64,000 nt of DNA, from NCBI GenBank assembly GCA_965195345.1, contig OZ239628.1:672001-736000 (forward strand), given 5' to 3'. The position numbers were made by a program, and so were the translations under genes. Under the pieces are notes generated by a model. It did no database searches. It was not told where the DNA came from and saw nothing but the letters and a program-made list of their open reading frames with translations. Within the stretch, counting starts at the first letter, position 1; every line of letters starts with the position of its first letter. Positions 1 to 64,000 of this stretch are shown piece after piece. The DNA comes from an uncultured Thiomicrospira sp. Lineage in GTDB: Bacteria; Pseudomonadota; Gammaproteobacteria; CAKMZV01.

Positions 1-470
1 TCGTAGTTGGGTTGATCGTCTGGATGAGGTAGATCACCATAAACTTCATCCGTTGAAACATGATGGAAACGAAAATTAGCTTGCTTATCACCTTCTAACT
101 GATCCCAATATATCCGTGCTTGTTCTAATAGAGTATGTGTGCCGACAATATTAGTTTGGATGAAAACGCTGGAGTTATTTATTGAACGATCAACATGTGA
201 CTCTGCTGCCAAATGCATTATCAGGTTGGGTTGGTACTTTTTGAATACCCTTTGTAAAGCGTGTGCGTCACAAATATCTATTTGCTCAAAAGCATAACGA
301 GCATTATTTTTTACGGATTCTATAGAATCTAAATGACCTGCATAAGTTAATTTATCAACGTTAACAACTGCATAGTTAGTGTCATGGATTAAATGTCGCA
401 CGAGAGCAGAACCTATAAATCCTGCGCCACCAGTTACTAATATAGTTGATTTTGGATTGCTACTATTCAT
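1..470 (-). CDS. rfbB: dTDP-glucose 4,6-dehydratase (5' part; runs off the window edge)
   Basis: Manual translation from ATG at 470: [28 protein letters not shown]...VDKLTYAG...[12 protein letters not shown]...[13 protein letters not shown], which are RmlB/RfbB motifs. Not in the ORF track because it is truncated. Confidence 0.93.
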
Positions 471-550
471 TTCTTAATAGGCTCTTTTCAATAGACTCGA
501 ACCGTTTAACGGTGGTATTAGATGACAACTCTTGGAAAACACAAGTAGAT

Positions 551-1573
551 CTAAAGGGAATAATAATTTTTGAACCACTCGACAAAGTTTTTAACACCTA
601 ACTCAACCGTGGTAGAAGGTTTGTAACCCGTTGCTTTTTCTAAAGCAGAGGTGTCTGCATAAGAATTAGGGACATCACCCGGTTGTAAGGGTAAGAGATT
701 TTTTATAGCACGCTTTCCTACTTCATTTTCAATCGCTTCGATGTAGGCGATTAGATTTACGGGATTATTGTTCCCTATGTTGTACAGACGGAAAGGAGCA
801 TTGCTTGTTGATGGGTTAGGCGCATCGCTATTCCATTTAGGGTCTGAAGTTGCTACAAGGTCGCTGCTTCGTATGACGCCTTCTACAATATCATCAATGT
901 ATGTGAAATCACGTAAATGATGACCATTATTATGCACATTGATTGGTTTCCCTTCAAGGATGTTTTTGGTAAACAAGAATAACGCCATGTCTGGGCGTCC
1001 CCATGGGCCGTAAACGGTAAAGAAACGCAAACCTGTGCTGGGTAGCTTAAATAAGTTAGCATAGCTATGTGCCATCAGTTCATTGGATCTTTTGGTTGCC
1101 GCATACAGTTGTAGAGGGTGATTAACTCCATGTTGCTCACTAAAAGGCATTGTTGTATTCGCCCCATAAACACTGCTCGAACTAGCATAAGTCAAATGCT
1201 CAATATCAAAATGCCTGCAGGCTTCTAAAATATTAATGAATCCATTAATATTACTTTCAATATATGAGTGAGGATGCGTAATTGAATGCCTAACACCCGC
1301 TTGTGCCGCTAAATGAATGACGCGATCAAATTTTTGCTCTGAGAAAGATTTATTGACAAGTGCTTGATCGGCTAAATTCCCTTTTATGAATTCGTAGTGA
1401 CCTTCTGAGATTTGTGCAAAACTTTCTAAGTCTTGCAAACGTGCTTCTTTGAGATTCACATCATAATAATCATTAACACTATCGAAACCAACAACTTCAT
1501 CGCCTCTTTTTAAAAGCGTTTTAGCAACATGATAGCCGATAAAACCAGCGGTTCCAGTAACGAGAATTTTCAT
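551..1573 (-). CDS. UDP-glucuronate 4-epimerase-like NAD-dependent epimerase
   Basis: [36 protein letters not shown] and LQPGDV motifs of the Uge/CapI family. Confidence 0.9.
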
Positions 1574-1649
1574 ATGAGGGTATCCCTATCTATTTGTTTT
1601 TAGCTGAGTATGCGAAGAAACGAGTTAATGCACGTTGTCTATTTTTTAG

Positions 1650-2741
1650 CTAGTGTGCGCCTTTGTTTTCAGCTACACAATTGTAATAGTTCTCTATATC
1701 TATAATCAGTTTATTTTTATCGGCATGCTTTTTGACGAGATCAAGCGCATTACTTCCCATTTCGTATAATTTTTCTGGATTGCTCAACATTTTTATAGCT
1801 TTGTCGGCTAACATTTTTTCATCAGAAATAGAGAAAACATCTCCAGAAAATTCATGCTTCGCCCATTGAGGATTGTCGCCAAAATCGGTTGTTAAAATGG
1901 CTGTTCCGCATGCCATAGCTTCTAACATCGCATTACTTATACCGTCTGATTTTGCAGTGGAAACATATAACCATGCCGATGACATGAGTTCTGCTGTTTT
2001 TTGTTGAGAGACTTCACCCACAAAGGTGACGTTTTTTTCGACTTTTAAATCTATAACCATCTGTTCCAACATCATTCTTTGCGGTCCGTCACCGGCAATA
2101 ATAAATTGCGCATTCTGGAATTTGGTTAATATAAAGGGAACGGCTTTTATTAAGGTTTCAACATCATAAATTGGTTCTAAACTTCGCACACTCAATAAAG
2201 TTGGTTGTTTCTGTGTAGCACGGCATGGGGAAAAAAGGTTTAAATCAATGCCTCTCAAAATGACGCGCACCTTGTTCATGTCGATTTTCATCTTCATTAA
2301 TGGCTCTTTTAGATGCTCTGAAGTAATCAATATAGAGTGCGCTTTTTTCAAAGATTGTTGTGATAAAAGACGGAAAAGAAAATTTTTCCGAAATCGAAAT
2401 AAATCACAACCCATTGGATTTACTATGATTGGAATACCTTTGCTAAAAAAGCATGCCACATGCGCATGATAACCTACCCAAAAAACATGAAGTAAGTCAT
2501 ATTTTTTAAGCGCAAGTGTTTTTTTTATTAGTCGAACGAATTTGATGTAATTGATTACCTGTCCAATCATCCCACTCCATTCCGCCTTTTCAAACAATCC
2601 TATTTGATGTGTCTCTTGTGGTAGATCTATATTACCTGCTCCTAATTGCAAGTAATCCACCTCCAATTTTTTTTTATCTAATCGGTGAACTAATCGGCTT
2701 ATATGAATGCTGGGTGCTCCAATTATTAAAATTTTTTTCAT
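1650..2741 (-). CDS. glycosyltransferase family 4
   Basis: C-terminal GT-B features (AGDGP, SDGISNAMLEAMACG). Lies inside the polysaccharide cluster and overlaps the upstream gene by 4 bp. Confidence 0.85.
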   Translation of the reverse strand: MKKILIIGAPSIHISRLVHRLDKKKLEVDYLQLGAGNIDLPQETHQIGLFEKAEWSGMIGQVINYIKFVRLIKKTLALKKYDLLHVFWVGYHAHVACFFSKGIPIIVNPMGCDLFRFRKNFLFRLLSQQSLKKAHSILITSEHLKEPLMKMKIDMNKVRVILRGIDLNLFSPCRATQKQPTLLSVRSLEPIYDVETLIKAVPFILTKFQNAQFIIAGDGPQRMMLEQMVIDLKVEKNVTFVGEVSQQKTAELMSSAWLYVSTAKSDGISNAMLEAMACGTAILTTDFGDNPQWAKHEFSGDVFSISDEKMLADKAIKMLSNPEKLYEMGSNALDLVKKHADKNKLIIDIENYYNCVAENKGAH

Positions 2742-4654
2742 TTTTTTACAGCTTCATTAGATCGTCGGTTGTACCATTTTTGGAACATGCTTAAAGTCCA
2801 TATGTGTTCCCCCCAGCTTTGTCCACGCAAGTGCAGTTTCCACAACCTATTGACATTTTCGCCATCTAAATAAGGATTGTCCTGCATCTCCTTTACCAAA
2901 GTAGTTATTCTCTCTCTCAAGGGGCCACGCAACCATTCATCAACGGGAATGCCAAAGCCTTGTTTCTCTCTTTCTAGCAGATGGGAGGGAATGAATTTAT
3001 GCGCCAATTTTCGAAAAATCCATTTTCCATTATTGTGTTTTAATTTAAGGTTTGAATCTATTTGCCATGCCAGTTCAACCATTCGTCGGTCAAGCAGAGG
3101 AATGCGTACTTCTAAGCTATGGTGCATTGCAGCTCTATCTACTTTAGTCAGAATGTCTCCGGGTAAATAACTTAGTTGATCATATAACAAAAAACGCTCT
3201 AACGTGTTGAGCGTTCCGTTTGTTTTATTGACACGACGTTCGGCAAAAGATTCTTCATACTGTGCGTTATTAGCTTTTACGATACTGTTTTTTAATGCAA
3301 AGTGTGAGAAATATTGTGAACGGATGGTGGTGAAATTCTTGATGGAATTGTCTGTACCCACTAGCTCTAAAATTTTAGCAAATTTGTTTATTTTTTTAGA
3401 ATACAAATGTCGAGATAGAGGTTTAGACCATTTATGGATTCCTTTGATGTGAAAAGGAATGAACTGTAAAGATCGGATTGCAGTAGGGTATCTAGGATAG
3501 CCTGCAAAAAGCTCATCGCCTCCATCACCAGAGAGACTCACAGTAACCTGTTCACGCGCGCACTGAGATAGCAAAAGCGTTGGTAATTGTGAGGAGTCTG
3601 CAAACGGTTCGTCGTATACGGAATCGAGTGTATCAAACAAGCCAATGGCATCTTCAATACTGAGTATTCTCTCATGATGATCGGTTTTTAAATAATCAGC
3701 AACCTTACGAGCATGTTCTGCCTCATTGAATTCATCTTCTTTAAATCCAATAGAAAAAGTTTTCACTTGTGATTGCGATATTTTTTGCATGAAAGCAACA
3801 ACTACCGATGAATCATATCCGCCAGATAGAAAAGATCCAATAGGTACATCAGAGATCATCTGTTCAGCAATGACTTCTTCGAGTGTTTTCTCTAAACGGA
3901 TTAAAGCCGTATTTGCATCCGTTATGATGGCATTTTTACGCGTGAGGATTTTATCCAGTTCAGTCCAATAATAGCAAGGTTCGATGTTCTTTTTCTGTTT
4001 TAAATTTTCATACGTCCATTCGATAAAATGAGCAGGGGGCAGGTTCTTAATTCCGTTGTATATGGATTTATCAGTCGGAACATTGCAAAACTCTAAATAT
4101 TCAGAGAGTGCCATTGTATCGATGCTTGCTTGCCAATTAGGGTGTACACATAATGCATCAAGTTCTGAAGCAAATAGCAAAGCGTTGCCTTGCCAACCGT
4201 AATACAACGGTTTTTCTCCCATACGATCGCGCGCCAAAATCAATTTTTTTTCTGATGTGTCCCATATAGCAAAAGCAAACATGCCAGAAACCAGTTCTAA
4301 GGATTTTCTAATGCCATAATATGCGATACATTCCACAAGAACTTCAACATCTGAGGTTGTTTTCCATTTAATAGATGTTTTTTCAGCAAGCTTTTTCTTC
4401 AGTGTTTTGAAATTATAAATCTCACCATTAAAGATAATGACCCAGCGACCACATTGAGAGAACATTGGTTGGTTAGAGCGACTTTCAGGGTCAATAACTG
4501 CCAAGCGACGATGACCGAAAGCCACACTATTGTCTAACCATGATCCGCCCGAATCGGGCCCGCGATGAACAAGAGCATCCATCATAGAATTGATGGTTTT
4601 ACTCCTCAAGTTTGAATCAGTGTTCTCCTGAAAAAAACCTACTAACCCACACAT
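2738..4654 (-). CDS. asnB: asparagine synthase (glutamine-hydrolysing) family amidotransferase, polysaccharide-associated
   Basis: MCGLVG N-terminal nucleophile, HRGPD, GHRRLAVID, FNGEIYN, LSGGYDSS, SGDGGDELFAGY. Confidence 0.9.
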   Translation of the reverse strand: MCGLVGFFQENTDSNLRSKTINSMMDALVHRGPDSGGSWLDNSVAFGHRRLAVIDPESRSNQPMFSQCGRWVIIFNGEIYNFKTLKKKLAEKTSIKWKTTSDVEVLVECIAYYGIRKSLELVSGMFAFAIWDTSEKKLILARDRMGEKPLYYGWQGNALLFASELDALCVHPNWQASIDTMALSEYLEFCNVPTDKSIYNGIKNLPPAHFIEWTYENLKQKKNIEPCYYWTELDKILTRKNAIITDANTALIRLEKTLEEVIAEQMISDVPIGSFLSGGYDSSVVVAFMQKISQSQVKTFSIGFKEDEFNEAEHARKVADYLKTDHHERILSIEDAIGLFDTLDSVYDEPFADSSQLPTLLLSQCAREQVTVSLSGDGGDELFAGYPRYPTAIRSLQFIPFHIKGIHKWSKPLSRHLYSKKINKFAKILELVGTDNSIKNFTTIRSQYFSHFALKNSIVKANNAQYEESFAERRVNKTNGTLNTLERFLLYDQLSYLPGDILTKVDRAAMHHSLEVRIPLLDRRMVELAWQIDSNLKLKHNNGKWIFRKLAHKFIPSHLLEREKQGFGIPVDEWLRGPLRERITTLVKEMQDNPYLDGENVNRLWKLHLRGQSWGEHIWTLSMFQKWYNRRSNEAVKK

Positions 4655-4944
4655 TCTCTCCTCCCTTTATAAGTTGGGAAAAATCCAAATTTTGAGAGGA
4701 AGTACATCAATGCGTTATTTGAGTCAAATTAGTCAGATTTAAAATGTTTTTGAAAGGCTGGTCACAATGCTTTAATTGCTGCTTCTATCTGCCTTTACTT
4801 AAGGGCAATCAAACAAAAGATATTATAGCCATTAGTTGAATTATCCACTATAGCATAACAGTCGACATGCTTTTCTGATGAGCTACGTGTTATTATGAAA
4901 TCCTGTTTTTCATATAATATTATGCTTTTTATAGCAGATTTAGC

Positions 4945-4968
4945 AAGCGATTTTAAAATTAATCGCTT
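4945..4968. promoter_or_regulatory. inverted repeat, possible operator upstream of the TRAP operon
   Basis: AAGCGATT-N8-AATCGCTT about 60 bp before the dctP start, in a divergent intergenic region. Confidence 0.3.
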
Positions 4969-5028
4969 TTATAAAGTCATTAAAGTATACTGTTTCTTTT
5001 TCAAAGAGTTAATGATGAGAGGTTAGAT

Positions 5029-6105
5029 ATGAAACTATTGAGGTTATTGAAAAGAATGCGTTATATTTTTTTGCTATCTTGCGTTTTTTCTATGATGGCA
5101 CCTGCTGTACTAGCTAAGAAAGTATTGCTGAAAACGCCTGTAGTCTTTCCTACATCACTGCCAGCCTTGGGCTCGCCTATATTGGAAGTGGCTAGAAAAT
5201 TAAATGCCATTTCAGGTGGTGATATAAAGATGAAGATTTATGAACCCAAGAAGCTCGTTGCGCCCTTCGAAATTCTTGATGCGGTGTCTAAAAACAAGAT
5301 TAATTCAGGTTATTCTATTGCTGGATACTGGACGGGGAAAATCCCCGCTGCTCCATTGTTCTCAGCTGTTCCTTTTGGTCCAGAGGCAGGTGAGTATATG
5401 GCGTGGATGTATCATGGTGGTGGGCTTGAACTGTATCAAGAAATGTATGATACATATGGCTATAACGTAAAAGTAATTCCTTGCGCGATCATTCCACCAG
5501 AGACGTCTGGTTGGTTTGGCAAAGAAATCAACTCGACGAAGGATCTTGAGGGTCTAAAAATGCGCTTCTTTGGGTTGGGCGGTAAAGTAATGCAAAAATT
5601 AGGCGTGTCGACATCTTTATTGCCAGGGGCTGAAATTTTTCCAGCTTTGGAAAAAGGTGCCATTGATGCGACTGAGTTTTCTTTACCTGCTGTAGATAAA
5701 AGACTGGGTTTTCACAAATTGGTTAAACATAATTATTTTCCCGGCTGGCATCAGCAAACGACACTAGCAGAATTATTGATAAACAAAAGCGTATGGAAGT
5801 CAATGGACACACGTCAGCAAACTATAATTACTACAGTTTGTGAGGCAAGTTTAATGCGTTCCTATGCGGAAGGAGAAGCAGGACAGTTTGAAGCGATGCA
5901 AGAGAATGTGAATAAAAATGGTGTTACTTTGCATTATTGGTCGGATGAGATGCTTGATGCTTTCCGTGCAGCATGGAAAGATGTATTGAAAGAGCAAGTA
6001 TCAAATGACAAATTCTTTGCGAAAGTCTGGGATAGTATGAGTTCTTTCCACGATGGGTACAGTGTCTGGCAAAAATACGGATTCTTACCTCGCAAAGCAA
6101 ATTAA
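5029..6105 (+). CDS. TRAP transporter substrate-binding protein (DctP, TakP-like)
   Basis: Signal peptide, AVPFG, GWF.KEI, LKMRFFGLG, ALEKGAIDATEF, YFPGWHQ. Confidence 0.9.
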   Translation: MKLLRLLKRMRYIFLLSCVFSMMAPAVLAKKVLLKTPVVFPTSLPALGSPILEVARKLNAISGGDIKMKIYEPKKLVAPFEILDAVSKNKINSGYSIAGYWTGKIPAAPLFSAVPFGPEAGEYMAWMYHGGGLELYQEMYDTYGYNVKVIPCAIIPPETSGWFGKEINSTKDLEGLKMRFFGLGGKVMQKLGVSTSLLPGAEIFPALEKGAIDATEFSLPAVDKRLGFHKLVKHNYFPGWHQQTTLAELLINKSVWKSMDTRQQTIITTVCEASLMRSYAEGEAGQFEAMQENVNKNGVTLHYWSDEMLDAFRAAWKDVLKEQVSNDKFFAKVWDSMSSFHDGYSVWQKYGFLPRKAN

Positions 6106-6177
6106 TCGGAGTGTAATAGATAAAATACAGTGGGTAATATAACATTGCTCACTGCTCTTAAAGCGCATGAATAGCAC

Positions 6178-6681
6178 ATGAAAAGAGTAAGTGATTGGCT
6201 TGACCAATTGATAGTCAAAACGTGTCTGATTGGAGCGGTCTTAATCCCTGTATTGATGGGGGTCATTGTTTTGCAGGTCGTGTTGCGTTATGGTTTTTCA
6301 TCGGGTATAGCCGCATTAGAAGAGTTGCAGTGGCATTTATATGGTGCTGCCATCATGATGGGTTTGTCTTACTCACATATAAAAAAATCGATGATACGCG
6401 TTGATTTGATTTATTCCAAATTAAGTATGCGTAAAAAAGCAATCATTGATGTGACGGGAACAATCGTATTGTTGATCCCATTTTTGTTTGTGGTGCTTGA
6501 TCATTCAATTGAGTTTTTCCATGATTCTTGGCGACTTAATGAGCGATCTGATTCACCAGAAGGTCTTCCTTTTCGCTGGATTATTAAAGGTGTTATGCCC
6601 GTCAGTATTATGCTACTGATCTTGGCAAGCGTTTCCAGTGTATTGAGAGATTTCAGCTATCTGAGAAATAATGGAAATTAA
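6178..6681 (+). CDS. TRAP transporter small permease (DctQ)
   Basis: Four TM segments, VVLRY, EELQWHL, IRVDL. Lies between DctP and DctM. Confidence 0.9.
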   Translation: MKRVSDWLDQLIVKTCLIGAVLIPVLMGVIVLQVVLRYGFSSGIAALEELQWHLYGAAIMMGLSYSHIKKSMIRVDLIYSKLSMRKKAIIDVTGTIVLLIPFLFVVLDHSIEFFHDSWRLNERSDSPEGLPFRWIIKGVMPVSIMLLILASVSSVLRDFSYLRNNGN

Positions 6682-8056
6682 CGAAATTTTAGTGTTGCTT
6701 ATATTTGTAAGCTTCATTATCTTACTTTTAACGGGATTTCCTGTAGCTTATATTCTGGGAGGATTATCTGTCATTTTCACCATATTAGGTTTTTTGTCTG
6801 ATACCTATTTTGATACGCTAACAGGGCTGGACTACACGACGCTTGGTTTGGTGGTAAACCGCATCTATAAAATTATGGATAACTGGGTGCTGGTTGCTCT
6901 GCCGATGTTTATATTTATGGGATGCATGCTTGATACATCTGGTGTTGCTGAACGAATGATGCTGGCAACACAGAAGGTTTTTGGAAACTTAAGGGGCGGG
7001 CTAACTCTCACGGTAGTTTTCATTGGTATTATTTTGGCAGCTTCAACTGGAATTATTGGGGCATCTGTGGTGCTTTTGGGTCTACTTTCACTGCCCGCTA
7101 TGCTCAAGCAAAAATGCAATCCTTCAGTTGCACTTGGAACGATTGCTAGCGCTGGAACGCTCGGTATACTACTTCCACCAAGCATTATGCTAGTCATAAT
7201 GGGGGATCAATTAGCGCTGTCGGTAGGTGATTTATTTATGGGAGCAGTATTTCCGGGATTGTTGATAGGATCTTTATATATTATTTATCTCATATTTCTT
7301 GGAATTATTAAACCTGAATTGTTGCCCATTCCTAAATCGCAAGGGAAAGTCAATCTGGCGATTGTTTTAGAGTTCATACAATCAGCAATGCCTCCAATAC
7401 TATTAATATTATTGGTTCTAGGGTCGATATTTGCTGGGATAGCAACCCCTACAGAAGCCAGTGGGCTTGGAGCGTTGGCGGCAACTTTGATGGCATTGGC
7501 GAATCGCAAACTGAATTGGAAGCAATTTAAAAAAGTCACATTCGATACTTTTAATACTACCGCCTATATATTTATGATTTTTATAGGAGCAACGTGCTTT
7601 GCTTTAGTGGTACGTGAATTGGGTGGCGATGAGTTGATTTCATCAGGATTAACCGCTTTACCTTTTGGCGACTATGGCATTATCATAGCAATATTGCTAT
7701 TCGTTTTTCTTCTCGGTTTTTTACTTGATTGGATAGAAATTACTTTGATTTTTCTGCCGCTACTTGCACCAATTATTGCTGAGTTAAATATTCCTATAGA
7801 TGGGTACGGGGTGGTTGATAATCCAGAGCTTATATGGATGGTTATGCTAATTGCAGTGACGCTACAAACTTCTTTTTTAACGCCTCCAGTGGGTTTTGCT
7901 ATTTTTTACCTAAAAGGTGTTTGTCCGCCACAAATAGAACTTAAACAAATATACAAAGGCGTTATTCCTTTTGTTATCTTGCAAATTATTGGTTTGATTT
8001 TTGTGTTTTTATTTCCCCAGCTGGTGCTATATCTGCCCTCTGTTGCTTATCAATAA
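6671..8056 (+). CDS. TRAP transporter large permease (DctM)
   Basis: ALPMFIFMG, GTLGILLPPS, GIATPTEA, SFLTPPVG. Confidence 0.92.
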   Translation: MEINEILVLLIFVSFIILLLTGFPVAYILGGLSVIFTILGFLSDTYFDTLTGLDYTTLGLVVNRIYKIMDNWVLVALPMFIFMGCMLDTSGVAERMMLATQKVFGNLRGGLTLTVVFIGIILAASTGIIGASVVLLGLLSLPAMLKQKCNPSVALGTIASAGTLGILLPPSIMLVIMGDQLALSVGDLFMGAVFPGLLIGSLYIIYLIFLGIIKPELLPIPKSQGKVNLAIVLEFIQSAMPPILLILLVLGSIFAGIATPTEASGLGALAATLMALANRKLNWKQFKKVTFDTFNTTAYIFMIFIGATCFALVVRELGGDELISSGLTALPFGDYGIIIAILLFVFLLGFLLDWIEITLIFLPLLAPIIAELNIPIDGYGVVDNPELIWMVMLIAVTLQTSFLTPPVGFAIFYLKGVCPPQIELKQIYKGVIPFVILQIIGLIFVFLFPQLVLYLPSVAYQ

Positions 8057-8160
8057 TTTAATCCCATAATGTATTGTTGTGCACACTCTTATTGAGCAAT
8101 GATACTGTTTGGTGGACTAAAAAGCCCCCTAAAGTACCATTGCTCGAGCATATACTCCAA

Positions 8161-10035
8161 TTATGTCAGCTTGCTTAGCAAATTGTTCAAACGTGTGACG
8201 AACAAACCAGGCTCACTTAATTGTGCCCCTTCAGCCAGAAGAGCTTGATCCAACAACACATTGGCCCAGTCTTTAAAGGAGTCATCGCCAGTATGTTCAG
8301 ACATATATTGCAACAAGTTATGTTCAGGGTTAATTTCTAAAATGGGTTTAATCTCACTCATTTCTTGTCCCATTTGCTTCAACATTTGTTGCATGTGATG
8401 ACTCATTTCACCACTTTCAGAAATAACACATGCAGGATATTGTCGAAGCCGTTTTGAAATTTGAACTTTTTTAACTCTATCGTTTAAAGATTCGGAAATA
8501 GCATCCAACAATCCTTGGTGCGCTTCATTGGCAGCGTCATTTTCCTTGTCTCCATCTTCTCCTTCTTGATCCTCTTTCTTTTCACCGGGTAGCTGAAGAT
8601 TAGCTTGATTTATAGAAACTAATGTTTTTCCTTCAAACTCGGTCAAATGAGAAGTGAGCCACTCATCAATTTTATCGCTCAATAAAAGGACATCAATATT
8701 ACGTTCTTTAAAAATATCAAGGTGTGGACTTCCCTTGGCAGCCGACAAAGATTCAGCGCACAAGTAGTAGATTGTATCTTGTTCTTCAATCATGTTTTCA
8801 ACGTACGATGCCAATGATAACTCAGAGTGTTGAACACTATCAAAACGCAGTATTTTGGCGATTTTTTGTTTGTTGTCAGCATCTTCTACAATGCCTTCTT
8901 TGAGTACCTTGCCAAATTCTGATATCAATTTTTTAAAGTCTTCTGGTTTGTTTTTTGCTAAGGATTCTATAGTATCAAGGACTTTTTTTACTATGCCTGC
9001 GCGGATGCGCTTGATGACACGATTGTCTTGCAGTATTTCACGAGAAACGTTTAGGGGTAAATCAGGACAGTCAACAATACCGCGAACAAAACGCAGATAG
9101 TTTGGCAAAAGATGCTCGGTGTCTTCCATGATAAATACGCGCTTAATATAGAGTTTCAAACCTTGGCGACGTTCGCGCTCATACAAATCAAACTGAGCAT
9201 GTTTAGGGATAAAGAGCAATGAAGTATATTCGGTAGTTCCTTCAACATGGTTGTGTGTCCAGACGAGGGGGTCGTCCCAGTCGGTCGCAACCATTTTGTA
9301 AAAAGATTGATAGTCTTCTTCCTTTATTTTTTTAGGGTTTTGAGTCCATAATGCATCAGCCTTATTGACAGTTTCCAGTGTTTTTAAATCTTCTTCTTTT
9401 TCAGGCAAACGTACAGGGAAAGTAATGTGTTCTGAATAACGATGCACCAAATTTTTAAGCGTAGATAGTTCAAGAAATTCTTTGCAATCCTCTTTCAAAG
9501 TAAGAATAATAGAAGTACCTTTACTTGCTTGGTCAATGGTTTGGATGGTAAAGTTTCCATCGCCTTTTGAGATCCAACGTACGCCGTTTTCTTTGTCATC
9601 GCCTGCGCGTCTTGTGAGTAACTCAACCTTTTCTGCAACCATAAAAGCGGAATAGAATCCCACCCCAAATTGGCCGATCAAATTAGAACTTTTGGCATCT
9701 TCTATTTTGAGATTTTCTAAAAAAGTTTTCGTTCCTGAGTTGGCGATCGTTCCTATATTGGCAATTACTTCTTTTTCGTTCATGCCAATGCCATTATCAA
9801 CAATCGTTAAAGTGTTATCCTCTTTGTTGGGAATAATTTCTATGCGCAAGTCGCTATCATTCTCATTTAAATCAGAATTTGATAGTGCTGAGAAGCGCAA
9901 TTTATCTAAAGCATCTGATCCGTTTGATATTAATTCCCGTAGAAAAATTTCACGGTTGCTGTAGAGCGAATTTATCATCAAATTTAGTAATTGGCTGACT
10001 TCGGTTTTGAAAGTATGTTTCTTTGCTTTACCCAT
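8161..10035 (-). CDS. htpG: Hsp90 chaperone HtpG
   Basis: YSNREIFLRELISNGSDA, DNGIGM, IGQFGVGFYS, DLPLNVSREILQ. Confidence 0.97.
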   Translation of the reverse strand: MGKAKKHTFKTEVSQLLNLMINSLYSNREIFLRELISNGSDALDKLRFSALSNSDLNENDSDLRIEIIPNKEDNTLTIVDNGIGMNEKEVIANIGTIANSGTKTFLENLKIEDAKSSNLIGQFGVGFYSAFMVAEKVELLTRRAGDDKENGVRWISKGDGNFTIQTIDQASKGTSIILTLKEDCKEFLELSTLKNLVHRYSEHITFPVRLPEKEEDLKTLETVNKADALWTQNPKKIKEEDYQSFYKMVATDWDDPLVWTHNHVEGTTEYTSLLFIPKHAQFDLYERERRQGLKLYIKRVFIMEDTEHLLPNYLRFVRGIVDCPDLPLNVSREILQDNRVIKRIRAGIVKKVLDTIESLAKNKPEDFKKLISEFGKVLKEGIVEDADNKQKIAKILRFDSVQHSELSLASYVENMIEEQDTIYYLCAESLSAAKGSPHLDIFKERNIDVLLLSDKIDEWLTSHLTEFEGKTLVSINQANLQLPGEKKEDQEGEDGDKENDAANEAHQGLLDAISESLNDRVKKVQISKRLRQYPACVISESGEMSHHMQQMLKQMGQEMSEIKPILEINPEHNLLQYMSEHTGDDSFKDWANVLLDQALLAEGAQLSEPGLFVTRLNNLLSKLT

Positions 10036-10138
10036 TATTGCTACTCCATCGGTTAATTCTTTTAATTGACTGTTAAAATGCTTAAGTATTATTTTTTAAA
10101 CAGGACACAATTTTTGAATCCTATTTAACTTAGTCTTA

Positions 10139-10166
10139 ATATAGGAACGATTTTTTTATCTTCAAG
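10139..10166 (-). promoter_or_regulatory. putative sigma-32 (RpoH) promoter of htpG
   Basis: The minus strand reads CTTGAA-N14-TCCTATAT (consensus CTTGAA-N13-17-CCCCATNT), about 100 bp upstream of a heat-shock gene. Confidence 0.55.
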
Positions 10167-10171
10167 TCATA

Positions 10172-10993
10172 ATGATGGTATTTCTACAACGAATTATTCC
10201 AAAACGCGCTTTAACCCGTTTAGTTGGCGCTATTGCAGTGAATCAGAATGTCTGGTTTAAAAACGCACTTATACGTATTGCTATGCGTTATTATCGAATT
10301 TCTTTGATTGAGGCTAAGATACAAGATATTAAAGAGTTTGATCATTTCAATGCGTTCTTTACCCGTGCTTTAAAACCAACAGCACGGCCTATAAATAATG
10401 AATCTAACTCTATCATTTCTCCAGCAGATGGGTTTATTAGCGAACAAGGGGATATTCAACAAGGGCAGTTATTGCAAGCAAAAGGGCGCAGTTATGAGTT
10501 GAGCGTTTTTTTAGGGAGAGATGTTGGACACTTTAAAAACGGCAGTTATTCAACGATCTATCTGTCACCAAGTGATTACCACCGAGTGCACATGCCTATT
10601 GACGGTGAGCTATTAGACGCGCGCTATATTCCTGGCACGCTTTTTGCTGTGAACCTTGCTACATGTCGAGGGATTGATAATCTTTTTGGTCGCAATGAAC
10701 GTCTTGTAGCACGATTTAAGACTGATATAGGAGAAGTTTTTGTTGTTTTTGTTGCTGCCTTAATGGTTGCAGGTATAGAAACAGTATGGCATCAGAACAA
10801 AAAAAGTATAAAAGCGCATGATCAATTATTCATGCCAGAAAAGCCATTACGTTTTTCTAAAGGCGATGAAATAGGGCGTTTTTGTTTTGGATCAACCGTA
10901 GTTTTAATAGCTCCTGAAGGGAGCTTGCAATGGAGCAATTCCTCGGATACGCCTATTAGAATGGGTGAAAAACTTGCTACTGTTCAAATATAA
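10172..10993 (+). CDS. psd: phosphatidylserine decarboxylase proenzyme
   Basis: FNAFFTR, SPADG, YLSPSDYHRVHMP, RNER, and the self-cleavage motif FGST. Confidence 0.93.
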   Translation: MMVFLQRIIPKRALTRLVGAIAVNQNVWFKNALIRIAMRYYRISLIEAKIQDIKEFDHFNAFFTRALKPTARPINNESNSIISPADGFISEQGDIQQGQLLQAKGRSYELSVFLGRDVGHFKNGSYSTIYLSPSDYHRVHMPIDGELLDARYIPGTLFAVNLATCRGIDNLFGRNERLVARFKTDIGEVFVVFVAALMVAGIETVWHQNKKSIKAHDQLFMPEKPLRFSKGDEIGRFCFGSTVVLIAPEGSLQWSNSSDTPIRMGEKLATVQI

Positions 10994-11666
10994 ATTCAAA
11001 GTCGATAGTTCGACTGACTTTTAGCAACAGTAATTGATCCGCCCCAGCAACGCCTTCTGTCTCGTTATATACGTACGAAATCGTCGCTATCGCTGCTCCA
11101 AATACGTCATAGTCATAGCCTATCCGTAAGTACTGATTGTCAGTATCAATTGTGGCATTAGTATCATTATATCCAACGTCCAATTTAAACATCAGCACCT
11201 TTGCGCCAAAGGAGATGTGGCGATATTCGGCAGTGTCATTGTTGCGTGCTCTTTCTTTTTGTCCCAAGTCAATGTTTAGATTGAAAAATGAAAAGCCGGT
11301 TTTTAGATTGAGCTCAACAGAGGGGTTATCAAATCTAGATGAAGTATAAGAAAAGTGTTGTCCACCTACAGCAAAGGACCAATCTTCAAAGCTTTTTTCA
11401 TAGCCTAAAAAGAACCTTCTTTCTAACCCTATAGCTACACTCGACAGATATCCGCCTACATAAATTCCGGTGTCAGAGTCATAATTGCCTCCTGCTCTTA
11501 CAGAGGGAGCCGATTGAATATTGTCACCTAAAGAACTACGAGAGAGACCTCTGAATTCATATAAACTATGCAACTCACCCGTTAAAGTAGACTTTGCTTG
11601 CATTTGTGTGGCAAAGCCCATCAATAAAAAAAACATTGAAACTCTAAAAAACATCATTATCTCCAA
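10977..11666 (-). CDS. putative outer-membrane beta-barrel protein (TorF/TIGR02001-like porin)
   Basis: Signal peptide, YEFRGLS similar to the family motif Y.FRG.S, and alternating beta-strand pattern. The true start may be the Met near 11657. Confidence 0.55.
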   Translation of the reverse strand: MEIMMFFRVSMFFLLMGFATQMQAKSTLTGELHSLYEFRGLSRSSLGDNIQSAPSVRAGGNYDSDTGIYVGGYLSSVAIGLERRFFLGYEKSFEDWSFAVGGQHFSYTSSRFDNPSVELNLKTGFSFFNLNIDLGQKERARNNDTAEYRHISFGAKVLMFKLDVGYNDTNATIDTDNQYLRIGYDYDVFGAAIATISYVYNETEGVAGADQLLLLKVSRTIDFEFIFEQ

Positions 11667-12346
11667 GTAAGAAAAGAAGTGGGGTTATTGTTTATTAATT
11701 CTTTAAACTGCTTTCTCGGTATGCTCACGCCACCAAGCAGCATCAAGTGCGGTGATTCAACTTGACCATCGACACAACTCCAATTATATCGTTGGGCTAA
11801 GTGCATGAGTGCTTGGAAAGCAACTTTTGACCCACCACTTTTTAGAGATACCATTGACTCACCAAAAAACATATTTCCAATGCCGATGCCGTAAATACCT
11901 CCGACCAAAGAGTCTTGCCATACTTCGATGCTATGCGCCCACCCTTTTATGTGTAGGTCTGTATAGATTTCGATGAATTTTTTTGAAATCCAACTGACAT
12001 TATCTTGAATCAAGTGGTTTTGCGAGGGCGCACGAGTTGCGCAGTGATGAATGACGCTTTCAAAAGAAGCATTTACTTTAATCTGATATTCGCCTAAATT
12101 CTTCACGGCGCGTTTGATTGTTTGATTACTACTCCATTGTTCGGGGAAAAAAACAAGCCTTGGATCAGGGCTAAACCAATAGGTTAAGCCGTGTTGCTCA
12201 TGCCATGGGAAAATCCCTTGTTGATATGCTGCAAGTGTACGAACAACTGTCATACTTTGACTAACAGCCACAAGACCTTCAGGATTTGCCTGCTCAATAG
12301 AAGGAAAAAGTTCTTCCGATAGATTGTTTGATAAGTACGGAATCAA
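11657..12346 (-). CDS. aat: leucyl/phenylalanyl-tRNA--protein transferase
   Basis: AYQQGIFPW, WFSPDPR, AHSIEVW, LVGGIYG, FFGESM, SKVA. Next to trxB as in other gammaproteobacteria. Confidence 0.93.
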   Translation of the reverse strand: MIPYLSNNLSEELFPSIEQANPEGLVAVSQSMTVVRTLAAYQQGIFPWHEQHGLTYWFSPDPRLVFFPEQWSSNQTIKRAVKNLGEYQIKVNASFESVIHHCATRAPSQNHLIQDNVSWISKKFIEIYTDLHIKGWAHSIEVWQDSLVGGIYGIGIGNMFFGESMVSLKSGGSKVAFQALMHLAQRYNWSCVDGQVESPHLMLLGGVSIPRKQFKELINNNPTSFLTWR

Positions 12347-12351
12347 AGAGC

Positions 12352-13921
<1,570 letters not shown>

Positions 13922-14133
13922 AACTTGTACTCATAAATTAGATGGGTTTTTGCATGAATATTTTTATACATATTGTTCTTATTGTGATGCAATTTTTGTG
14001 ACGAATAGTTATTAAACGGCATTGGTAAAAAATACCGATTAAACAACAAAAAAAACGTCACTTAGAGCAAAATTATCGTATTCCATAATCAATTGATAGG
14101 AATGCGTTAATACGTAAGCATCGGACTTTTTCC

Positions 14134-15453
14134 TTAGAAATCGGGATTTAACCCAATTGGAAAATTTGATAGTTTTTCATAGCCGTTATCTGTGATGAGT
14201 ATTTGTTCCTCGAGCTTGACCCCTTCACCACCTGATTTACGACCGATATAGCTCTCTACACAAAGTACCATGCCTGATTCTATAGTACCATCATAACCGT
14301 GTTCTTCCCACAAATCAGGGAAGGTAATGGAAGGGTATTCATCGCATAAACCCACGCCATGGACAAGTAATCCATACCGTCTAAACGTATTTGGACAAAT
14401 AGTGTGGGCTTTATGGGAATACTCTTTAAAGCTCATCCCAGGTTGTAATATTTCGGTATTTTTGTTAATTTGTTCGAGTGCTCGATCGTATAAGTCTTGT
14501 TGCTCTTGGGTTGGAGTGGTTCTATCAACAAGCCAAGACCTTGAGATGTCAACGCAAATTCCATAAGATCCGATTAGATCTGTATCAAAGGAGAGCATTT
14601 CACCTTTTTGAATTGGACGACTTGAAGATTCTTGAAACCAAGGATTAGTGCGCGGACCACAAGCCAGAATGCGAGTTTCGATCCATTCGCCACCGCGCTT
14701 TATATTTTCCGCATGCAAAATAGACCACAGATGATTTTCTGACATGCCTGAAGACATTTGGTCATACATTATGCGCATACTGTTCTCACATGCATCTATT
14801 GCACAGCGCATCGCCTTAATTTCTTCTTCCGATTTAATGACACGAGCAAGCTCCATAATTTGTTCACCATTGTGTAATTCAATGCCAGCTGCTTCCAATA
14901 AATGCGTGCCTTCGGGATTAAGTTTATCCACCGCTAAACGGCGATTCCCAGCGCCGTATTGATTGACTAAGTCGATAATCTCAAGTGACCAACGTTTGGA
15001 AAAGCGTTCCGTTTCGCAGCCAGAAGAAAAATAAAACCAAGGTTTTGCAGTACGAATTTCATCAATAAAAGGGTTATGGCTACTAAGATGTTCGCAGTCG
15101 TGATAGTCAAAAATGATTGCTGGACCATCAGCTGTTATAAAACAATATCGAGCGGTGTTATGCGCTGTCCATAGTTGCATGTTGGTGGAGTCGGTGCTAT
15201 AACGAACGTGCAGCGGGTCATACAATAATATGCCCATTAAATCGTGTTTGTGTAATTGTTCCCTTATTCTGTTGATTCGATACTCTTGTATCTTATTCAT
15301 TTCAGGAAGCGGAAGTCCTTTTTTTTGCCATTCGTTTATTGCAAGAGAACCAGGACCCAACACATGCATGTTGAGGGCGCGATCATAATCGTAAGGTAAC
15401 TTTGGTAATTGTCGATGCCCAATTTTGCTTAGATGGCGGTGTTCGTGCCTCAT
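14134..15453 (-). CDS. dddP: M24 metallopeptidase-family protein, DddP-like DMSP lyase
   Basis: Blocks matching Roseobacter DddP as I recall it: DSTNMQLW.AHN, HAENIKRGGEWIETR, GPRTNPWFQE, FDTDLIGSYGICVDISR, HGVGLCDE, GMVLCVE, KLEEQ. Confidence 0.75.
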   Translation of the reverse strand: MRHEHRHLSKIGHRQLPKLPYDYDRALNMHVLGPGSLAINEWQKKGLPLPEMNKIQEYRINRIREQLHKHDLMGILLYDPLHVRYSTDSTNMQLWTAHNTARYCFITADGPAIIFDYHDCEHLSSHNPFIDEIRTAKPWFYFSSGCETERFSKRWSLEIIDLVNQYGAGNRRLAVDKLNPEGTHLLEAAGIELHNGEQIMELARVIKSEEEIKAMRCAIDACENSMRIMYDQMSSGMSENHLWSILHAENIKRGGEWIETRILACGPRTNPWFQESSSRPIQKGEMLSFDTDLIGSYGICVDISRSWLVDRTTPTQEQQDLYDRALEQINKNTEILQPGMSFKEYSHKAHTICPNTFRRYGLLVHGVGLCDEYPSITFPDLWEEHGYDGTIESGMVLCVESYIGRKSGGEGVKLEEQILITDNGYEKLSNFPIGLNPDF

Positions 15454-15759
15454 TTAGGCAAAAGAATGCAAACAATCTTGCAAATCAGATACCCGAGCAT
15501 TTTCAATTTTTATTCCTTCGGATTGTAATAATTCTATTTTCTTCTTTTGACCGAGTGCATACTCGCCAACATCACCATTCTTTCGCACAACGCGGTGACA
15601 GGGTATTGTTATCAGTTTCTCGTTTTTTGCCATTGCGCTTCCAACAGCTCTATGAGCTGTTGAGTTAAGTGCTCTGGCAATTTCAGAATATGTTGTTACT
15701 TTTCCTTTCGGGATTTTTTTCAGCAAGTCGTAGCACCGCTGATCAAATTTAGCAGGCAT
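15454..15759 (-). CDS. methylated-DNA--protein-cysteine methyltransferase (short, C-terminal domain only)
   Basis: IPKGKVTTYSEIA, RAVG, IPCHRVV (active Cys retained), LQSEG. Confidence 0.85.
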   Translation of the reverse strand: MPAKFDQRCYDLLKKIPKGKVTTYSEIARALNSTAHRAVGSAMAKNEKLITIPCHRVVRKNGDVGEYALGQKKKIELLQSEGIKIENARVSDLQDCLHSFA

Positions 15760-15770
15760 AATTTCCCCCC

Positions 15771-16505
15771 TTAAAGTGGATTAGTCGGTTGATAACTATC
15801 GCAAAAATTGCGCACGAATTGAGCAAAAATTGCGCCCTCATTTGGTAGATTAACTGTATTCATTGCATCGGTATAAGTGGTTTCATTAAAACGATCTTTA
15901 ATAATGGGAAGCAGTGTCTGGAAGTACTCATTCGAAAACTCGGGATGACCTTGAATAGTAAGGATGTGATTACTGATAGTAAGTACTTCGTTTGGACAAA
16001 GATCATCACCGCTAATTACTGTACTATTTGGAGGAGGAATAGTTACTTGATCTTGATGAATATGTACTATATTTAAAGCACTCTTTTCATCGCCTAACCA
16101 AGGTTGATTCTTATCTAATTCAATATTACGCACACCTAAAACCCAGCCATTTTTTGAACATTCAACTTTGCCGCCCAATGCTTTGGCAATGACTTGATGT
16201 CCAAAACAAAACCCCACCAGTAGTTTTTTTGTTGCGTGTGCTTTTTGAATAAAGCGCTCAAGTTCGCGAATCCACTCGAAATCATCGTATGCAGCATGAA
16301 CACTACCCGTAATAAAGTACAGGTCAAATTCCTCGACGTGCTCAGGGAACTCATTTTCTGAAGTGCGAAATATTTTGAAATCCGCTTCAGGGAAAAACGG
16401 CTTGAAGAAAAGCAAATATTTAATGCCGTCGTTGGGGAAGTCAGGCTCTAACTCTTCGCGGTCTTTGTTGCAATTTAGTATGGCTATGGAACGTATGTGC
16501 ATCAA
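15771..16505 (-). CDS. class I glutamine amidotransferase-like protein
   Basis: ITGS, GFCFGHQ nucleophile elbow, QGHPE. Confidence 0.85.
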   Translation of the reverse strand: MMHIRSIAILNCNKDREELEPDFPNDGIKYLLFFKPFFPEADFKIFRTSENEFPEHVEEFDLYFITGSVHAAYDDFEWIRELERFIQKAHATKKLLVGFCFGHQVIAKALGGKVECSKNGWVLGVRNIELDKNQPWLGDEKSALNIVHIHQDQVTIPPPNSTVISGDDLCPNEVLTISNHILTIQGHPEFSNEYFQTLLPIIKDRFNETTYTDAMNTVNLPNEGAIFAQFVRNFCDSYQPTNPL

Positions 16506-16622
16506 ATTGATTATAAAACGCAGTTAAAGAAATAGCAATAGTTGATATCATCGTACCCACATTAAAAAGATTGCCGCATTTTCGACTTGATAAGGAGCTG
16601 TTAACGTATCGTTAAAGTAGTA

Positions 16623-18086
16623 TCAAATTGCTTGGATGGCTTTACCAACATAATCAGGTTTTGGTAGGTTATTTGCTTGCTGGTAAATCGTTTCAAGGCA
16701 ATTGTAAATATGCTTCTTAAATACACAAGCCTTGCTTTGTTGCGTATCAACGTGCAATAGCATTTGTTCGGCAGTAGCAAGTTGATTGTTGTGAGAATAC
16801 ATCTCATGGCACAGCCATATTCGTTTATTGTCAATCCCCAGTAATTGTGTTGTCACATGCAATGAATCGCCAAGTTTACAATCTTTCAGGTGGCGTAAAT
16901 GCGTTTCAACAGTATAGACAGAAAAGCCATTGTTTAAATAATCAGCATCAACACCTATCCGTTCAAGGAATGCATCGGTAGTGTATCCAAATACCTCTAA
17001 ATATGAACTTTCAGTCATGTGCTGGTTGTAATCGATGTATGAAGGTTTGACAAAGCTTTTATACAATTGCAATGGGTATTCATCTGTATTAAGGTGCGGT
17101 TTTTCTTGGGTAGGTGGTTCTGTGTTCAAGAATTTTCCAGCGCCCCAATTATTCTTTTTGAGCACTTTGAGAAAGCCAATAATGTTTTCATCGCGAATTC
17201 GCTCAAGTTGTTCAATAGAGTACTCGCCAGATTGCATATCCGATTGTTCAACAATGGTTTCTATTAACGATTCATCAAGATTAGGAACATTCATCAACTT
17301 TGTCCATTCAAATCCAAGTGCAGGACCAAATTGAGCAAGGAAATGACGCATGCCAGCCGTACCTCCTGCAATTCGGTAAGTTTCGAACAAACCCATTTGA
17401 GCCCAACGCAACCCAAAGCCATAAGTAATGGCATTGTCAAGTTCCTCAGTTGTGGTGATACCATCTTTAATTAGCCATAAAGACTCGCGCCAAACAGCTT
17501 CAAGAAGGCGGTCAGCTATGTGTGCAGGAATTTCCTTGCGCAATAGTAGGGGATACATTTGGATTGATTTAAATAGTGAAATGGCTTGTTCAGTGAGTTC
17601 TTTATTGTTGACGGGTGAGGTAACTACCTCGACTAACGGTAATAAATATACGGGATTGAACGGATGCGCAACGATTACGCGTTCAGGGTTTTTTAGTTGA
17701 TGTTGTAATTCCGAAGGCATAAACCCAGATGTTGAAGAACCAATGATTGCATTCTTAGGGGCTGATTCTTCTATTTGTTTATAAACTTTGGCTTTTATTT
17801 CAAGATTTTCAGGCACATTTTCTTGGATGTAGTGTGCATTTTGGACCGCTTTATCTAAAGTATCTACTATATATAGGCGCCCCTCTGGCTTATCCATCGA
17901 AAGAGATTTGTAAGCATGACGAGCGTTAAAACACATGCGATTGATGTTTTCTTCAGTGTTTTTTATCGGATCGTATAAATGGATATCGTAGCCATTGAGC
18001 AAAAAGCGCGTTGCCCAACCCGCTCCTATGACACCACCACCAATTATTGCTATATTATGTATACTCATATCTATAAACCCATGCAA
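16623..18086 (-). CDS. lcdH: L-carnitine dehydrogenase fused to a C-terminal thioesterase (hotdog) domain
   Basis: GGGVIGAGWATRF, SSTSG, HPFNPVYLLPLVE, IADRL, GLRWAQMG. The C-terminal DYNQHMTES and YTVETH motifs are thioesterase-like. Confidence 0.82.
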   Translation of the reverse strand: MHGFIDMSIHNIAIIGGGVIGAGWATRFLLNGYDIHLYDPIKNTEENINRMCFNARHAYKSLSMDKPEGRLYIVDTLDKAVQNAHYIQENVPENLEIKAKVYKQIEESAPKNAIIGSSTSGFMPSELQHQLKNPERVIVAHPFNPVYLLPLVEVVTSPVNNKELTEQAISLFKSIQMYPLLLRKEIPAHIADRLLEAVWRESLWLIKDGITTTEELDNAITYGFGLRWAQMGLFETYRIAGGTAGMRHFLAQFGPALGFEWTKLMNVPNLDESLIETIVEQSDMQSGEYSIEQLERIRDENIIGFLKVLKKNNWGAGKFLNTEPPTQEKPHLNTDEYPLQLYKSFVKPSYIDYNQHMTESSYLEVFGYTTDAFLERIGVDADYLNNGFSVYTVETHLRHLKDCKLGDSLHVTTQLLGIDNKRIWLCHEMYSHNNQLATAEQMLLHVDTQQSKACVFKKHIYNCLETIYQQANNLPKPDYVGKAIQAI

Positions 18087-18263
18087 AATGCATTATCAGA
18101 AAAATTATAGGAAGCGTCTTTGTGATAAAGACCCGATGTATTTTATCTTGTCCTAATTTATTGTGTGTGCGTTCAAAATAATTTTTTCTAGCTTAATGTT
18201 CCCTATTCAATCGGGGGGGTATAATGCCCGTTTTGAATGTACCCCAAAAATCCCACATAACGA

Positions 18264-21173
18264 ATGAATTTTTTCCAACGTATTGCCAACAGGCATTTTG
18301 AATCAATTGGTGTTGAATTAACCAGTTTTAGTCATCAATTAACGGGCGCAGTTCATCACCACTTTGCGTGTGATGATGAAGAAAATGTCTTCATGGTTGC
18401 TTTTCGAACCGTTCCCGAAGACTCGAGTGGCGTTGCTCATATTTTGGAGCATACGGTGTTGTGTGGCAGTGCTCGTTACCCAGTGAGAGATCCATTTTTC
18501 TTAATGACGAGACGCTCTTTGAATACCTTTATGAACGCATTCACTGCGAGTGATTGGACTGCATATCCTTTTGCCACGTGCAATCGTATAGATTTTTTTA
18601 ATCTGCTTGATGTGTACCTTGATGCGGCATTTTTTCCCAATATTGAAGCGTTAGATTTTGCTCAAGAGGGTTGGCGATACGATTTTGTTGATTCTGGAAA
18701 TATCGACTCAGACCTTATGTACAAAGGGGTCGTTTTCAATGAAATGAAAGGAGCAATGAGTACACAATCACGTATTCTCTGGCATAAATTATGTGCGCAC
18801 GTTTATCCCAATGTGACCTATCATCACAATAGTGGTGGTGATCCAGAAGACATCCCCAAACTGACGTGGGAACAATTAAAAGACTTTCATAAAAAGCATT
18901 ACCATCCTTCAAACGCTATATTTCTTACTTATGGTAATTTGGATGCAGAAACGTTACAAAAGGAATTTGAAGAAAAGGTGCTTTCGCAATTTCAACGAAC
19001 AGCTCCTGTGCCACTGGTTGCACTTGAAAAACCATTATCATCAGCATTATCTATTGAAGAAGAGTATGCATTGGATGAAGAAAAAATGGCAGCGCGAACG
19101 CACATTGTTGTCAGTTGGTTGTGGGGAGAGAGTTCTGATATAAAAAACGTATTGCGTGCACATTTGCTTAGTGGAGTATTATTTGATAATGGTGCAGCCC
19201 CGTTAAGAGAGGTTTTAGAGACGACAGAATTAGGCAAATCGCTCTCTCCAATTTGCGGGCTCGAAGATGAGCACAGACAAATGCAGTTTACACTTGGTCT
19301 CGAAGGAAGCGAAACACAGTATGCTGAAAAAGTAGAGCAGCTGATTCTGAATGCTCTAGAAGATATTGCTAACAATGGAGTTAACCAACACTTAGTCGAA
19401 GCCGTGTTGCATCAGCTGGAATTAGGTCAGCGGTCGATGGACTCAGGTGGTTATCCTTACGGACTAAGCCTCATAATGTCTGCTTTAACTGCAGCTATAC
19501 ATGGTGGTGACGTTGGAGATCGAGTAGATATTGACACCGCATTAAAGCATTTAAGGGAAGAATGTTCGAATCATGATTTTGTGCCTAATTTGATAAGAGA
19601 GTGGTTGTTAGAAAACACTCATCGAGTCACTTTAACTTTAAAACCAAATAACAAATTAAACGCACAGCAAGAGCAGGCTGAGAAGCAACGATTGCATGAA
19701 GCGCTTTTGGAAATGAGTGTAGAAGAAAAGAATAATATCGTTGAATTTAATTCTGTACTTGAAAAACATCAAATTGAAGAACAAGATAGCACATTGCTGC
19801 CCAAGGTTGGCATTGAGGATGTCAAAGAAAGGTTAGACGCGCCTGTAAAATACGCGCATGGCATTACACCTTTTGCATACACTTCCTACAAAGCAAGAAC
19901 AAATGGCTTGATATATGCTAATGCTTGGTTTGATTTGCCAAAATTAGATGCTAATGAACTTTCTTTATTACCTCTACTCGCAGGAATGATCGGAGAATTG
20001 GGTTCTGGTGGGCGTAATTATTTGCAGACTCAGGAGGCACAAGCGTTGTACACAGGAGGTATAGGTGCAAGCGTTTCTTTATCTGCACAAATAAGCGATG
20101 TGAATCACAATTGGGCACGGTTTGGTATTGGGGGGAAAGGGTTGGACCGCAATTTACAATCGTTTATGGACTTGTTGAGTGATACGCTTTGGAATGTTCG
20201 ATTTGACGAGCACCAGCGTATACTTGAATTACTGACACAGTGCCGCTATCAGATAGAGCAAGGTGTTGTGCAGCAAGGACATTTGCTTGCAATGAATGCG
20301 GCTTCAAGTCATTTCAATGCAATAGCGGGACAAAATTATAATTGGGGCGGTTTAAAAGGAATACAGCGCACTATACAGTATCAGAAAAAATTTGAAAAGC
20401 ACGGTGTTGCTGATTTCTCTGAGGATTTAAAAAAACTATATAGCCAAATAAATACAATAAAACCTGAATGGTTGTTGATCGGAGATGAAAAAGGAGTGGA
20501 TGATTTACAACAACAAATGACAACGTTCTCAGGAAAAGGTATCGAAAGTAAGCGCGAAAATTTCCTTAATCCTATTGAACATCAATCAGTCAATTTGGCG
20601 TGGAGCGTTTTTTCAAAAGTAAATTACTGCGCACATGCATATCCCGCTGTGCCTTCTGGGCATCAAGATGCACCAGTTTTATCGGTACTTGCTAATTTTT
20701 TACGCAATGGTTATCTACATACTGCTATACGCGAACAAGGAGGAGCATACGGAGGCGGTGCTCAATATGACTCTGAAAGTGCCAGTTTTCGTTTTTTCTC
20801 CTATAGAGACCCAAGATTGGAAGAAACATTGGCCGATTTCCGCCATTCTATACATTGGTTGTTTGATGCCAGCCATAATGAGGAAGCCTTGGAACAGGCT
20901 ATATTGAATGTGGTGTCAAAAATTGATGCTCCATCTAGCCCAGCTGGCGAAGTTAAAAAGTCCTTCTTTAGCTCTCTTGACGGTAGAACGCTTGCAATAC
21001 GCGAGAAATATCGTCAACAGGTTTTGAATACCACCTTAGATGATTTGCAAAGAGTAGCGAATAATTATTTAAAAGAAGAGCCTTCAAGTACGGTAGTCTG
21101 TTCAAAAAAAACCGCTGAAAATTTATCTGACAAAGGATTCGTTCATGAATCTATCAACGAAGAAAACAATTAA
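18264..21173 (+). CDS. M16C insulinase-family Zn metalloprotease (presequence protease-like)
   Basis: HILEH inverted Zn motif, RDPFF, TFMNAFT, GVVFNEMKG, IREQGGAYG, SYRDP. Confidence 0.92.
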   Translation: MNFFQRIANRHFESIGVELTSFSHQLTGAVHHHFACDDEENVFMVAFRTVPEDSSGVAHILEHTVLCGSARYPVRDPFFLMTRRSLNTFMNAFTASDWTAYPFATCNRIDFFNLLDVYLDAAFFPNIEALDFAQEGWRYDFVDSGNIDSDLMYKGVVFNEMKGAMSTQSRILWHKLCAHVYPNVTYHHNSGGDPEDIPKLTWEQLKDFHKKHYHPSNAIFLTYGNLDAETLQKEFEEKVLSQFQRTAPVPLVALEKPLSSALSIEEEYALDEEKMAARTHIVVSWLWGESSDIKNVLRAHLLSGVLFDNGAAPLREVLETTELGKSLSPICGLEDEHRQMQFTLGLEGSETQYAEKVEQLILNALEDIANNGVNQHLVEAVLHQLELGQRSMDSGGYPYGLSLIMSALTAAIHGGDVGDRVDIDTALKHLREECSNHDFVPNLIREWLLENTHRVTLTLKPNNKLNAQQEQAEKQRLHEALLEMSVEEKNNIVEFNSVLEKHQIEEQDSTLLPKVGIEDVKERLDAPVKYAHGITPFAYTSYKARTNGLIYANAWFDLPKLDANELSLLPLLAGMIGELGSGGRNYLQTQEAQALYTGGIGASVSLSAQISDVNHNWARFGIGGKGLDRNLQSFMDLLSDTLWNVRFDEHQRILELLTQCRYQIEQGVVQQGHLLAMNAASSHFNAIAGQNYNWGGLKGIQRTIQYQKKFEKHGVADFSEDLKKLYSQINTIKPEWLLIGDEKGVDDLQQQMTTFSGKGIESKRENFLNPIEHQSVNLAWSVFSKVNYCAHAYPAVPSGHQDAPVLSVLANFLRNGYLHTAIREQGGAYGGGAQYDSESASFRFFSYRDPRLEETLADFRHSIHWLFDASHNEEALEQAILNVVSKIDAPSSPAGEVKKSFFSSLDGRTLAIREKYRQQVLNTTLDDLQRVANNYLKEEPSSTVVCSKKTAENLSDKGFVHESINEENN

Positions 21174-21185
21174 AAGAGGGAGATT

Positions 21186-22031
21186 ATGAGTGCTCAAATA
21201 TTAGACGGAAAACTGGTGCGCGATTGCTTACTGAGTCAGTTGAAACAATCTATTGATGCCGCAATTAGCATTGGCAAGAAAGCACCTGGATTAGCCGTTA
21301 TTTTAGTTGGCGAAGACCCTGCGTCGAATGTTTATGTTGGTAGTAAAACGCGGACATGTGAGGCGATTGGTATTCGCTCATTTTCCCATCAATTGCCTGC
21401 TGAAACAACCGAAAAAGCGTTGCTTAAATTGATAGATGAATTGAATGAAAATGATGATGTGCATGGCATTCTCGTGCAACTGCCTCTTCCTGAACATATT
21501 AATTCTGATCAAGTGATTGAGCGCATTAAATACACTAAAGATGTGGATGGTTTTTTGCCTGCTAATATTGGCGCATTGGCTATTGATAGATCAGTGTTAT
21601 CGCCATGCACGCCTAAAGGAGTGATGACTTTGCTCAATCATTACAAAATTGACTTAGTAGGAAAAGAAGCGGTGGTTGTCGGTGCTTCACGCATTGTTGG
21701 GCGCCCTATGGCGTTGGAATTAGTTAATGCTCGTGCCACGGTCTCTATCTGTAGAAGTTCAACGCGTGATTTGAGAGGTCATGTAGCCCGTTCTGATATT
21801 GTTATAGCTGCGGCTGGAGTCCCAGAAATGGTTAAAGGCGATTGGATTAAGGAGGGAGCGGTTGTGATTGACGTAGGGATTCATAGGAGAGCGGATGGGA
21901 AATTGTGTGGCGATGTGGAATTCTCTGTGGCGAAGGACAGAGCCTCTTGGATTAGCCCCGTTCCGGGCGGCGTTGGTCCAATGACTATAGCTACTTTAAT
22001 GGAAAATACAGTTAAGGCGGCAGGGCTTTAA
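21186..22031 (+). CDS. folD: bifunctional methylene-THF dehydrogenase/cyclohydrolase
   Basis: GILVQLPLP, KDVDG, PCTPKG, VIDVGI, PVPGGVGPMT. Confidence 0.97.
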   Translation: MSAQILDGKLVRDCLLSQLKQSIDAAISIGKKAPGLAVILVGEDPASNVYVGSKTRTCEAIGIRSFSHQLPAETTEKALLKLIDELNENDDVHGILVQLPLPEHINSDQVIERIKYTKDVDGFLPANIGALAIDRSVLSPCTPKGVMTLLNHYKIDLVGKEAVVVGASRIVGRPMALELVNARATVSICRSSTRDLRGHVARSDIVIAAAGVPEMVKGDWIKEGAVVIDVGIHRRADGKLCGDVEFSVAKDRASWISPVPGGVGPMTIATLMENTVKAAGL

Positions 22032-22139
22032 TTTCTTTTCTTATTTTAAACTCATAAAAATACCCATGCAAGATGGGAACGCATTTTAATCAATCTGCGT
22101 TATAAGTAGAACGAATTCAATATTTTTTAATATAAGAGA

Positions 22140-23570
22140 ATGTTTTTTATAATTAAGTTGCATCCAGAAATAATTGTTAAAAGTCGATCGGTACGTTGGC
22201 GATGGATTAAGCGGTTGAATCAAAATATTTTGAAAGTGCTAAGAGATGTTGATGAGGATGTTACAGCGCGTTATTTTTGGGATAAAATTGAACTGAATTG
22301 CAGTGCAAAAAAATACGATTCTTGTAAAAAACGTTTGCAAGATATTCCAGGGATAAATAGTATTTTAGAGGCAGAGTCATTCAATTTGCCCTTAGACGAT
22401 GGCATTGCTTTCATCTGCGAAAAAGCCGTTAAATATTATGCTGAGAAGATTAAGAATCGCTCGTTTGTGGTGCGCGTGAAGCGCGTAGGTAGTCATGATT
22501 TTTCTTCTGTTGATGCGGAGCGTGAAGTAGGGCATGCGCTTTTAGAAGCACAACCTTCTGCACGTGTCAATTTAAAAAATGCCGAAGTAACACTGCGTTT
22601 TGAAATTATTCAAGATGTATTGCATCTGATACACAGCAAGGTTCCTGGTATAGGTGGTTTTCCTCTTGGTTCACAAGATCCTGTGCTGTCATTGATTTCA
22701 GGAGGATTTGATTCTCCGGTCGCGGCGCAAGCATGCATAAATCGAGGAAGTATTGTTCATTTCTTATTTTTCAATTTTGGTGGTAATGCACATAAAGTAG
22801 GTGTTCAGCAGGTCGCTTTTTATCTGTGGCAAAGGTACGCAAGTAGTCATCAAACTTTTTTCTACACCGTAGATTTAGAAGGATTATTAGCGCAATTAGC
22901 CAAGCGAGAAGATCAATCAGCCAATGGTGTAATACTTAAAAGAGCAATGCTTAAAATTGCCTTTGCGTTAAGTTCTAAATTAAAGATAAAAGCCGTGGTG
23001 ACGGGCGAGAGCGTTGCACAAGTATCATCACAGACATTGTCTAACTTAGCAACGATTGATAAAGCATTTGCAGGATTGGTCTTGCGTCCGCTGATTGTGT
23101 CGGATAAAAGCACCATTATTGAGCAGGCTGAGAAAATTGGAACAGCCGTATTTGCTAGAAGTATGCCAGAATATTGTGGAGCAATTTCCAGTAAGCCCAG
23201 CGTTAGTGTTAGTATAAAACAAGCAACAAAACTTGAATTCCTTTTGGACGATCAATGGTTTGATGAAGCATTAGAAAGTCTTGAACGTGTACGTGTGAGT
23301 GATATCATTGAGCAGGTCAATGCACAACCGCCTATTGAAGTAATCGATTCTCCAGATGGCGTAGAAATAATTGATATTCGAGTGATTAAACAACCAATCA
23401 AGGCAGCAACACATCATATCCCTTTTTACGATTTGAACAGTCTCTTTAAAAAGCTTGATCAAGGAAAACGCTACGCTTTGTATTGTGAAAAAGGCGTTAT
23501 GAGTCAACTACACGCTGCGTATTTAAAAGAACGAGGTATGCAGAATGTTTGCGTTTATCGACCCAAATAG
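22140..23570 (+). CDS. thiI: tRNA 4-thiouridine synthase with C-terminal rhodanese domain
   Basis: THUMP region, SGGFDS PP-loop, TGESVAQVSSQT, PEYCG, and LYCEKGVMS rhodanese Cys. Confidence 0.93.
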   Translation: MFFIIKLHPEIIVKSRSVRWRWIKRLNQNILKVLRDVDEDVTARYFWDKIELNCSAKKYDSCKKRLQDIPGINSILEAESFNLPLDDGIAFICEKAVKYYAEKIKNRSFVVRVKRVGSHDFSSVDAEREVGHALLEAQPSARVNLKNAEVTLRFEIIQDVLHLIHSKVPGIGGFPLGSQDPVLSLISGGFDSPVAAQACINRGSIVHFLFFNFGGNAHKVGVQQVAFYLWQRYASSHQTFFYTVDLEGLLAQLAKREDQSANGVILKRAMLKIAFALSSKLKIKAVVTGESVAQVSSQTLSNLATIDKAFAGLVLRPLIVSDKSTIIEQAEKIGTAVFARSMPEYCGAISSKPSVSVSIKQATKLEFLLDDQWFDEALESLERVRVSDIIEQVNAQPPIEVIDSPDGVEIIDIRVIKQPIKAATHHIPFYDLNSLFKKLDQGKRYALYCEKGVMSQLHAAYLKERGMQNVCVYRPK

Positions 23571-23583
23571 CCTGTATTTTTTC

Positions 23584-23612
23584 AACGTAGTTGCGTTAAA
23601 CGCAACTACGTT
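23584..23612. terminator. bidirectional intrinsic terminator between the convergent thiI and pstS
   Basis: Perfect 13-bp stem AACGTAGTTGCGT-taa-ACGCAACTACGTT, followed by a T-run on the plus strand. Confidence 0.75.
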
Positions 23613-23622
23613 TTTAAGAAAG

Positions 23623-24594
23623 TTATTGAATCTTTTTTAGATACTTTTGAGCCACTTTGTTTGGCAGAGGAATATAACCATCTTTAACAACTATTTCTTG
23701 TCCTGTTTTGGAAAGGATCATACGGAAAAATTCCAACATTTTAGGTTCAAGTGCTTTGTTTGGGGCTTTATTGATATAGACATAGAGAAAACGTGCTAAT
23801 GGATATTTCCCTGAAATTGCGTTTTTAGCAGTTGCTTTGACAAAGGGGCGTCCTGTTTTTTTGCTTATAGGTAGTGCGTGAACGCCAGCTGTAATATAAC
23901 CAATGCCTGAATAACCTATGCTATTAACGGAGGCACTAACTGATTGTACAACCGAAGCAGAACCGGGTTGTTCATTTACATTGTTCTTAAAATCGCCTTT
24001 GCACAGTGCTTTATTTTTGAAATAACCGTAAGTTCCCGATACAGAGTTTCTTCCAAATATTTGGATACGTTGGTTGCCAAGAGCACCGGAAATACCAAGA
24101 TCGCTCCATTTTATAATTTCGCTTTTGTTGCCACATTTGAGTGTGCTGGAAAATATAGCATCGACTTGAGGAATGGTTAAGCCTTTTATAGGATTGTCTT
24201 TATTAACAAACACTGCCAATGCGTCTATGGCCACGGGAATAGCTAATGCTTTGTAACCGTGTTGTTTTTCAAACGTTGCGGACTCCCTTGATTTCATTTT
24301 ACGACTCATTGGACCAAGATTAGATGTTCCTTCTGTTAAAGCAGGGGGTGCGGTGGATGATCCAGCAGCTTGGATTTGAATGGATACGCTCGGATAAAGG
24401 CGTTTGAATTCTTCGCTCCACAAAGTCATTAAATTAGCTAAAGTGTCTGAGCCTACACTTGAAATTTTCCCTGAAACACCTTGAGTTTTTTGATATTCAG
24501 GTAGATCAGGGTCAACGCTTGGTGCTGAAAAAGACTTAGAGGATAGCATTGTTAAAGATAAAACAAAAAACAAGATAGTAAATAATTTATTCAT
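23623..24594 (-). CDS. pstS: phosphate ABC transporter substrate-binding protein
   Basis: [34 protein letters not shown]. Confidence 0.93.
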
Positions 24595-24728
24595 AATAGT
24601 TAATAGTTAAATGTACGATGTTCTTTTGAGCGGTTTTTTTAGGTGTTAGGGAGTTATAAAATAAAGTCTCACATGATAGTCTCCTAAGTATTGGGTAAAT
24701 AAAAATTGTTAACTCTGATATTAATCAT

Positions 24729-25385
24729 TCATGCTTTATAGAAACTTCCAGTTTCCATATAAATCATTTGCTCACAAATGTTTCGAATATGATCGCTAAT
24801 TCTTTCAAGTCCTTTAATTGCCCATAAATAAGCAATATTTTGCTCGCGGTGATCAGGATAATTTTGTATCACATCAAGAACTTCATCCAATGCTTTATCG
24901 TATCTTTGATGCAATGATAAATCAGCTTCAAGAATTTGTCGGGCACGCACAATGTCTTGCTCCCCTAATGCTTTGAGCATATTTTGAAAGACTGAGTGGA
25001 TGCGGTTTGCTATTTTTAATAAAGGGATGCGTGCTGCATAATCGGTATCGGCACTCGCTAATGTTGCCACGGCAAGTTTTTCAGCTTCGTCTCCAATGCG
25101 TTCTAAGTCGTTGCTCATTTTTAAAATTGATATGGGAATGCGCAGATCAGAAGCAACTGGCTGATAAGTGGCAATTACCGCAAAACACAGCTCATTGATT
25201 TCGACTTCCAATTGATTGATTTTTTTATCGGTGTGGATCGTTTTAGTTGCGACCTCTTCGTTGGTTTTATCAAATGATTCGATTGCAGCGGACAACTGTT
25301 TATCGACATTAGAAGCCATTTTAAGCATTACAGCTACGAGATTTTTTAATTCTTTATCAAAGTTTTTTAAGATGTGCGTATTCAT
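24729..25385 (-). CDS. phoU: phosphate signalling complex protein PhoU
   Basis: QPVASDLR, DLERIGD, LERISDH.NICE. Confidence 0.93.
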   Translation of the reverse strand: MNTHILKNFDKELKNLVAVMLKMASNVDKQLSAAIESFDKTNEEVATKTIHTDKKINQLEVEINELCFAVIATYQPVASDLRIPISILKMSNDLERIGDEAEKLAVATLASADTDYAARIPLLKIANRIHSVFQNMLKALGEQDIVRARQILEADLSLHQRYDKALDEVLDVIQNYPDHREQNIAYLWAIKGLERISDHIRNICEQMIYMETGSFYKA

Positions 25386-25388
25386 TTT

Positions 25389-26213
25389 TTATCCAAAACG
25401 ACCGGTAATATAGTCGTGCGTTTGTTGAACTTTAGGGTTGGTAAATAGATTGGAGGTGTCGCTGAACTCAATTAATTCTCCAAGATACATAAAGGCGGTG
25501 AAATTTGATATTCTTGCCGCTTGTTGCATATTATGAGTTACGATTAAAATAGTATAGTCACTGCATAATTGAAAAATTAACTCCTCTATTTTTAGTGTGG
25601 ATATTGGATCAAGGGCGGAAGTAGGTTCATCAAGCAGTAAAATTTTTGGTTTGATTGCTATTGCTCGTGCAATAACTAATCTTTGCTGCTGTCCTCCTGA
25701 TATTCCTAATGCGCTATCATGCAATCTGTTGTGTACTTCGCCCCATAGACCAGAAGCTTTTAAAGCCCACTCAACAGTATCAGCAAGGACCCTTTTGTTT
25801 TTTTCTCCTTGTAAGCGTAAGCCATACGCTACATTCTCAAAAATACTCTTGGGAAAAGGATTAGGTTTTTGAAACACCATTCCTACAGTCCGCCTAAGGT
25901 CAGCTACGTTCAATTCGGGAGCATAGATGCTGTTGTTTTCTAATAATATATCGCCTTTCACATATATTGAATCAATCAGATCATTCATGCGATTGAAGCA
26001 ACGTAGTAAGGTTGATTTCCCGCAACCACTTGGACCTATGAATGCAGTTACTTTATTCTTTGAAATGTCCATGTTTACATTTTTCAAAGCTTGGCTTTGT
26101 CCATAGAATAAGCTCCAATCACAGACTTGCAGAATGGAATCGTTTGATTCAATATTATTTTCAGTTGTATTGTTATCAGGGGTCATTTTTTGCTTATTTG
26201 GTGAACTCTTCAT
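25389..26213 (-). CDS. pstB: phosphate ABC transporter ATP-binding protein
   Basis: [43 protein letters not shown]. Confidence 0.96.
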
Positions 26214-27835
26214 TCTAAAGATTTGTATTTTTCGCGCAACCGATTACGTATTGTTATCGCAGTTATATTCAAAGCTACGATGATAATGATAAGCAACAAA
26301 GCGGTAGCATAGACCAGTGGCCTTGCCGCTTCTACATTAGGACTTTGAAATCCCACATCAAAAATATGAAAGCCCAAATGCATGAATTGCCTGTCCAAAT
26401 GGACATAAGGGGCAACATTATCCACTGCCAAATCAGGTGCGAGTTTAACAACACCTACCAGCATTAACGGTGCGACCTCTCCTGCTGCACGTGCGATTGC
26501 TAATATTAAACCAGTCATGATTGCAGGGCTGGTCATCGGTAAAATTGTTCTCATTAACGTTTCAAATTTGGTAGCGCCTAGTGCCAAGCTGCCTTCACGA
26601 ATTGACGAAGGGATACGCGAAAGCCCTTCTTCGGTTGCGACGATGACAACAGGAAGCGTTAACAATGATAAAGTAAGTGATGCCCATAGTATCCCTGGAG
26701 AGCCGAATGTAGGGGAAGGCAGTAAGTGAGGATAGACCAACGAATCAATACTGCCACCAATAAAATAGACAAAGAAGCCCAAACCAAAAACGCCATAAAC
26801 GATCGAAGGGACTCCAGCAAGATTGTTGACAGAAATTCTGATAATTCGAACAATGAGACCCTGCTTGGCGTACTCACGTAAGTAAATGGCAGCCATGACT
26901 CCAAATGGCGTTACGAAAATAGTCATTAAAAAAACCATAATGACTGTGCCAAAAATAGCAGGAAAAACGCCTCCTTCCACGTTGGCTTCTCGAGGGGGTT
27001 CGCTAACAAACTCCCAAATTTTGCTGAAGTAAAATAAGCCTTTATCAAGCACACTCATATTATTTGGGAAATAAATACGCACTACTTGCTCAAATGGCAG
27101 TGATGCGCTTATTCCATCTGCTGTTTCTACGCTTAATGTGCCGATATCTTTCAGTTTTTTTCTCAGTATTTGTAGGTTGGAATTTAGCTGAGTATATTCA
27201 GCCTGTAAACGTTCTTTTTCTGCTAAATAAAGGACGGATTCTTGTTTGTTCCATGAATTTTTGAAACGTAATTTTTTGGCGTTTTCTTCTAAATTCTGTA
27301 AAGATTTATTAACTTGATTAATCGCGTTATTTTCAATGTGATGTATTTTCTTTTGTAAAGCCATACTGGCATTTAAAGCATAGTCAAGATTGATTATGTC
27401 ATTGCCTGAAAAAGTCTTTTCTTTCCATGTAAACTGTTGAATGAAAACATAAGCATTACCCCATTCAAGTCGCTCAATTACTGCAATGTTTTTTGGCTTT
27501 TCTATCGTGCCGATGGTTTCCTCATGAAGCCATTTGAAATCCAATCCGTAGTGTTCGCGATTTCCTATTTTGAATAATATTTGAATAACGTCTTTGTTGT
27601 TCTTAAGCGATTTTTCAGTTTCAATTTTTTCTCCAGCCAATGTTTTACTAATATCTCCTTTAGTATAGTGTACTTGTACTACGTCTTTAGGCCAAAAGTA
27701 AGCCAATCCACGGACTGTGATTAATAACAGCAATCCAATCACCAAAATTAATGAAATAGCAATAGCGGCAGCATTTAACCACACCCAGTGTTCTCCATCA
27801 GCACGCCATTTGCGAAATGAGATGCGATTATTCAT
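26210..27835 (-). CDS. pstA: phosphate ABC transporter permease PstA (long form with extracytoplasmic coiled-coil insert)
   Basis: [37 protein letters not shown]. Confidence 0.93.
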
Positions 27836-30045
27836 AGCGACCCGTACTTTTTACGCAATCTTTGCCGAATAATTTCAGCACCAGTATTGAATACGAAAGT
27901 GAAGGCAAATAAGACAATGGCAGCTAAAAATAATATGCGATAGTGCGAGCTACCATGCTCAGACTCAGGCATTTCAACAGCCAAATTGGCCGCGAGTGTA
28001 CGCATTCCTTCAAAGATATTGAAGTCCATGATAGGCGTGTTACCAGTAGCCATAAGCACAATCATTGTCTCGCCCACTGCACGACCGAAACCAATCATTA
28101 CTCCAGAAAAAATTCCTGGACTGGCTGTTGGTATGACAACACCAGTTAAAGTTTGCCAAGGAGATGCTCCTAAAGCCAATGATCCGTTGACGAGGTGTTT
28201 TGGTACTGAAAAAATAGCATCTTCAGCGATTGAAAAAATGGTTGGTATGACTGCAAAGCCCATCGCAATACCAACAATTAAGGCATTGCGTTGGTCGTAA
28301 GTAATGCCGAGGTCTTGGGATATATAGAAACGCAAGTCGCCATTAAAAAAAATGTTTTCTATTGGAGTGGCTATTTGAAAAGCTATCCAAGTAGTTACGA
28401 TGATTACAGGAATAACAAGGATTACTCTTCTTTCAACGCCAAAGCGATTTTGCCAGTTATGTGGTGCTTTACTCCAAATCCAACCAAAAATTAAAACGGC
28501 AATAGGAACGAGGTAAAGCGTTGAGAAAATCTCGCCAAGATTGTTTTCAATAAATGGAGATAACCATAAACCAGCTAAGAACCCAAGGATAACGGTTGGT
28601 AGGGCCTCCATGACTTCTATGGTTGGCTTAACGGCTTGACGCATACCTGAAGACATGAAAAATGCAGTGTAAATTGCACCCATTAATGCCAATGGCATTG
28701 CAATGAGCATTGCATAAAACGCTGCCTTTAGCGTGCCAAATGTGAGCGGAGTAAGGCTAAATTTTGGTTCAAAATCTTGATTTGCTGCAGAGGATTGCCA
28801 TACATACTCAGGTTTTTTATAACCTTCATAATGAACTTTTTGCCACAAAGATTTCCAATTGACTTCAGGGTATTCATTGTCTAAGTTGAATACTAAAGTG
28901 GTTTTTGCATCTGAGACCAATAAAGCATCGCCACGAGGAGAAAATTTCAACTGAGTAAATTGAGGGTCAACCGATTGTTGAAGAATGGGGGTATTCGTCG
29001 GGGCATAATAGATGCCAATGCGTCCAACCGAATCTAGGGCCGCAAAAACTTTTCGTTGTTGCTCACTTGCTAAAGCACGAATGGGTTCATCGCCTAATTT
29101 TGTTTTATGAATTTGTTGCCATTGATCATTGACAAGAAACATGCGAGTAATATAACCATCAACATCGCCAATTAATATGGATACCTCACCAAGCAACCAT
29201 TCAGAAACAGTAATCTCTGTGCCATGATTAGTAATTATAGGTTTGCTCTCATCGTTGAATAGAGGATAGGCTGCAATACGGCCGTCGCGCGCTATTGCCA
29301 ATAACCAGCGTCCATCATTGCTAATATGAAGATTATAATCATCAATAGCTTTATTTGAGAAAGCCTCACCGTCTGTCTGCAGCGGTTCGATTGATTCTTC
29401 CTCAAGCACTGTGCCTTCTCCACCTAGTGATTCTGTTTTATTAAAACGTGCTAAGAATAATCCACTTTCGTTTTTAAATGCGATTAAAAACTCGCCCTCG
29501 GCATCACGAGCTGCTATTTTTTCAATAGGAGAAGCACTGACTTCAAGCAATTCTAAATCTTCTGAAAATGCAGGAGTTACATTGGGGGTGACGGTACGTT
29601 TGTTGTCAGTGTAGTTTAATTTAAACTCATGTTGAATGAGTGCAACTTCACCACTTTCTAAACCCCAAGCGTAGGATGGTGGCGTGTTTGAAAAGCGTGT
29701 AAATTGCGTTATATCAAGTAAGGAGAAGTTTTGATTTTTTCTTTTATTATTGTCAAAACTTGCGTGCACAACTTGCCCATTTTTTGAAACAAAAGAGCGT
29801 GTTTCAAGATATTCGTCGGCTACAAAGTAAAGATAATTTTCAGGGGTGCTTGATATTTTCTTAGAAGTAACGCTGGCTGATTGAAAAAAGGGGGCGACTA
29901 CAGAAAGAAAATAACCCACGATTAAAACAATAGAGAGAATGACGCATATACCACCTAAGGTGATAACGTAGCGAGCCGCGTGATCCTTTAAGGTTCTAAT
30001 TTTAATGGCCAGATTTTGCGTTCGGGTTTTTGCCGAATTGAGCAT
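27832..30045 (-). CDS. pstC: phosphate ABC transporter permease PstC (long form with extracytoplasmic beta-rich domain)
   Basis: ALPTVILGF, GSLALGA, GRAVGETMIV, RTLAANLAVEMPE. Confidence 0.92.
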   Translation of the reverse strand: MLNSAKTRTQNLAIKIRTLKDHAARYVITLGGICVILSIVLIVGYFLSVVAPFFQSASVTSKKISSTPENYLYFVADEYLETRSFVSKNGQVVHASFDNNKRKNQNFSLLDITQFTRFSNTPPSYAWGLESGEVALIQHEFKLNYTDNKRTVTPNVTPAFSEDLELLEVSASPIEKIAARDAEGEFLIAFKNESGLFLARFNKTESLGGEGTVLEEESIEPLQTDGEAFSNKAIDDYNLHISNDGRWLLAIARDGRIAAYPLFNDESKPIITNHGTEITVSEWLLGEVSILIGDVDGYITRMFLVNDQWQQIHKTKLGDEPIRALASEQQRKVFAALDSVGRIGIYYAPTNTPILQQSVDPQFTQLKFSPRGDALLVSDAKTTLVFNLDNEYPEVNWKSLWQKVHYEGYKKPEYVWQSSAANQDFEPKFSLTPLTFGTLKAAFYAMLIAMPLALMGAIYTAFFMSSGMRQAVKPTIEVMEALPTVILGFLAGLWLSPFIENNLGEIFSTLYLVPIAVLIFGWIWSKAPHNWQNRFGVERRVILVIPVIIVTTWIAFQIATPIENIFFNGDLRFYISQDLGITYDQRNALIVGIAMGFAVIPTIFSIAEDAIFSVPKHLVNGSLALGASPWQTLTGVVIPTASPGIFSGVMIGFGRAVGETMIVLMATGNTPIMDFNIFEGMRTLAANLAVEMPESEHGSSHYRILFLAAIVLFAFTFVFNTGAEIIRQRLRKKYGSL

Positions 30046-30132
30046 GTGGTTCCTAGAGTATTTCGCTACCTTTTAGACCATCTAACTTTAAAAGCGGGTG
30101 CATTATATACTATGCTATTTTTTAATCTTTAA

Positions 30133-30588
30133 AATAAGTCATTATTTTTTATTGGTAATAAGGTTATTCTATCAAAGAGTCAAAAAGAAGCAGAGAAGCT
30201 GATTAAAGACATTAGGACTCAACCTCTCGTCGATATGCAAATGGCTCTGTCTCAAGTAAAAGCGGTTGTGACATCAATAGTTGTTCTTCGGTTGAATGCA
30301 TTGGCTCTTGCGGCAGTACGTTGATCAAAAGTCCGCATGATATATGTTGACTCTAAGGTTGCCAAATACAACAAGGAAGCGACCAAGATACAGGACTGGG
30401 TTTCGGACACATGGTCCGCTATCGAAACAATCAATCAAACTTTAAAATCCACATCTAAACTTAGCCAGCTTGAAAAGGCGAATTATCCAAAATTGAAACC
30501 ACAATCATTACTAATTAATCTAATGCTGCTGTTAATTCGGGCACTGCTTCAAACAAATCAGCGCATAAGCCATAATCCGCTATATTGA
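30133..30588 (+). pseudogene. possible degraded gene of unknown family
   Basis: One reading frame runs from 30133 to 30588 with a single TGA at 30322-30324 (QKEAEKLIKDIRTQPLVDMQ...AAVR*SKVRMIYVDSKVAKYNKEATKIQDWVSDTW...). Confidence 0.3.
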
Positions 30589-31447
30589 AAATAGGAGCCT
30601 CCTCATCCAAATTGATAGCAACAACAATTTTGCTGTCCTTCATTCCAGCCAAATGCTGTATTGCTCCAGAAATCCCTATGGCAAAATATATATCGGGCGC
30701 CACAACTTTTCCAGTTTGACCCACTTGAAAATTGTTTGATATATAGCCTGCATCAACGGCAGCACGTGAAGCGCCTACAGCGGCTTGTAATTTGTCGGCA
30801 AGTTTAAATAAAATGTCAAAGTTTTCTGCACTTCCAACACCTCGCCCACCAGACACAACAACTCTTGCGCTGGTTAATTCAGGACGTTCGGATACCTTCA
30901 CATCAAGGCTAATAAATGAACTTAGATTAGACGCTTTGTCAAACGTTACATCTTCAACAGCGCAAGTATTGCCACCATCACTGGCAGGTTCAAATGAAGT
31001 GGGACGTACGGTGATGCATTTCAAAGCATCGTTACTGCGCACTTTGAGTAATGCATTACCTGCATAAATTGGGCGAATAAAAGTATCTTGTGCTACAACT
31101 TCGATGATATCGGAAATTTGCTGTGTATCAAGCAACGCTGACGCTCGGGGCATAAAATCTTTGCCAAAAGCGGTTGCAGGTACAATCATATGAGCGTATT
31201 TATTTGAAAGTTGTACAAGCAGATTAGCATAATTTTCAGCGAGAGGCTGAGAAAACACATCGTCTTCAACCTTTAAAACTTTGCGAATGCCGTCAACTTT
31301 AGATGCATCTTCCACCGCTTCAGCGCACGCGTTACCAGCAATTAGAAGATCAATATCCGAGCCTATCTGTTTTGCAGCAGTAATAGTTGAACGCGTTGCC
31401 TGTGAAATGCTTTTGTGATTGTGTTCTGCAATTACAAGGGTAGTCAT
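30515..31447 (-). CDS. etfA: electron transfer flavoprotein alpha subunit
   Basis: RPIYAGN, VVSGGRG, GASRAAVD, QVGQTGK, GISGAIQHLAG. Confidence 0.96.
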   Translation of the reverse strand: MTTLVIAEHNHKSISQATRSTITAAKQIGSDIDLLIAGNACAEAVEDASKVDGIRKVLKVEDDVFSQPLAENYANLLVQLSNKYAHMIVPATAFGKDFMPRASALLDTQQISDIIEVVAQDTFIRPIYAGNALLKVRSNDALKCITVRPTSFEPASDGGNTCAVEDVTFDKASNLSSFISLDVKVSERPELTSARVVVSGGRGVGSAENFDILFKLADKLQAAVGASRAAVDAGYISNNFQVGQTGKVVAPDIYFAIGISGAIQHLAGMKDSKIVVAINLDEEAPIFNIADYGLCADLFEAVPELTAALD

Positions 31448-32197
31448 TTAAATTACCTTCTCTGTGTTTTTAAGTTTATCTAATAATTCTGCTACACTGG
31501 AAACCATGACACCTTTACTTCGTGCTGAAGGTTCAGAGACATGCAAAGTTTCAAGGCGAGGAGACGTATCCAATCCCAAGGAATCCAATTCGATGATTTC
31601 AAGCGGTTTCTTCTTTGCTTTCATTATGTTGGGAAGAGAAGGATAGCGTGGTTCGTTCAATCGTAGATCGCAAGTTATAACGGCGGGGCTTTGTAATTGA
31701 ATGGTCATCAAGCCGTCATCGGTCTCACGAGTAACAATAAGGTTATCTCCATCGATTTTCAATTCGGATGCAAAAGTTCCTTGAGGACGATTAAGTAAAG
31801 CCGCAAGCATTTGACCCGTTTGATTACTATCATCATCAATTGCCTGTTTACCAAGCAAAACCAAATCAAACCCTTTGTCTTCAGTAATTTTCTTCAAAAC
31901 TTTTGCAACGGCTAAAGGTTCTAAAACAGAATCTGTGTTGACATGTATAGCATTATCCAGTCCCATGGCAAGCCCTGTGCGTAAGGTTTCTTGCGATTTA
32001 GCTGCACCAATTGATATGCCAGTTATTTCAACCGCATTTCCAGCTTCTTTCAATCGAATCGCCTCTTCTACGGCGTTTTCATCAGGGGGGTTCATAGACA
32101 TCTTGACATTGTCCATCTCTACGCCACTGCCATCAGACTTGACCCGCACATGCACGTTGTAGTCAACGACTCTTTTTATTGCAACCAATACTTTCAT
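31448..32197 (-). CDS. etfB: electron transfer flavoprotein beta subunit
   Basis: [37 protein letters not shown]. Confidence 0.96.
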
Positions 32198-32207
32198 CAG
32201 TACTCCT

Positions 32208-34643
32208 CTAAGCTTTCAGTTTTTCATTTTTTGGATCGTAAGGACTTTCTTCAACAATCTCTGCATTATATAATTTTCCAAGGATATCAATTTGGAAACG
32301 ATTGCCGACAGCAGCATGATCGCAATCAACCATTGCTAATGCCAGAGACATATTGAGACGAAATCCATAATTGCCACTTGTAGCGCGTCCTACAACTTTT
32401 CCATTTTTGTAAAGAGGATTGTTGCCCAACGCATCTGCATCATCAACATTTTCTACTTTAAGCGTGACAAAGGTGTTTTTACAACCTTTTTCTTGCCAAG
32501 CCAGTAATCGTTCTCGTCCAAAAAAGTCGCCTTTATCGGTATTGACAAAACGGTCAATTCCTGATTCAAAAGCGGCGTACTCAATGGATAATTCTGTGCC
32601 GACTAACCTATAAGATTTTTCAACACGCATGCTATCCATGGCGCGAATTCCAAAAGGCTTAATGCCAAGGTCTTCTCCATGTTTAAATAAAGTGTCAAAA
32701 ATGTGATTTTGATACTCTATAGGGTGATGAATTTCCCAACCAAGCTCTCCTACAAAATTTACTCTTGCTGTCCAAGTAGGTGCCCACCCAATGTTGACAT
32801 GCTGAGTTGCTAACCATGGGAAACTGGCATTGTCAAAATTATTTCTTGATACCCGTTGCATTAATTCCCGTGATTTGGGTCCTGCAACGACCAGCACACC
32901 AATAGAATTGGTTAAATTTTCAAAAATAACTGAATTGTCACGCGGCATATGTTTATGAATCCAATCGTGGTCTAAGCGTTGATACGCACCAGCGGAAACG
33001 AGATAAAAACTGTTAGAAGATTCTCGAGTGATGGTGAATTCAGAATGAACGCCACCACCTAAGCTTAAAGCATGACAAAGTTTCACACTGCCTATTTTTT
33101 TAGGCAAAGTATTGGCCACTAAATAATCAAGGAATTTTTCTGCTCCTGGTCCTCTGATACGGCATTTTGCAAAAGCAGACATATCGAGCACTCCGACATT
33201 ATTCTGCACATTGACGCATTCGTTGCCTACATGTTCAAACCATTTTGAGCGACGAAACGACCAATCGTCTTGCTGTTCGACTCCTTCGGGAGCAAACCAA
33301 TTTGCTCGTTCCCAACCAAATTTTTGTCCGAATACAGCACCCCGTGCTTTTAAACGATCATAACAAGGTGCTTGACGTAGTGGGCGAGCATCCCCACGCT
33401 CCTCGTCGGGATAGTGGATAACAAATACATTGCGATAGGCTTCTTCGTTTTTAGTGATTAAAAATGATTCGCTCGTATAACTACCAAAACGACGAGGATC
33501 AACACCAAGCATGTCGATCGTAGGCTCACCATCAACAATCCACTCCGCTAATTGCCAACCAGCGCCTCCAGCAGCAGTGATACCGAAACTATGCCCTTCA
33601 TTGAGCCACAAGTTGTTACGACCCCAAGCAGGGCCTATGATTGGACTACCATCAGGTGTGTAGCAGATAGCACCATTGTATACCTTGCTTACGCCTACTT
33701 CACCAAAAATGGGCACTCGATTAATTGCTGACTCAATATGTGGTTCAAGCCGTTCGAGATCTTCTTGAAAAAGTTCGTATTTAGCATGTGCATCGGGTCC
33801 ATCTATATAGCAAGCTGGTGCCCCATTTTCATAAGGACCAAGAATAAGTCCGCCGTTTTCTTCGCGCATATACCATGAACCGTCTGATTCACGTAAAACA
33901 CCCATTTCGGGTAATCCATCTTTGTGGCGTTGTTGAATAGCAGGATGTGGTTCGCTAACGATGAATTGATGCTCTACTGGTATGACGGGAATATTTAAAT
34001 CAAGCATTTTTCCTGTTTGACGGACAAAATTTCCTGTCGCAGTAATCAGATGTTCGCAATGAATTTCACCTTTATCAGTGGTGACAATCCAAGAGTCATC
34101 ATCTTTTTGGGTTAGGGCAGTGACTGTTGTTTCGCGATAGATTTCAGCGCCCATTTTACGAGCGCCTGTCGCTAGGGCTTGTGTTAAATCGGCAGGCTGA
34201 ATGTATCCATCACCGGGGTGTTGAATAGCTCCAACTAACCCTTCCGTATTACACAATGGCCAAGCTTCTTTAACTTCGTCTGGTGTTAAAAAATTAACAT
34301 CAACTCCAATCGTCTGCGCTACGCCTGCATACTGTCGGTATTCGTCCATGCGCGCTTGATTGGTCGCTAAACGAATATTACTAACCGTACGTAATCCACA
34401 ATCCATACCTGTTTCTTCTTGTAGACGGCTATACAAATCAACAGAATATTTATGAATTTGACCTACGGAATAACTCATGTTAAATAGTGGTAACAAACCT
34501 GCCGCATGCCAAGTTGATCCTGAGGTCAGCTCATTGCGCTCAATTAATGCCACATCGGTCCAGCCTTTCTTTGCTAAATGGTAGAGAGTGGAAACGCCAA
34601 CAACGCCACCTCCTATAACAACTGCTTTAGTGCTTGATTTCAT
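32208..34643 (-). CDS. GcvT-family FAD-dependent oxidoreductase (dimethylglycine/sarcosine dehydrogenase-like)
   Basis: [19 protein letters not shown] (flavinylated His motif), GWERANWF, and the folate-binding GcvT C-terminal domain ([14 protein letters not shown]). Co-oriented with etfBA. Confidence 0.85.
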
Positions 34644-34706
34644 TTCTCAACTCCTGATATTTTTTCAATTCTTAACGTACGCCCTTAGAGCGATGCTTAA
34701 AAAACC

Positions 34707-34800
34707 ATTGCATTAGCTAACGAGACAAAGCACAAAGAAGCGAACATTTCTTTTGCACATCGTGCTTAAAGGTGTTATTTTTATAATGAGCTAATGCAAT
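34707..34800 (-). other. nested stem-loop in the leader of the GcvT-family/ETF operon (candidate cis-regulatory RNA or terminator)
   Basis: Perfect 12-bp outer stem ATTGCATTAGCT (34707-18) / AGCTAATGCAAT (34789-800), with inner stems AAGCAC/GTGCTT and AAAGAA/TTCTTT. Followed by GGTTTTTT on the minus strand. Confidence 0.45.
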
Positions 34801-34875
34801 AATCCTAGGAGCGCACACTATACAAAGTTTAAAAGAAACTTGCAAAATAAAATGCGGTGAGTTCCTCAATGTTTT

Positions 34876-35991
34876 TTACTGGTTAGAATGAATTTTTTCG
34901 ATATTTGGAGTATTTGTATTTACTTCACCGCATTGTGCTCTATTTCTTAAAAGGTGGTCCATCAATACGAGCGCTGTCATAGCTTCTACTATTGGTGTTG
35001 CTCGAATACCGACGCAGGGGTCATGTCTTCCTTTTGTCACGATTTGAGTATCTATGCCTTGTTGATTAATAGTATTTCCAATTAAAGCAATGCTGGAAGT
35101 TGGTTTCAAAGCCACTGTGGCAAGGATATTTTGTCCTGAACTTATCCCTCCAACAATACCACCTGCATGATTGCTTTTAAATCCTTGACTGCTCAACTCA
35201 TCACGATGCTCACTTCCGTGTTGTGTTATGACATTAAATCCATCACCAATAGCAACGCCCTTAACTGCATTAATGCTCATCAATGCATGCGCGATTTCAG
35301 CATCCAAACGATCAAACACTGGCTCTCCCAGCCCTGTTGGAACACCTTTTACAATAACAGTTATTTCTGCTCCTATGGAATTATGTTGCTTTTTCAATTC
35401 TGTCATAAAATGCTCAATATCTGCAATACGATCAGAGTTGGGACAGAAAAAAGGGTTACTATTGATTGATTCAAACTCTATGTTGTCTTGTTCCCAATCA
35501 ATTTCAATTGGGCCGATTTGGGACAAAAAACCAATGATCTCCATTCCGTGTAGTTTAAGATATTTTTTTGCAATTGCACCTGCTGCGACACGCATGGCTG
35601 TTTCTCGTGCAGACGAGCGTCCACCACCACGATAGTCGCGAATTCCATATTTATGTTCGTAAGTATAGTCAGCATGAGCGGGTCGAAATACATTTTTAAT
35701 CTGACTGTAATCTTGAGAGCGTTGATCTGTGTTGTGAATAATCAATGCAATAGGAGTTCCAGTGGTTTTCCCCTCAAAAACACCTGATAAAATAGACACT
35801 TCATCATCCTCTCGACGAGGGGTTTCATAACGGTTTTTCCCTGGTTTGCGTCGATTGAGATCGGTTTGTATATCGTCTTCGTTTAATGGCATATTAGGTG
35901 GACAACCATCAACAATGGCAACCAATGCTTTGCCATGACTTTCTCCAGCTGTAGTTACTCGGAAACACTGTCCAAACGTATTTGCACTCAT
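34876..35991 (-). CDS. aroC: chorismate synthase
   Basis: [36 protein letters not shown]. Confidence 0.97.
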
Positions 35992-36918
35992 TTATTTAAC
36001 TCGTTTAATATTTTGTGGTCTTGATGAAGTTTGTTGTTGAAGATTGGGCAACTCATTTTTATACACAATAAAAACACCAACAGCATCACTGTTTTTCAAA
36101 GAAATTTCTACAAAAGGTATATTCGGGAAGTTGTCTAATAGAGCCTGTCCAGCTTCGCCTACTTCAAGAATCAATGCACCATTGTCATTTAAGACTCTAT
36201 CGATTTTATTCATTAGTGGGCGCACAAAATCAAGTCCATCTGTTCCCGCAGTCAATGCCAATTTAGGTTCATATTGTAACTCTAAAGGTAATGCGTGCAT
36301 TGATTCGTCATCAACATAAGGGGGGTTGCAGATAATTAAATCAAAGCGTTGGTCAATATCTTCAACGCCATCGCTTTGAACAATGTTAATTTGGTTTTCC
36401 AATCGGTGTTTACTTAGATTAATCGCTGCGACTTCAAGTGCGTCTTTGCTAATGTCGGCAATGACAACTTCAGCAAAGGGCATAGCAATTTTACAAGCAA
36501 TACCAATACAACCTGAACCGCAGCATAGATCAAGAACGCTCTTTGGTTGGTGATTTATCCATGGTTGAAAGTCATCCTCAATGAGTTCATAAATCGGGGA
36601 GCGGGGTATTAAAACACGCTCATCAACATAAAAATCCAAACCTAAAAAACGAGCGTTATTGGTTAGATATGGCATGGGTATGCGCTGATTGATACGTTTT
36701 TCAGCTAAAGTGATAATGCGATCTTTTTCTATTTCTGTTAATCGTGCTTGCCAAAATATATCTGGCAAGTCATGCGTCATGTTAGTGACGTGCAATATTA
36801 GGTCAATTGCTTCATCTATGGCAGTTTCGCGCCCCTGAGCAAAACAAAGATCAGTTGCATTGAAACGACTTGCAGCCCAACGTGCCATGTCTAACAGGGT
36901 ATTGAATTCTTTTGTCAT
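35992..36918 (-). CDS. prmB: 50S ribosomal protein L3 N5-glutamine methyltransferase
   Basis: FYVDERVLIPRSPI, LDLCCGSGCI, NPPY. The prmB-aroC synteny is conserved. Confidence 0.92.
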   Translation of the reverse strand: MTKEFNTLLDMARWAASRFNATDLCFAQGRETAIDEAIDLILHVTNMTHDLPDIFWQARLTEIEKDRIITLAEKRINQRIPMPYLTNNARFLGLDFYVDERVLIPRSPIYELIEDDFQPWINHQPKSVLDLCCGSGCIGIACKIAMPFAEVVIADISKDALEVAAINLSKHRLENQINIVQSDGVEDIDQRFDLIICNPPYVDDESMHALPLELQYEPKLALTAGTDGLDFVRPLMNKIDRVLNDNGALILEVGEAGQALLDNFPNIPFVEISLKNSDAVGVFIVYKNELPNLQQQTSSRPQNIKRVK

Positions 36919-36993
36919 GAGGGTATTTTATGGTTTTTTAGCCTATAATCTAAGCTTTTTTCATACTCAATCAAACTTTAGTGAATCCAAAAT

Positions 36994-38019
36994 ATGTCGG
37001 ATAAAAAAATAACGCATAAACCACGCATCCTTAGCGGTATTCAACCAACTGGTCAATTGATGATTGGCAATCACCTTGGTGCGTTGCGTCAGTGGGTTTA
37101 TTTGCAAGAATCACACGATTGTTTCTATACCTTGGTTGATTTGCATGCCATTACTGTGCGTCAAAATCCAGAAGTATTTAATGAACGCTGTTACAGCTTC
37201 GTAGCACAATATATTGCTTGTGGGATAGATCCTAAGCAGAGCACACTTTTTATTCAATCGCATGTTCACGAGCATAGCGAACTCATGTGGTTACTCAATT
37301 GCTTCACTTACATGGGTGAATTAAATCGCATGACTCAGTTCAAAGATAAGTCAAACAAACATGCGGAAAATATCAATGCAGGGTTACTCAGTTATCCAGT
37401 ACTCATGGCGGCTGATATTTTGTTATATCAAGCAAACTTAGTGCCTGTGGGTGAGGACCAGAAGCAACATTTGGAGCTTTGTAGAGACTTGGTGAATCGT
37501 TTTAATGAAGCATACAGCTCGAAACTTTTTAGCATGCCAGAACCTTTTATTCCTCCTAAGCAGGATGGAGGGCGCATCATGGCTTTGCAAGAACCCAGTA
37601 ATAAGATGTCAAAATCTGACGATAACGAACAAAATGTTATTGGATTATTGGATTCACCTAAACAAATAGAGAAAAAAATCAAACGCGCTGTCACCGATAG
37701 TGAAGATCACATTGCTTATGATTGGGAAAGGAAACCCGGCATTTCTAATTTATTGACACTGTATAGTGCGACAACACATACTAGTATAGAGGATGCTGTG
37801 AAGCATTTTGATGGGAAGATGTATGGTCATCTTAAAATTGAATTGGCTCAGGCGTTGATTGATTTTCTTGATCCAATCCAGCAAGAGTATCATCGTTTGA
37901 TGCATGATAAAGGCGAGTTGCAGAGCATTCTTAAAGATGGAGCAGACAAAGCATCTGCTGTTGCCGGCAACACACTAGACGCGGTGAAAAAAGCCATTGG
38001 ATTTGTTCCTAGATATTGA
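36994..38019 (+). CDS. trpS: tryptophan--tRNA ligase
   Basis: SGIQPTG, VDLHAIT, YPVLMAADILL, VPVGEDQKQH, KMSKS. Confidence 0.97.
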   Translation: MSDKKITHKPRILSGIQPTGQLMIGNHLGALRQWVYLQESHDCFYTLVDLHAITVRQNPEVFNERCYSFVAQYIACGIDPKQSTLFIQSHVHEHSELMWLLNCFTYMGELNRMTQFKDKSNKHAENINAGLLSYPVLMAADILLYQANLVPVGEDQKQHLELCRDLVNRFNEAYSSKLFSMPEPFIPPKQDGGRIMALQEPSNKMSKSDDNEQNVIGLLDSPKQIEKKIKRAVTDSEDHIAYDWERKPGISNLLTLYSATTHTSIEDAVKHFDGKMYGHLKIELAQALIDFLDPIQQEYHRLMHDKGELQSILKDGADKASAVAGNTLDAVKKAIGFVPRY

Positions 38020-38438
38020 GTTTCATTAGGAAAGAGGTTTTTATTTTTTAGGCTTCTTATATTTAGAAAAATTGAACGTTAATATTATGAGAAGCGCAAT
38101 GTCTTTGTGCAAAAAGACCATATAAATGAAGCACAATTTAGAACTGAATCAAAAAAAAACTGTATTTCACTGCGCCGTCTACTTTAGGAGAACCTGCCAA
38201 AGCAGTTAATGACGTATATTGATTTTATTACATTCAATACAATTTGTTAGTCGATGATGAGAAGCTCGTTTTCGTTGAGTATTTTGACGAGACGGCAATG
38301 GAAAAATTGTTGAACATTGGTATTCGATTCAAGAGGTGTCCATTGCGTCGAAAAATGATAATTACTATGTGTTGAAGAATCCTTCTGCTTTAAGAAATGC
38401 TATTTCGACGGGCAGCAAGGCTGTCTGACAGGTAGCCG

Positions 38439-39386
38439 CTATTGTTTTCTTAGGATGTTGCGCAACTGCTCTGTATCTGTGTGAAATCGGCGTATGCCAT
38501 CGGCTAATTTTTCGCTCGCCATTACGTCTTCATTAACCAGCCAACGAAAATTTCCTTCAGTAACATTTTGGGGCAGCTGATGAACGTCAAAGTTTGCAGT
38601 ATTAATTTTTGATGTTACAACATTATCTTTCGCTCGTAATTCATTCATCAATGCAGGAGATATTGTCAATTTGTCACAACCTGCTAATTCAAGTACTTCG
38701 CCGACGTTTCTAAAGGAAGCTGCCATAATGATAGTTGAATAGTTGCGTGCCTTGAAGCAATGATAAATATTTTTTACCGATAATACTCCTGGATCTTCTT
38801 CCGCTGTAAAATCACGCCCTACGTGGTTTTTGTGCCAATCTAAAATTCGACCAACAAAGGGGGAAATCAGCGTTGCTCCTGCTTCGGCGCAGGCGATTGC
38901 TTGAGTGATGTTGAAAATAAGGGTCATATTACAACGAATCCCTTTTTTCTCAAGGATTTGAGCCGCAAGAATACCTTCCCATGTTGCAGCAATTTTAATC
39001 AAAATCCGTTCTTTAGCAATTCCTCTATCTGAGTAAAGTTTAATGATACGTAGCGCGCGTTCTACAGTAGCAGTTGTATCGAATGAAAGTGCAGCATCCA
39101 CTTCAGATGAAACCAAGCCCGGAATCATCTTGCTGATGGAACTGCCAAACTCCACTACCAAATGATCGATACAAGCGTCAACCCATTCGATATCATTGTT
39201 GTTCTCATTCTTTGCGGCGCGCACCGCTTGTTCAATGAGTGCTTGACAAGACTCATCGCGTGCAGCGTTCAGTATAAGACTGGGATTGGTTGTGCAATCC
39301 AGAGGTTTAAATTTCTTGATTTCTTCGAGATTGCCAGAATCAATGACGACATCCGAATAGTTTGCTAATTGTTCTAATGCATTCAT
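38439..39386 (-). CDS. tal: transaldolase
   Basis: DCTTNPSL, SSEVDA, ILIKIAATWEG, ISPFVGRILDW, MAASFR. Confidence 0.96.
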   Translation of the reverse strand: MNALEQLANYSDVVIDSGNLEEIKKFKPLDCTTNPSLILNAARDESCQALIEQAVRAAKNENNNDIEWVDACIDHLVVEFGSSISKMIPGLVSSEVDAALSFDTTATVERALRIIKLYSDRGIAKERILIKIAATWEGILAAQILEKKGIRCNMTLIFNITQAIACAEAGATLISPFVGRILDWHKNHVGRDFTAEEDPGVLSVKNIYHCFKARNYSTIIMAASFRNVGEVLELAGCDKLTISPALMNELRAKDNVVTSKINTANFDVHQLPQNVTEGNFRWLVNEDVMASEKLADGIRRFHTDTEQLRNILRKQ

Positions 39387-39904
39387 CTTTTTACTATTAT
39401 GTATATTTAAAGGTTAATCTTTGTGATCTTTTTCGGTCATGAATTTGGCATAGCTTCTGATGACGTTTTTGTCCGTTGCTTTATTCGAGAGGTTTAAAGA
39501 TAATTTATCGAACGTTCAACTTATTTATTCGACTAACCACTCGACTTTTGAAGAAATTGTCATATAGAAGAAGTGAGTATTCTTAGGTTATATCAATCGT
39601 CTAAGAAATCTTTTATATGGGCTAAGGTGTCGTTTTGCGTTTTGCAAATAAGTAACTCATTACGATATTTTTAAAGCTGTGAATTTTCTTGCACCTCTTG
39701 GTTTGCCAAATGATTTGAATGCATTTTAGCACGTGATTTCATGTTATGTGTGCTATTGCGTTAGAAGTGCTAACAGTATTTTTTATTGTGCTCTCTTGCG
39801 ATATTCATTCGTTTTTTGAGTACTCGAAATTGACCTTTTTTACGCTCTCCAGTTAAAAAGTTGAAAATTATGCTCGACATACGACTTAAAAATCTTATCG
39901 ATAA

Positions 39905-41137
39905 CTAATCAACATTCTGCCAGCGGCATGTGCCGTTCTCACCGAATAAAGACTCGGTAAGCTGATTACCAGCAAGCTCTACTTTGGCGAAGCCGTTTAA
40001 TACTCGCAAAGGAGTATCTGGATCATTAGCAGATTGGGTTTCATACCACGTAATCTGGGGTTTCCCTTTCAACTCGCTGGCATTTCCGTAGGGGAGAGAA
40101 CCATGTCCAATGCAACGGCTGCGTATTGGCACGTTATTATCCAACTGATCTGCATAGACCACCGCATTATGCTCATGCCCCCAATACCAATATACGTTTT
40201 GATAACGAAGTTTATTATCGGAATTTGAAAGATTGCTCATTACTTGTTCGTATAGCTGAGTCTTGTTTTCTCCTTTAAGCTCATAGCCGGTATGATGAGA
40301 AAGTATAATAATGCCGTTTTTCGCAGGCAGTGATTTCAACCATTTTTGTTGTGCCTCACCCAGCTCTCCATCCATATACAATTGCCACTTATCTGAATAA
40401 TACGCGCTATCCAGCCCGATGATCAACCAATTATCATTTTCTAAGGCAAAATAACTGCACTTAGCTTGTAAAGGAAATTCTTGTTCCAAAGCATAAAAAT
40501 ACGATTTTGCACCACAATACATTTCATGATTGGAATTCAGAGTAAACGCGCCTTTTGAACCCTTTGGCCAAATATCAATCAGATTATTCTTTTCCTGATC
40601 CATCGTACCAGCATAATACACATCACCCAGATGTACGGTGTAATCGACCTTTTCCTTTTGAATGACATGAGCTATTTTTTCAGCTGGAGATAAAGGAGAT
40701 TTTCTCCAAAAACCAGTTCCCCAGTCCCCAACAATACAAAACGACGCATCATTCGCAATCGGTACAGTCACTGGATTTGTGTTGAATGTTGCTTGATCGT
40801 CAATGTGTTCCAGCCAGCATGTGAGAGCCTCTAGCCAACCAAAGTCAAGTAGTTCCCATTTCCCGGATCCAAATAAAGAACCATCAGGTCTAACTAACGT
40901 ATCATAATCAGTTTTGCTTCTGGGTAAATCTTTGGCATCCTCAGGGAATAAAACAGACATTGCATGTGCAATTTCAGTATGATGCGGAGCAGAAGATTTA
41001 TTCCCCTCAATAATTTCCCAAGCTTTACGATGTGCATCTTCCAACAATTTCTTCAATGCATCTTGTTCGCTGTCACTGGCCTTACGTTTAAATTCACTAT
41101 GCGCCTTTACCAGTCTTTGTTCCAAATCATTCATCAT
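39905..41137 (-). CDS. calcineurin-like metallophosphoesterase with N-terminal extension
   Basis: GDWG, HLGDVYY, NSNHE, SHH and WGHEH metal-binding motifs. Confidence 0.8.
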   Translation of the reverse strand: MMNDLEQRLVKAHSEFKRKASDSEQDALKKLLEDAHRKAWEIIEGNKSSAPHHTEIAHAMSVLFPEDAKDLPRSKTDYDTLVRPDGSLFGSGKWELLDFGWLEALTCWLEHIDDQATFNTNPVTVPIANDASFCIVGDWGTGFWRKSPLSPAEKIAHVIQKEKVDYTVHLGDVYYAGTMDQEKNNLIDIWPKGSKGAFTLNSNHEMYCGAKSYFYALEQEFPLQAKCSYFALENDNWLIIGLDSAYYSDKWQLYMDGELGEAQQKWLKSLPAKNGIIILSHHTGYELKGENKTQLYEQVMSNLSNSDNKLRYQNVYWYWGHEHNAVVYADQLDNNVPIRSRCIGHGSLPYGNASELKGKPQITWYETQSANDPDTPLRVLNGFAKVELAGNQLTESLFGENGTCRWQNVD

Positions 41138-41554
41138 TTCTCCAATTGATCATGTATAAGTGTTATCAAGTGTTAGATTCATCCAACTAAGTATTTCTTT
41201 GATGAGCCGTTTTCTCTCGATGTTTCAGCATTATCGAACAAACATCCTTATGAGTTTGGTAACCAAATAATAAGTGGTGGTTTCTCACCCTCCACATGCC
41301 TATTTTTTACTCGCTGCTCATTTAAGTACAGACATGCTCACTTGGCCTCTTCGCTTTTATAGACCATGATAACAGCAATCTTGTTTTGTTTAATATCAGT
41401 CCGCAACTTTTTTACGGCGCTTGTTCTATATTATCCGCGCTAAAGTCACCATCACACAAAGTCTCTAAGCAATACGTCTAAATAGAGTATTATATTGTTA
41501 TTATTCCTCAAATTTCTCATAACAGACAGTAATACATACTGAACAAGTCAGCTA

Positions 41555-41719
41555 ATGACTGATTAAACTTTGACCTTAAAAAAGATCACCCATTATCTAA
41601 AAATTACTGATAAAACTGCTTATCGTTTAGCTGTAGAAGGTACATTGGCAGATTTTAAGGCTGGAGGTAGTTGGCGTTTTAAACGAGAATATATAGAATG
41701 CCGGATTGTTGAACAATAA
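41555..41719 (+). pseudogene. excisionase-type (Xis/HTH_17) DNA-binding protein with a premature stop at codon 4
   Basis: Translates as MTD*TLTLKKITHYLKITDKTAYRLAVEGTLADFKAGGSWRFKREYIECRIVEQ*, matching the family pattern LT..EVA.YL....T.YRL...G.LP.FK.GG.WRF. TAA at 41564-66. Confidence 0.8.
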
Positions 41720-41758
41720 AGCAACCAATAAAGCAACCAATAAAGCAACCAATAAAGC
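41714..41758 (+). repeat. 12-bp tandem repeat (CAATAAAGCAAC) x3.75
   Basis: Exact units start at 41714, 41726 and 41738, with a partial unit at 41750. The array ends 23 bp before the hsdM1 ATG. Confidence 0.92.
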
Positions 41759-41781
41759 GCAGCCATGAGACAAGAAAGCAG

Positions 41782-43266
41782 ATGACAACTGAAAAAATAA
41801 CGCTCTCGCAGTTAGAGCAATACTTATCAAAAGCAGCATGGATATTAAAAGGCCCTATTGATGCTTCTGATTTTAAAGTTTACATATTCCCGTTACTATT
41901 CTTTAAACGAATTTCTGATGTGTATGATGAAGAATATCGTGTAGCATTAGAAGAGTCTGATGGTGATGAAGAGTATGCAGCATTACCAGAAATGCATCGT
42001 TTTGAAATCTCTGAAGACTGTCACTGGCAAGATGTCCGTGAAACCACCACAAACGTAGGTGCTGCGATTGAGAACGCCTTGCGTGGTATAGAGCAAGCTA
42101 ACCAAGAATTCCTTTATGGCATCTTTGGTGATGCGCAGTGGAGCAACAAGAACAAACTGTCTGATGCTTTACTCATCAATTTAATAGAACACTTCTCTCA
42201 ATATACTCTGGGTAATCAAAAAGTTGACCCTGACATGCTCGGTAATGCTTACGAGTACTTAATCAAACATTTTGCTGATTTAACCAATAAAAAAGCCGGT
42301 GAATTTTATACGCCTCGTTCGGTGGTGCATTTGTTAGGGCTGATTTTAGACCCCCATGAAGGACAAACCATTTACGATCCAGCCTGCGGTACCGGTGGAA
42401 TGCTGCTTGAGTGTGTTGATCACTTAAAAGACAATAAAGAAGATTATCGAACGCTGAAAATATACGGTCAAGAAAAGAACCTAACATCCAGCTCAATTGC
42501 CCGTATGAACATGTTTTTACATGGCATTGAAGACTTTGAAATATTGCGTGGCGATACCTTACGTCATCCTGCATTTTTTGAAGCCGATGGGCTGAAAACC
42601 TTTGATTGTGTGATAGCAAACCCACCATTTTCCTTAAAAGACTGGGGTGCAGAAAATTGGGCTAATGACCCTTATGGCAGAAATATAGCCGGTGTGCCAC
42701 CAAAAGGCAATGGTGATATGGCTTGGGTGCAGCACATGGTTAAGTCCATGAATAGCACTGGACGTATGACCGTTGTATTGCCGCATGGCGCACTTTTTAG
42801 AAAGGCTGCCGAAGGAAAGATACGTAAACAGCTATTAGAACAAGACATGCTTGAAGCCGTTATCGGTTTAGGTCCTAATGTGTTCTACGGTACACAGTTA
42901 GCCGCTTGTGTCATGGTGTTCAAACAAAACAAATCAGCCGACAAAAAAGGCAAAGTATTGTTTATTGATGCATCAGATCAAATCCGCGTTGGTCGAGCAC
43001 AAAACTTCTTAGAGCCAAACCACATTCAACAAATTTATGACTGGTACCACAACTATCAAGATGTAGAAAACTACGTAAAAGTCGCTTCAATGGACGAATT
43101 AAAAGAAAACGACTTTAACTTAAATATTCCACTGTACGTTGAAAAGATCATTGAAAATAACTTGCCTTCTGTTAAAGAAGCTATGAGCGGTTTAAAACAA
43201 GCATGGCAATCAAGCCTTGATGCCGAAGAAAAATTTAAAAATATACTAAAAGGATTTATACAATGA
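41782..43266 (+). CDS. hsdM: Type I R-M methyltransferase subunit M1 (NPPF; predicted m6A)
   Basis: GEFYTP, DPACGTGG, ANPPF (near 42619), VLPHGALFR. Confidence 0.93.
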   Translation: MTTEKITLSQLEQYLSKAAWILKGPIDASDFKVYIFPLLFFKRISDVYDEEYRVALEESDGDEEYAALPEMHRFEISEDCHWQDVRETTTNVGAAIENALRGIEQANQEFLYGIFGDAQWSNKNKLSDALLINLIEHFSQYTLGNQKVDPDMLGNAYEYLIKHFADLTNKKAGEFYTPRSVVHLLGLILDPHEGQTIYDPACGTGGMLLECVDHLKDNKEDYRTLKIYGQEKNLTSSSIARMNMFLHGIEDFEILRGDTLRHPAFFEADGLKTFDCVIANPPFSLKDWGAENWANDPYGRNIAGVPPKGNGDMAWVQHMVKSMNSTGRMTVVLPHGALFRKAAEGKIRKQLLEQDMLEAVIGLGPNVFYGTQLAACVMVFKQNKSADKKGKVLFIDASDQIRVGRAQNFLEPNHIQQIYDWYHNYQDVENYVKVASMDELKENDFNLNIPLYVEKIIENNLPSVKEAMSGLKQAWQSSLDAEEKFKNILKGFIQ

Positions 43267-45593
43267 GCACATTTGACAGTACAAAACGCCCTTTACGTGA
43301 CATTATTCAAGCTATTAAAAAAGGTGAATACCAATTACCAGATTTTCAAAGGGGATGGGTTTGGGATGATGAACACGTTCGCTCACTTTTAGTAAGTATT
43401 TCTCGTTCATTTCCTATTGGTGCTGTTATGACACTTGAAACTGGCGGTGATGTGAGCTTTCAAGTTAGACCTATTGAAAATGTAAAATTAGATACGCCAG
43501 TTGAACCCGAGAAGTTAATTTTAGATGGGCAACAAAGACTTACTTCATTAACTCAAGTACTCGGGTTAACTGGTCCAGTAAAAACATTCGATCATAAAAA
43601 ATCTGAAGTAGAACGTTATTATTACATCGACATACCTAAAATCCTTGTTGGTGGAGATGTCGATGAAGCATTTTATTCTGTCGGAAAAGAAAAACGTAAA
43701 ACTTCAAATTTTGGTAGAGATATTGAATTGGACCTTTCTACTCCTGAAAAAGAAGTAGAGCAACTTCAATTTCCTTGTAACAAAATCCTCGATTACGATG
43801 ACTGGCAGGACAACTGCTACGAAGCTGATAAATTTCAAGAATTTAAAGCTTTCAAAAAACTCGTTCTTGAACCATTTAGAGATTACAACGTACCTATTAT
43901 TGCTTTGAATAAACATACATCTAAAGAGGCTGTATGCTTGGTTTTCGAAAAAGTGAATACAGGGGGAGTTTCTCTGACCGCATTTGAACTTATCACCGCA
44001 ACATTTGCGGCCGATGGTTATAAATTACGTGAAGATTGGTACGGTGATCCGCAAACCAACGCAGTCGGTCGTTTAGAAAGGCTAAAAGAAAGTAAACTGC
44101 TTAAAGGACTACAACCCACAGATTTCATTCAAGCCATTACGTTATTGCATACATACGAACTAAATAGACTAGCTAAAAGCAAAGGTAAATCTGGTAATCA
44201 ACTTCCAGGCATTAGTTGTAAACGTAAAACCATGCTTAATTTACAGTTGTCCGACTATAAAAAATGGGCTGACAAACTTGAAAATTCATTCCATCTAGCA
44301 GCTAAGTTCTTAAATAAAGAATGTTTTTTTTCTAATAGAGACTTACCTTATCGTACTCAATTAGTGCCTCTTGCAGCTATTATGACTCATTTAGGAGAAA
44401 CATGGTTAGAACCTAAAGTTAACCAGCGTTTAAGCCAATGGTTTTGGTGTGGTGTAATGGGGGAACTCTACGGAAGTGCCATTGAAAATAGATTTGCTAA
44501 TGATTTAGAAGATTTTTTAATCTGGAATACTGATGAAACAAAAATACCTCGTACCGTATTTGATGCTTCATTTCATCCAAACAGGTTGGAAACACTAAGA
44601 ACTAGAAATAGTGCAGCTTATAAAGGTTTACACATATTAACACTACGAAATGGTGCTCAAGACTTCCTTTGGAGAGCAGGGGTTCAAGAACTCGATAATA
44701 TGGGGGAGAGTTTAGATATACATCATTTATTTCCTAAAAAGTGGTGCATCAAGAAAAATATTTCTCGAAGTATTTATGACTCAGCAGTTAATAAGAGCCC
44801 TATATCTTACAAAGCAAATCGTAAAATTGGGGGAGATGCACCTTCAAAATATCTTAATAAAATTCAAAATGACGTCAATGTAGAGTTATCAAATCTAGAA
44901 ATGGATTCCATTTTGGAAACTCATTTAGTTGACCCAGGCGCTTTCAGAAGCGACGACTTCATTAAATTTATTCATCTACGGTCAATAAAGTTAACCGAGT
45001 TAATTTATACCGCTATGGGTAAATTAGATTCATTACCCGAAGATATTAGTTTATTTGCATCTGGCTCAGCTGAACAAGAAAGCCAAATATTAAATAACAA
45101 ACTCAGCCGTGGTGAATCGGAAATGTTAGAGTTTAAATCTTCCATGCGTTGGAATATCAGTGCAAACCAGCAAGATAAGAAAATGGAGGATATTATTTTA
45201 AAAAACATCGCGGCTTTTAGTAATGGTTACGGCGGAACATTGATGATCGGTATAAATGATGATGGAGATGTTTTGGGTTTAAATGCAGATTATTCTACGT
45301 TAAAAGAACCTAATAAAGACCATTTTGAACTTCACCTACGTAATCTGGTTAATTCAAACCTTGGTAAAGATTTCGCTACAGCAAATTTAAATATTAGCTT
45401 TCCGCTTAAAGACGATACTGAATTTTGTCAAATTGAGATTAAACGAGGTAATGAACCTAAGTACCTTGAAATTCCTGATCAAAATGGTCAGAAAATAGAA
45501 AAATTTTATGTGAGGAGTGGTAACTCTTCACAAGAATTATCAATTAATGAAGCCGCAAAATATATTAACTTGCGTTTTAAGGGGGCACGATGA
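43263..45593 (+). CDS. GmrSD-like DUF262 + HNH-like nuclease fused to a C-terminal Schlafen/AlbA_2 domain
   Basis: DUF262 motifs LPDFQRGWVW, LDGQQRLT and FEKVNTGG. HNH-like DIHHLFP...N...N. From about aa 617: GESEMLEFKSS, AAFSNGYGGTLMIGINDDG and FYVRSGNSS (AlbA_2). ATGA overlaps with both flanking hsdM genes. Confidence 0.8.
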   Translation: MSTFDSTKRPLRDIIQAIKKGEYQLPDFQRGWVWDDEHVRSLLVSISRSFPIGAVMTLETGGDVSFQVRPIENVKLDTPVEPEKLILDGQQRLTSLTQVLGLTGPVKTFDHKKSEVERYYYIDIPKILVGGDVDEAFYSVGKEKRKTSNFGRDIELDLSTPEKEVEQLQFPCNKILDYDDWQDNCYEADKFQEFKAFKKLVLEPFRDYNVPIIALNKHTSKEAVCLVFEKVNTGGVSLTAFELITATFAADGYKLREDWYGDPQTNAVGRLERLKESKLLKGLQPTDFIQAITLLHTYELNRLAKSKGKSGNQLPGISCKRKTMLNLQLSDYKKWADKLENSFHLAAKFLNKECFFSNRDLPYRTQLVPLAAIMTHLGETWLEPKVNQRLSQWFWCGVMGELYGSAIENRFANDLEDFLIWNTDETKIPRTVFDASFHPNRLETLRTRNSAAYKGLHILTLRNGAQDFLWRAGVQELDNMGESLDIHHLFPKKWCIKKNISRSIYDSAVNKSPISYKANRKIGGDAPSKYLNKIQNDVNVELSNLEMDSILETHLVDPGAFRSDDFIKFIHLRSIKLTELIYTAMGKLDSLPEDISLFASGSAEQESQILNNKLSRGESEMLEFKSSMRWNISANQQDKKMEDIILKNIAAFSNGYGGTLMIGINDDGDVLGLNADYSTLKEPNKDHFELHLRNLVNSNLGKDFATANLNISFPLKDDTEFCQIEIKRGNEPKYLEIPDQNGQKIEKFYVRSGNSSQELSINEAAKYINLRFKGAR

Positions 45594-47065
45594 CCCAACC
45601 TTCTTTTGATCAAAAAGCCTTAGAAAAATATCTATGGGAAGCCGCTGTTATCCTTAGGGGCACCATAGATGCGGGGGATTACAAGCAATACATTTTTCCG
45701 CTCATGTTCTTTAAACGGCTCTCTGATGTGTACGATGAAGAGTTTAACAATGCCTTGCGCGATAGTGATGAGGATTTAGAATACGCCGCGTTTACTGAAA
45801 ATCATCACTTTCAAATACCGGACGGTGCGCACTGGAAAGATGTGCGTGAAACCACTACCAACATTGGTTTGGCACTACAAAACGCGATGCGTGCCATTGA
45901 AAAGGCAAACCCAGACACCCTTGAAGGTATTTTTGGTGATGCTAGTTGGACCAATAAAGACCGCCTAACTGACGCCATGCTCACCAACTTAATTGAGCAT
46001 TATTCACAGCACACACTTGATTTAAAAAATGTGCCAGATGACAAGTTAGGTAATGCTTACGAGTACTTAATCAAAGAGTTTGCTGACGATAGTGGCCACA
46101 CCGCCGCAGAGTTTTACACCAACCGTACTGTGGTTAAATTAATGACCATGATAATGGACCCACAACCGGGTGAGTCCGTGTATGACCCTACTTGTGGCTC
46201 GGGTGGTTTATTACTTAACTGTGCTTTGCATCTTAAAGATGAAGGCAAAGAATACCGCACGCTTAAATTATACGGACAAGAGATTAACCTATTAACCTCA
46301 GCCATTGCCCGTATGAACATGTTTATGCACGGCATTGAAGAGTTCGATATTGTCCGTGGTAATACCTTGAGTAATCCAGCTTTGCTTGAAAACGATGAGC
46401 TGAAAAAATTCAACGTGATTCTCGCCAACCCGCCTTATTCAATTAAATCATGGGATAGAAAGAGCTTTGAAAGCGATCCATATGGCCGTAATGTATGGGG
46501 CACACCACCGCAAGGTTGTGCGGATTATGCCTTTCAACAACATATTCAAAAAAGTCTTAATTTAGATAATGGCCGTTCAATTTCATTATGGCCACACGGC
46601 ATTTTGTTCCGTGATGCAGAAGCCGAAATACGTAAAAAAATGATTGAACAAGACCAAGTTGAATGTGTCATTGGTCTTGGTCCAAATCTATTTTATAACT
46701 CGCCTATGGAAGCATGTCTGTTAATTACTAAAACAAGCAAAGACGAAAATAAAAAAGGCAAAGTACTGATCATTAATGCGGTGAAAGAAGTTAAGCAAGA
46801 TAAGAATATCGCCTACCTTGAACAAAGCCATATTAAACGTATTTACAATGCTTATAAAAATTATGCTGATGAAGATGGTTTTAGCAAAGTCGTTACCATA
46901 GACGAAGTTCTCAAGTTTAAAGCCAGCTTAAACATGGCGCTTTATGTTAGTAATGTTGATAACAGTAAAACACAAATACCATTAGATGATGCACTCGCTA
47001 ACTGGCAAACATCATCAAAGCAGTTATCAAGTAGTATGGAACAGTTATTTAAGGAATTAGGTTAA
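45590..47065 (+). CDS. hsdM: Type I R-M methyltransferase subunit M2 (NPPY; predicted m4C)
   Basis: AEFYT, DPTCGSGG, ANPPY (near 46427), WPHGILFR. Clear paralogue of M1. Confidence 0.92.
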   Translation: MTQPSFDQKALEKYLWEAAVILRGTIDAGDYKQYIFPLMFFKRLSDVYDEEFNNALRDSDEDLEYAAFTENHHFQIPDGAHWKDVRETTTNIGLALQNAMRAIEKANPDTLEGIFGDASWTNKDRLTDAMLTNLIEHYSQHTLDLKNVPDDKLGNAYEYLIKEFADDSGHTAAEFYTNRTVVKLMTMIMDPQPGESVYDPTCGSGGLLLNCALHLKDEGKEYRTLKLYGQEINLLTSAIARMNMFMHGIEEFDIVRGNTLSNPALLENDELKKFNVILANPPYSIKSWDRKSFESDPYGRNVWGTPPQGCADYAFQQHIQKSLNLDNGRSISLWPHGILFRDAEAEIRKKMIEQDQVECVIGLGPNLFYNSPMEACLLITKTSKDENKKGKVLIINAVKEVKQDKNIAYLEQSHIKRIYNAYKNYADEDGFSKVVTIDEVLKFKASLNMALYVSNVDNSKTQIPLDDALANWQTSSKQLSSSMEQLFKELG

Positions 47066-48223
47066 ATGTCAAAAGTTAAGACAGATTTAAAAATTGACCT
47101 AAATAATTTGAATAAATCCAGCTGGAAAACTTACCGCTTTGATGAAATTGCTCAAAACATTTCAGAGCGAGTTGATCCTAATAATACCGATTTAAAAGTA
47201 TATATTGGCCTTGAACATATTGACTCTGAATCCTTACACATAAAGCGACACGGCACCTCTGATGATGTAAATGGTCAGAAATTAAAGTTTTATAAAGGTG
47301 ATGTTATTTTTGGTCGTCGCCGTGCGTATCAGCGTAAAGCAGGAATTGCTACTTGGGATGGTTTTTGTTCAGCACACGCTTTAGTGCTTAGGGCTAATCC
47401 TGATGTAATTGACCCAGAGTTATTTCCATTTTTTATGCATTCAGATTTGTTCATGAATCGTGCTATTGACATCTCAGTGGGTTCCTTATCACCAACGATT
47501 AATTGGGGGACACTCAAGCATCAAGAATTTTTGCTTCCACCGAAGGAAATTCAGGCAAACGTCATAAAGTTATTATCTACGATGGACTGCGTTATTCAAA
47601 AAAATAAAAATACTATATCGGCATTGAAGACTGCAAAGAAATCAAAGTTAAAATCATATTTTTCAAATGAAATTGAATATAAACAAATCAGAGATATTGG
47701 TGAAATTGTCACAGGTTCAACGCCTTCAACTAAAAAAGAAGAATATTGGGGGGAAGATTTTCAGTTTGTAACACCTGCGGATATTTCAGATGATACTTTT
47801 TCTGTGTTTGATACAGAAAGGAAGATTACAAGCGAAGGCTTATCTGTTTCGAGAGAAATTCCTGCCGATAGTTTAATGGTAGTTTGCATTGCATCTATTG
47901 GAAAATTAGCAATATCACAAGAAAAGTGTGGAACAAATCAACAAATCAACACAATTATTCCTAATGATGGAATAGAGGTTAAATATTTATACGAGGTGTT
48001 AGAACTTTTCAACGAGTTAATTACATCTAAAGCAGCAAAATCAGTTGTTCCAATTTTAAACAAAGGTGATTTTGGATTAATAAAAATACCAATTCTTAAT
48101 CCTGATTTAAGAAGTCAGTTATTAAATGAATCTGAATATTTTGATAATGCTATTCAAAACTCGACAGTAAATATAAAAAATAGCGAACAACTACATATAA
48201 GTATTATAAATAAGGTGTTTTAG
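47066..48223 (+). CDS. hsdS: Type I R-M specificity subunit
   Basis: Two TRDs separated by a conserved helical spacer (LLPPKEIQ...). GDVIFG motif in TRD1 and GSTPST motif in TRD2. Confidence 0.92.
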   Translation: MSKVKTDLKIDLNNLNKSSWKTYRFDEIAQNISERVDPNNTDLKVYIGLEHIDSESLHIKRHGTSDDVNGQKLKFYKGDVIFGRRRAYQRKAGIATWDGFCSAHALVLRANPDVIDPELFPFFMHSDLFMNRAIDISVGSLSPTINWGTLKHQEFLLPPKEIQANVIKLLSTMDCVIQKNKNTISALKTAKKSKLKSYFSNEIEYKQIRDIGEIVTGSTPSTKKEEYWGEDFQFVTPADISDDTFSVFDTERKITSEGLSVSREIPADSLMVVCIASIGKLAISQEKCGTNQQINTIIPNDGIEVKYLYEVLELFNELITSKAAKSVVPILNKGDFGLIKIPILNPDLRSQLLNESEYFDNAIQNSTVNIKNSEQLHISIINKVF

Positions 48224-48225
48224 GT

Positions 48226-51207
48226 ATGGGATTTACTGAATTAAATAGTGTGGAGCACTACATCATCCATCAAATGAGTGGCGTTAACTTAAACGCTTCT
48301 CAAGAGAGTAACCAAATTAGCGAACCTCATGGCCAATACGGTTTGCAATGGCAATTCCAATCGGCTGAGCAGATTGGGCAGCTTGACCGTGGTGTTAACG
48401 AGGTTTTAGTTGAGTCTGTATTGGTTAGGGCATTAATTCGTCTTAACCCTGAGATTGAAGCTAATCCTAATTTAGCAGATGAAGTAATACATAAACTCCG
48501 TGCTATTCTAATTTCGGTCAATCAAGTGGGCTTAGTGATGGCCAATGAAGAATTTTTTGCTTGGATGACAGGCGAAAAAACCATGCCGTTTGGTGAAAAT
48601 AACCGCCATGTGCCTGTAAAGCTAATCGACTTTGATGATTTAACCCGCAACGATTATGTCGTGACGAATCAGTTTCGCATTCATCACAAAGAAACAAAAA
48701 TACCTGATGTAGTATTAATGATTAATGGTATTCCGGTGGTGGTCGGTGAAGCTAAAACACCAATTCGCCCATCAGTAACGTGGTTAGACGGCGCGCATGA
48801 AATACACAACATTTATGAAAATGCTGTACCACAATTGTTTGTGCCTAATATTTTATCGTTTGCTACCGAAGGCAAAGAATTGTTTTATGGTGCCATAAAA
48901 TGCCCGTTAGAGTTTTGGGCACCTTGGCGTGTTGAGGATGATCAACTAAGCCGCTCTGTTGGTTTATCGAGTGTTGGCGCAGAGCTGACCAATTTATTAA
49001 GCCCAGTGCGCTTGCTTGATATTATGCGTAATTTCTCATTGTTTACAACGAATAAAAAGAAACACCGCACTAAGATAATACCTCGTTTTCAGCAATACGA
49101 AGGGGCTAATAAAATTGTTGAGCGTGTGATTGACGGTAGGATTAAAAAAGGTTTAATTTGGCATTTTCAAGGCTCAGGTAAATCATTGTTAATGGTGTTT
49201 GCTGCACAAAAACTTCGCCGTGCTGCACAGCTTAAAAGCCCAACCGTCATTGTGTTGGTCGATAGAACCGATTTAGATACCCAAATTAGCAGCACATTTA
49301 ATGCCGCCGATATCGCTAATGTGGAGTCAACCGATAGCATTAAAGAATTACAACAAATGCTTGAGCGTGATACCCGTAAGATTATTATCTCAATGATTCA
49401 CAAATTCCGTGATGCTAAACCTAATATGAATGAACGTGAGAATATCATTGTATTAGTGGACGAGGCGCATCGCACCCAAGAAGGTGATTTAGGTCGTCAA
49501 ATGCGTGCCGCTTTACCCAATGCTTTCTTATTTGGTTTAACTGGGACGCCCGTAAACAAAGCGGATAAAAATACTTTTTGGGCATTTGGTGCCGAAGAAG
49601 ATAAAGGCGGTTATATGTCACGTTACACCTTCCATGACTCCATTCGTGATGATGCCACATTGCCATTACACTTTGAGCCACGTTTAGTTGATGTGCATGT
49701 GGATACCCAAGCTCTTGACCAAGCATTTGCTGAATTTAAAGAAAGCGCGGCATTAAACGATGAAGAAGCCGATGCGCTCAATAAAAAATCAGCCAGTATG
49801 GCAACCTTTTTAAAATCACCTGAACGTATTGCCAAAATAGCGAAAGACATAGCTGAACACTTTAAAAACAAATTAGCACCACAGGGCTTTAAGGCTATGA
49901 TAGTCACGCCAGACAGGCATGCCTGTGTGCAGTATAAAGAAGCGTTAGATAACTACTTCTCAACAGAGGCCAGTAAAGTGGTTATTTCAACCACCGCGAA
50001 TGATGACTTTGAATTTAAGGAAAAGTGGGGAATAGACAAGAGCCAACAAGAAAAAATTGTTGATGAGTTTAACGCTGTGGATTCTGACCTTAAATTTATT
50101 ATTGTTACTGCTAAATTGTTAACGGGTTTTGATGCACCGATTTGTCAAACAATATACTTAGACAAATCATTAAAAGATCATACCTTGTTGCAGGCAATAT
50201 GTCGTACCAACCGTTTATATCCGAATAAGGCGTTTGGCTGTATTGTTGATTACTTTGGTGTTTTTGACGATGCCACAAAAGCATTAGCGTTTGATGAAGA
50301 GAGCATCAAGCAGGTTATTACTAACTTAAGTGAATTACGCTCTCGTTTACCACAAGCAATGGCTGACTCATTAAAACACTTTGATGGCGTAGATAGAACG
50401 CTTGATGGGTTTGAGGGCTTAGAAGCTGCACAAAATGCTATTGGTACTGACGACAAAAAAGATGCCTTTGCAAAAGATTTCAAGTACCTGTCAAAGCTAT
50501 GGGAATCATTATCACCAGATAATATTTTAGACCTATATAACCAAGACTATAAATGGTTAGCGCAAGTATTTGAATCAGTAAAACCAGCTTCAGATAATGT
50601 AGGTAAGATGCTGTGGTTAGCACTTGGTGCACAAACCACTCAGCTAATACATGAAAACATTCATGTAGGTGAAGTACATACCTTGGATGAGTTTGTACTT
50701 GATGCGGATGTGATTGAAAATATATTCAACAATCCAGAGCCAAAAAAGATCAAGCAACTCGAAAAAGACTTAATCCAACGCTTTAAAAATCACGGTGGCA
50801 GTGCCGAATTTAAAAAGCTCAGTAAACGTTTAGAAGAACTGCGCGATAAAGCAGAAAAAGGTTTAATTACCTCAATAGAATTCGTTAAAGAGCTGTGCGC
50901 AATTGCCAAAGAGACGATATCCGCCGAAAAAGAATTACAGCAAGAAGCACAAGAAAAATCACCTAAAGCCGCATTGACAGAGCTGTTTTTAGAGTTAAAG
51001 ACTGAGAAAACACCAGCTGTAGTTGAGCGTATTGTTACCGACATTGATGCCATTGTTCGAGTTGTGAAATTCCCTGGTTGGCAAAACACCACAGGCGGAG
51101 AACGCGAAGTACAAAAATCACTGCGCAAAGCATTACTTAAATACAAATTACATACTGATCAAATTTTGTTTGATAGAGCTTATGCCTATATCAAAGAGTA
51201 TTATTAA
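48226..51207 (+). CDS. hsdR: Type I R-M restriction subunit
   Basis: PD...EAK nuclease motif (IPDVV...GEAK), WHFQGSGKS Walker A, DEAH, TGTP, LLTGFD, QAICRTNR. Confidence 0.95.
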   Translation: MGFTELNSVEHYIIHQMSGVNLNASQESNQISEPHGQYGLQWQFQSAEQIGQLDRGVNEVLVESVLVRALIRLNPEIEANPNLADEVIHKLRAILISVNQVGLVMANEEFFAWMTGEKTMPFGENNRHVPVKLIDFDDLTRNDYVVTNQFRIHHKETKIPDVVLMINGIPVVVGEAKTPIRPSVTWLDGAHEIHNIYENAVPQLFVPNILSFATEGKELFYGAIKCPLEFWAPWRVEDDQLSRSVGLSSVGAELTNLLSPVRLLDIMRNFSLFTTNKKKHRTKIIPRFQQYEGANKIVERVIDGRIKKGLIWHFQGSGKSLLMVFAAQKLRRAAQLKSPTVIVLVDRTDLDTQISSTFNAADIANVESTDSIKELQQMLERDTRKIIISMIHKFRDAKPNMNERENIIVLVDEAHRTQEGDLGRQMRAALPNAFLFGLTGTPVNKADKNTFWAFGAEEDKGGYMSRYTFHDSIRDDATLPLHFEPRLVDVHVDTQALDQAFAEFKESAALNDEEADALNKKSASMATFLKSPERIAKIAKDIAEHFKNKLAPQGFKAMIVTPDRHACVQYKEALDNYFSTEASKVVISTTANDDFEFKEKWGIDKSQQEKIVDEFNAVDSDLKFIIVTAKLLTGFDAPICQTIYLDKSLKDHTLLQAICRTNRLYPNKAFGCIVDYFGVFDDATKALAFDEESIKQVITNLSELRSRLPQAMADSLKHFDGVDRTLDGFEGLEAAQNAIGTDDKKDAFAKDFKYLSKLWESLSPDNILDLYNQDYKWLAQVFESVKPASDNVGKMLWLALGAQTTQLIHENIHVGEVHTLDEFVLDADVIENIFNNPEPKKIKQLEKDLIQRFKNHGGSAEFKKLSKRLEELRDKAEKGLITSIEFVKELCAIAKETISAEKELQQEAQEKSPKAALTELFLELKTEKTPAVVERIVTDIDAIVRVVKFPGWQNTTGGEREVQKSLRKALLKYKLHTDQILFDRAYAYIKEYY

Positions 51208-51442
51208 GGTGTTCTGGATAGTTAGATTTCCTTGTTAATTACCTTATTTTAAAATCATTCATCCTATGCTTAGTAAGTCTAGTATCTACAGAGTTTAGGG
51301 GACTATTTTTTGAAAAGCATCGCTTTAAATCACTGTAATTTTTTTATCGCTGTATTTTGACGATTATTAGTAATCTTGATTTTGTTTGAGCATTGCCAAT
51401 ATTTGACTGTTTGAATGTCTTTATTTACGCATAGAAAACTAA

Positions 51443-51637
51443 TCTATTCCTCAAAAACCGCATCATGAGATGGATGATATTTCCGATAATCCTAAAAGGT
51501 CTCAATGAAAAGAAGATACAGCCAAGAACAAATAATCAAGGCAATCAAACGCCATGAATCAGGGTTAAAATTTGAAAAAGCAGCGTGAAATGATTAAACC
51601 GCATTCAAATACTGGTGCTTATTTGGGGGGCAATACA
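51443..51637 (+). mobile_element. internally deleted IS3-family remnant (about 195 bp)
   Basis: The mini-ORF 51505-51588, MKRRYSQEQIIKAIKRHESGLKFEKAA*, resembles an IS3 OrfA N-terminus. The right end TGGTGCTTATTTGGGGGGCAATACA ends in CA, and its reverse complement aligns imperfectly with the left end TCTATTCCTCAAAAACCGCATCA. Confidence 0.65.
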
Positions 51638-51775
51638 CCCATCCAGTAACAGACTACTTAAAATCAAATTTTGAAAAAAAATAGCTCATAAAGTTCAGCA
51701 TCAACAGTCAAAAAAACGCACAGTGGTTTATCGACCTGTCTGCATACTATTGATATGAAATTTCTTTATTTATTA

Positions 51776-52864
51776 CTACTGTGACACAATTTTCAAGAGA
51801 TGAGTGAATGATAATATTGCTGAGGTTCTACCACTTGCAGGGCGTAGTTCATCTATGATGCCGGCTTGCTTTAATTCACGAATATACTGCGCAGCACGTT
51901 GCCGTTGAATTCTTAGTATTTTGTGTGCATCAGTTGCTCGAAAAATCGGTGTATTGAATAACATATCTAATAAGAATATTGATTGATCCGAGCGAATCAC
52001 ATCTAGCATCTCCTTCTTTTTATAATCATAAAGCTCAATGATTTTTCTAACTAGTATCAGATTTTTTTCAGATTGTTCAACTACAGCGTTTAGAAAAAAA
52101 TCAACCCACCCTAGCCAATCATTTTGACGAGAAATATTTTCTAGTTTTTGATAGTAAGTATCTCGATTAGATTCGAAATATTCACTGAGATAGAAGGACG
52201 GACTGACAACGCTACCCTTTCTAGCAAGAAACAACGGAATCAAGATGCGTCCAATTCGGCCATTACCATCATCGAATGGGTGAATTAACTCAAATTGTGC
52301 ATGTATGAGTGCTGCCTGAATAATTGGGTCTAGAGTATCGTCGTTCAAGTTAACGAAACCAATAAATTGCTCTAAAAGATCCTGCAAAATATAAGGTGCA
52401 GGAGGTACGTAAGTGGCTTGCTCAATCGTACATCCTCGCGGTCCAATCCAGTTTTGGGTCGCACGGAATCGCCCTGGATTTTTATCTTCTCCACGAACTC
52501 CTTGCATGAGGTTTTCATGCATTTGTCTTAGCATGTGGAGTGTCAGTGGCTTGTCTTTTAACTCAGATCCAGCTATTCTGAGAGTGCTCCTATAATTTAT
52601 GATTTCTTGTATATCGGCACTCTTTTCAGGATCAAATTTTTCTCCAGCCTGTTGCTGATACACCTCGTTCGCAGTGGCGATAGTCCCTTCTATCCTTGAT
52701 GATAGTTCTGCTTCCTTCATTATTAACGGTGAAAGTAGTACATCTGGATTTACAAGGCTTTCTAATAGACCATCATAACGGGATATACAAGCATTTGCCC
52801 TACCGACCAAGGCGATGCTATTGCTTAAGTCCAACTTTTTTGGCGGGAAGTAGTTGAGGTTCAT
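51776..52864 (-). CDS. Fic family protein (N-terminal inhibitory motif, C-terminal HTH)
   Basis: HPFDDGNGRIGR catalytic motif and SSRIEGT autoinhibitory motif. Start moved from 52927 to 52864 (MNLNYFPP) because promoter and operator elements occupy 52883-52941. Confidence 0.9.
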   Translation of the reverse strand: MNLNYFPPKKLDLSNSIALVGRANACISRYDGLLESLVNPDVLLSPLIMKEAELSSRIEGTIATANEVYQQQAGEKFDPEKSADIQEIINYRSTLRIAGSELKDKPLTLHMLRQMHENLMQGVRGEDKNPGRFRATQNWIGPRGCTIEQATYVPPAPYILQDLLEQFIGFVNLNDDTLDPIIQAALIHAQFELIHPFDDGNGRIGRILIPLFLARKGSVVSPSFYLSEYFESNRDTYYQKLENISRQNDWLGWVDFFLNAVVEQSEKNLILVRKIIELYDYKKKEMLDVIRSDQSIFLLDMLFNTPIFRATDAHKILRIQRQRAAQYIRELKQAGIIDELRPASGRTSAILSFTHLLKIVSQ

Positions 52865-52881
52865 TTCTGTATGATAGAAGA

Positions 52882-52941
52882 TACACAAAGTGGTTTGTGT
52901 AACATGAATTGACATTATAACATACACAAAAGACTTTGTGT
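52882..52941 (-). promoter_or_regulatory. Fic promoter: extended -10 element between two palindromic operators
   Basis: ACACAAA-N4-TTTGTGT at 52883-52900 and again at 52924-52941. Minus-strand TGtTATAAT at 52922-52914 lies between them. Confidence 0.65.
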
Positions 52942-53135
52942 CCGGTACAACAACTACTAATAGAGAGATCAGAGGTGGAAGAGTGCGATCAGGTGATCAA
53001 AAATCAGTTCAAGCTAATTGAGGTTTGAATTTAGAGCGCACAAACAACTCCAAGATTCTCTTAGTAGAACAAATAATTACAGCAACGAGAATACTAATAC
53101 AAGATGGTGCATTCTCTGCACTGATCACGATCGCT

Positions 53136-53489
53136 CTATGTCTCTTGGACGAACATCACGGTGTTCCCAGCTGGATCGCTGACTTGAGCAAGTTTTATAA
53201 ATCCTAAGTCCTGCGTTTCGCTAGGGGTTACACCAGCGTTTTCACAAACTGCCCTCTGTACTTCGATATCGTGGACACTACAAACTACAAATGATTTACC
53301 TGCAAGGCTTGAGTCAGGAGCAACCGAAACCTGAATCCAAGCATTTTCTACCAGCTTCCATTCGGCGATTCCCTCATCAGGCGTAACATCAGGCTCGCGC
53401 CCAAGCCATTTGGCGTACCATTCGACAGCTTCAGCGAAATCATTCACGTGAAGAACGGAGACTACACTCGTGAAATTATTATTGGGCAT
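53136..53489 (-). CDS. VOC/glyoxalase/bleomycin-resistance family protein
   Basis: V.DFAEAVEWY..WLG and DPAGN motifs; 117 aa. Confidence 0.85.
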   Translation of the reverse strand: MPNNNFTSVVSVLHVNDFAEAVEWYAKWLGREPDVTPDEGIAEWKLVENAWIQVSVAPDSSLAGKSFVVCSVHDIEVQRAVCENAGVTPSETQDLGFIKLAQVSDPAGNTVMFVQET

Positions 53490-53698
53490 ATTTAGTTTCC
53501 TTAATAGTTAGTTTTCAGTAAAACACCAGCAATCGTGATTTTATTTTTCTATAATTATTTCTGACATGGTCATTTTTCCTACACATGTATATGATTCAAA
53601 TGTCGCCAGAAAAAAGCACACCGTTAACTTACCACAAAGCAAGTGGTAATGGATTAGCTTGGAGAAGTTTTTTTCGTTTTTAGTGTGTGAAATAAATG

Positions 53699-54235
53699 CT
53701 ATTGGTAGGTAACTTGCACGCCAATTTCTTCTAACATTGTTGGAAGGGTTATGCAACGTATTCTCTCATGTGAGCATATTTTTGGCATTTTCAAAAACAT
53801 TTTACTGTCATTATCCTCTGATGATTCTTCTGTCACCACAGAGACATCAGACCCTTTCAGCTCCAATGCATATAGGATCAATTGAAAATCTGCACCATCA
53901 ATTGCCGCTTCCCTCTCTTTCTCGTACTCCTCAGAGGCTAATTCTTTTTGGTTTTTAATGCGCTTATTGCACCAATTATTATCAATACGTCTGTGGGTTT
54001 TTCCCTTTTCAACTTCGACCTTTTTTTGAGTTTTAACGCTTTTTAAAAAACCCAGTTTTTCAATTACCAGACCTTTTGATACACTGCCAATCTCTTCTTT
54101 TACAGAATCCAATAAAATTATTTGTTTTTCCGAAAAACTTGATTTGATTTTATTGAACAAGATATCTTCGTCATCAAAAGGTTGATAATAACGCACAAAA
54201 GATAATAAAGAAGACGTATCTATTACAAATTTCAA
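53699..54235 (-). CDS. PIN-domain protein (DUF4411-like), putative toxin
   Basis: IDTSSLL, V.EEI, ADFQLILYA, VVTEE, KMPKIC. Its TTG start overlaps the upstream TGA stop (TTGA). Confidence 0.8.
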   Translation of the reverse strand: MKFVIDTSSLLSFVRYYQPFDDEDILFNKIKSSFSEKQIILLDSVKEEIGSVSKGLVIEKLGFLKSVKTQKKVEVEKGKTHRRIDNNWCNKRIKNQKELASEEYEKEREAAIDGADFQLILYALELKGSDVSVVTEESSEDNDSKMFLKMPKICSHERIRCITLPTMLEEIGVQVTYQ

Positions 54236-55440
54236 AAGTCATCCCCGTAAAGAAATGTATCTATATATCCCTTCTTGACTTGCTTAATATTTGGCTTAAA
54301 GCGTTTAATGATATCCATTTCTTCAATAGTCCCTTCAAAAAAAGCATAGTGATATACTCTTTTTTCTAAATTTGAATGAATTGGCTTTGGTTGTGAGAAA
54401 AATTGGATTTTCCCTTGTCTTGTGTCCTCTTCCCTTTTTTCTGCATCTCTGAGCATTTTCTCGTTATGTTCATCTTTTAAAGACAGTCTAAGACTTTCGT
54501 ATGCCCTCCAAGTAATTTTTTGTTCATTGAGGAAGTGTGCATAGATAGCTAATCTGCTGATATGAATATCCTTTGATAATTTTTTTATTTCAGCATTATG
54601 TATATCAGGTTGATCATCAAATTTTTTATACATTTCTTCAGTGGTTGTTTTCTCATTTAAAATAAATGCAAATGCAAATGCATTACACCAATTCTCTATA
54701 TCTTTCAAGCTTTCTTCGCGGGCTTTTTTAAATGGAGATTGATCAATCTCTTCAGAGTCAAGAAGATAATGACCAAGTTCATGAGCTAATGTAAATATCT
54801 CTCTTTTAAATGCATTTTGTTGACGTTTAATGGCAATAGTATTTGGTTTTAAAAACACTCCCTCCCAAGATATTGCTTTGTCAGGTTTTGTGTGGTTTCT
54901 GTCAATAAATTCATAGACTATGATTCCTAAATTAGCAAATGTTTGAATCATTAAGTTCAAATATTTTCGATCATCTCTACAATTATTTAACTTTGTGAAA
55001 TCAACTTGATCTCTAATTTTTTGCGCAACTATTTGAGGGTTGGTTCGCACATCGTAAGTTTTTAATTGCCGTTTTGGAAGTTTATATCCCGAAAGTTTTA
55101 CAACAGCGCTTAGTCCTTGCGAAGAAGATTCAATTTCGCTTATTTTCATACGATCGCGAAACTCTAATGGACTATTAAATGATTCTTTACGAAAGAATAA
55201 AGATGTGTCTCCTGATCTTGGAATATCTTGAGGATTAGTGTAGAAAGATAACCCTTTTTTGAAAAAAGCTTTATCAAGTGCCTTCAATGCATTTAACAGA
55301 ATGTTTGAACAAAAAACATTAGATTCGCTGAATTCTCTCTTGCGTTTTGCATTGATTTTTTCCAATATATCATGCTTATTAACATCGTACAATTCCATCA
55401 GATGTTCAAGCCTTTTATAGTTTATTTCTATTGTGCTCAT
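54232..55440 (-). CDS. ImmA/IrrE family Zn metallopeptidase with N-terminal HTH-like region
   Basis: REIFTLAHELGH (HExxH) and IENWCNAFA. Confidence 0.85.
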   Translation of the reverse strand: MSTIEINYKRLEHLMELYDVNKHDILEKINAKRKREFSESNVFCSNILLNALKALDKAFFKKGLSFYTNPQDIPRSGDTSLFFRKESFNSPLEFRDRMKISEIESSSQGLSAVVKLSGYKLPKRQLKTYDVRTNPQIVAQKIRDQVDFTKLNNCRDDRKYLNLMIQTFANLGIIVYEFIDRNHTKPDKAISWEGVFLKPNTIAIKRQQNAFKREIFTLAHELGHYLLDSEEIDQSPFKKAREESLKDIENWCNAFAFAFILNEKTTTEEMYKKFDDQPDIHNAEIKKLSKDIHISRLAIYAHFLNEQKITWRAYESLRLSLKDEHNEKMLRDAEKREEDTRQGKIQFFSQPKPIHSNLEKRVYHYAFFEGTIEEMDIIKRFKPNIKQVKKGYIDTFLYGDDF

Positions 55441-55935
55441 AAAATCTAAATTATGTGGAATATTTCAGTGCAGTGAATTTTTGAACAATCATTTTAACTG
55501 AATTAGCAGATGTTATTCAATCCATTTAACTTGAAGCATTTTCTCCGAAAGTCTAATTTTGCAGATTTGCAGATAAGAGAAGCGCGATGCGCGGTAAAAT
55601 GTCGTTGCTCTGTGGGGTTACGTTTCCTCGGTCATAGTAGTCTAATTCCCACTGTGCCAAGGCAAGTTTAGCTGAGTCTGCGCGTGAGCGCTTTAAAAAA
55701 GCAGCAACAGGAGATGTGGTTGTAATCAACTGAAGTGTGGTTTACTTTTCGTAATTTATACTGAAAAGTGCCACTAAACAAGTATTTTTCAATTAAACCG
55801 GCGTTATTTTATTGAATGTGATTAATGACGGAATTTTTATTAAAACCATCATTTAAAAGCAGCACCTTATTAAGGTAAAACCATTTTTTCTAAAAGTTGA
55901 GGCGTTTTTGTCCTGCAAGAACGCATGCGAAATAA

Positions 55936-55952
55936 TATAATGCGCGCCGCAC
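55936..55952 (+). promoter_or_regulatory. putative -10 element and GC-rich discriminator of the atp operon
   Basis: TATAAT at 55936-41 followed by GCGCGCCGC. The first ATG is only 11 nt further on. Confidence 0.4.
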
Positions 55953-56195
55953 ATGAAGAAGCCATCGCAATCAGTAAACTTTTTGTTATCAGGAATGGGT
56001 ACTATGTTTGCGGCAATGGTTATAGTGGGTTTTGGGTTGGGTTATCTGCTAGATTCCATTTTTGATACGCGACCATGGTTGATGATAGGAACAGGACTGC
56101 TTGGGTTGATTGGTGGCTTTTTTCGAATGAATGAGATGCTAAAACAAGTTTCAGAGCTTCAAGAAAAAATATTGAAGGAAAAAGAAGAACAGTGA
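55953..56195 (+). CDS. AtpZ/AtpI-family (ATPase gene 1) membrane protein
   Basis: GFGLGYLLD..FDT.PW and G..G..GGF pattern. First gene of the atp operon. Confidence 0.85.
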   Translation: MKKPSQSVNFLLSGMGTMFAAMVIVGFGLGYLLDSIFDTRPWLMIGTGLLGLIGGFFRMNEMLKQVSELQEKILKEKEEQ

Positions 56196-56572
56196 ATACG
56201 AAACCATCTTCCCAGAAAAAAAAGGCATTTTTAATTCAAATGGTTGTGGCAGTTTTAGTAGCTCTAATGTATGCGATTTTGAACCCCACGACTGTGTATG
56301 CCCTGGTTTACAGTGTTTTTGTGGGGATGGTTTACGCAATGATATTGATGCTGAGTTCAAAGTTATCAGATACGGCATCTGAGCGCGATCCAAGGCAAGG
56401 CATGATGGTTCTTTATGCTGGCGCGGTTATTCGCTTTTTATTGGTTGGTGCTTTGCTTGCGATAGGGATAAGAAATTGGGTAGAAACGCCACTTCCAGTG
56501 GTTTTACCGTTTATGATAATGCTGTTTGCACCAATGCTTTTATTGATCAATAAAAAGCGCTTGACAGACTAG
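56192..56572 (+). CDS. atpI: ATP synthase protein I
   Basis: About four TM segments, LYAGAVIRF, immediately before atpB. Confidence 0.75.
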   Translation: MNTKPSSQKKKAFLIQMVVAVLVALMYAILNPTTVYALVYSVFVGMVYAMILMLSSKLSDTASERDPRQGMMVLYAGAVIRFLLVGALLAIGIRNWVETPLPVVLPFMIMLFAPMLLLINKKRLTD

Positions 56573-56595
56573 TAGAAATAATTTTGAGAGATTGA

Positions 56596-57456
<861 letters not shown>

Positions 57457-57490
57457 TCATTTTCAAATTTAAAAAAATAGGAGTACTCTA

Positions 57491-57736
57491 ATGGAAGCAA
57501 TTATTTCATCGACAGCTATAGCGGTGGGCATGATGTTGGCAGCAGCGGGATTGGGTTCAGCCATTGGTTGGGGTTTAATTTGTGCAAAAACTCTTGAAGG
57601 GATTGCACGTCAACCTGAAATGCGTCCTGTATTGATGACAAATACATTTATTTTTGCCGGACTTATGGAGTCATTTCCATTTATCATTTTGGCGTTTGCT
57701 ATGTGGTTTACATTTGCAAATCCATTTTTGGGTTAA
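57491..57736 (+). CDS. atpE: ATP synthase Fo subunit c
   Basis: ARQPE loop; the carboxylate is Glu, in GLMESFP. Confidence 0.97.
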   Translation: MEAIISSTAIAVGMMLAAAGLGSAIGWGLICAKTLEGIARQPEMRPVLMTNTFIFAGLMESFPFIILAFAMWFTFANPFLG

Positions 57737-57771
57737 ATCCATCCTTCACAACCCACTAAACGGAGAAGACC

Positions 57772-58248
57772 GTGGAAATTAATATTACACTGTTTATTCA
57801 AGTTGTCGCCTTTTTGGTGTTGATTTACTTTGTGCGCAAAGTATTGTGGGGACCTATGGTTTCTGCAATGGAAGCGCGTCAAAAGAAAATTGAAGATGGT
57901 CTTGAGGCTGCTAATGAAGGACGAAATCAGCTTGAAAAGGCTGAAGAAAATGCACGTGATATTTTAGCTGAAGCCAAAAAAGAAGCATCTAGTATGTTGG
58001 ATGACACGCACAAACGCGAAGCTGAGATTATTGAAGCGGCAAAAGAGGCTGCTATTGAAGAGGCGAATAAAATTCGTCTTGCTAATGATGCAGCTGTTGA
58101 GCAACAAATTTCCAGCGCACGCGAAGCTTTGCGTGAGGAAGTGGGCTCTTTGGTTATTGAGGCAGCTAAAAAAGTTATTATGCGCGAATTGGACGATAAA
58201 AAACATGCGGATATCATTCAAGATGCAACCAATAAATTAGCATCATGA
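57772..58248 (+). CDS. atpF: ATP synthase Fo subunit b
   Basis: N-terminal TM helix, RQKKIEDGL, coiled coil. Confidence 0.95.
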   Translation: MEINITLFIQVVAFLVLIYFVRKVLWGPMVSAMEARQKKIEDGLEAANEGRNQLEKAEENARDILAEAKKEASSMLDDTHKREAEIIEAAKEAAIEEANKIRLANDAAVEQQISSAREALREEVGSLVIEAAKKVIMRELDDKKHADIIQDATNKLAS

Positions 58249-58784
58249 GTTCACAAGCAGCTATAGCAAGACCCTATGCCAAAGCTATTTTTGAAATGGC
58301 CGTGGATGGTGATTCTGGAGAGAATTGGCGTGAATCGTTAACTGTATTGAGCAAAGCATTGGAAGATGAAAAACTCTCCAAATTGATCAACGACCCACGT
58401 GTTGAAAAAAGTATTTTGAGTGATGTTTTAAGTCAGGTTCTGGCAAAAAATGGCTTTAATGAGAGTCAAGTGAATTTGGTTCAGCTTTTGACAGAGAACA
58501 AACGTTTGAGTATGTTCAATGAGGTGAGAGATGCTTTTAATAAATTACTTGATGAGTATCAACAAAAAAAGCATTGCAAAGTCCTATCTGCAGTAGTGTT
58601 GAATAGCGAGCAACAAAATAACGTTAGAAAATCTTTGAGTAAAAGATTTGGTGGTGAGATTGACGTTCTTTATGAGGTTGATGCTTCTGTAATAGGTGGT
58701 TTGCGTATAGAAATGAACGACAGAGTTATTGATGAGACTCTGTTAAGGCGTATTAAACAGTTAGAAAGTGACATTCTGCAGTGA
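58245..58784 (+). CDS. atpH: ATP synthase F1 subunit delta
   Basis: IARPYAKAIF, LTENKRL, SVIGG. Confidence 0.95.
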   Translation: MSSQAAIARPYAKAIFEMAVDGDSGENWRESLTVLSKALEDEKLSKLINDPRVEKSILSDVLSQVLAKNGFNESQVNLVQLLTENKRLSMFNEVRDAFNKLLDEYQQKKHCKVLSAVVLNSEQQNNVRKSLSKRFGGEIDVLYEVDASVIGGLRIEMNDRVIDETLLRRIKQLESDILQ

Positions 58785-58792
58785 GGTAACAC

Positions 58793-60331
58793 ATGCAACT
58801 TAACCCTTCTGAAATTAGTGATTTAATTAAAAAACGTATTGACGCTTCCGATGTCAGTGCGCAAGAAACAAATGAAGGCAGTATTATTACGATTGCCGAT
58901 GGTATCGCCCTTATATATGGGCTTTCCGATGTGCAGTACGGTGAGATGGTACAACTGGATGAGACAACGTTTGGATTGGCTCTTAACTTAGAAGAAGACT
59001 CTGTCGGTGTGGCAGTGTTGGGCGCTTACGAACATTTGTCGGAAGGAGATAAAGTCAAATGTACAGGGCGTATTCTTGATGTGCCAGTTGGCGAAGCGTT
59101 GCTTGGACGTGTTGTTGACGCTTTGGGTCGACCCATTGACGGCAAAGGTGAAATAAAATCCACTGAACGTAGTCCAGTAGAACGTATTGCTCCTGGTGTT
59201 ATTGCACGTCAAAGTGTATCTCAAGCAATGCAAACAGGCATTACTTCGATTGACGCTATGGTACCTATTGGTCGTGGTCAACGTGAACTAATTATTGGTG
59301 ATCGCCAAACTGGGAAAACTGCCATTGCGATTGACGCGATTATTAATCAAAAGCATACAGGCGTTAAATGTGTTTACGTTGCCATTGGTCAAAAGGCTTC
59401 CTCAGTTCGTTCAATCATAACGAGACTTGAAGAAGCAGGGGCGATGAGTTATACAACGGTTGTGGCTGCTAATGCTTCTGATGCGTCTGCTCTGCAATTT
59501 TTAGCACCGTATTCAGGGTGCTCAATGGGCGAATATTTTCGTGACCGAGGCGAAGATTCGTTGATTATCTATGATGATTTGACAAAACAAGCTTGGGCAT
59601 ATCGTCAAATATCCCTATTGTTGCGCCGTCCTCCTGGTCGTGAAGCTTACCCAGGTGACGTTTTCTATTTGCATTCGCGTTTGCTTGAAAGAGCCTCTCG
59701 AGTGAATGTCGAATATGTTGAAAAGCATACAAACGGTAAAGTAACAGGAAAAACGGGATCGTTGACGGCATTGCCTATCATTGAAACACAAGCGGGTGAC
59801 GTATCAGCATTTGTTCCAACCAATGTTATTTCAATTACAGATGGACAAATATTCCTTGAAACGAGTTTGTTTGCACAAGGTGTTCGTCCTGCTATAAATG
59901 CTGGATTGTCTGTTTCTCGAGTTGGTGGGGCGGCTCAGACTAAGATTATTAAAAAACTTGGTGGGGGCGTTCGTCTTGACCTTGCTCAATATCGTGAGTT
60001 ACAAGCCTTTTCACAGTTTGCTTCAGATTTAGATGACGCTACTCGTGCACAACTTGAACGCGGTCAACGTGTTACCGAGTTAATGAAACAGCCACAATAC
60101 TCTCCACGATCATTAGCTGAAATGGGAATCTCCTTATACGCAGCGAATAATGGTTATTTGGATGATATTGATGTTTCTCGAATAGTCGAGTTTGAAAAAG
60201 GTTTGCATCAGAACCTTAATTCGACGGCTAAAAAATTAGTCGAGAAGATAAACGAAGCAGGTGATTTCAATGAGGAAATTGAAGCTGAATTGAAAGAGAC
60301 ACTTGTGGGTTATAAAAAAACATTTGTATAA
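58793..60331 (+). CDS. atpA: ATP synthase F1 subunit alpha
   Basis: [30 protein letters not shown]. Confidence 0.98.
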
Positions 60332-60344
60332 AGCGGAGTAAGTA

Positions 60345-62611
<2,267 letters not shown>

Positions 62612-62640
62612 GATTGATCATCGCATAAAGGGAATAAATA

Positions 62641-63072
62641 GTGTCTGTAATAAATGTTGATATAGTAAGTGCTGAAGAGTCTATTTTTTCTGGGCAAGCT
62701 GAAATGGTTTTTGCTCCAGCTGAGGGCGGTGAAGTAGGTATTCTTCCAAAACACACGCCAATGCTTGCACAGCTAAAGCCGGGTGAAGTTTGTATACGTA
62801 ATGATGCCAATGATCAGTACTTCCTCATATCAGGTGGTTTCATCGAAATTCAACCTGATCAAGTCGTGATTTTGGCTGATACTGCTGTTCGTGCAAAGGA
62901 TATTGACGAAGCAAAAATTATGGAAGCTAAGAAAAAAGCAGAAGAAGCGATGGAAAATGCAAAAAGTGATTTTGACGTTGCTAAAGCGGAATCAGAATTA
63001 GTTAATCTTAACGCACAAATGCAAGCACTGTCTAAATTGCGTAGCAAACTGAAAACACAAGGGCACTCGTAG
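62641..63072 (+). CDS. atpC: ATP synthase F1 subunit epsilon
   Basis: GEVGILPKH, SGGFIEIQP, C-terminal helices. Confidence 0.96.
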   Translation: MSVINVDIVSAEESIFSGQAEMVFAPAEGGEVGILPKHTPMLAQLKPGEVCIRNDANDQYFLISGGFIEIQPDQVVILADTAVRAKDIDEAKIMEAKKKAEEAMENAKSDFDVAKAESELVNLNAQMQALSKLRSKLKTQGHS

Positions 63073-63406
63073 TACATAATAGTAGTATGCTCTCTTAGGG
63101 CGATTTTAGTATCATCGCTGAATCCATTATAAAGAGTCGATTTTCGACTTTCAGTCTCTGGATACTGGACGTTTAGTATTTAAAAATATTCATCGTTCTT
63201 ATTCTCATCAAAGTCTGGCATATAGAATATTCTGTACCGTTATTTTTTGGCATACGGTGACCAAGAAGTAATTGAGAGTTCAATGCCCGTTTAATTTTAG
63301 GTATGTTCCATAAATACACATATTGGTTTAGAGGAATCAATATAATTGCAGATATGGAATAAGTACCTATAAGATTTTTAATGAATTTCAAAAAAAGGAA
63401 AATTAA

Positions 63407-63691
63407 ATGAAAATTACCAAACAAGTTGTTTTTATTGCAAAAGATGGTTGTGTAGAAGAATTGAAGCGTTTGTTATCCACCATGGTTTTACCGTCCAAAG
63501 CGTCAAATGGCTGTGAGTTGTATGACATTTTCCAAGCACGTGATGAGTCAAATAAATTTATAGTTGTTGAGTCATGGCGTGATGAAAAAGCTTTGGATGG
63601 GCATAAGTCATCTGCTCATTATGCGCATTATAAGTCCAATTTTGAGCAATATTGTGCTGACAAATATGTCATAGATTTAGACTTTATTTGA
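63407..63691 (+). CDS. antibiotic biosynthesis monooxygenase-family (quinol monooxygenase-like) protein
   Basis: GCELYD, F.VVESW, AL..H...AHY pattern; 94 aa. Confidence 0.8.
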   Translation: MKITKQVVFIAKDGCVEELKRLLSTMVLPSKASNGCELYDIFQARDESNKFIVVESWRDEKALDGHKSSAHYAHYKSNFEQYCADKYVIDLDFI

Positions 63692-63710
63692 CCTTCATCA
63701 ATTTTTAAAG

Positions 63711-64000
63711 ATGAAAAATTTATGGTCCGAAGAAATAGCGAGTAGCTTTACAGGTGATGTAGCTAAGCGCGTTTACACATCAAACCTTATTGGTCAAGAT
63801 GATCGTTTAGTCTTGCATGGGGGAGGAAACACGTCAGTCAAATCTACTGTAGATATGGAAGAAATTCTATTTGTTAAAGGTAGTGGATGGGATTTAATTA
63901 CCATTAAAGAAGAAGGTTTTTCTCCAGTTCGAATGCATACGTTGTTGGAATTGGCTCAATTGGAGCACTTAACTGACAGTGATATGGTTGTGCGACAAAA
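63711..64000 (+). CDS. class II aldolase/adducin-family protein (RhaD-like aldolase-dehydrogenase N-terminus; runs off the window edge)
   Basis: Manual translation: MKNLWSEE...RVYTSNLIGQDDRLVLHGGGNTSVK...FVKGSGWDL. Confidence 0.85.
   Translation, partial: MKNLWSEEIASSFTGDVAKRVYTSNLIGQDDRLVLHGGGNTSVKSTVDMEEILFVKGSGWDLITIKEEGFSPVRMHTLLELAQLEHLTDSDMVVRQ

What the first reader, a model, noticed from the sequence alone, without database searches (positions are those of the whole stretch)
43263..45593. GmrSD-like/Schlafen fusion nuclease embedded between the two methyltransferase genes of a Type I R-M operon
Seen in sequence: a 776-aa gene with DUF262 NTPase motifs (QR, DGQQR, FxxxN), an HNH-like DIHHLFP...N...N region, and a C-terminal Schlafen/AlbA_2 domain with an intact ExxxxEFK acidic motif (GESEMLEFK). 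It sits between hsdM1 and hsdM2 with ATGA stop-start overlaps on both sides, so it is translationally coupled. Established knowledge: DUF262/HNH proteins (GmrSD, SspE) are modification-dependent DNases, Schlafen domains are tRNA/rRNA endonucleases, and the anticodon nuclease PrrC is embedded in the EcoprrI Type I operon as a back-up against anti-restriction phages. Inference: this may be a layered system. HsdR would cut unmodified DNA, the DUF262-HNH part would target hypermodified DNA, and the Schlafen domain would trigger abortive infection when the R-M complex is inhibited. I do not recognise this architecture as described.
Basis: partly seen in the sequence, partly recalled or inferred. 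Interest (0 to 1): 0.9.

Follow-up and report, generated by a model that had tools for sequence, protein, structure and literature searches.

The report
Schlafen-tailed restriction nuclease inside R-M operon
An intact anti-phage gene that joins a BrxU/GmrSD-like DNA nuclease to a Schlafen-type RNase sits between the two methylase genes of a known two-methylase (m6A/m4C) type I restriction system; each of these features is already in print, so this is a tidy new example, not a new kind of system.

Summary
ORF 43263-45593 encodes 776 aa with a DUF262/GmrSD_N domain and a C-terminal Schlafen/AlbA_2 domain whose Ex4ExK motif is intact. ATGA overlaps join it to hsdM1 and hsdM2.

No Pfam model finds the HNH part. 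A confident model of residues 250-600 matches BrxU and shows a beta-beta-alpha finger with invariant H487/H488, N510 and N519.

The two hsdM genes mark the published PacII-type m6A/m4C type I system: M1 has AGEF/NPPF, M2 has AAEF/NPPY, and the order is M1-M2-S-R. Extra ORFs between M1 and M2 were reported there in 6 of 10 systems.

DUF262-Schlafen fusions are a published defence class (EcoSlfn7). GmrSD-like genes embedded in type I operons are published too (TgvAB, Mme2I).

The M1-X-M2 cassette recurs in 4 other loci. The fusion also occurs outside R-M in 2 of 7 independent contexts. Other PacII-type systems have the slot empty or carrying other cargo.

Best reading: an autonomous two-nuclease defence gene carried as cargo, complementary to the R-M system. 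A PrrC-like guard role is unsupported.

This scan met a similar case on other DNA (e1-3206695).

Verdict: new member of known kinds, modest interest.

The parts
41570..41719 (+). Small HTH_17 (excisionase-type helix-turn-helix) ORF of 49 aa with a TTG start, just upstream of hsdM1. It may be a regulator. Whether it belongs to the operon was not tested.
   Evidence: Translation; Pfam HTH_17 E 1.9e-07.
41782..43266 (+). hsdM1, the m6A-type methyltransferase subunit of a PacII-type type I system (motifs AGEF and NPPF).
   Evidence: Pfam N6_Mtase and HsdM_N. Motifs visible in the alignment. Its best PDB sequence match is 7VRU chain A (557 bits, against 503 for chain B).
43263..45593 (+). The finding: a 776-aa DUF262 / BrxU-like His-Me finger / Schlafen fusion protein (P0001).
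43293..44006 (+). DUF262/GmrSD_N NTPase-type domain (residues 11-248) with QR, DGQQR and FxxxN motifs.
   Evidence: Pfam E 2.8e-31; the motif residues are invariant in 58 sequences.
44010..45062 (+). Helical linker plus BrxU-like C-terminal nuclease region (residues 250-600). The beta-beta-alpha finger covers residues 484-522 (bases 44712-44828) and carries H487, H488, N510 and N519.
   Evidence: AF2 sub-model with pLDDT 92.3. Foldseek finds BrxU 7p9k/7p9m at E 2.4e-05, TM(query) 0.56-0.59, with weak SspE C-terminal domain and Cas9 HNH matches. Residues invariant. No Pfam hit.
45114..45539 (+). Schlafen/AlbA_2 domain (residues 618-759). The Ex4ExK motif E618..E623-F-K625 is encoded at 45114-45137.
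   Evidence: Pfam E 1.6e-16. Foldseek matches to the SAMD9 tRNase domain, DIP2311 and SLFN13. Motif kept in 25 of 25 fusions.
45590..47065 (+). hsdM2, the m4C-type methyltransferase subunit (motifs AAEF and NPPY).
   Evidence: Its best PDB sequence match is 7VRU chain B (603 bits, against 430 for chain A).
47066..48223 (+). hsdS specificity subunit.
   Evidence: Pfam Methylase_S; matches 7VRU chain C at E 5.6e-63.
48226..51207 (+). hsdR restriction/translocase subunit.
   Evidence: Pfam HSDR_N, SWI2_SNF2 and ResIII; NCBIfam hsdR E 1e-163.

Best explanation
The gene encodes a self-contained, single-polypeptide anti-phage enzyme with two nuclease modules.

The N-terminal DUF262 domain is an NTP-binding sensor and switch, as in BrxU, GmrSD and SspE. 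It controls a BrxU-like His-Me finger DNA nuclease. A C-terminal Schlafen RNase is a second effector that most likely cuts tRNA.

The gene rides as cargo in the M1-M2 slot of a PacII-type type I R-M system. In that system M1 makes m6A, M2 makes m4C, S sets specificity and R cuts unmethylated DNA. The gene is co-transcribed and probably translationally coupled with the R-M genes. The host therefore gets R-M against unmodified DNA plus a second, independent barrier.

Shown here: the domains, the motifs and their conservation, the gene order, the recurrence of the cassette, and the turnover of the cargo.

Inferred from characterised relatives: NTP dependence, DNA cleavage, tRNA cleavage, and which phages are hit.
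For: Domains and motifs. Both catalytic motif sets are invariant across the clade (H487/H488/N510/N519 in 58 of 58 sequences; Ex4ExK in 25 of 25 fusions). This argues that both nucleases are under selection.

Structure: the full model matches BrxU over 653 columns (E 4e-08) and SAMD9 tRNase/SLFN13 at the C-terminus. The sub-model (pLDDT 92.3) matches BrxU with TM(query) 0.56-0.59.

Modular C-terminus: in a tree of the core, the 25 Schlafen fusions plus one NERD-tailed protein sit on one side of a branch with support 100. The NERD variant is nested as sister to a Schlafen fusion. So the tail behaves as an exchangeable effector.

Autonomy:
- The fusion is found between housekeeping genes (NTP transferase, RuvX) and LRR genes in L081/L082, and next to a divergent RNase_H-like ORF in L083.
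- About 615-aa relatives without the tail sit in other type I families, in DISARM-like clusters and in PLD-SNF2 clusters, or with none of these nearby (of 160 loci, 58 had type I M plus S or R, 14 had M only, 5 had DrmA/B, 7 had PLD-SNF2, 68 had none).

Cargo slot: of 9 M1/M2 systems in 401 genomes of the class, 5 have something in the slot and 4 have nothing. The occupants are this gene, a 23%-identical DUF262 gene, DUF4062 plus an AlbA_2-HATPase_c_4-Fic_C gene, a 164-aa ORF with no Pfam hit, and about 1 kb without a long ORF.

Strain variation: contigs of run X1 break exactly at the two junctions. One lower-depth contig (12.3, against 21.3 over the gene) joins 43250 to 45586.

Literature: EcoSlfn7, a DUF262-Slfn fusion, lowers T7 plating 538-fold as a single gene (PMC13056530, section 6). 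RorSlfn5 cleaves tRNA on a phage trigger (same paper, abstract and discussion). BrxU and TgvB motif mutants lose defence (PMC11411939, section 9).
Against: - No Pfam DUF1524/HNH match, so the DNA-nuclease module rests on a predicted structure and conserved residues.
- The DUF262 core of the full-length model is of low confidence (pLDDT below 50 for residues 23-99).
- 5 of 7 independent contexts of the fusion clade are the M1-M2 slot, and the M1-X-M2 cassette is conserved across distant hosts. This is also what a functional link would give.
- EcoSlfn7 acts best on T7 (PMC13056530, section 6). From general knowledge T7 DNA is unmodified, so a simple modified-DNA trigger may be wrong for this class.
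- The sequence relationship to EcoSlfn7 could not be tested.
- Nothing here shows expression or activity.
Confidence: 0.55

Rival explanations
1. Sensor-plus-one-effector model. The whole DUF262/BrxU-like core works only as the phage sensor and NTP switch, and the Schlafen RNase is the sole effector. Infection would then be stopped by tRNA cleavage (translation shut-off), not by DNA restriction.
For: The published pSlfn model treats fused domains as sensors and Slfn as the effector (PMC13056530, sections 6 and 12). The C-terminal module is swapped for another nuclease (NERD) in a nested relative, as expected if the tail is the effector. No HMM recognises the HNH part.
Against: H487, H488, N510 and N519 are invariant in 58 of 58 sequences, including the 32 relatives that have no tail at all. 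Those relatives need an effector of their own. The region superposes on the BrxU nuclease domain.
Confidence: 0.17
2. R-M-coupled model. The protein binds M1M2S or M1M2S-R, or reads the m4C/m6A marks they write. It is released or activated when the R-M system is blocked or when unmarked DNA appears.
For: It sits inside the operon with ATGA overlaps on both sides. The M1-X-M2 cassette is conserved in 4 other loci from distant hosts (L001, L002, L003, L106). The tail-less family is very often next to hsdM-type methylases (72 of 160 loci) and is often placed between hsdS and hsdM. Precedents recalled from general knowledge: PrrC with EcoprrI; SspE stimulated by phosphorothioate DNA.
Against: The fusion occurs in solo contexts (L081/L082, L083). 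The nearest M1/M2 pair carries a non-orthologous DUF262 gene. In L003 and L106 extra genes separate X from M1 or M2. PacII-type systems work without slot cargo (4 of 9 here; PMC5100572, section 11). TgvAB homologues alone are 17 times more common than the embedded form (PMC11411939, section 10). There is no PrrC-type domain.
Confidence: 0.12
3. Plain type IV restriction enzyme with an extra nucleic-acid-binding tail. The AlbA_2 domain binds DNA or RNA and does not cleave.
For: Among the best fold matches for the tail is the SAMD9 AlbA_2 domain solved with DNA (7ksp). AlbA_2 domains also occur in proteins annotated as regulators, for example the AlbA_2-HATPase_c_4-Fic_C gene in L163.
Against: The catalytic Ex4ExK triad is kept in 25 of 25 fusions. 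The same fold matches the SAMD9 tRNase domain and SLFN13. A nuclease (NERD) replaces the tail in a nested relative.
Confidence: 0.08

Closest known systems
Prokaryotic Schlafen defence proteins with DUF262 (pSlfn; tested member EcoSlfn7 of E. coli UC4224; Perez Taboada et al., Nat Microbiol 2026, PMC13056530)
   Same: The domain composition is the same: DUF262 fused to a Schlafen nuclease with Ex4(E/D)xK. It is a single gene lying among defence genes. DUF262 fusions make up 1.8% of the 5,930 pSlfns in that survey.
   Different: The sequence relationship to EcoSlfn7 could not be tested, because the supplementary tables are closed and a blastn of an enterobacterial relative against E. coli genomes found nothing. 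The passages I read do not mention a position inside a type I operon (the paper has 0 occurrences of 'type I restriction'). The mechanism of the DUF262 class was not studied there.
BrxU / GmrSD-family type IV restriction enzymes (PDB 7P9K/7P9M; also SspE)
   Same: DUF262 with QR, DGQQR and FxxxN, followed by a helical linker and a beta-beta-alpha His-Me finger. BrxU is the best structural match for both models. PADLOC HEC-05 (BrxU-type) matches the N-terminus at E 7.7e-19.
   Different: Only 14-15% identity in the structural alignment. The Pfam DUF1524 model does not match. It has an extra Schlafen domain of about 170 aa. Its substrate is unknown.
PacII-type non-canonical m6A/m4C type I R-M systems (Morgan et al. 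2016, PMC5100572; structure 7VRU, PMC9613975)
   Same: For the surrounding operon: two M paralogues 54% identical (published range 45-55%), M1 with AGEF/NPPF, M2 with AAEF/NPPY, order M1-M2-S-R with M2 next to S, and an extra ORF between M1 and M2 (published in 6 of 10 systems).
   Different: The recognition sequence and the methylation itself are not known for this strain. The 2016 text I could read does not name the interspersed ORFs.
TgvAB in the V. cholerae VPI-2 type I operon (PMC11411939) and the Mrr and BrxU genes in the Mme2I operon (PMC12455610)
   Same: GmrSD-family genes embedded within a type I R-M operon. They are interpreted as complementary defence against modified and unmodified DNA, and also occur outside R-M clusters.
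   Different: TgvAB is a two-protein system with a Pfam-recognisable DUF1524 and no Schlafen domain. The host operons have a single hsdM.
PrrC anticodon nuclease in the EcoprrI type I operon (recalled; named as the first tRNA-cleaving defence in PMC13056530, discussion)
   Same: A probable tRNA-cutting module encoded inside a type I R-M operon.
   Different: The fold and family are unrelated. No evidence of masking by the R-M complex, and the fusion occurs without R-M.

Membership tests
GmrSD/BrxU family (DUF262 + DUF1524) | N-terminal DUF262 with QR, DGQQR and FxxxN motifs | tested here: met
   Pfam GmrSD_N E 2.8e-31. Q29 R30, D88-R92 and F228-N232 are invariant.
GmrSD/BrxU family (DUF262 + DUF1524) | C-terminal domain recognised by the DUF1524/GmrSD_C sequence model | tested here: not met
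   No further Pfam family even at E <= 10. None among the precomputed domains of the 120 listed homologues. The PDB profile search matches only the N-terminus.
GmrSD/BrxU family (DUF262 + DUF1524) | His-Me finger H...N...H/N on a beta-beta-alpha fold: His at the end of strand 1, Asn in the loop, Asn in the helix (as defined in PMC11411939, section 9) | tested here: met
   This rests on a predicted structure only. Strand 484-488 ends in H487/H488, N510 lies before strand 511-515, and N519 lies in helix 516-522. All are invariant. BrxU is the top fold match.
GmrSD/BrxU family (DUF262 + DUF1524) | NTP-dependent cleavage of modified DNA | not testable with these tools
   Needs biochemistry.
Prokaryotic Schlafen (pSlfn), DUF262 class | Schlafen/AlbA_2 nuclease domain with Ex4(E/D)xK | tested here: met
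   Pfam SLFN_AlbA_2 E 1.6e-16. E618-x4-E623-x-K625 is kept in 25 of 25 fusions. Fold matches to the SAMD9 tRNase domain and SLFN13.
Prokaryotic Schlafen (pSlfn), DUF262 class | Fusion to DUF262 in one polypeptide | tested here: met
Prokaryotic Schlafen (pSlfn), DUF262 class | Sequence relationship to the tested member EcoSlfn7 | not tested
   No accession appears in the main text and the supplements are closed. The indirect blastn attempt found nothing.
Prokaryotic Schlafen (pSlfn), DUF262 class | Phage-triggered tRNA cleavage and defence | not testable with these tools
   Needs phage assays and RNA end sequencing.
PacII-type m6A/m4C type I R-M (M1M2S + R) | Two M paralogues 45-55% identical, M1 with AGEF/NPPF and M2 with AAEF/NPPY | tested here: met
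   54% identity; the motifs are read from the alignment. Definitions come from PMC5100572 (abstract, sections 11-12) and PMC9613975 (passages).
PacII-type m6A/m4C type I R-M (M1M2S + R) | Gene order M1, M2, S, R with M2 next to S | tested here: met
PacII-type m6A/m4C type I R-M (M1M2S + R) | Each subunit is closest to its PacII counterpart | tested here: met
   M1: 7VRU_A 557 bits against B 503. M2: 7VRU_B 603 bits against A 430. S: 7VRU_C E 5.6e-63. 7VRU is PacII_M1M2S.
PacII-type m6A/m4C type I R-M (M1M2S + R) | m4C on one strand and m6A on the other at a bipartite site | not testable with these tools
   Needs SMRT or nanopore methylome data.
PrrC-type R-M guard | PrrC architecture (NTPase head plus anticodon-nuclease tail of the PrrC family) | tested here: not met
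   Only GmrSD_N and SLFN_AlbA_2 are found. There is no NCBIfam hit.
PrrC-type R-M guard | Kept latent by binding the R-M complex and released by an anti-restriction factor | not testable with these tools
   Solo occurrences and cargo turnover argue against an obligate link.

The most novel reading that the evidence does not exclude
The DUF262/BrxU-like family to which this gene belongs is not mere cargo. It is a reader of host methylation, as SspE is of phosphorothioate. Its repeated placement inside methylation-based systems would then reflect a functional hand-over. Those placements are between hsdS and hsdM, between M1 and M2, and after DISARM genes. In this reading the enzyme uses the m6A/m4C pattern written by its neighbours to tell self from non-self. 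In the Schlafen-tailed clade it would add tRNA cleavage as a fail-safe when restriction is blocked.
Probability: 0.1. Interest if true: 0.65.

Novelty: new member of a known kind. Interest (0 to 1): 0.3.

Why it matters
The locus gives a clean natural example in which three published ideas meet: a heterodimeric m6A/m4C type I methylase, embedded type IV-like nucleases, and bacterial Schlafen effectors.

It also shows that the M1-M2 junction of PacII-type systems is a swap-prone cargo slot. DUF262 and Schlafen genes recur in that slot.

The DUF262-Schlafen class has one tested member and no mechanism. This clade has both nuclease motif sets conserved and a natural Schlafen-to-NERD tail swap. 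That makes it a good subject for asking which module senses and which kills.

It does not open a new category.

Tried and rejected
- **HNH by sequence models.** Pfam at E <= 10 and NCBIfam gave no HNH/DUF1524 hit and no NCBIfam family for the protein. A PDB profile search matched only the DUF262 N-terminus.
- **PADLOC.** The hits (PDC-M55C, HEC-05, NsnA, SspE, Orf5) all cover only the N-terminal domain.
- **Relation to EcoSlfn7.** No accession appears in the main text and the supplements are closed. A blastn of the Enterobacter relative L017 against 5,426 E. coli genomes found no match. The relation is left untested.
- **Promoter and terminator scan of 41100-52000.** The counts do not exceed shuffles (34 against 36.4; 6 against 7.5), so the scan says nothing about transcription units.
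- **Island borders.** The same-genus genome (G260) and the same-family genome (G062) lack the operon with these queries. They are also too diverged and rearranged for borders to be drawn.
- **tRNA genes.** There are none in the window.
- **Expression.** No RNA holder is listed for this stretch.
- **Other strains.** Runs with the same species label hold next to none of its words. This is not proof of absence.
- **Complex prediction.** Complex prediction was not used, because the report does not claim that the protein binds M1, M2 or S.
- **Literature on a different two-hsdM meaning.** A search for 'two hsdM/hsdM1/hsdM2' returned only unrelated uses.
- **Literature on the exact combination.** I did not find a DUF262-Schlafen gene in the M1-M2 slot in print with the searches. 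Two sources I could not see may already show it: the supplementary tables of PMC13056530, and the figure and supplement of PMC5100572 that depict the interspersed ORFs.
- **Tree.** The careful tree did not finish, so the quick IQ-TREE result is what I report.

Full report
**1. What is there**

The ORF at 43263-45593 on the + strand is open and encodes 776 residues.

- Pfam places a GmrSD_N/DUF262 domain at residues 11-248 (E 2.8e-31) and a SLFN_AlbA_2 domain at residues 618-759 (E 1.6e-16).
- Nothing else matches, even at E <= 10. NCBIfam has no model for the protein.
- PADLOC models (PDC-M55C, the BrxU-type HEC-05, NsnA, SspE) match only the N-terminal domain.
- The start overlaps the stop of the upstream gene as ATGA, and the stop overlaps the start of the downstream gene in the same way.
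- The five genes from 41782 to 51207 are packed with overlaps or gaps of 0-2 bases.
- A consensus promoter and terminator scan is uninformative.

**2. The middle of the protein**

- The full-length AlphaFold model (mean pLDDT 77.6) is poor in residues 23-99 and good from about residue 250 onward.
- Foldseek against the PDB puts BrxU (7p9k, 7p9m) first, aligned over about 653 columns (E 4e-08). For the tail it then finds DIP2311, the SAMD9 tRNase/AlbA_2 domain, SLFN13 and other Schlafens.
- A separate model of residues 250-600 has pLDDT 92.3. It again finds BrxU first (E 2.4e-05, TM normalised to the query 0.56-0.59), followed weakly by the SspE C-terminal domain and Cas9 HNH domains.
- In the model, strand 484-488 ends in H487-H488, N510 precedes strand 511-515, and N519 lies in helix 516-522. 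This is the His-Me finger layout described for TgvB and BrxU (PMC11411939, section 9).
- All four residues are invariant in a 58-sequence alignment, as are the DUF262 motifs QR, DGQQR and FxxxN.
- The Schlafen motif is E618-x4-E623-x-K625. It is kept in 25 of 25 tail-bearing sequences in that alignment.

**3. The two methylase genes are a known feature**

- M1 (41782-43266) and M2 (45590-47065) are 54% identical. M1 carries AGEF and NPPF; M2 carries AAEF and NPPY.
- This is the definition of the non-canonical type I systems of Morgan et al. 2016 (PMC5100572, abstract and sections 11-12 read). There an NPPF subunit M1 makes m6A and an NPPY subunit M2 makes m4C in a heterodimeric M1M2S enzyme. 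The gene order is M1, M2, S, R. The AGEF/AAEF distinction is from PMC9613975 (passages read).
- Against PDB sequences, M1 is closest to chain A of 7VRU and M2 to chain B. S matches chain C at E 5.6e-63. 7VRU is PacII_M1M2S.
[quoted passage not shown] The text I could read does not say what those ORFs are.

**4. Relatives of the protein**

A search of 5.8 billion proteins returned 8,000 scored hits. Among the 120 listed:

- 41 carry both DUF262 and AlbA_2. These are about 775 aa and 62-85% identical, apart from one 592-aa fragment.
- One carries a NERD nuclease domain instead of the Schlafen tail (P0041, confirmed).
- One is a fragment with AlbA_2 only.
- 77 are proteins of about 600-715 aa with DUF262 only, 57-61% identical over the first 76% of the query.

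A quick maximum-likelihood tree of the core puts the 25 Schlafen fusions plus the NERD variant on one side of a branch with support 100. The NERD variant is sister to a Schlafen fusion (the careful search did not finish). This fits one gain of the tail in this subfamily and a later tail swap.

More distant DUF262 proteins with a Schlafen-like C-terminus also turn up on plasmids of Haloquadratum and Sinorhizobium.

**5. Genomic contexts**

Scans of species-representative genomes and of metagenomes gave 160 loci.

*The fusion clade.* It appears in L001 (Geopsychrobacter MAG), L002 (Leucothrix pacifica), L003 (Akkermansiaceae MAG), L106, L081, L082 and L083.

- L001, L002, L003 and L106 all have an M1 orthologue (75-87% identical) upstream and an M2 orthologue (70-78%) downstream.
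- In L003 a Fic gene sits between the fusion gene and M2.
- In L106 two ORFs without Pfam hits flank the fusion gene, and an AAA_21 gene plus two ORFs without Pfam hits lie between S and R.
- L081 and L082 are the same population (99.9% identical). There the gene lies between an NTP-transferase gene and RuvX on one side and BspA-type LRR genes on the other, with no hsdM.
- In L083 the upstream neighbour is a divergent RNase_H-like ORF.
- Counting the window, 5 of 7 independent contexts are the M1-M2 slot and 2 are not.

*The tail-less family.* It is often inside or beside other type I operons, typically hsdR-(Fic)-hsdS-X-hsdM with an EcoEI-type HsdR. It also lies beside DISARM-like and PLD-SNF2 clusters.

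With my tblastn queries, the 160 loci gave these counts:

| Neighbour found | Loci |
|---|---|
| M plus S or R | 58 |
| M only | 14 |
| Fic | 17 |
| N6_N4 methylase | 8 |
| PLD-SNF2 | 7 |
| MmeI-like methylase | 6 |
| DrmA/B | 5 |
| None of these | 68 |

The categories overlap. Many contigs are short, so the counts are lower bounds.

**6. The slot**

Searching M1 in 401 genomes of the same class found 9 analysable M1/M2 pairs, including the window's own. In a tenth genome the two matches lay on separate contigs.

- **Slot filled, 5 systems**:
  - the window's own system, with the fusion gene;
  - G221, whose M1 and M2 are 89% and 88% identical to the window's, with a DUF262 gene only 23% identical;
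  - G088, with a DUF4062 gene plus an AlbA_2-HATPase_c_4-Fic_C gene, so a Schlafen gene of another architecture occupies the same slot;
  - G149, with a 164-aa ORF without a Pfam hit;
  - G050, with about 1 kb without a long ORF.
- **Slot empty, 4 systems:** gaps of about 260 bases or less.

Contigs of the best-holding public run (X1) break exactly at 43211-43240 and 45586-45615. Depth is 35.4 over M1 and 21.3 over the fusion gene. One contig at depth 12.3 joins 43250 to 45586, with 30 letters on its shorter side. What lies between the two sides of the joint is not known. This suggests a second variant in that sample that shares M1 and M2 but not this gene. A further joint across 46825-48206 suggests that the variant also has a different hsdS.

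The same-genus and same-family reference genomes lack the operon with these queries.

**7. What is already in print**

- **DUF262-Schlafen fusions.** Perez Taboada et al. (PMC13056530; abstract, section 6 and discussion read) surveyed 5,930 prokaryotic Schlafens, of which 1.8% are fused to DUF262. The DUF262-Slfn protein EcoSlfn7 lowers plating of several phages, with T7 down 538-fold. For another class, they showed that the Schlafen domain cleaves tRNA when a fused sensor meets a phage protein.
- **TgvAB.** Vizzarro et al. (PMC11411939) showed that two GmrSD-family genes embedded in the V. cholerae VPI-2 type I operon restrict T-even phages. They also found that tgvAB homologues occur 17 times more often alone than embedded.
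- **Mme2I.** The type I operon of Marinomonas carries Mrr and a BrxU-type gene (PMC12455610, passages read).
- **This scan.** I had found the key paper independently.

**8. Interpretation**

The most economical reading is an autonomous, single-gene, two-nuclease defence enzyme carried in a swap-prone slot of a PacII-type R-M operon.

- Conservation of both catalytic motif sets argues that both nucleases work.
- The tail swap argues that the C-terminus is an effector module.
- The solo contexts, the replaced cargo beside near-identical M1/M2, and the empty slots argue against an obligate tie to the R-M proteins.

What remains open:
- the trigger: modified DNA as for BrxU and TgvAB, or something else, given that EcoSlfn7 acts on T7;
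- which nuclease stops the phage;
- whether the strong tendency of this DUF262 family to sit inside methylation-based systems is more than co-selection in defence islands.

The PrrC-like guard idea is kept as a rival at low odds.

**9. Verdict**

The claim of an undescribed architecture is not supported. I file this as a new member of known kinds: a DUF262-class prokaryotic Schlafen and BrxU-like enzyme inside a PacII-type type I system.

I did not find the exact combination in the papers I could search. Closed supplements may contain it.

The host's nearest named relatives by TrpRS are Thiomicrospira-like marine Gammaproteobacteria at about 62% identity.

Noticed in passing
window 41714-41758: A perfect 12-base tandem repeat (CAATAAAGCAAC, 3.8 copies) lies between the small HTH_17 ORF and the hsdM1 start. 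It overlaps the stop of the HTH ORF. It could be a phase-variable or regulatory tract for the R-M operon.
   Followed up: partly
window 41570-41719: A 49-aa HTH_17 (excisionase-type) ORF with a TTG start sits directly upstream of hsdM1. It may be a controller of the operon. I did not check whether it is conserved in L002, L003 or L106.
   Followed up: partly
window 51776-52927 (-): A Fic_N/Fic gene converges on the end of hsdR. Fic genes recur with this DUF262 family: 17 of 160 loci have one, L003 has one inside the M1-M2 slot, and many EcoEI-type operons read hsdR-Fic-hsdS-X-hsdM.
   Followed up: partly
window 53699-55440 (-): A DUF4411 gene overlaps a 402-aa Peptidase_M78 (ImmA/IrrE-like) gene by 4 bases. 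The pair looks like a two-gene toxin-antitoxin or defence module, so the R-M operon lies in a small defence island. A 64%-identical stretch exists elsewhere in the same-genus genome.
   Followed up: no
window 46825-48206, in run X1: A lower-depth contig (9.6) joins across the end of hsdM2 and almost all of hsdS. This suggests a co-occurring variant with a different specificity gene.
   Followed up: no
L163 (G088:C1) 8570-10640 (-): In another PacII-type system the M1-M2 slot holds a DUF4062 gene and an AlbA_2-HATPase_c_4-Fic-like_C gene. Schlafen-domain genes of two different architectures therefore occupy the same slot in different genomes.
   Followed up: partly
P0041 (metagenome protein, 800 aa): A relative 78% identical over the core has a NERD nuclease domain (residues 603-693) in place of the Schlafen tail. 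It is nested within the Schlafen-fusion clade, so this is a natural effector swap.
   Followed up: partly
L061, L063, L065 (Calothrix and Nostoc), about 99-9981: Tail-less relatives follow a DISARM-like cluster made of an MmeI-like methylase, a 1,140-aa helicase, an MZB/DUF1998 protein and a PLD protein. This points to an association of the family with methylation-based systems other than type I.
   Followed up: no
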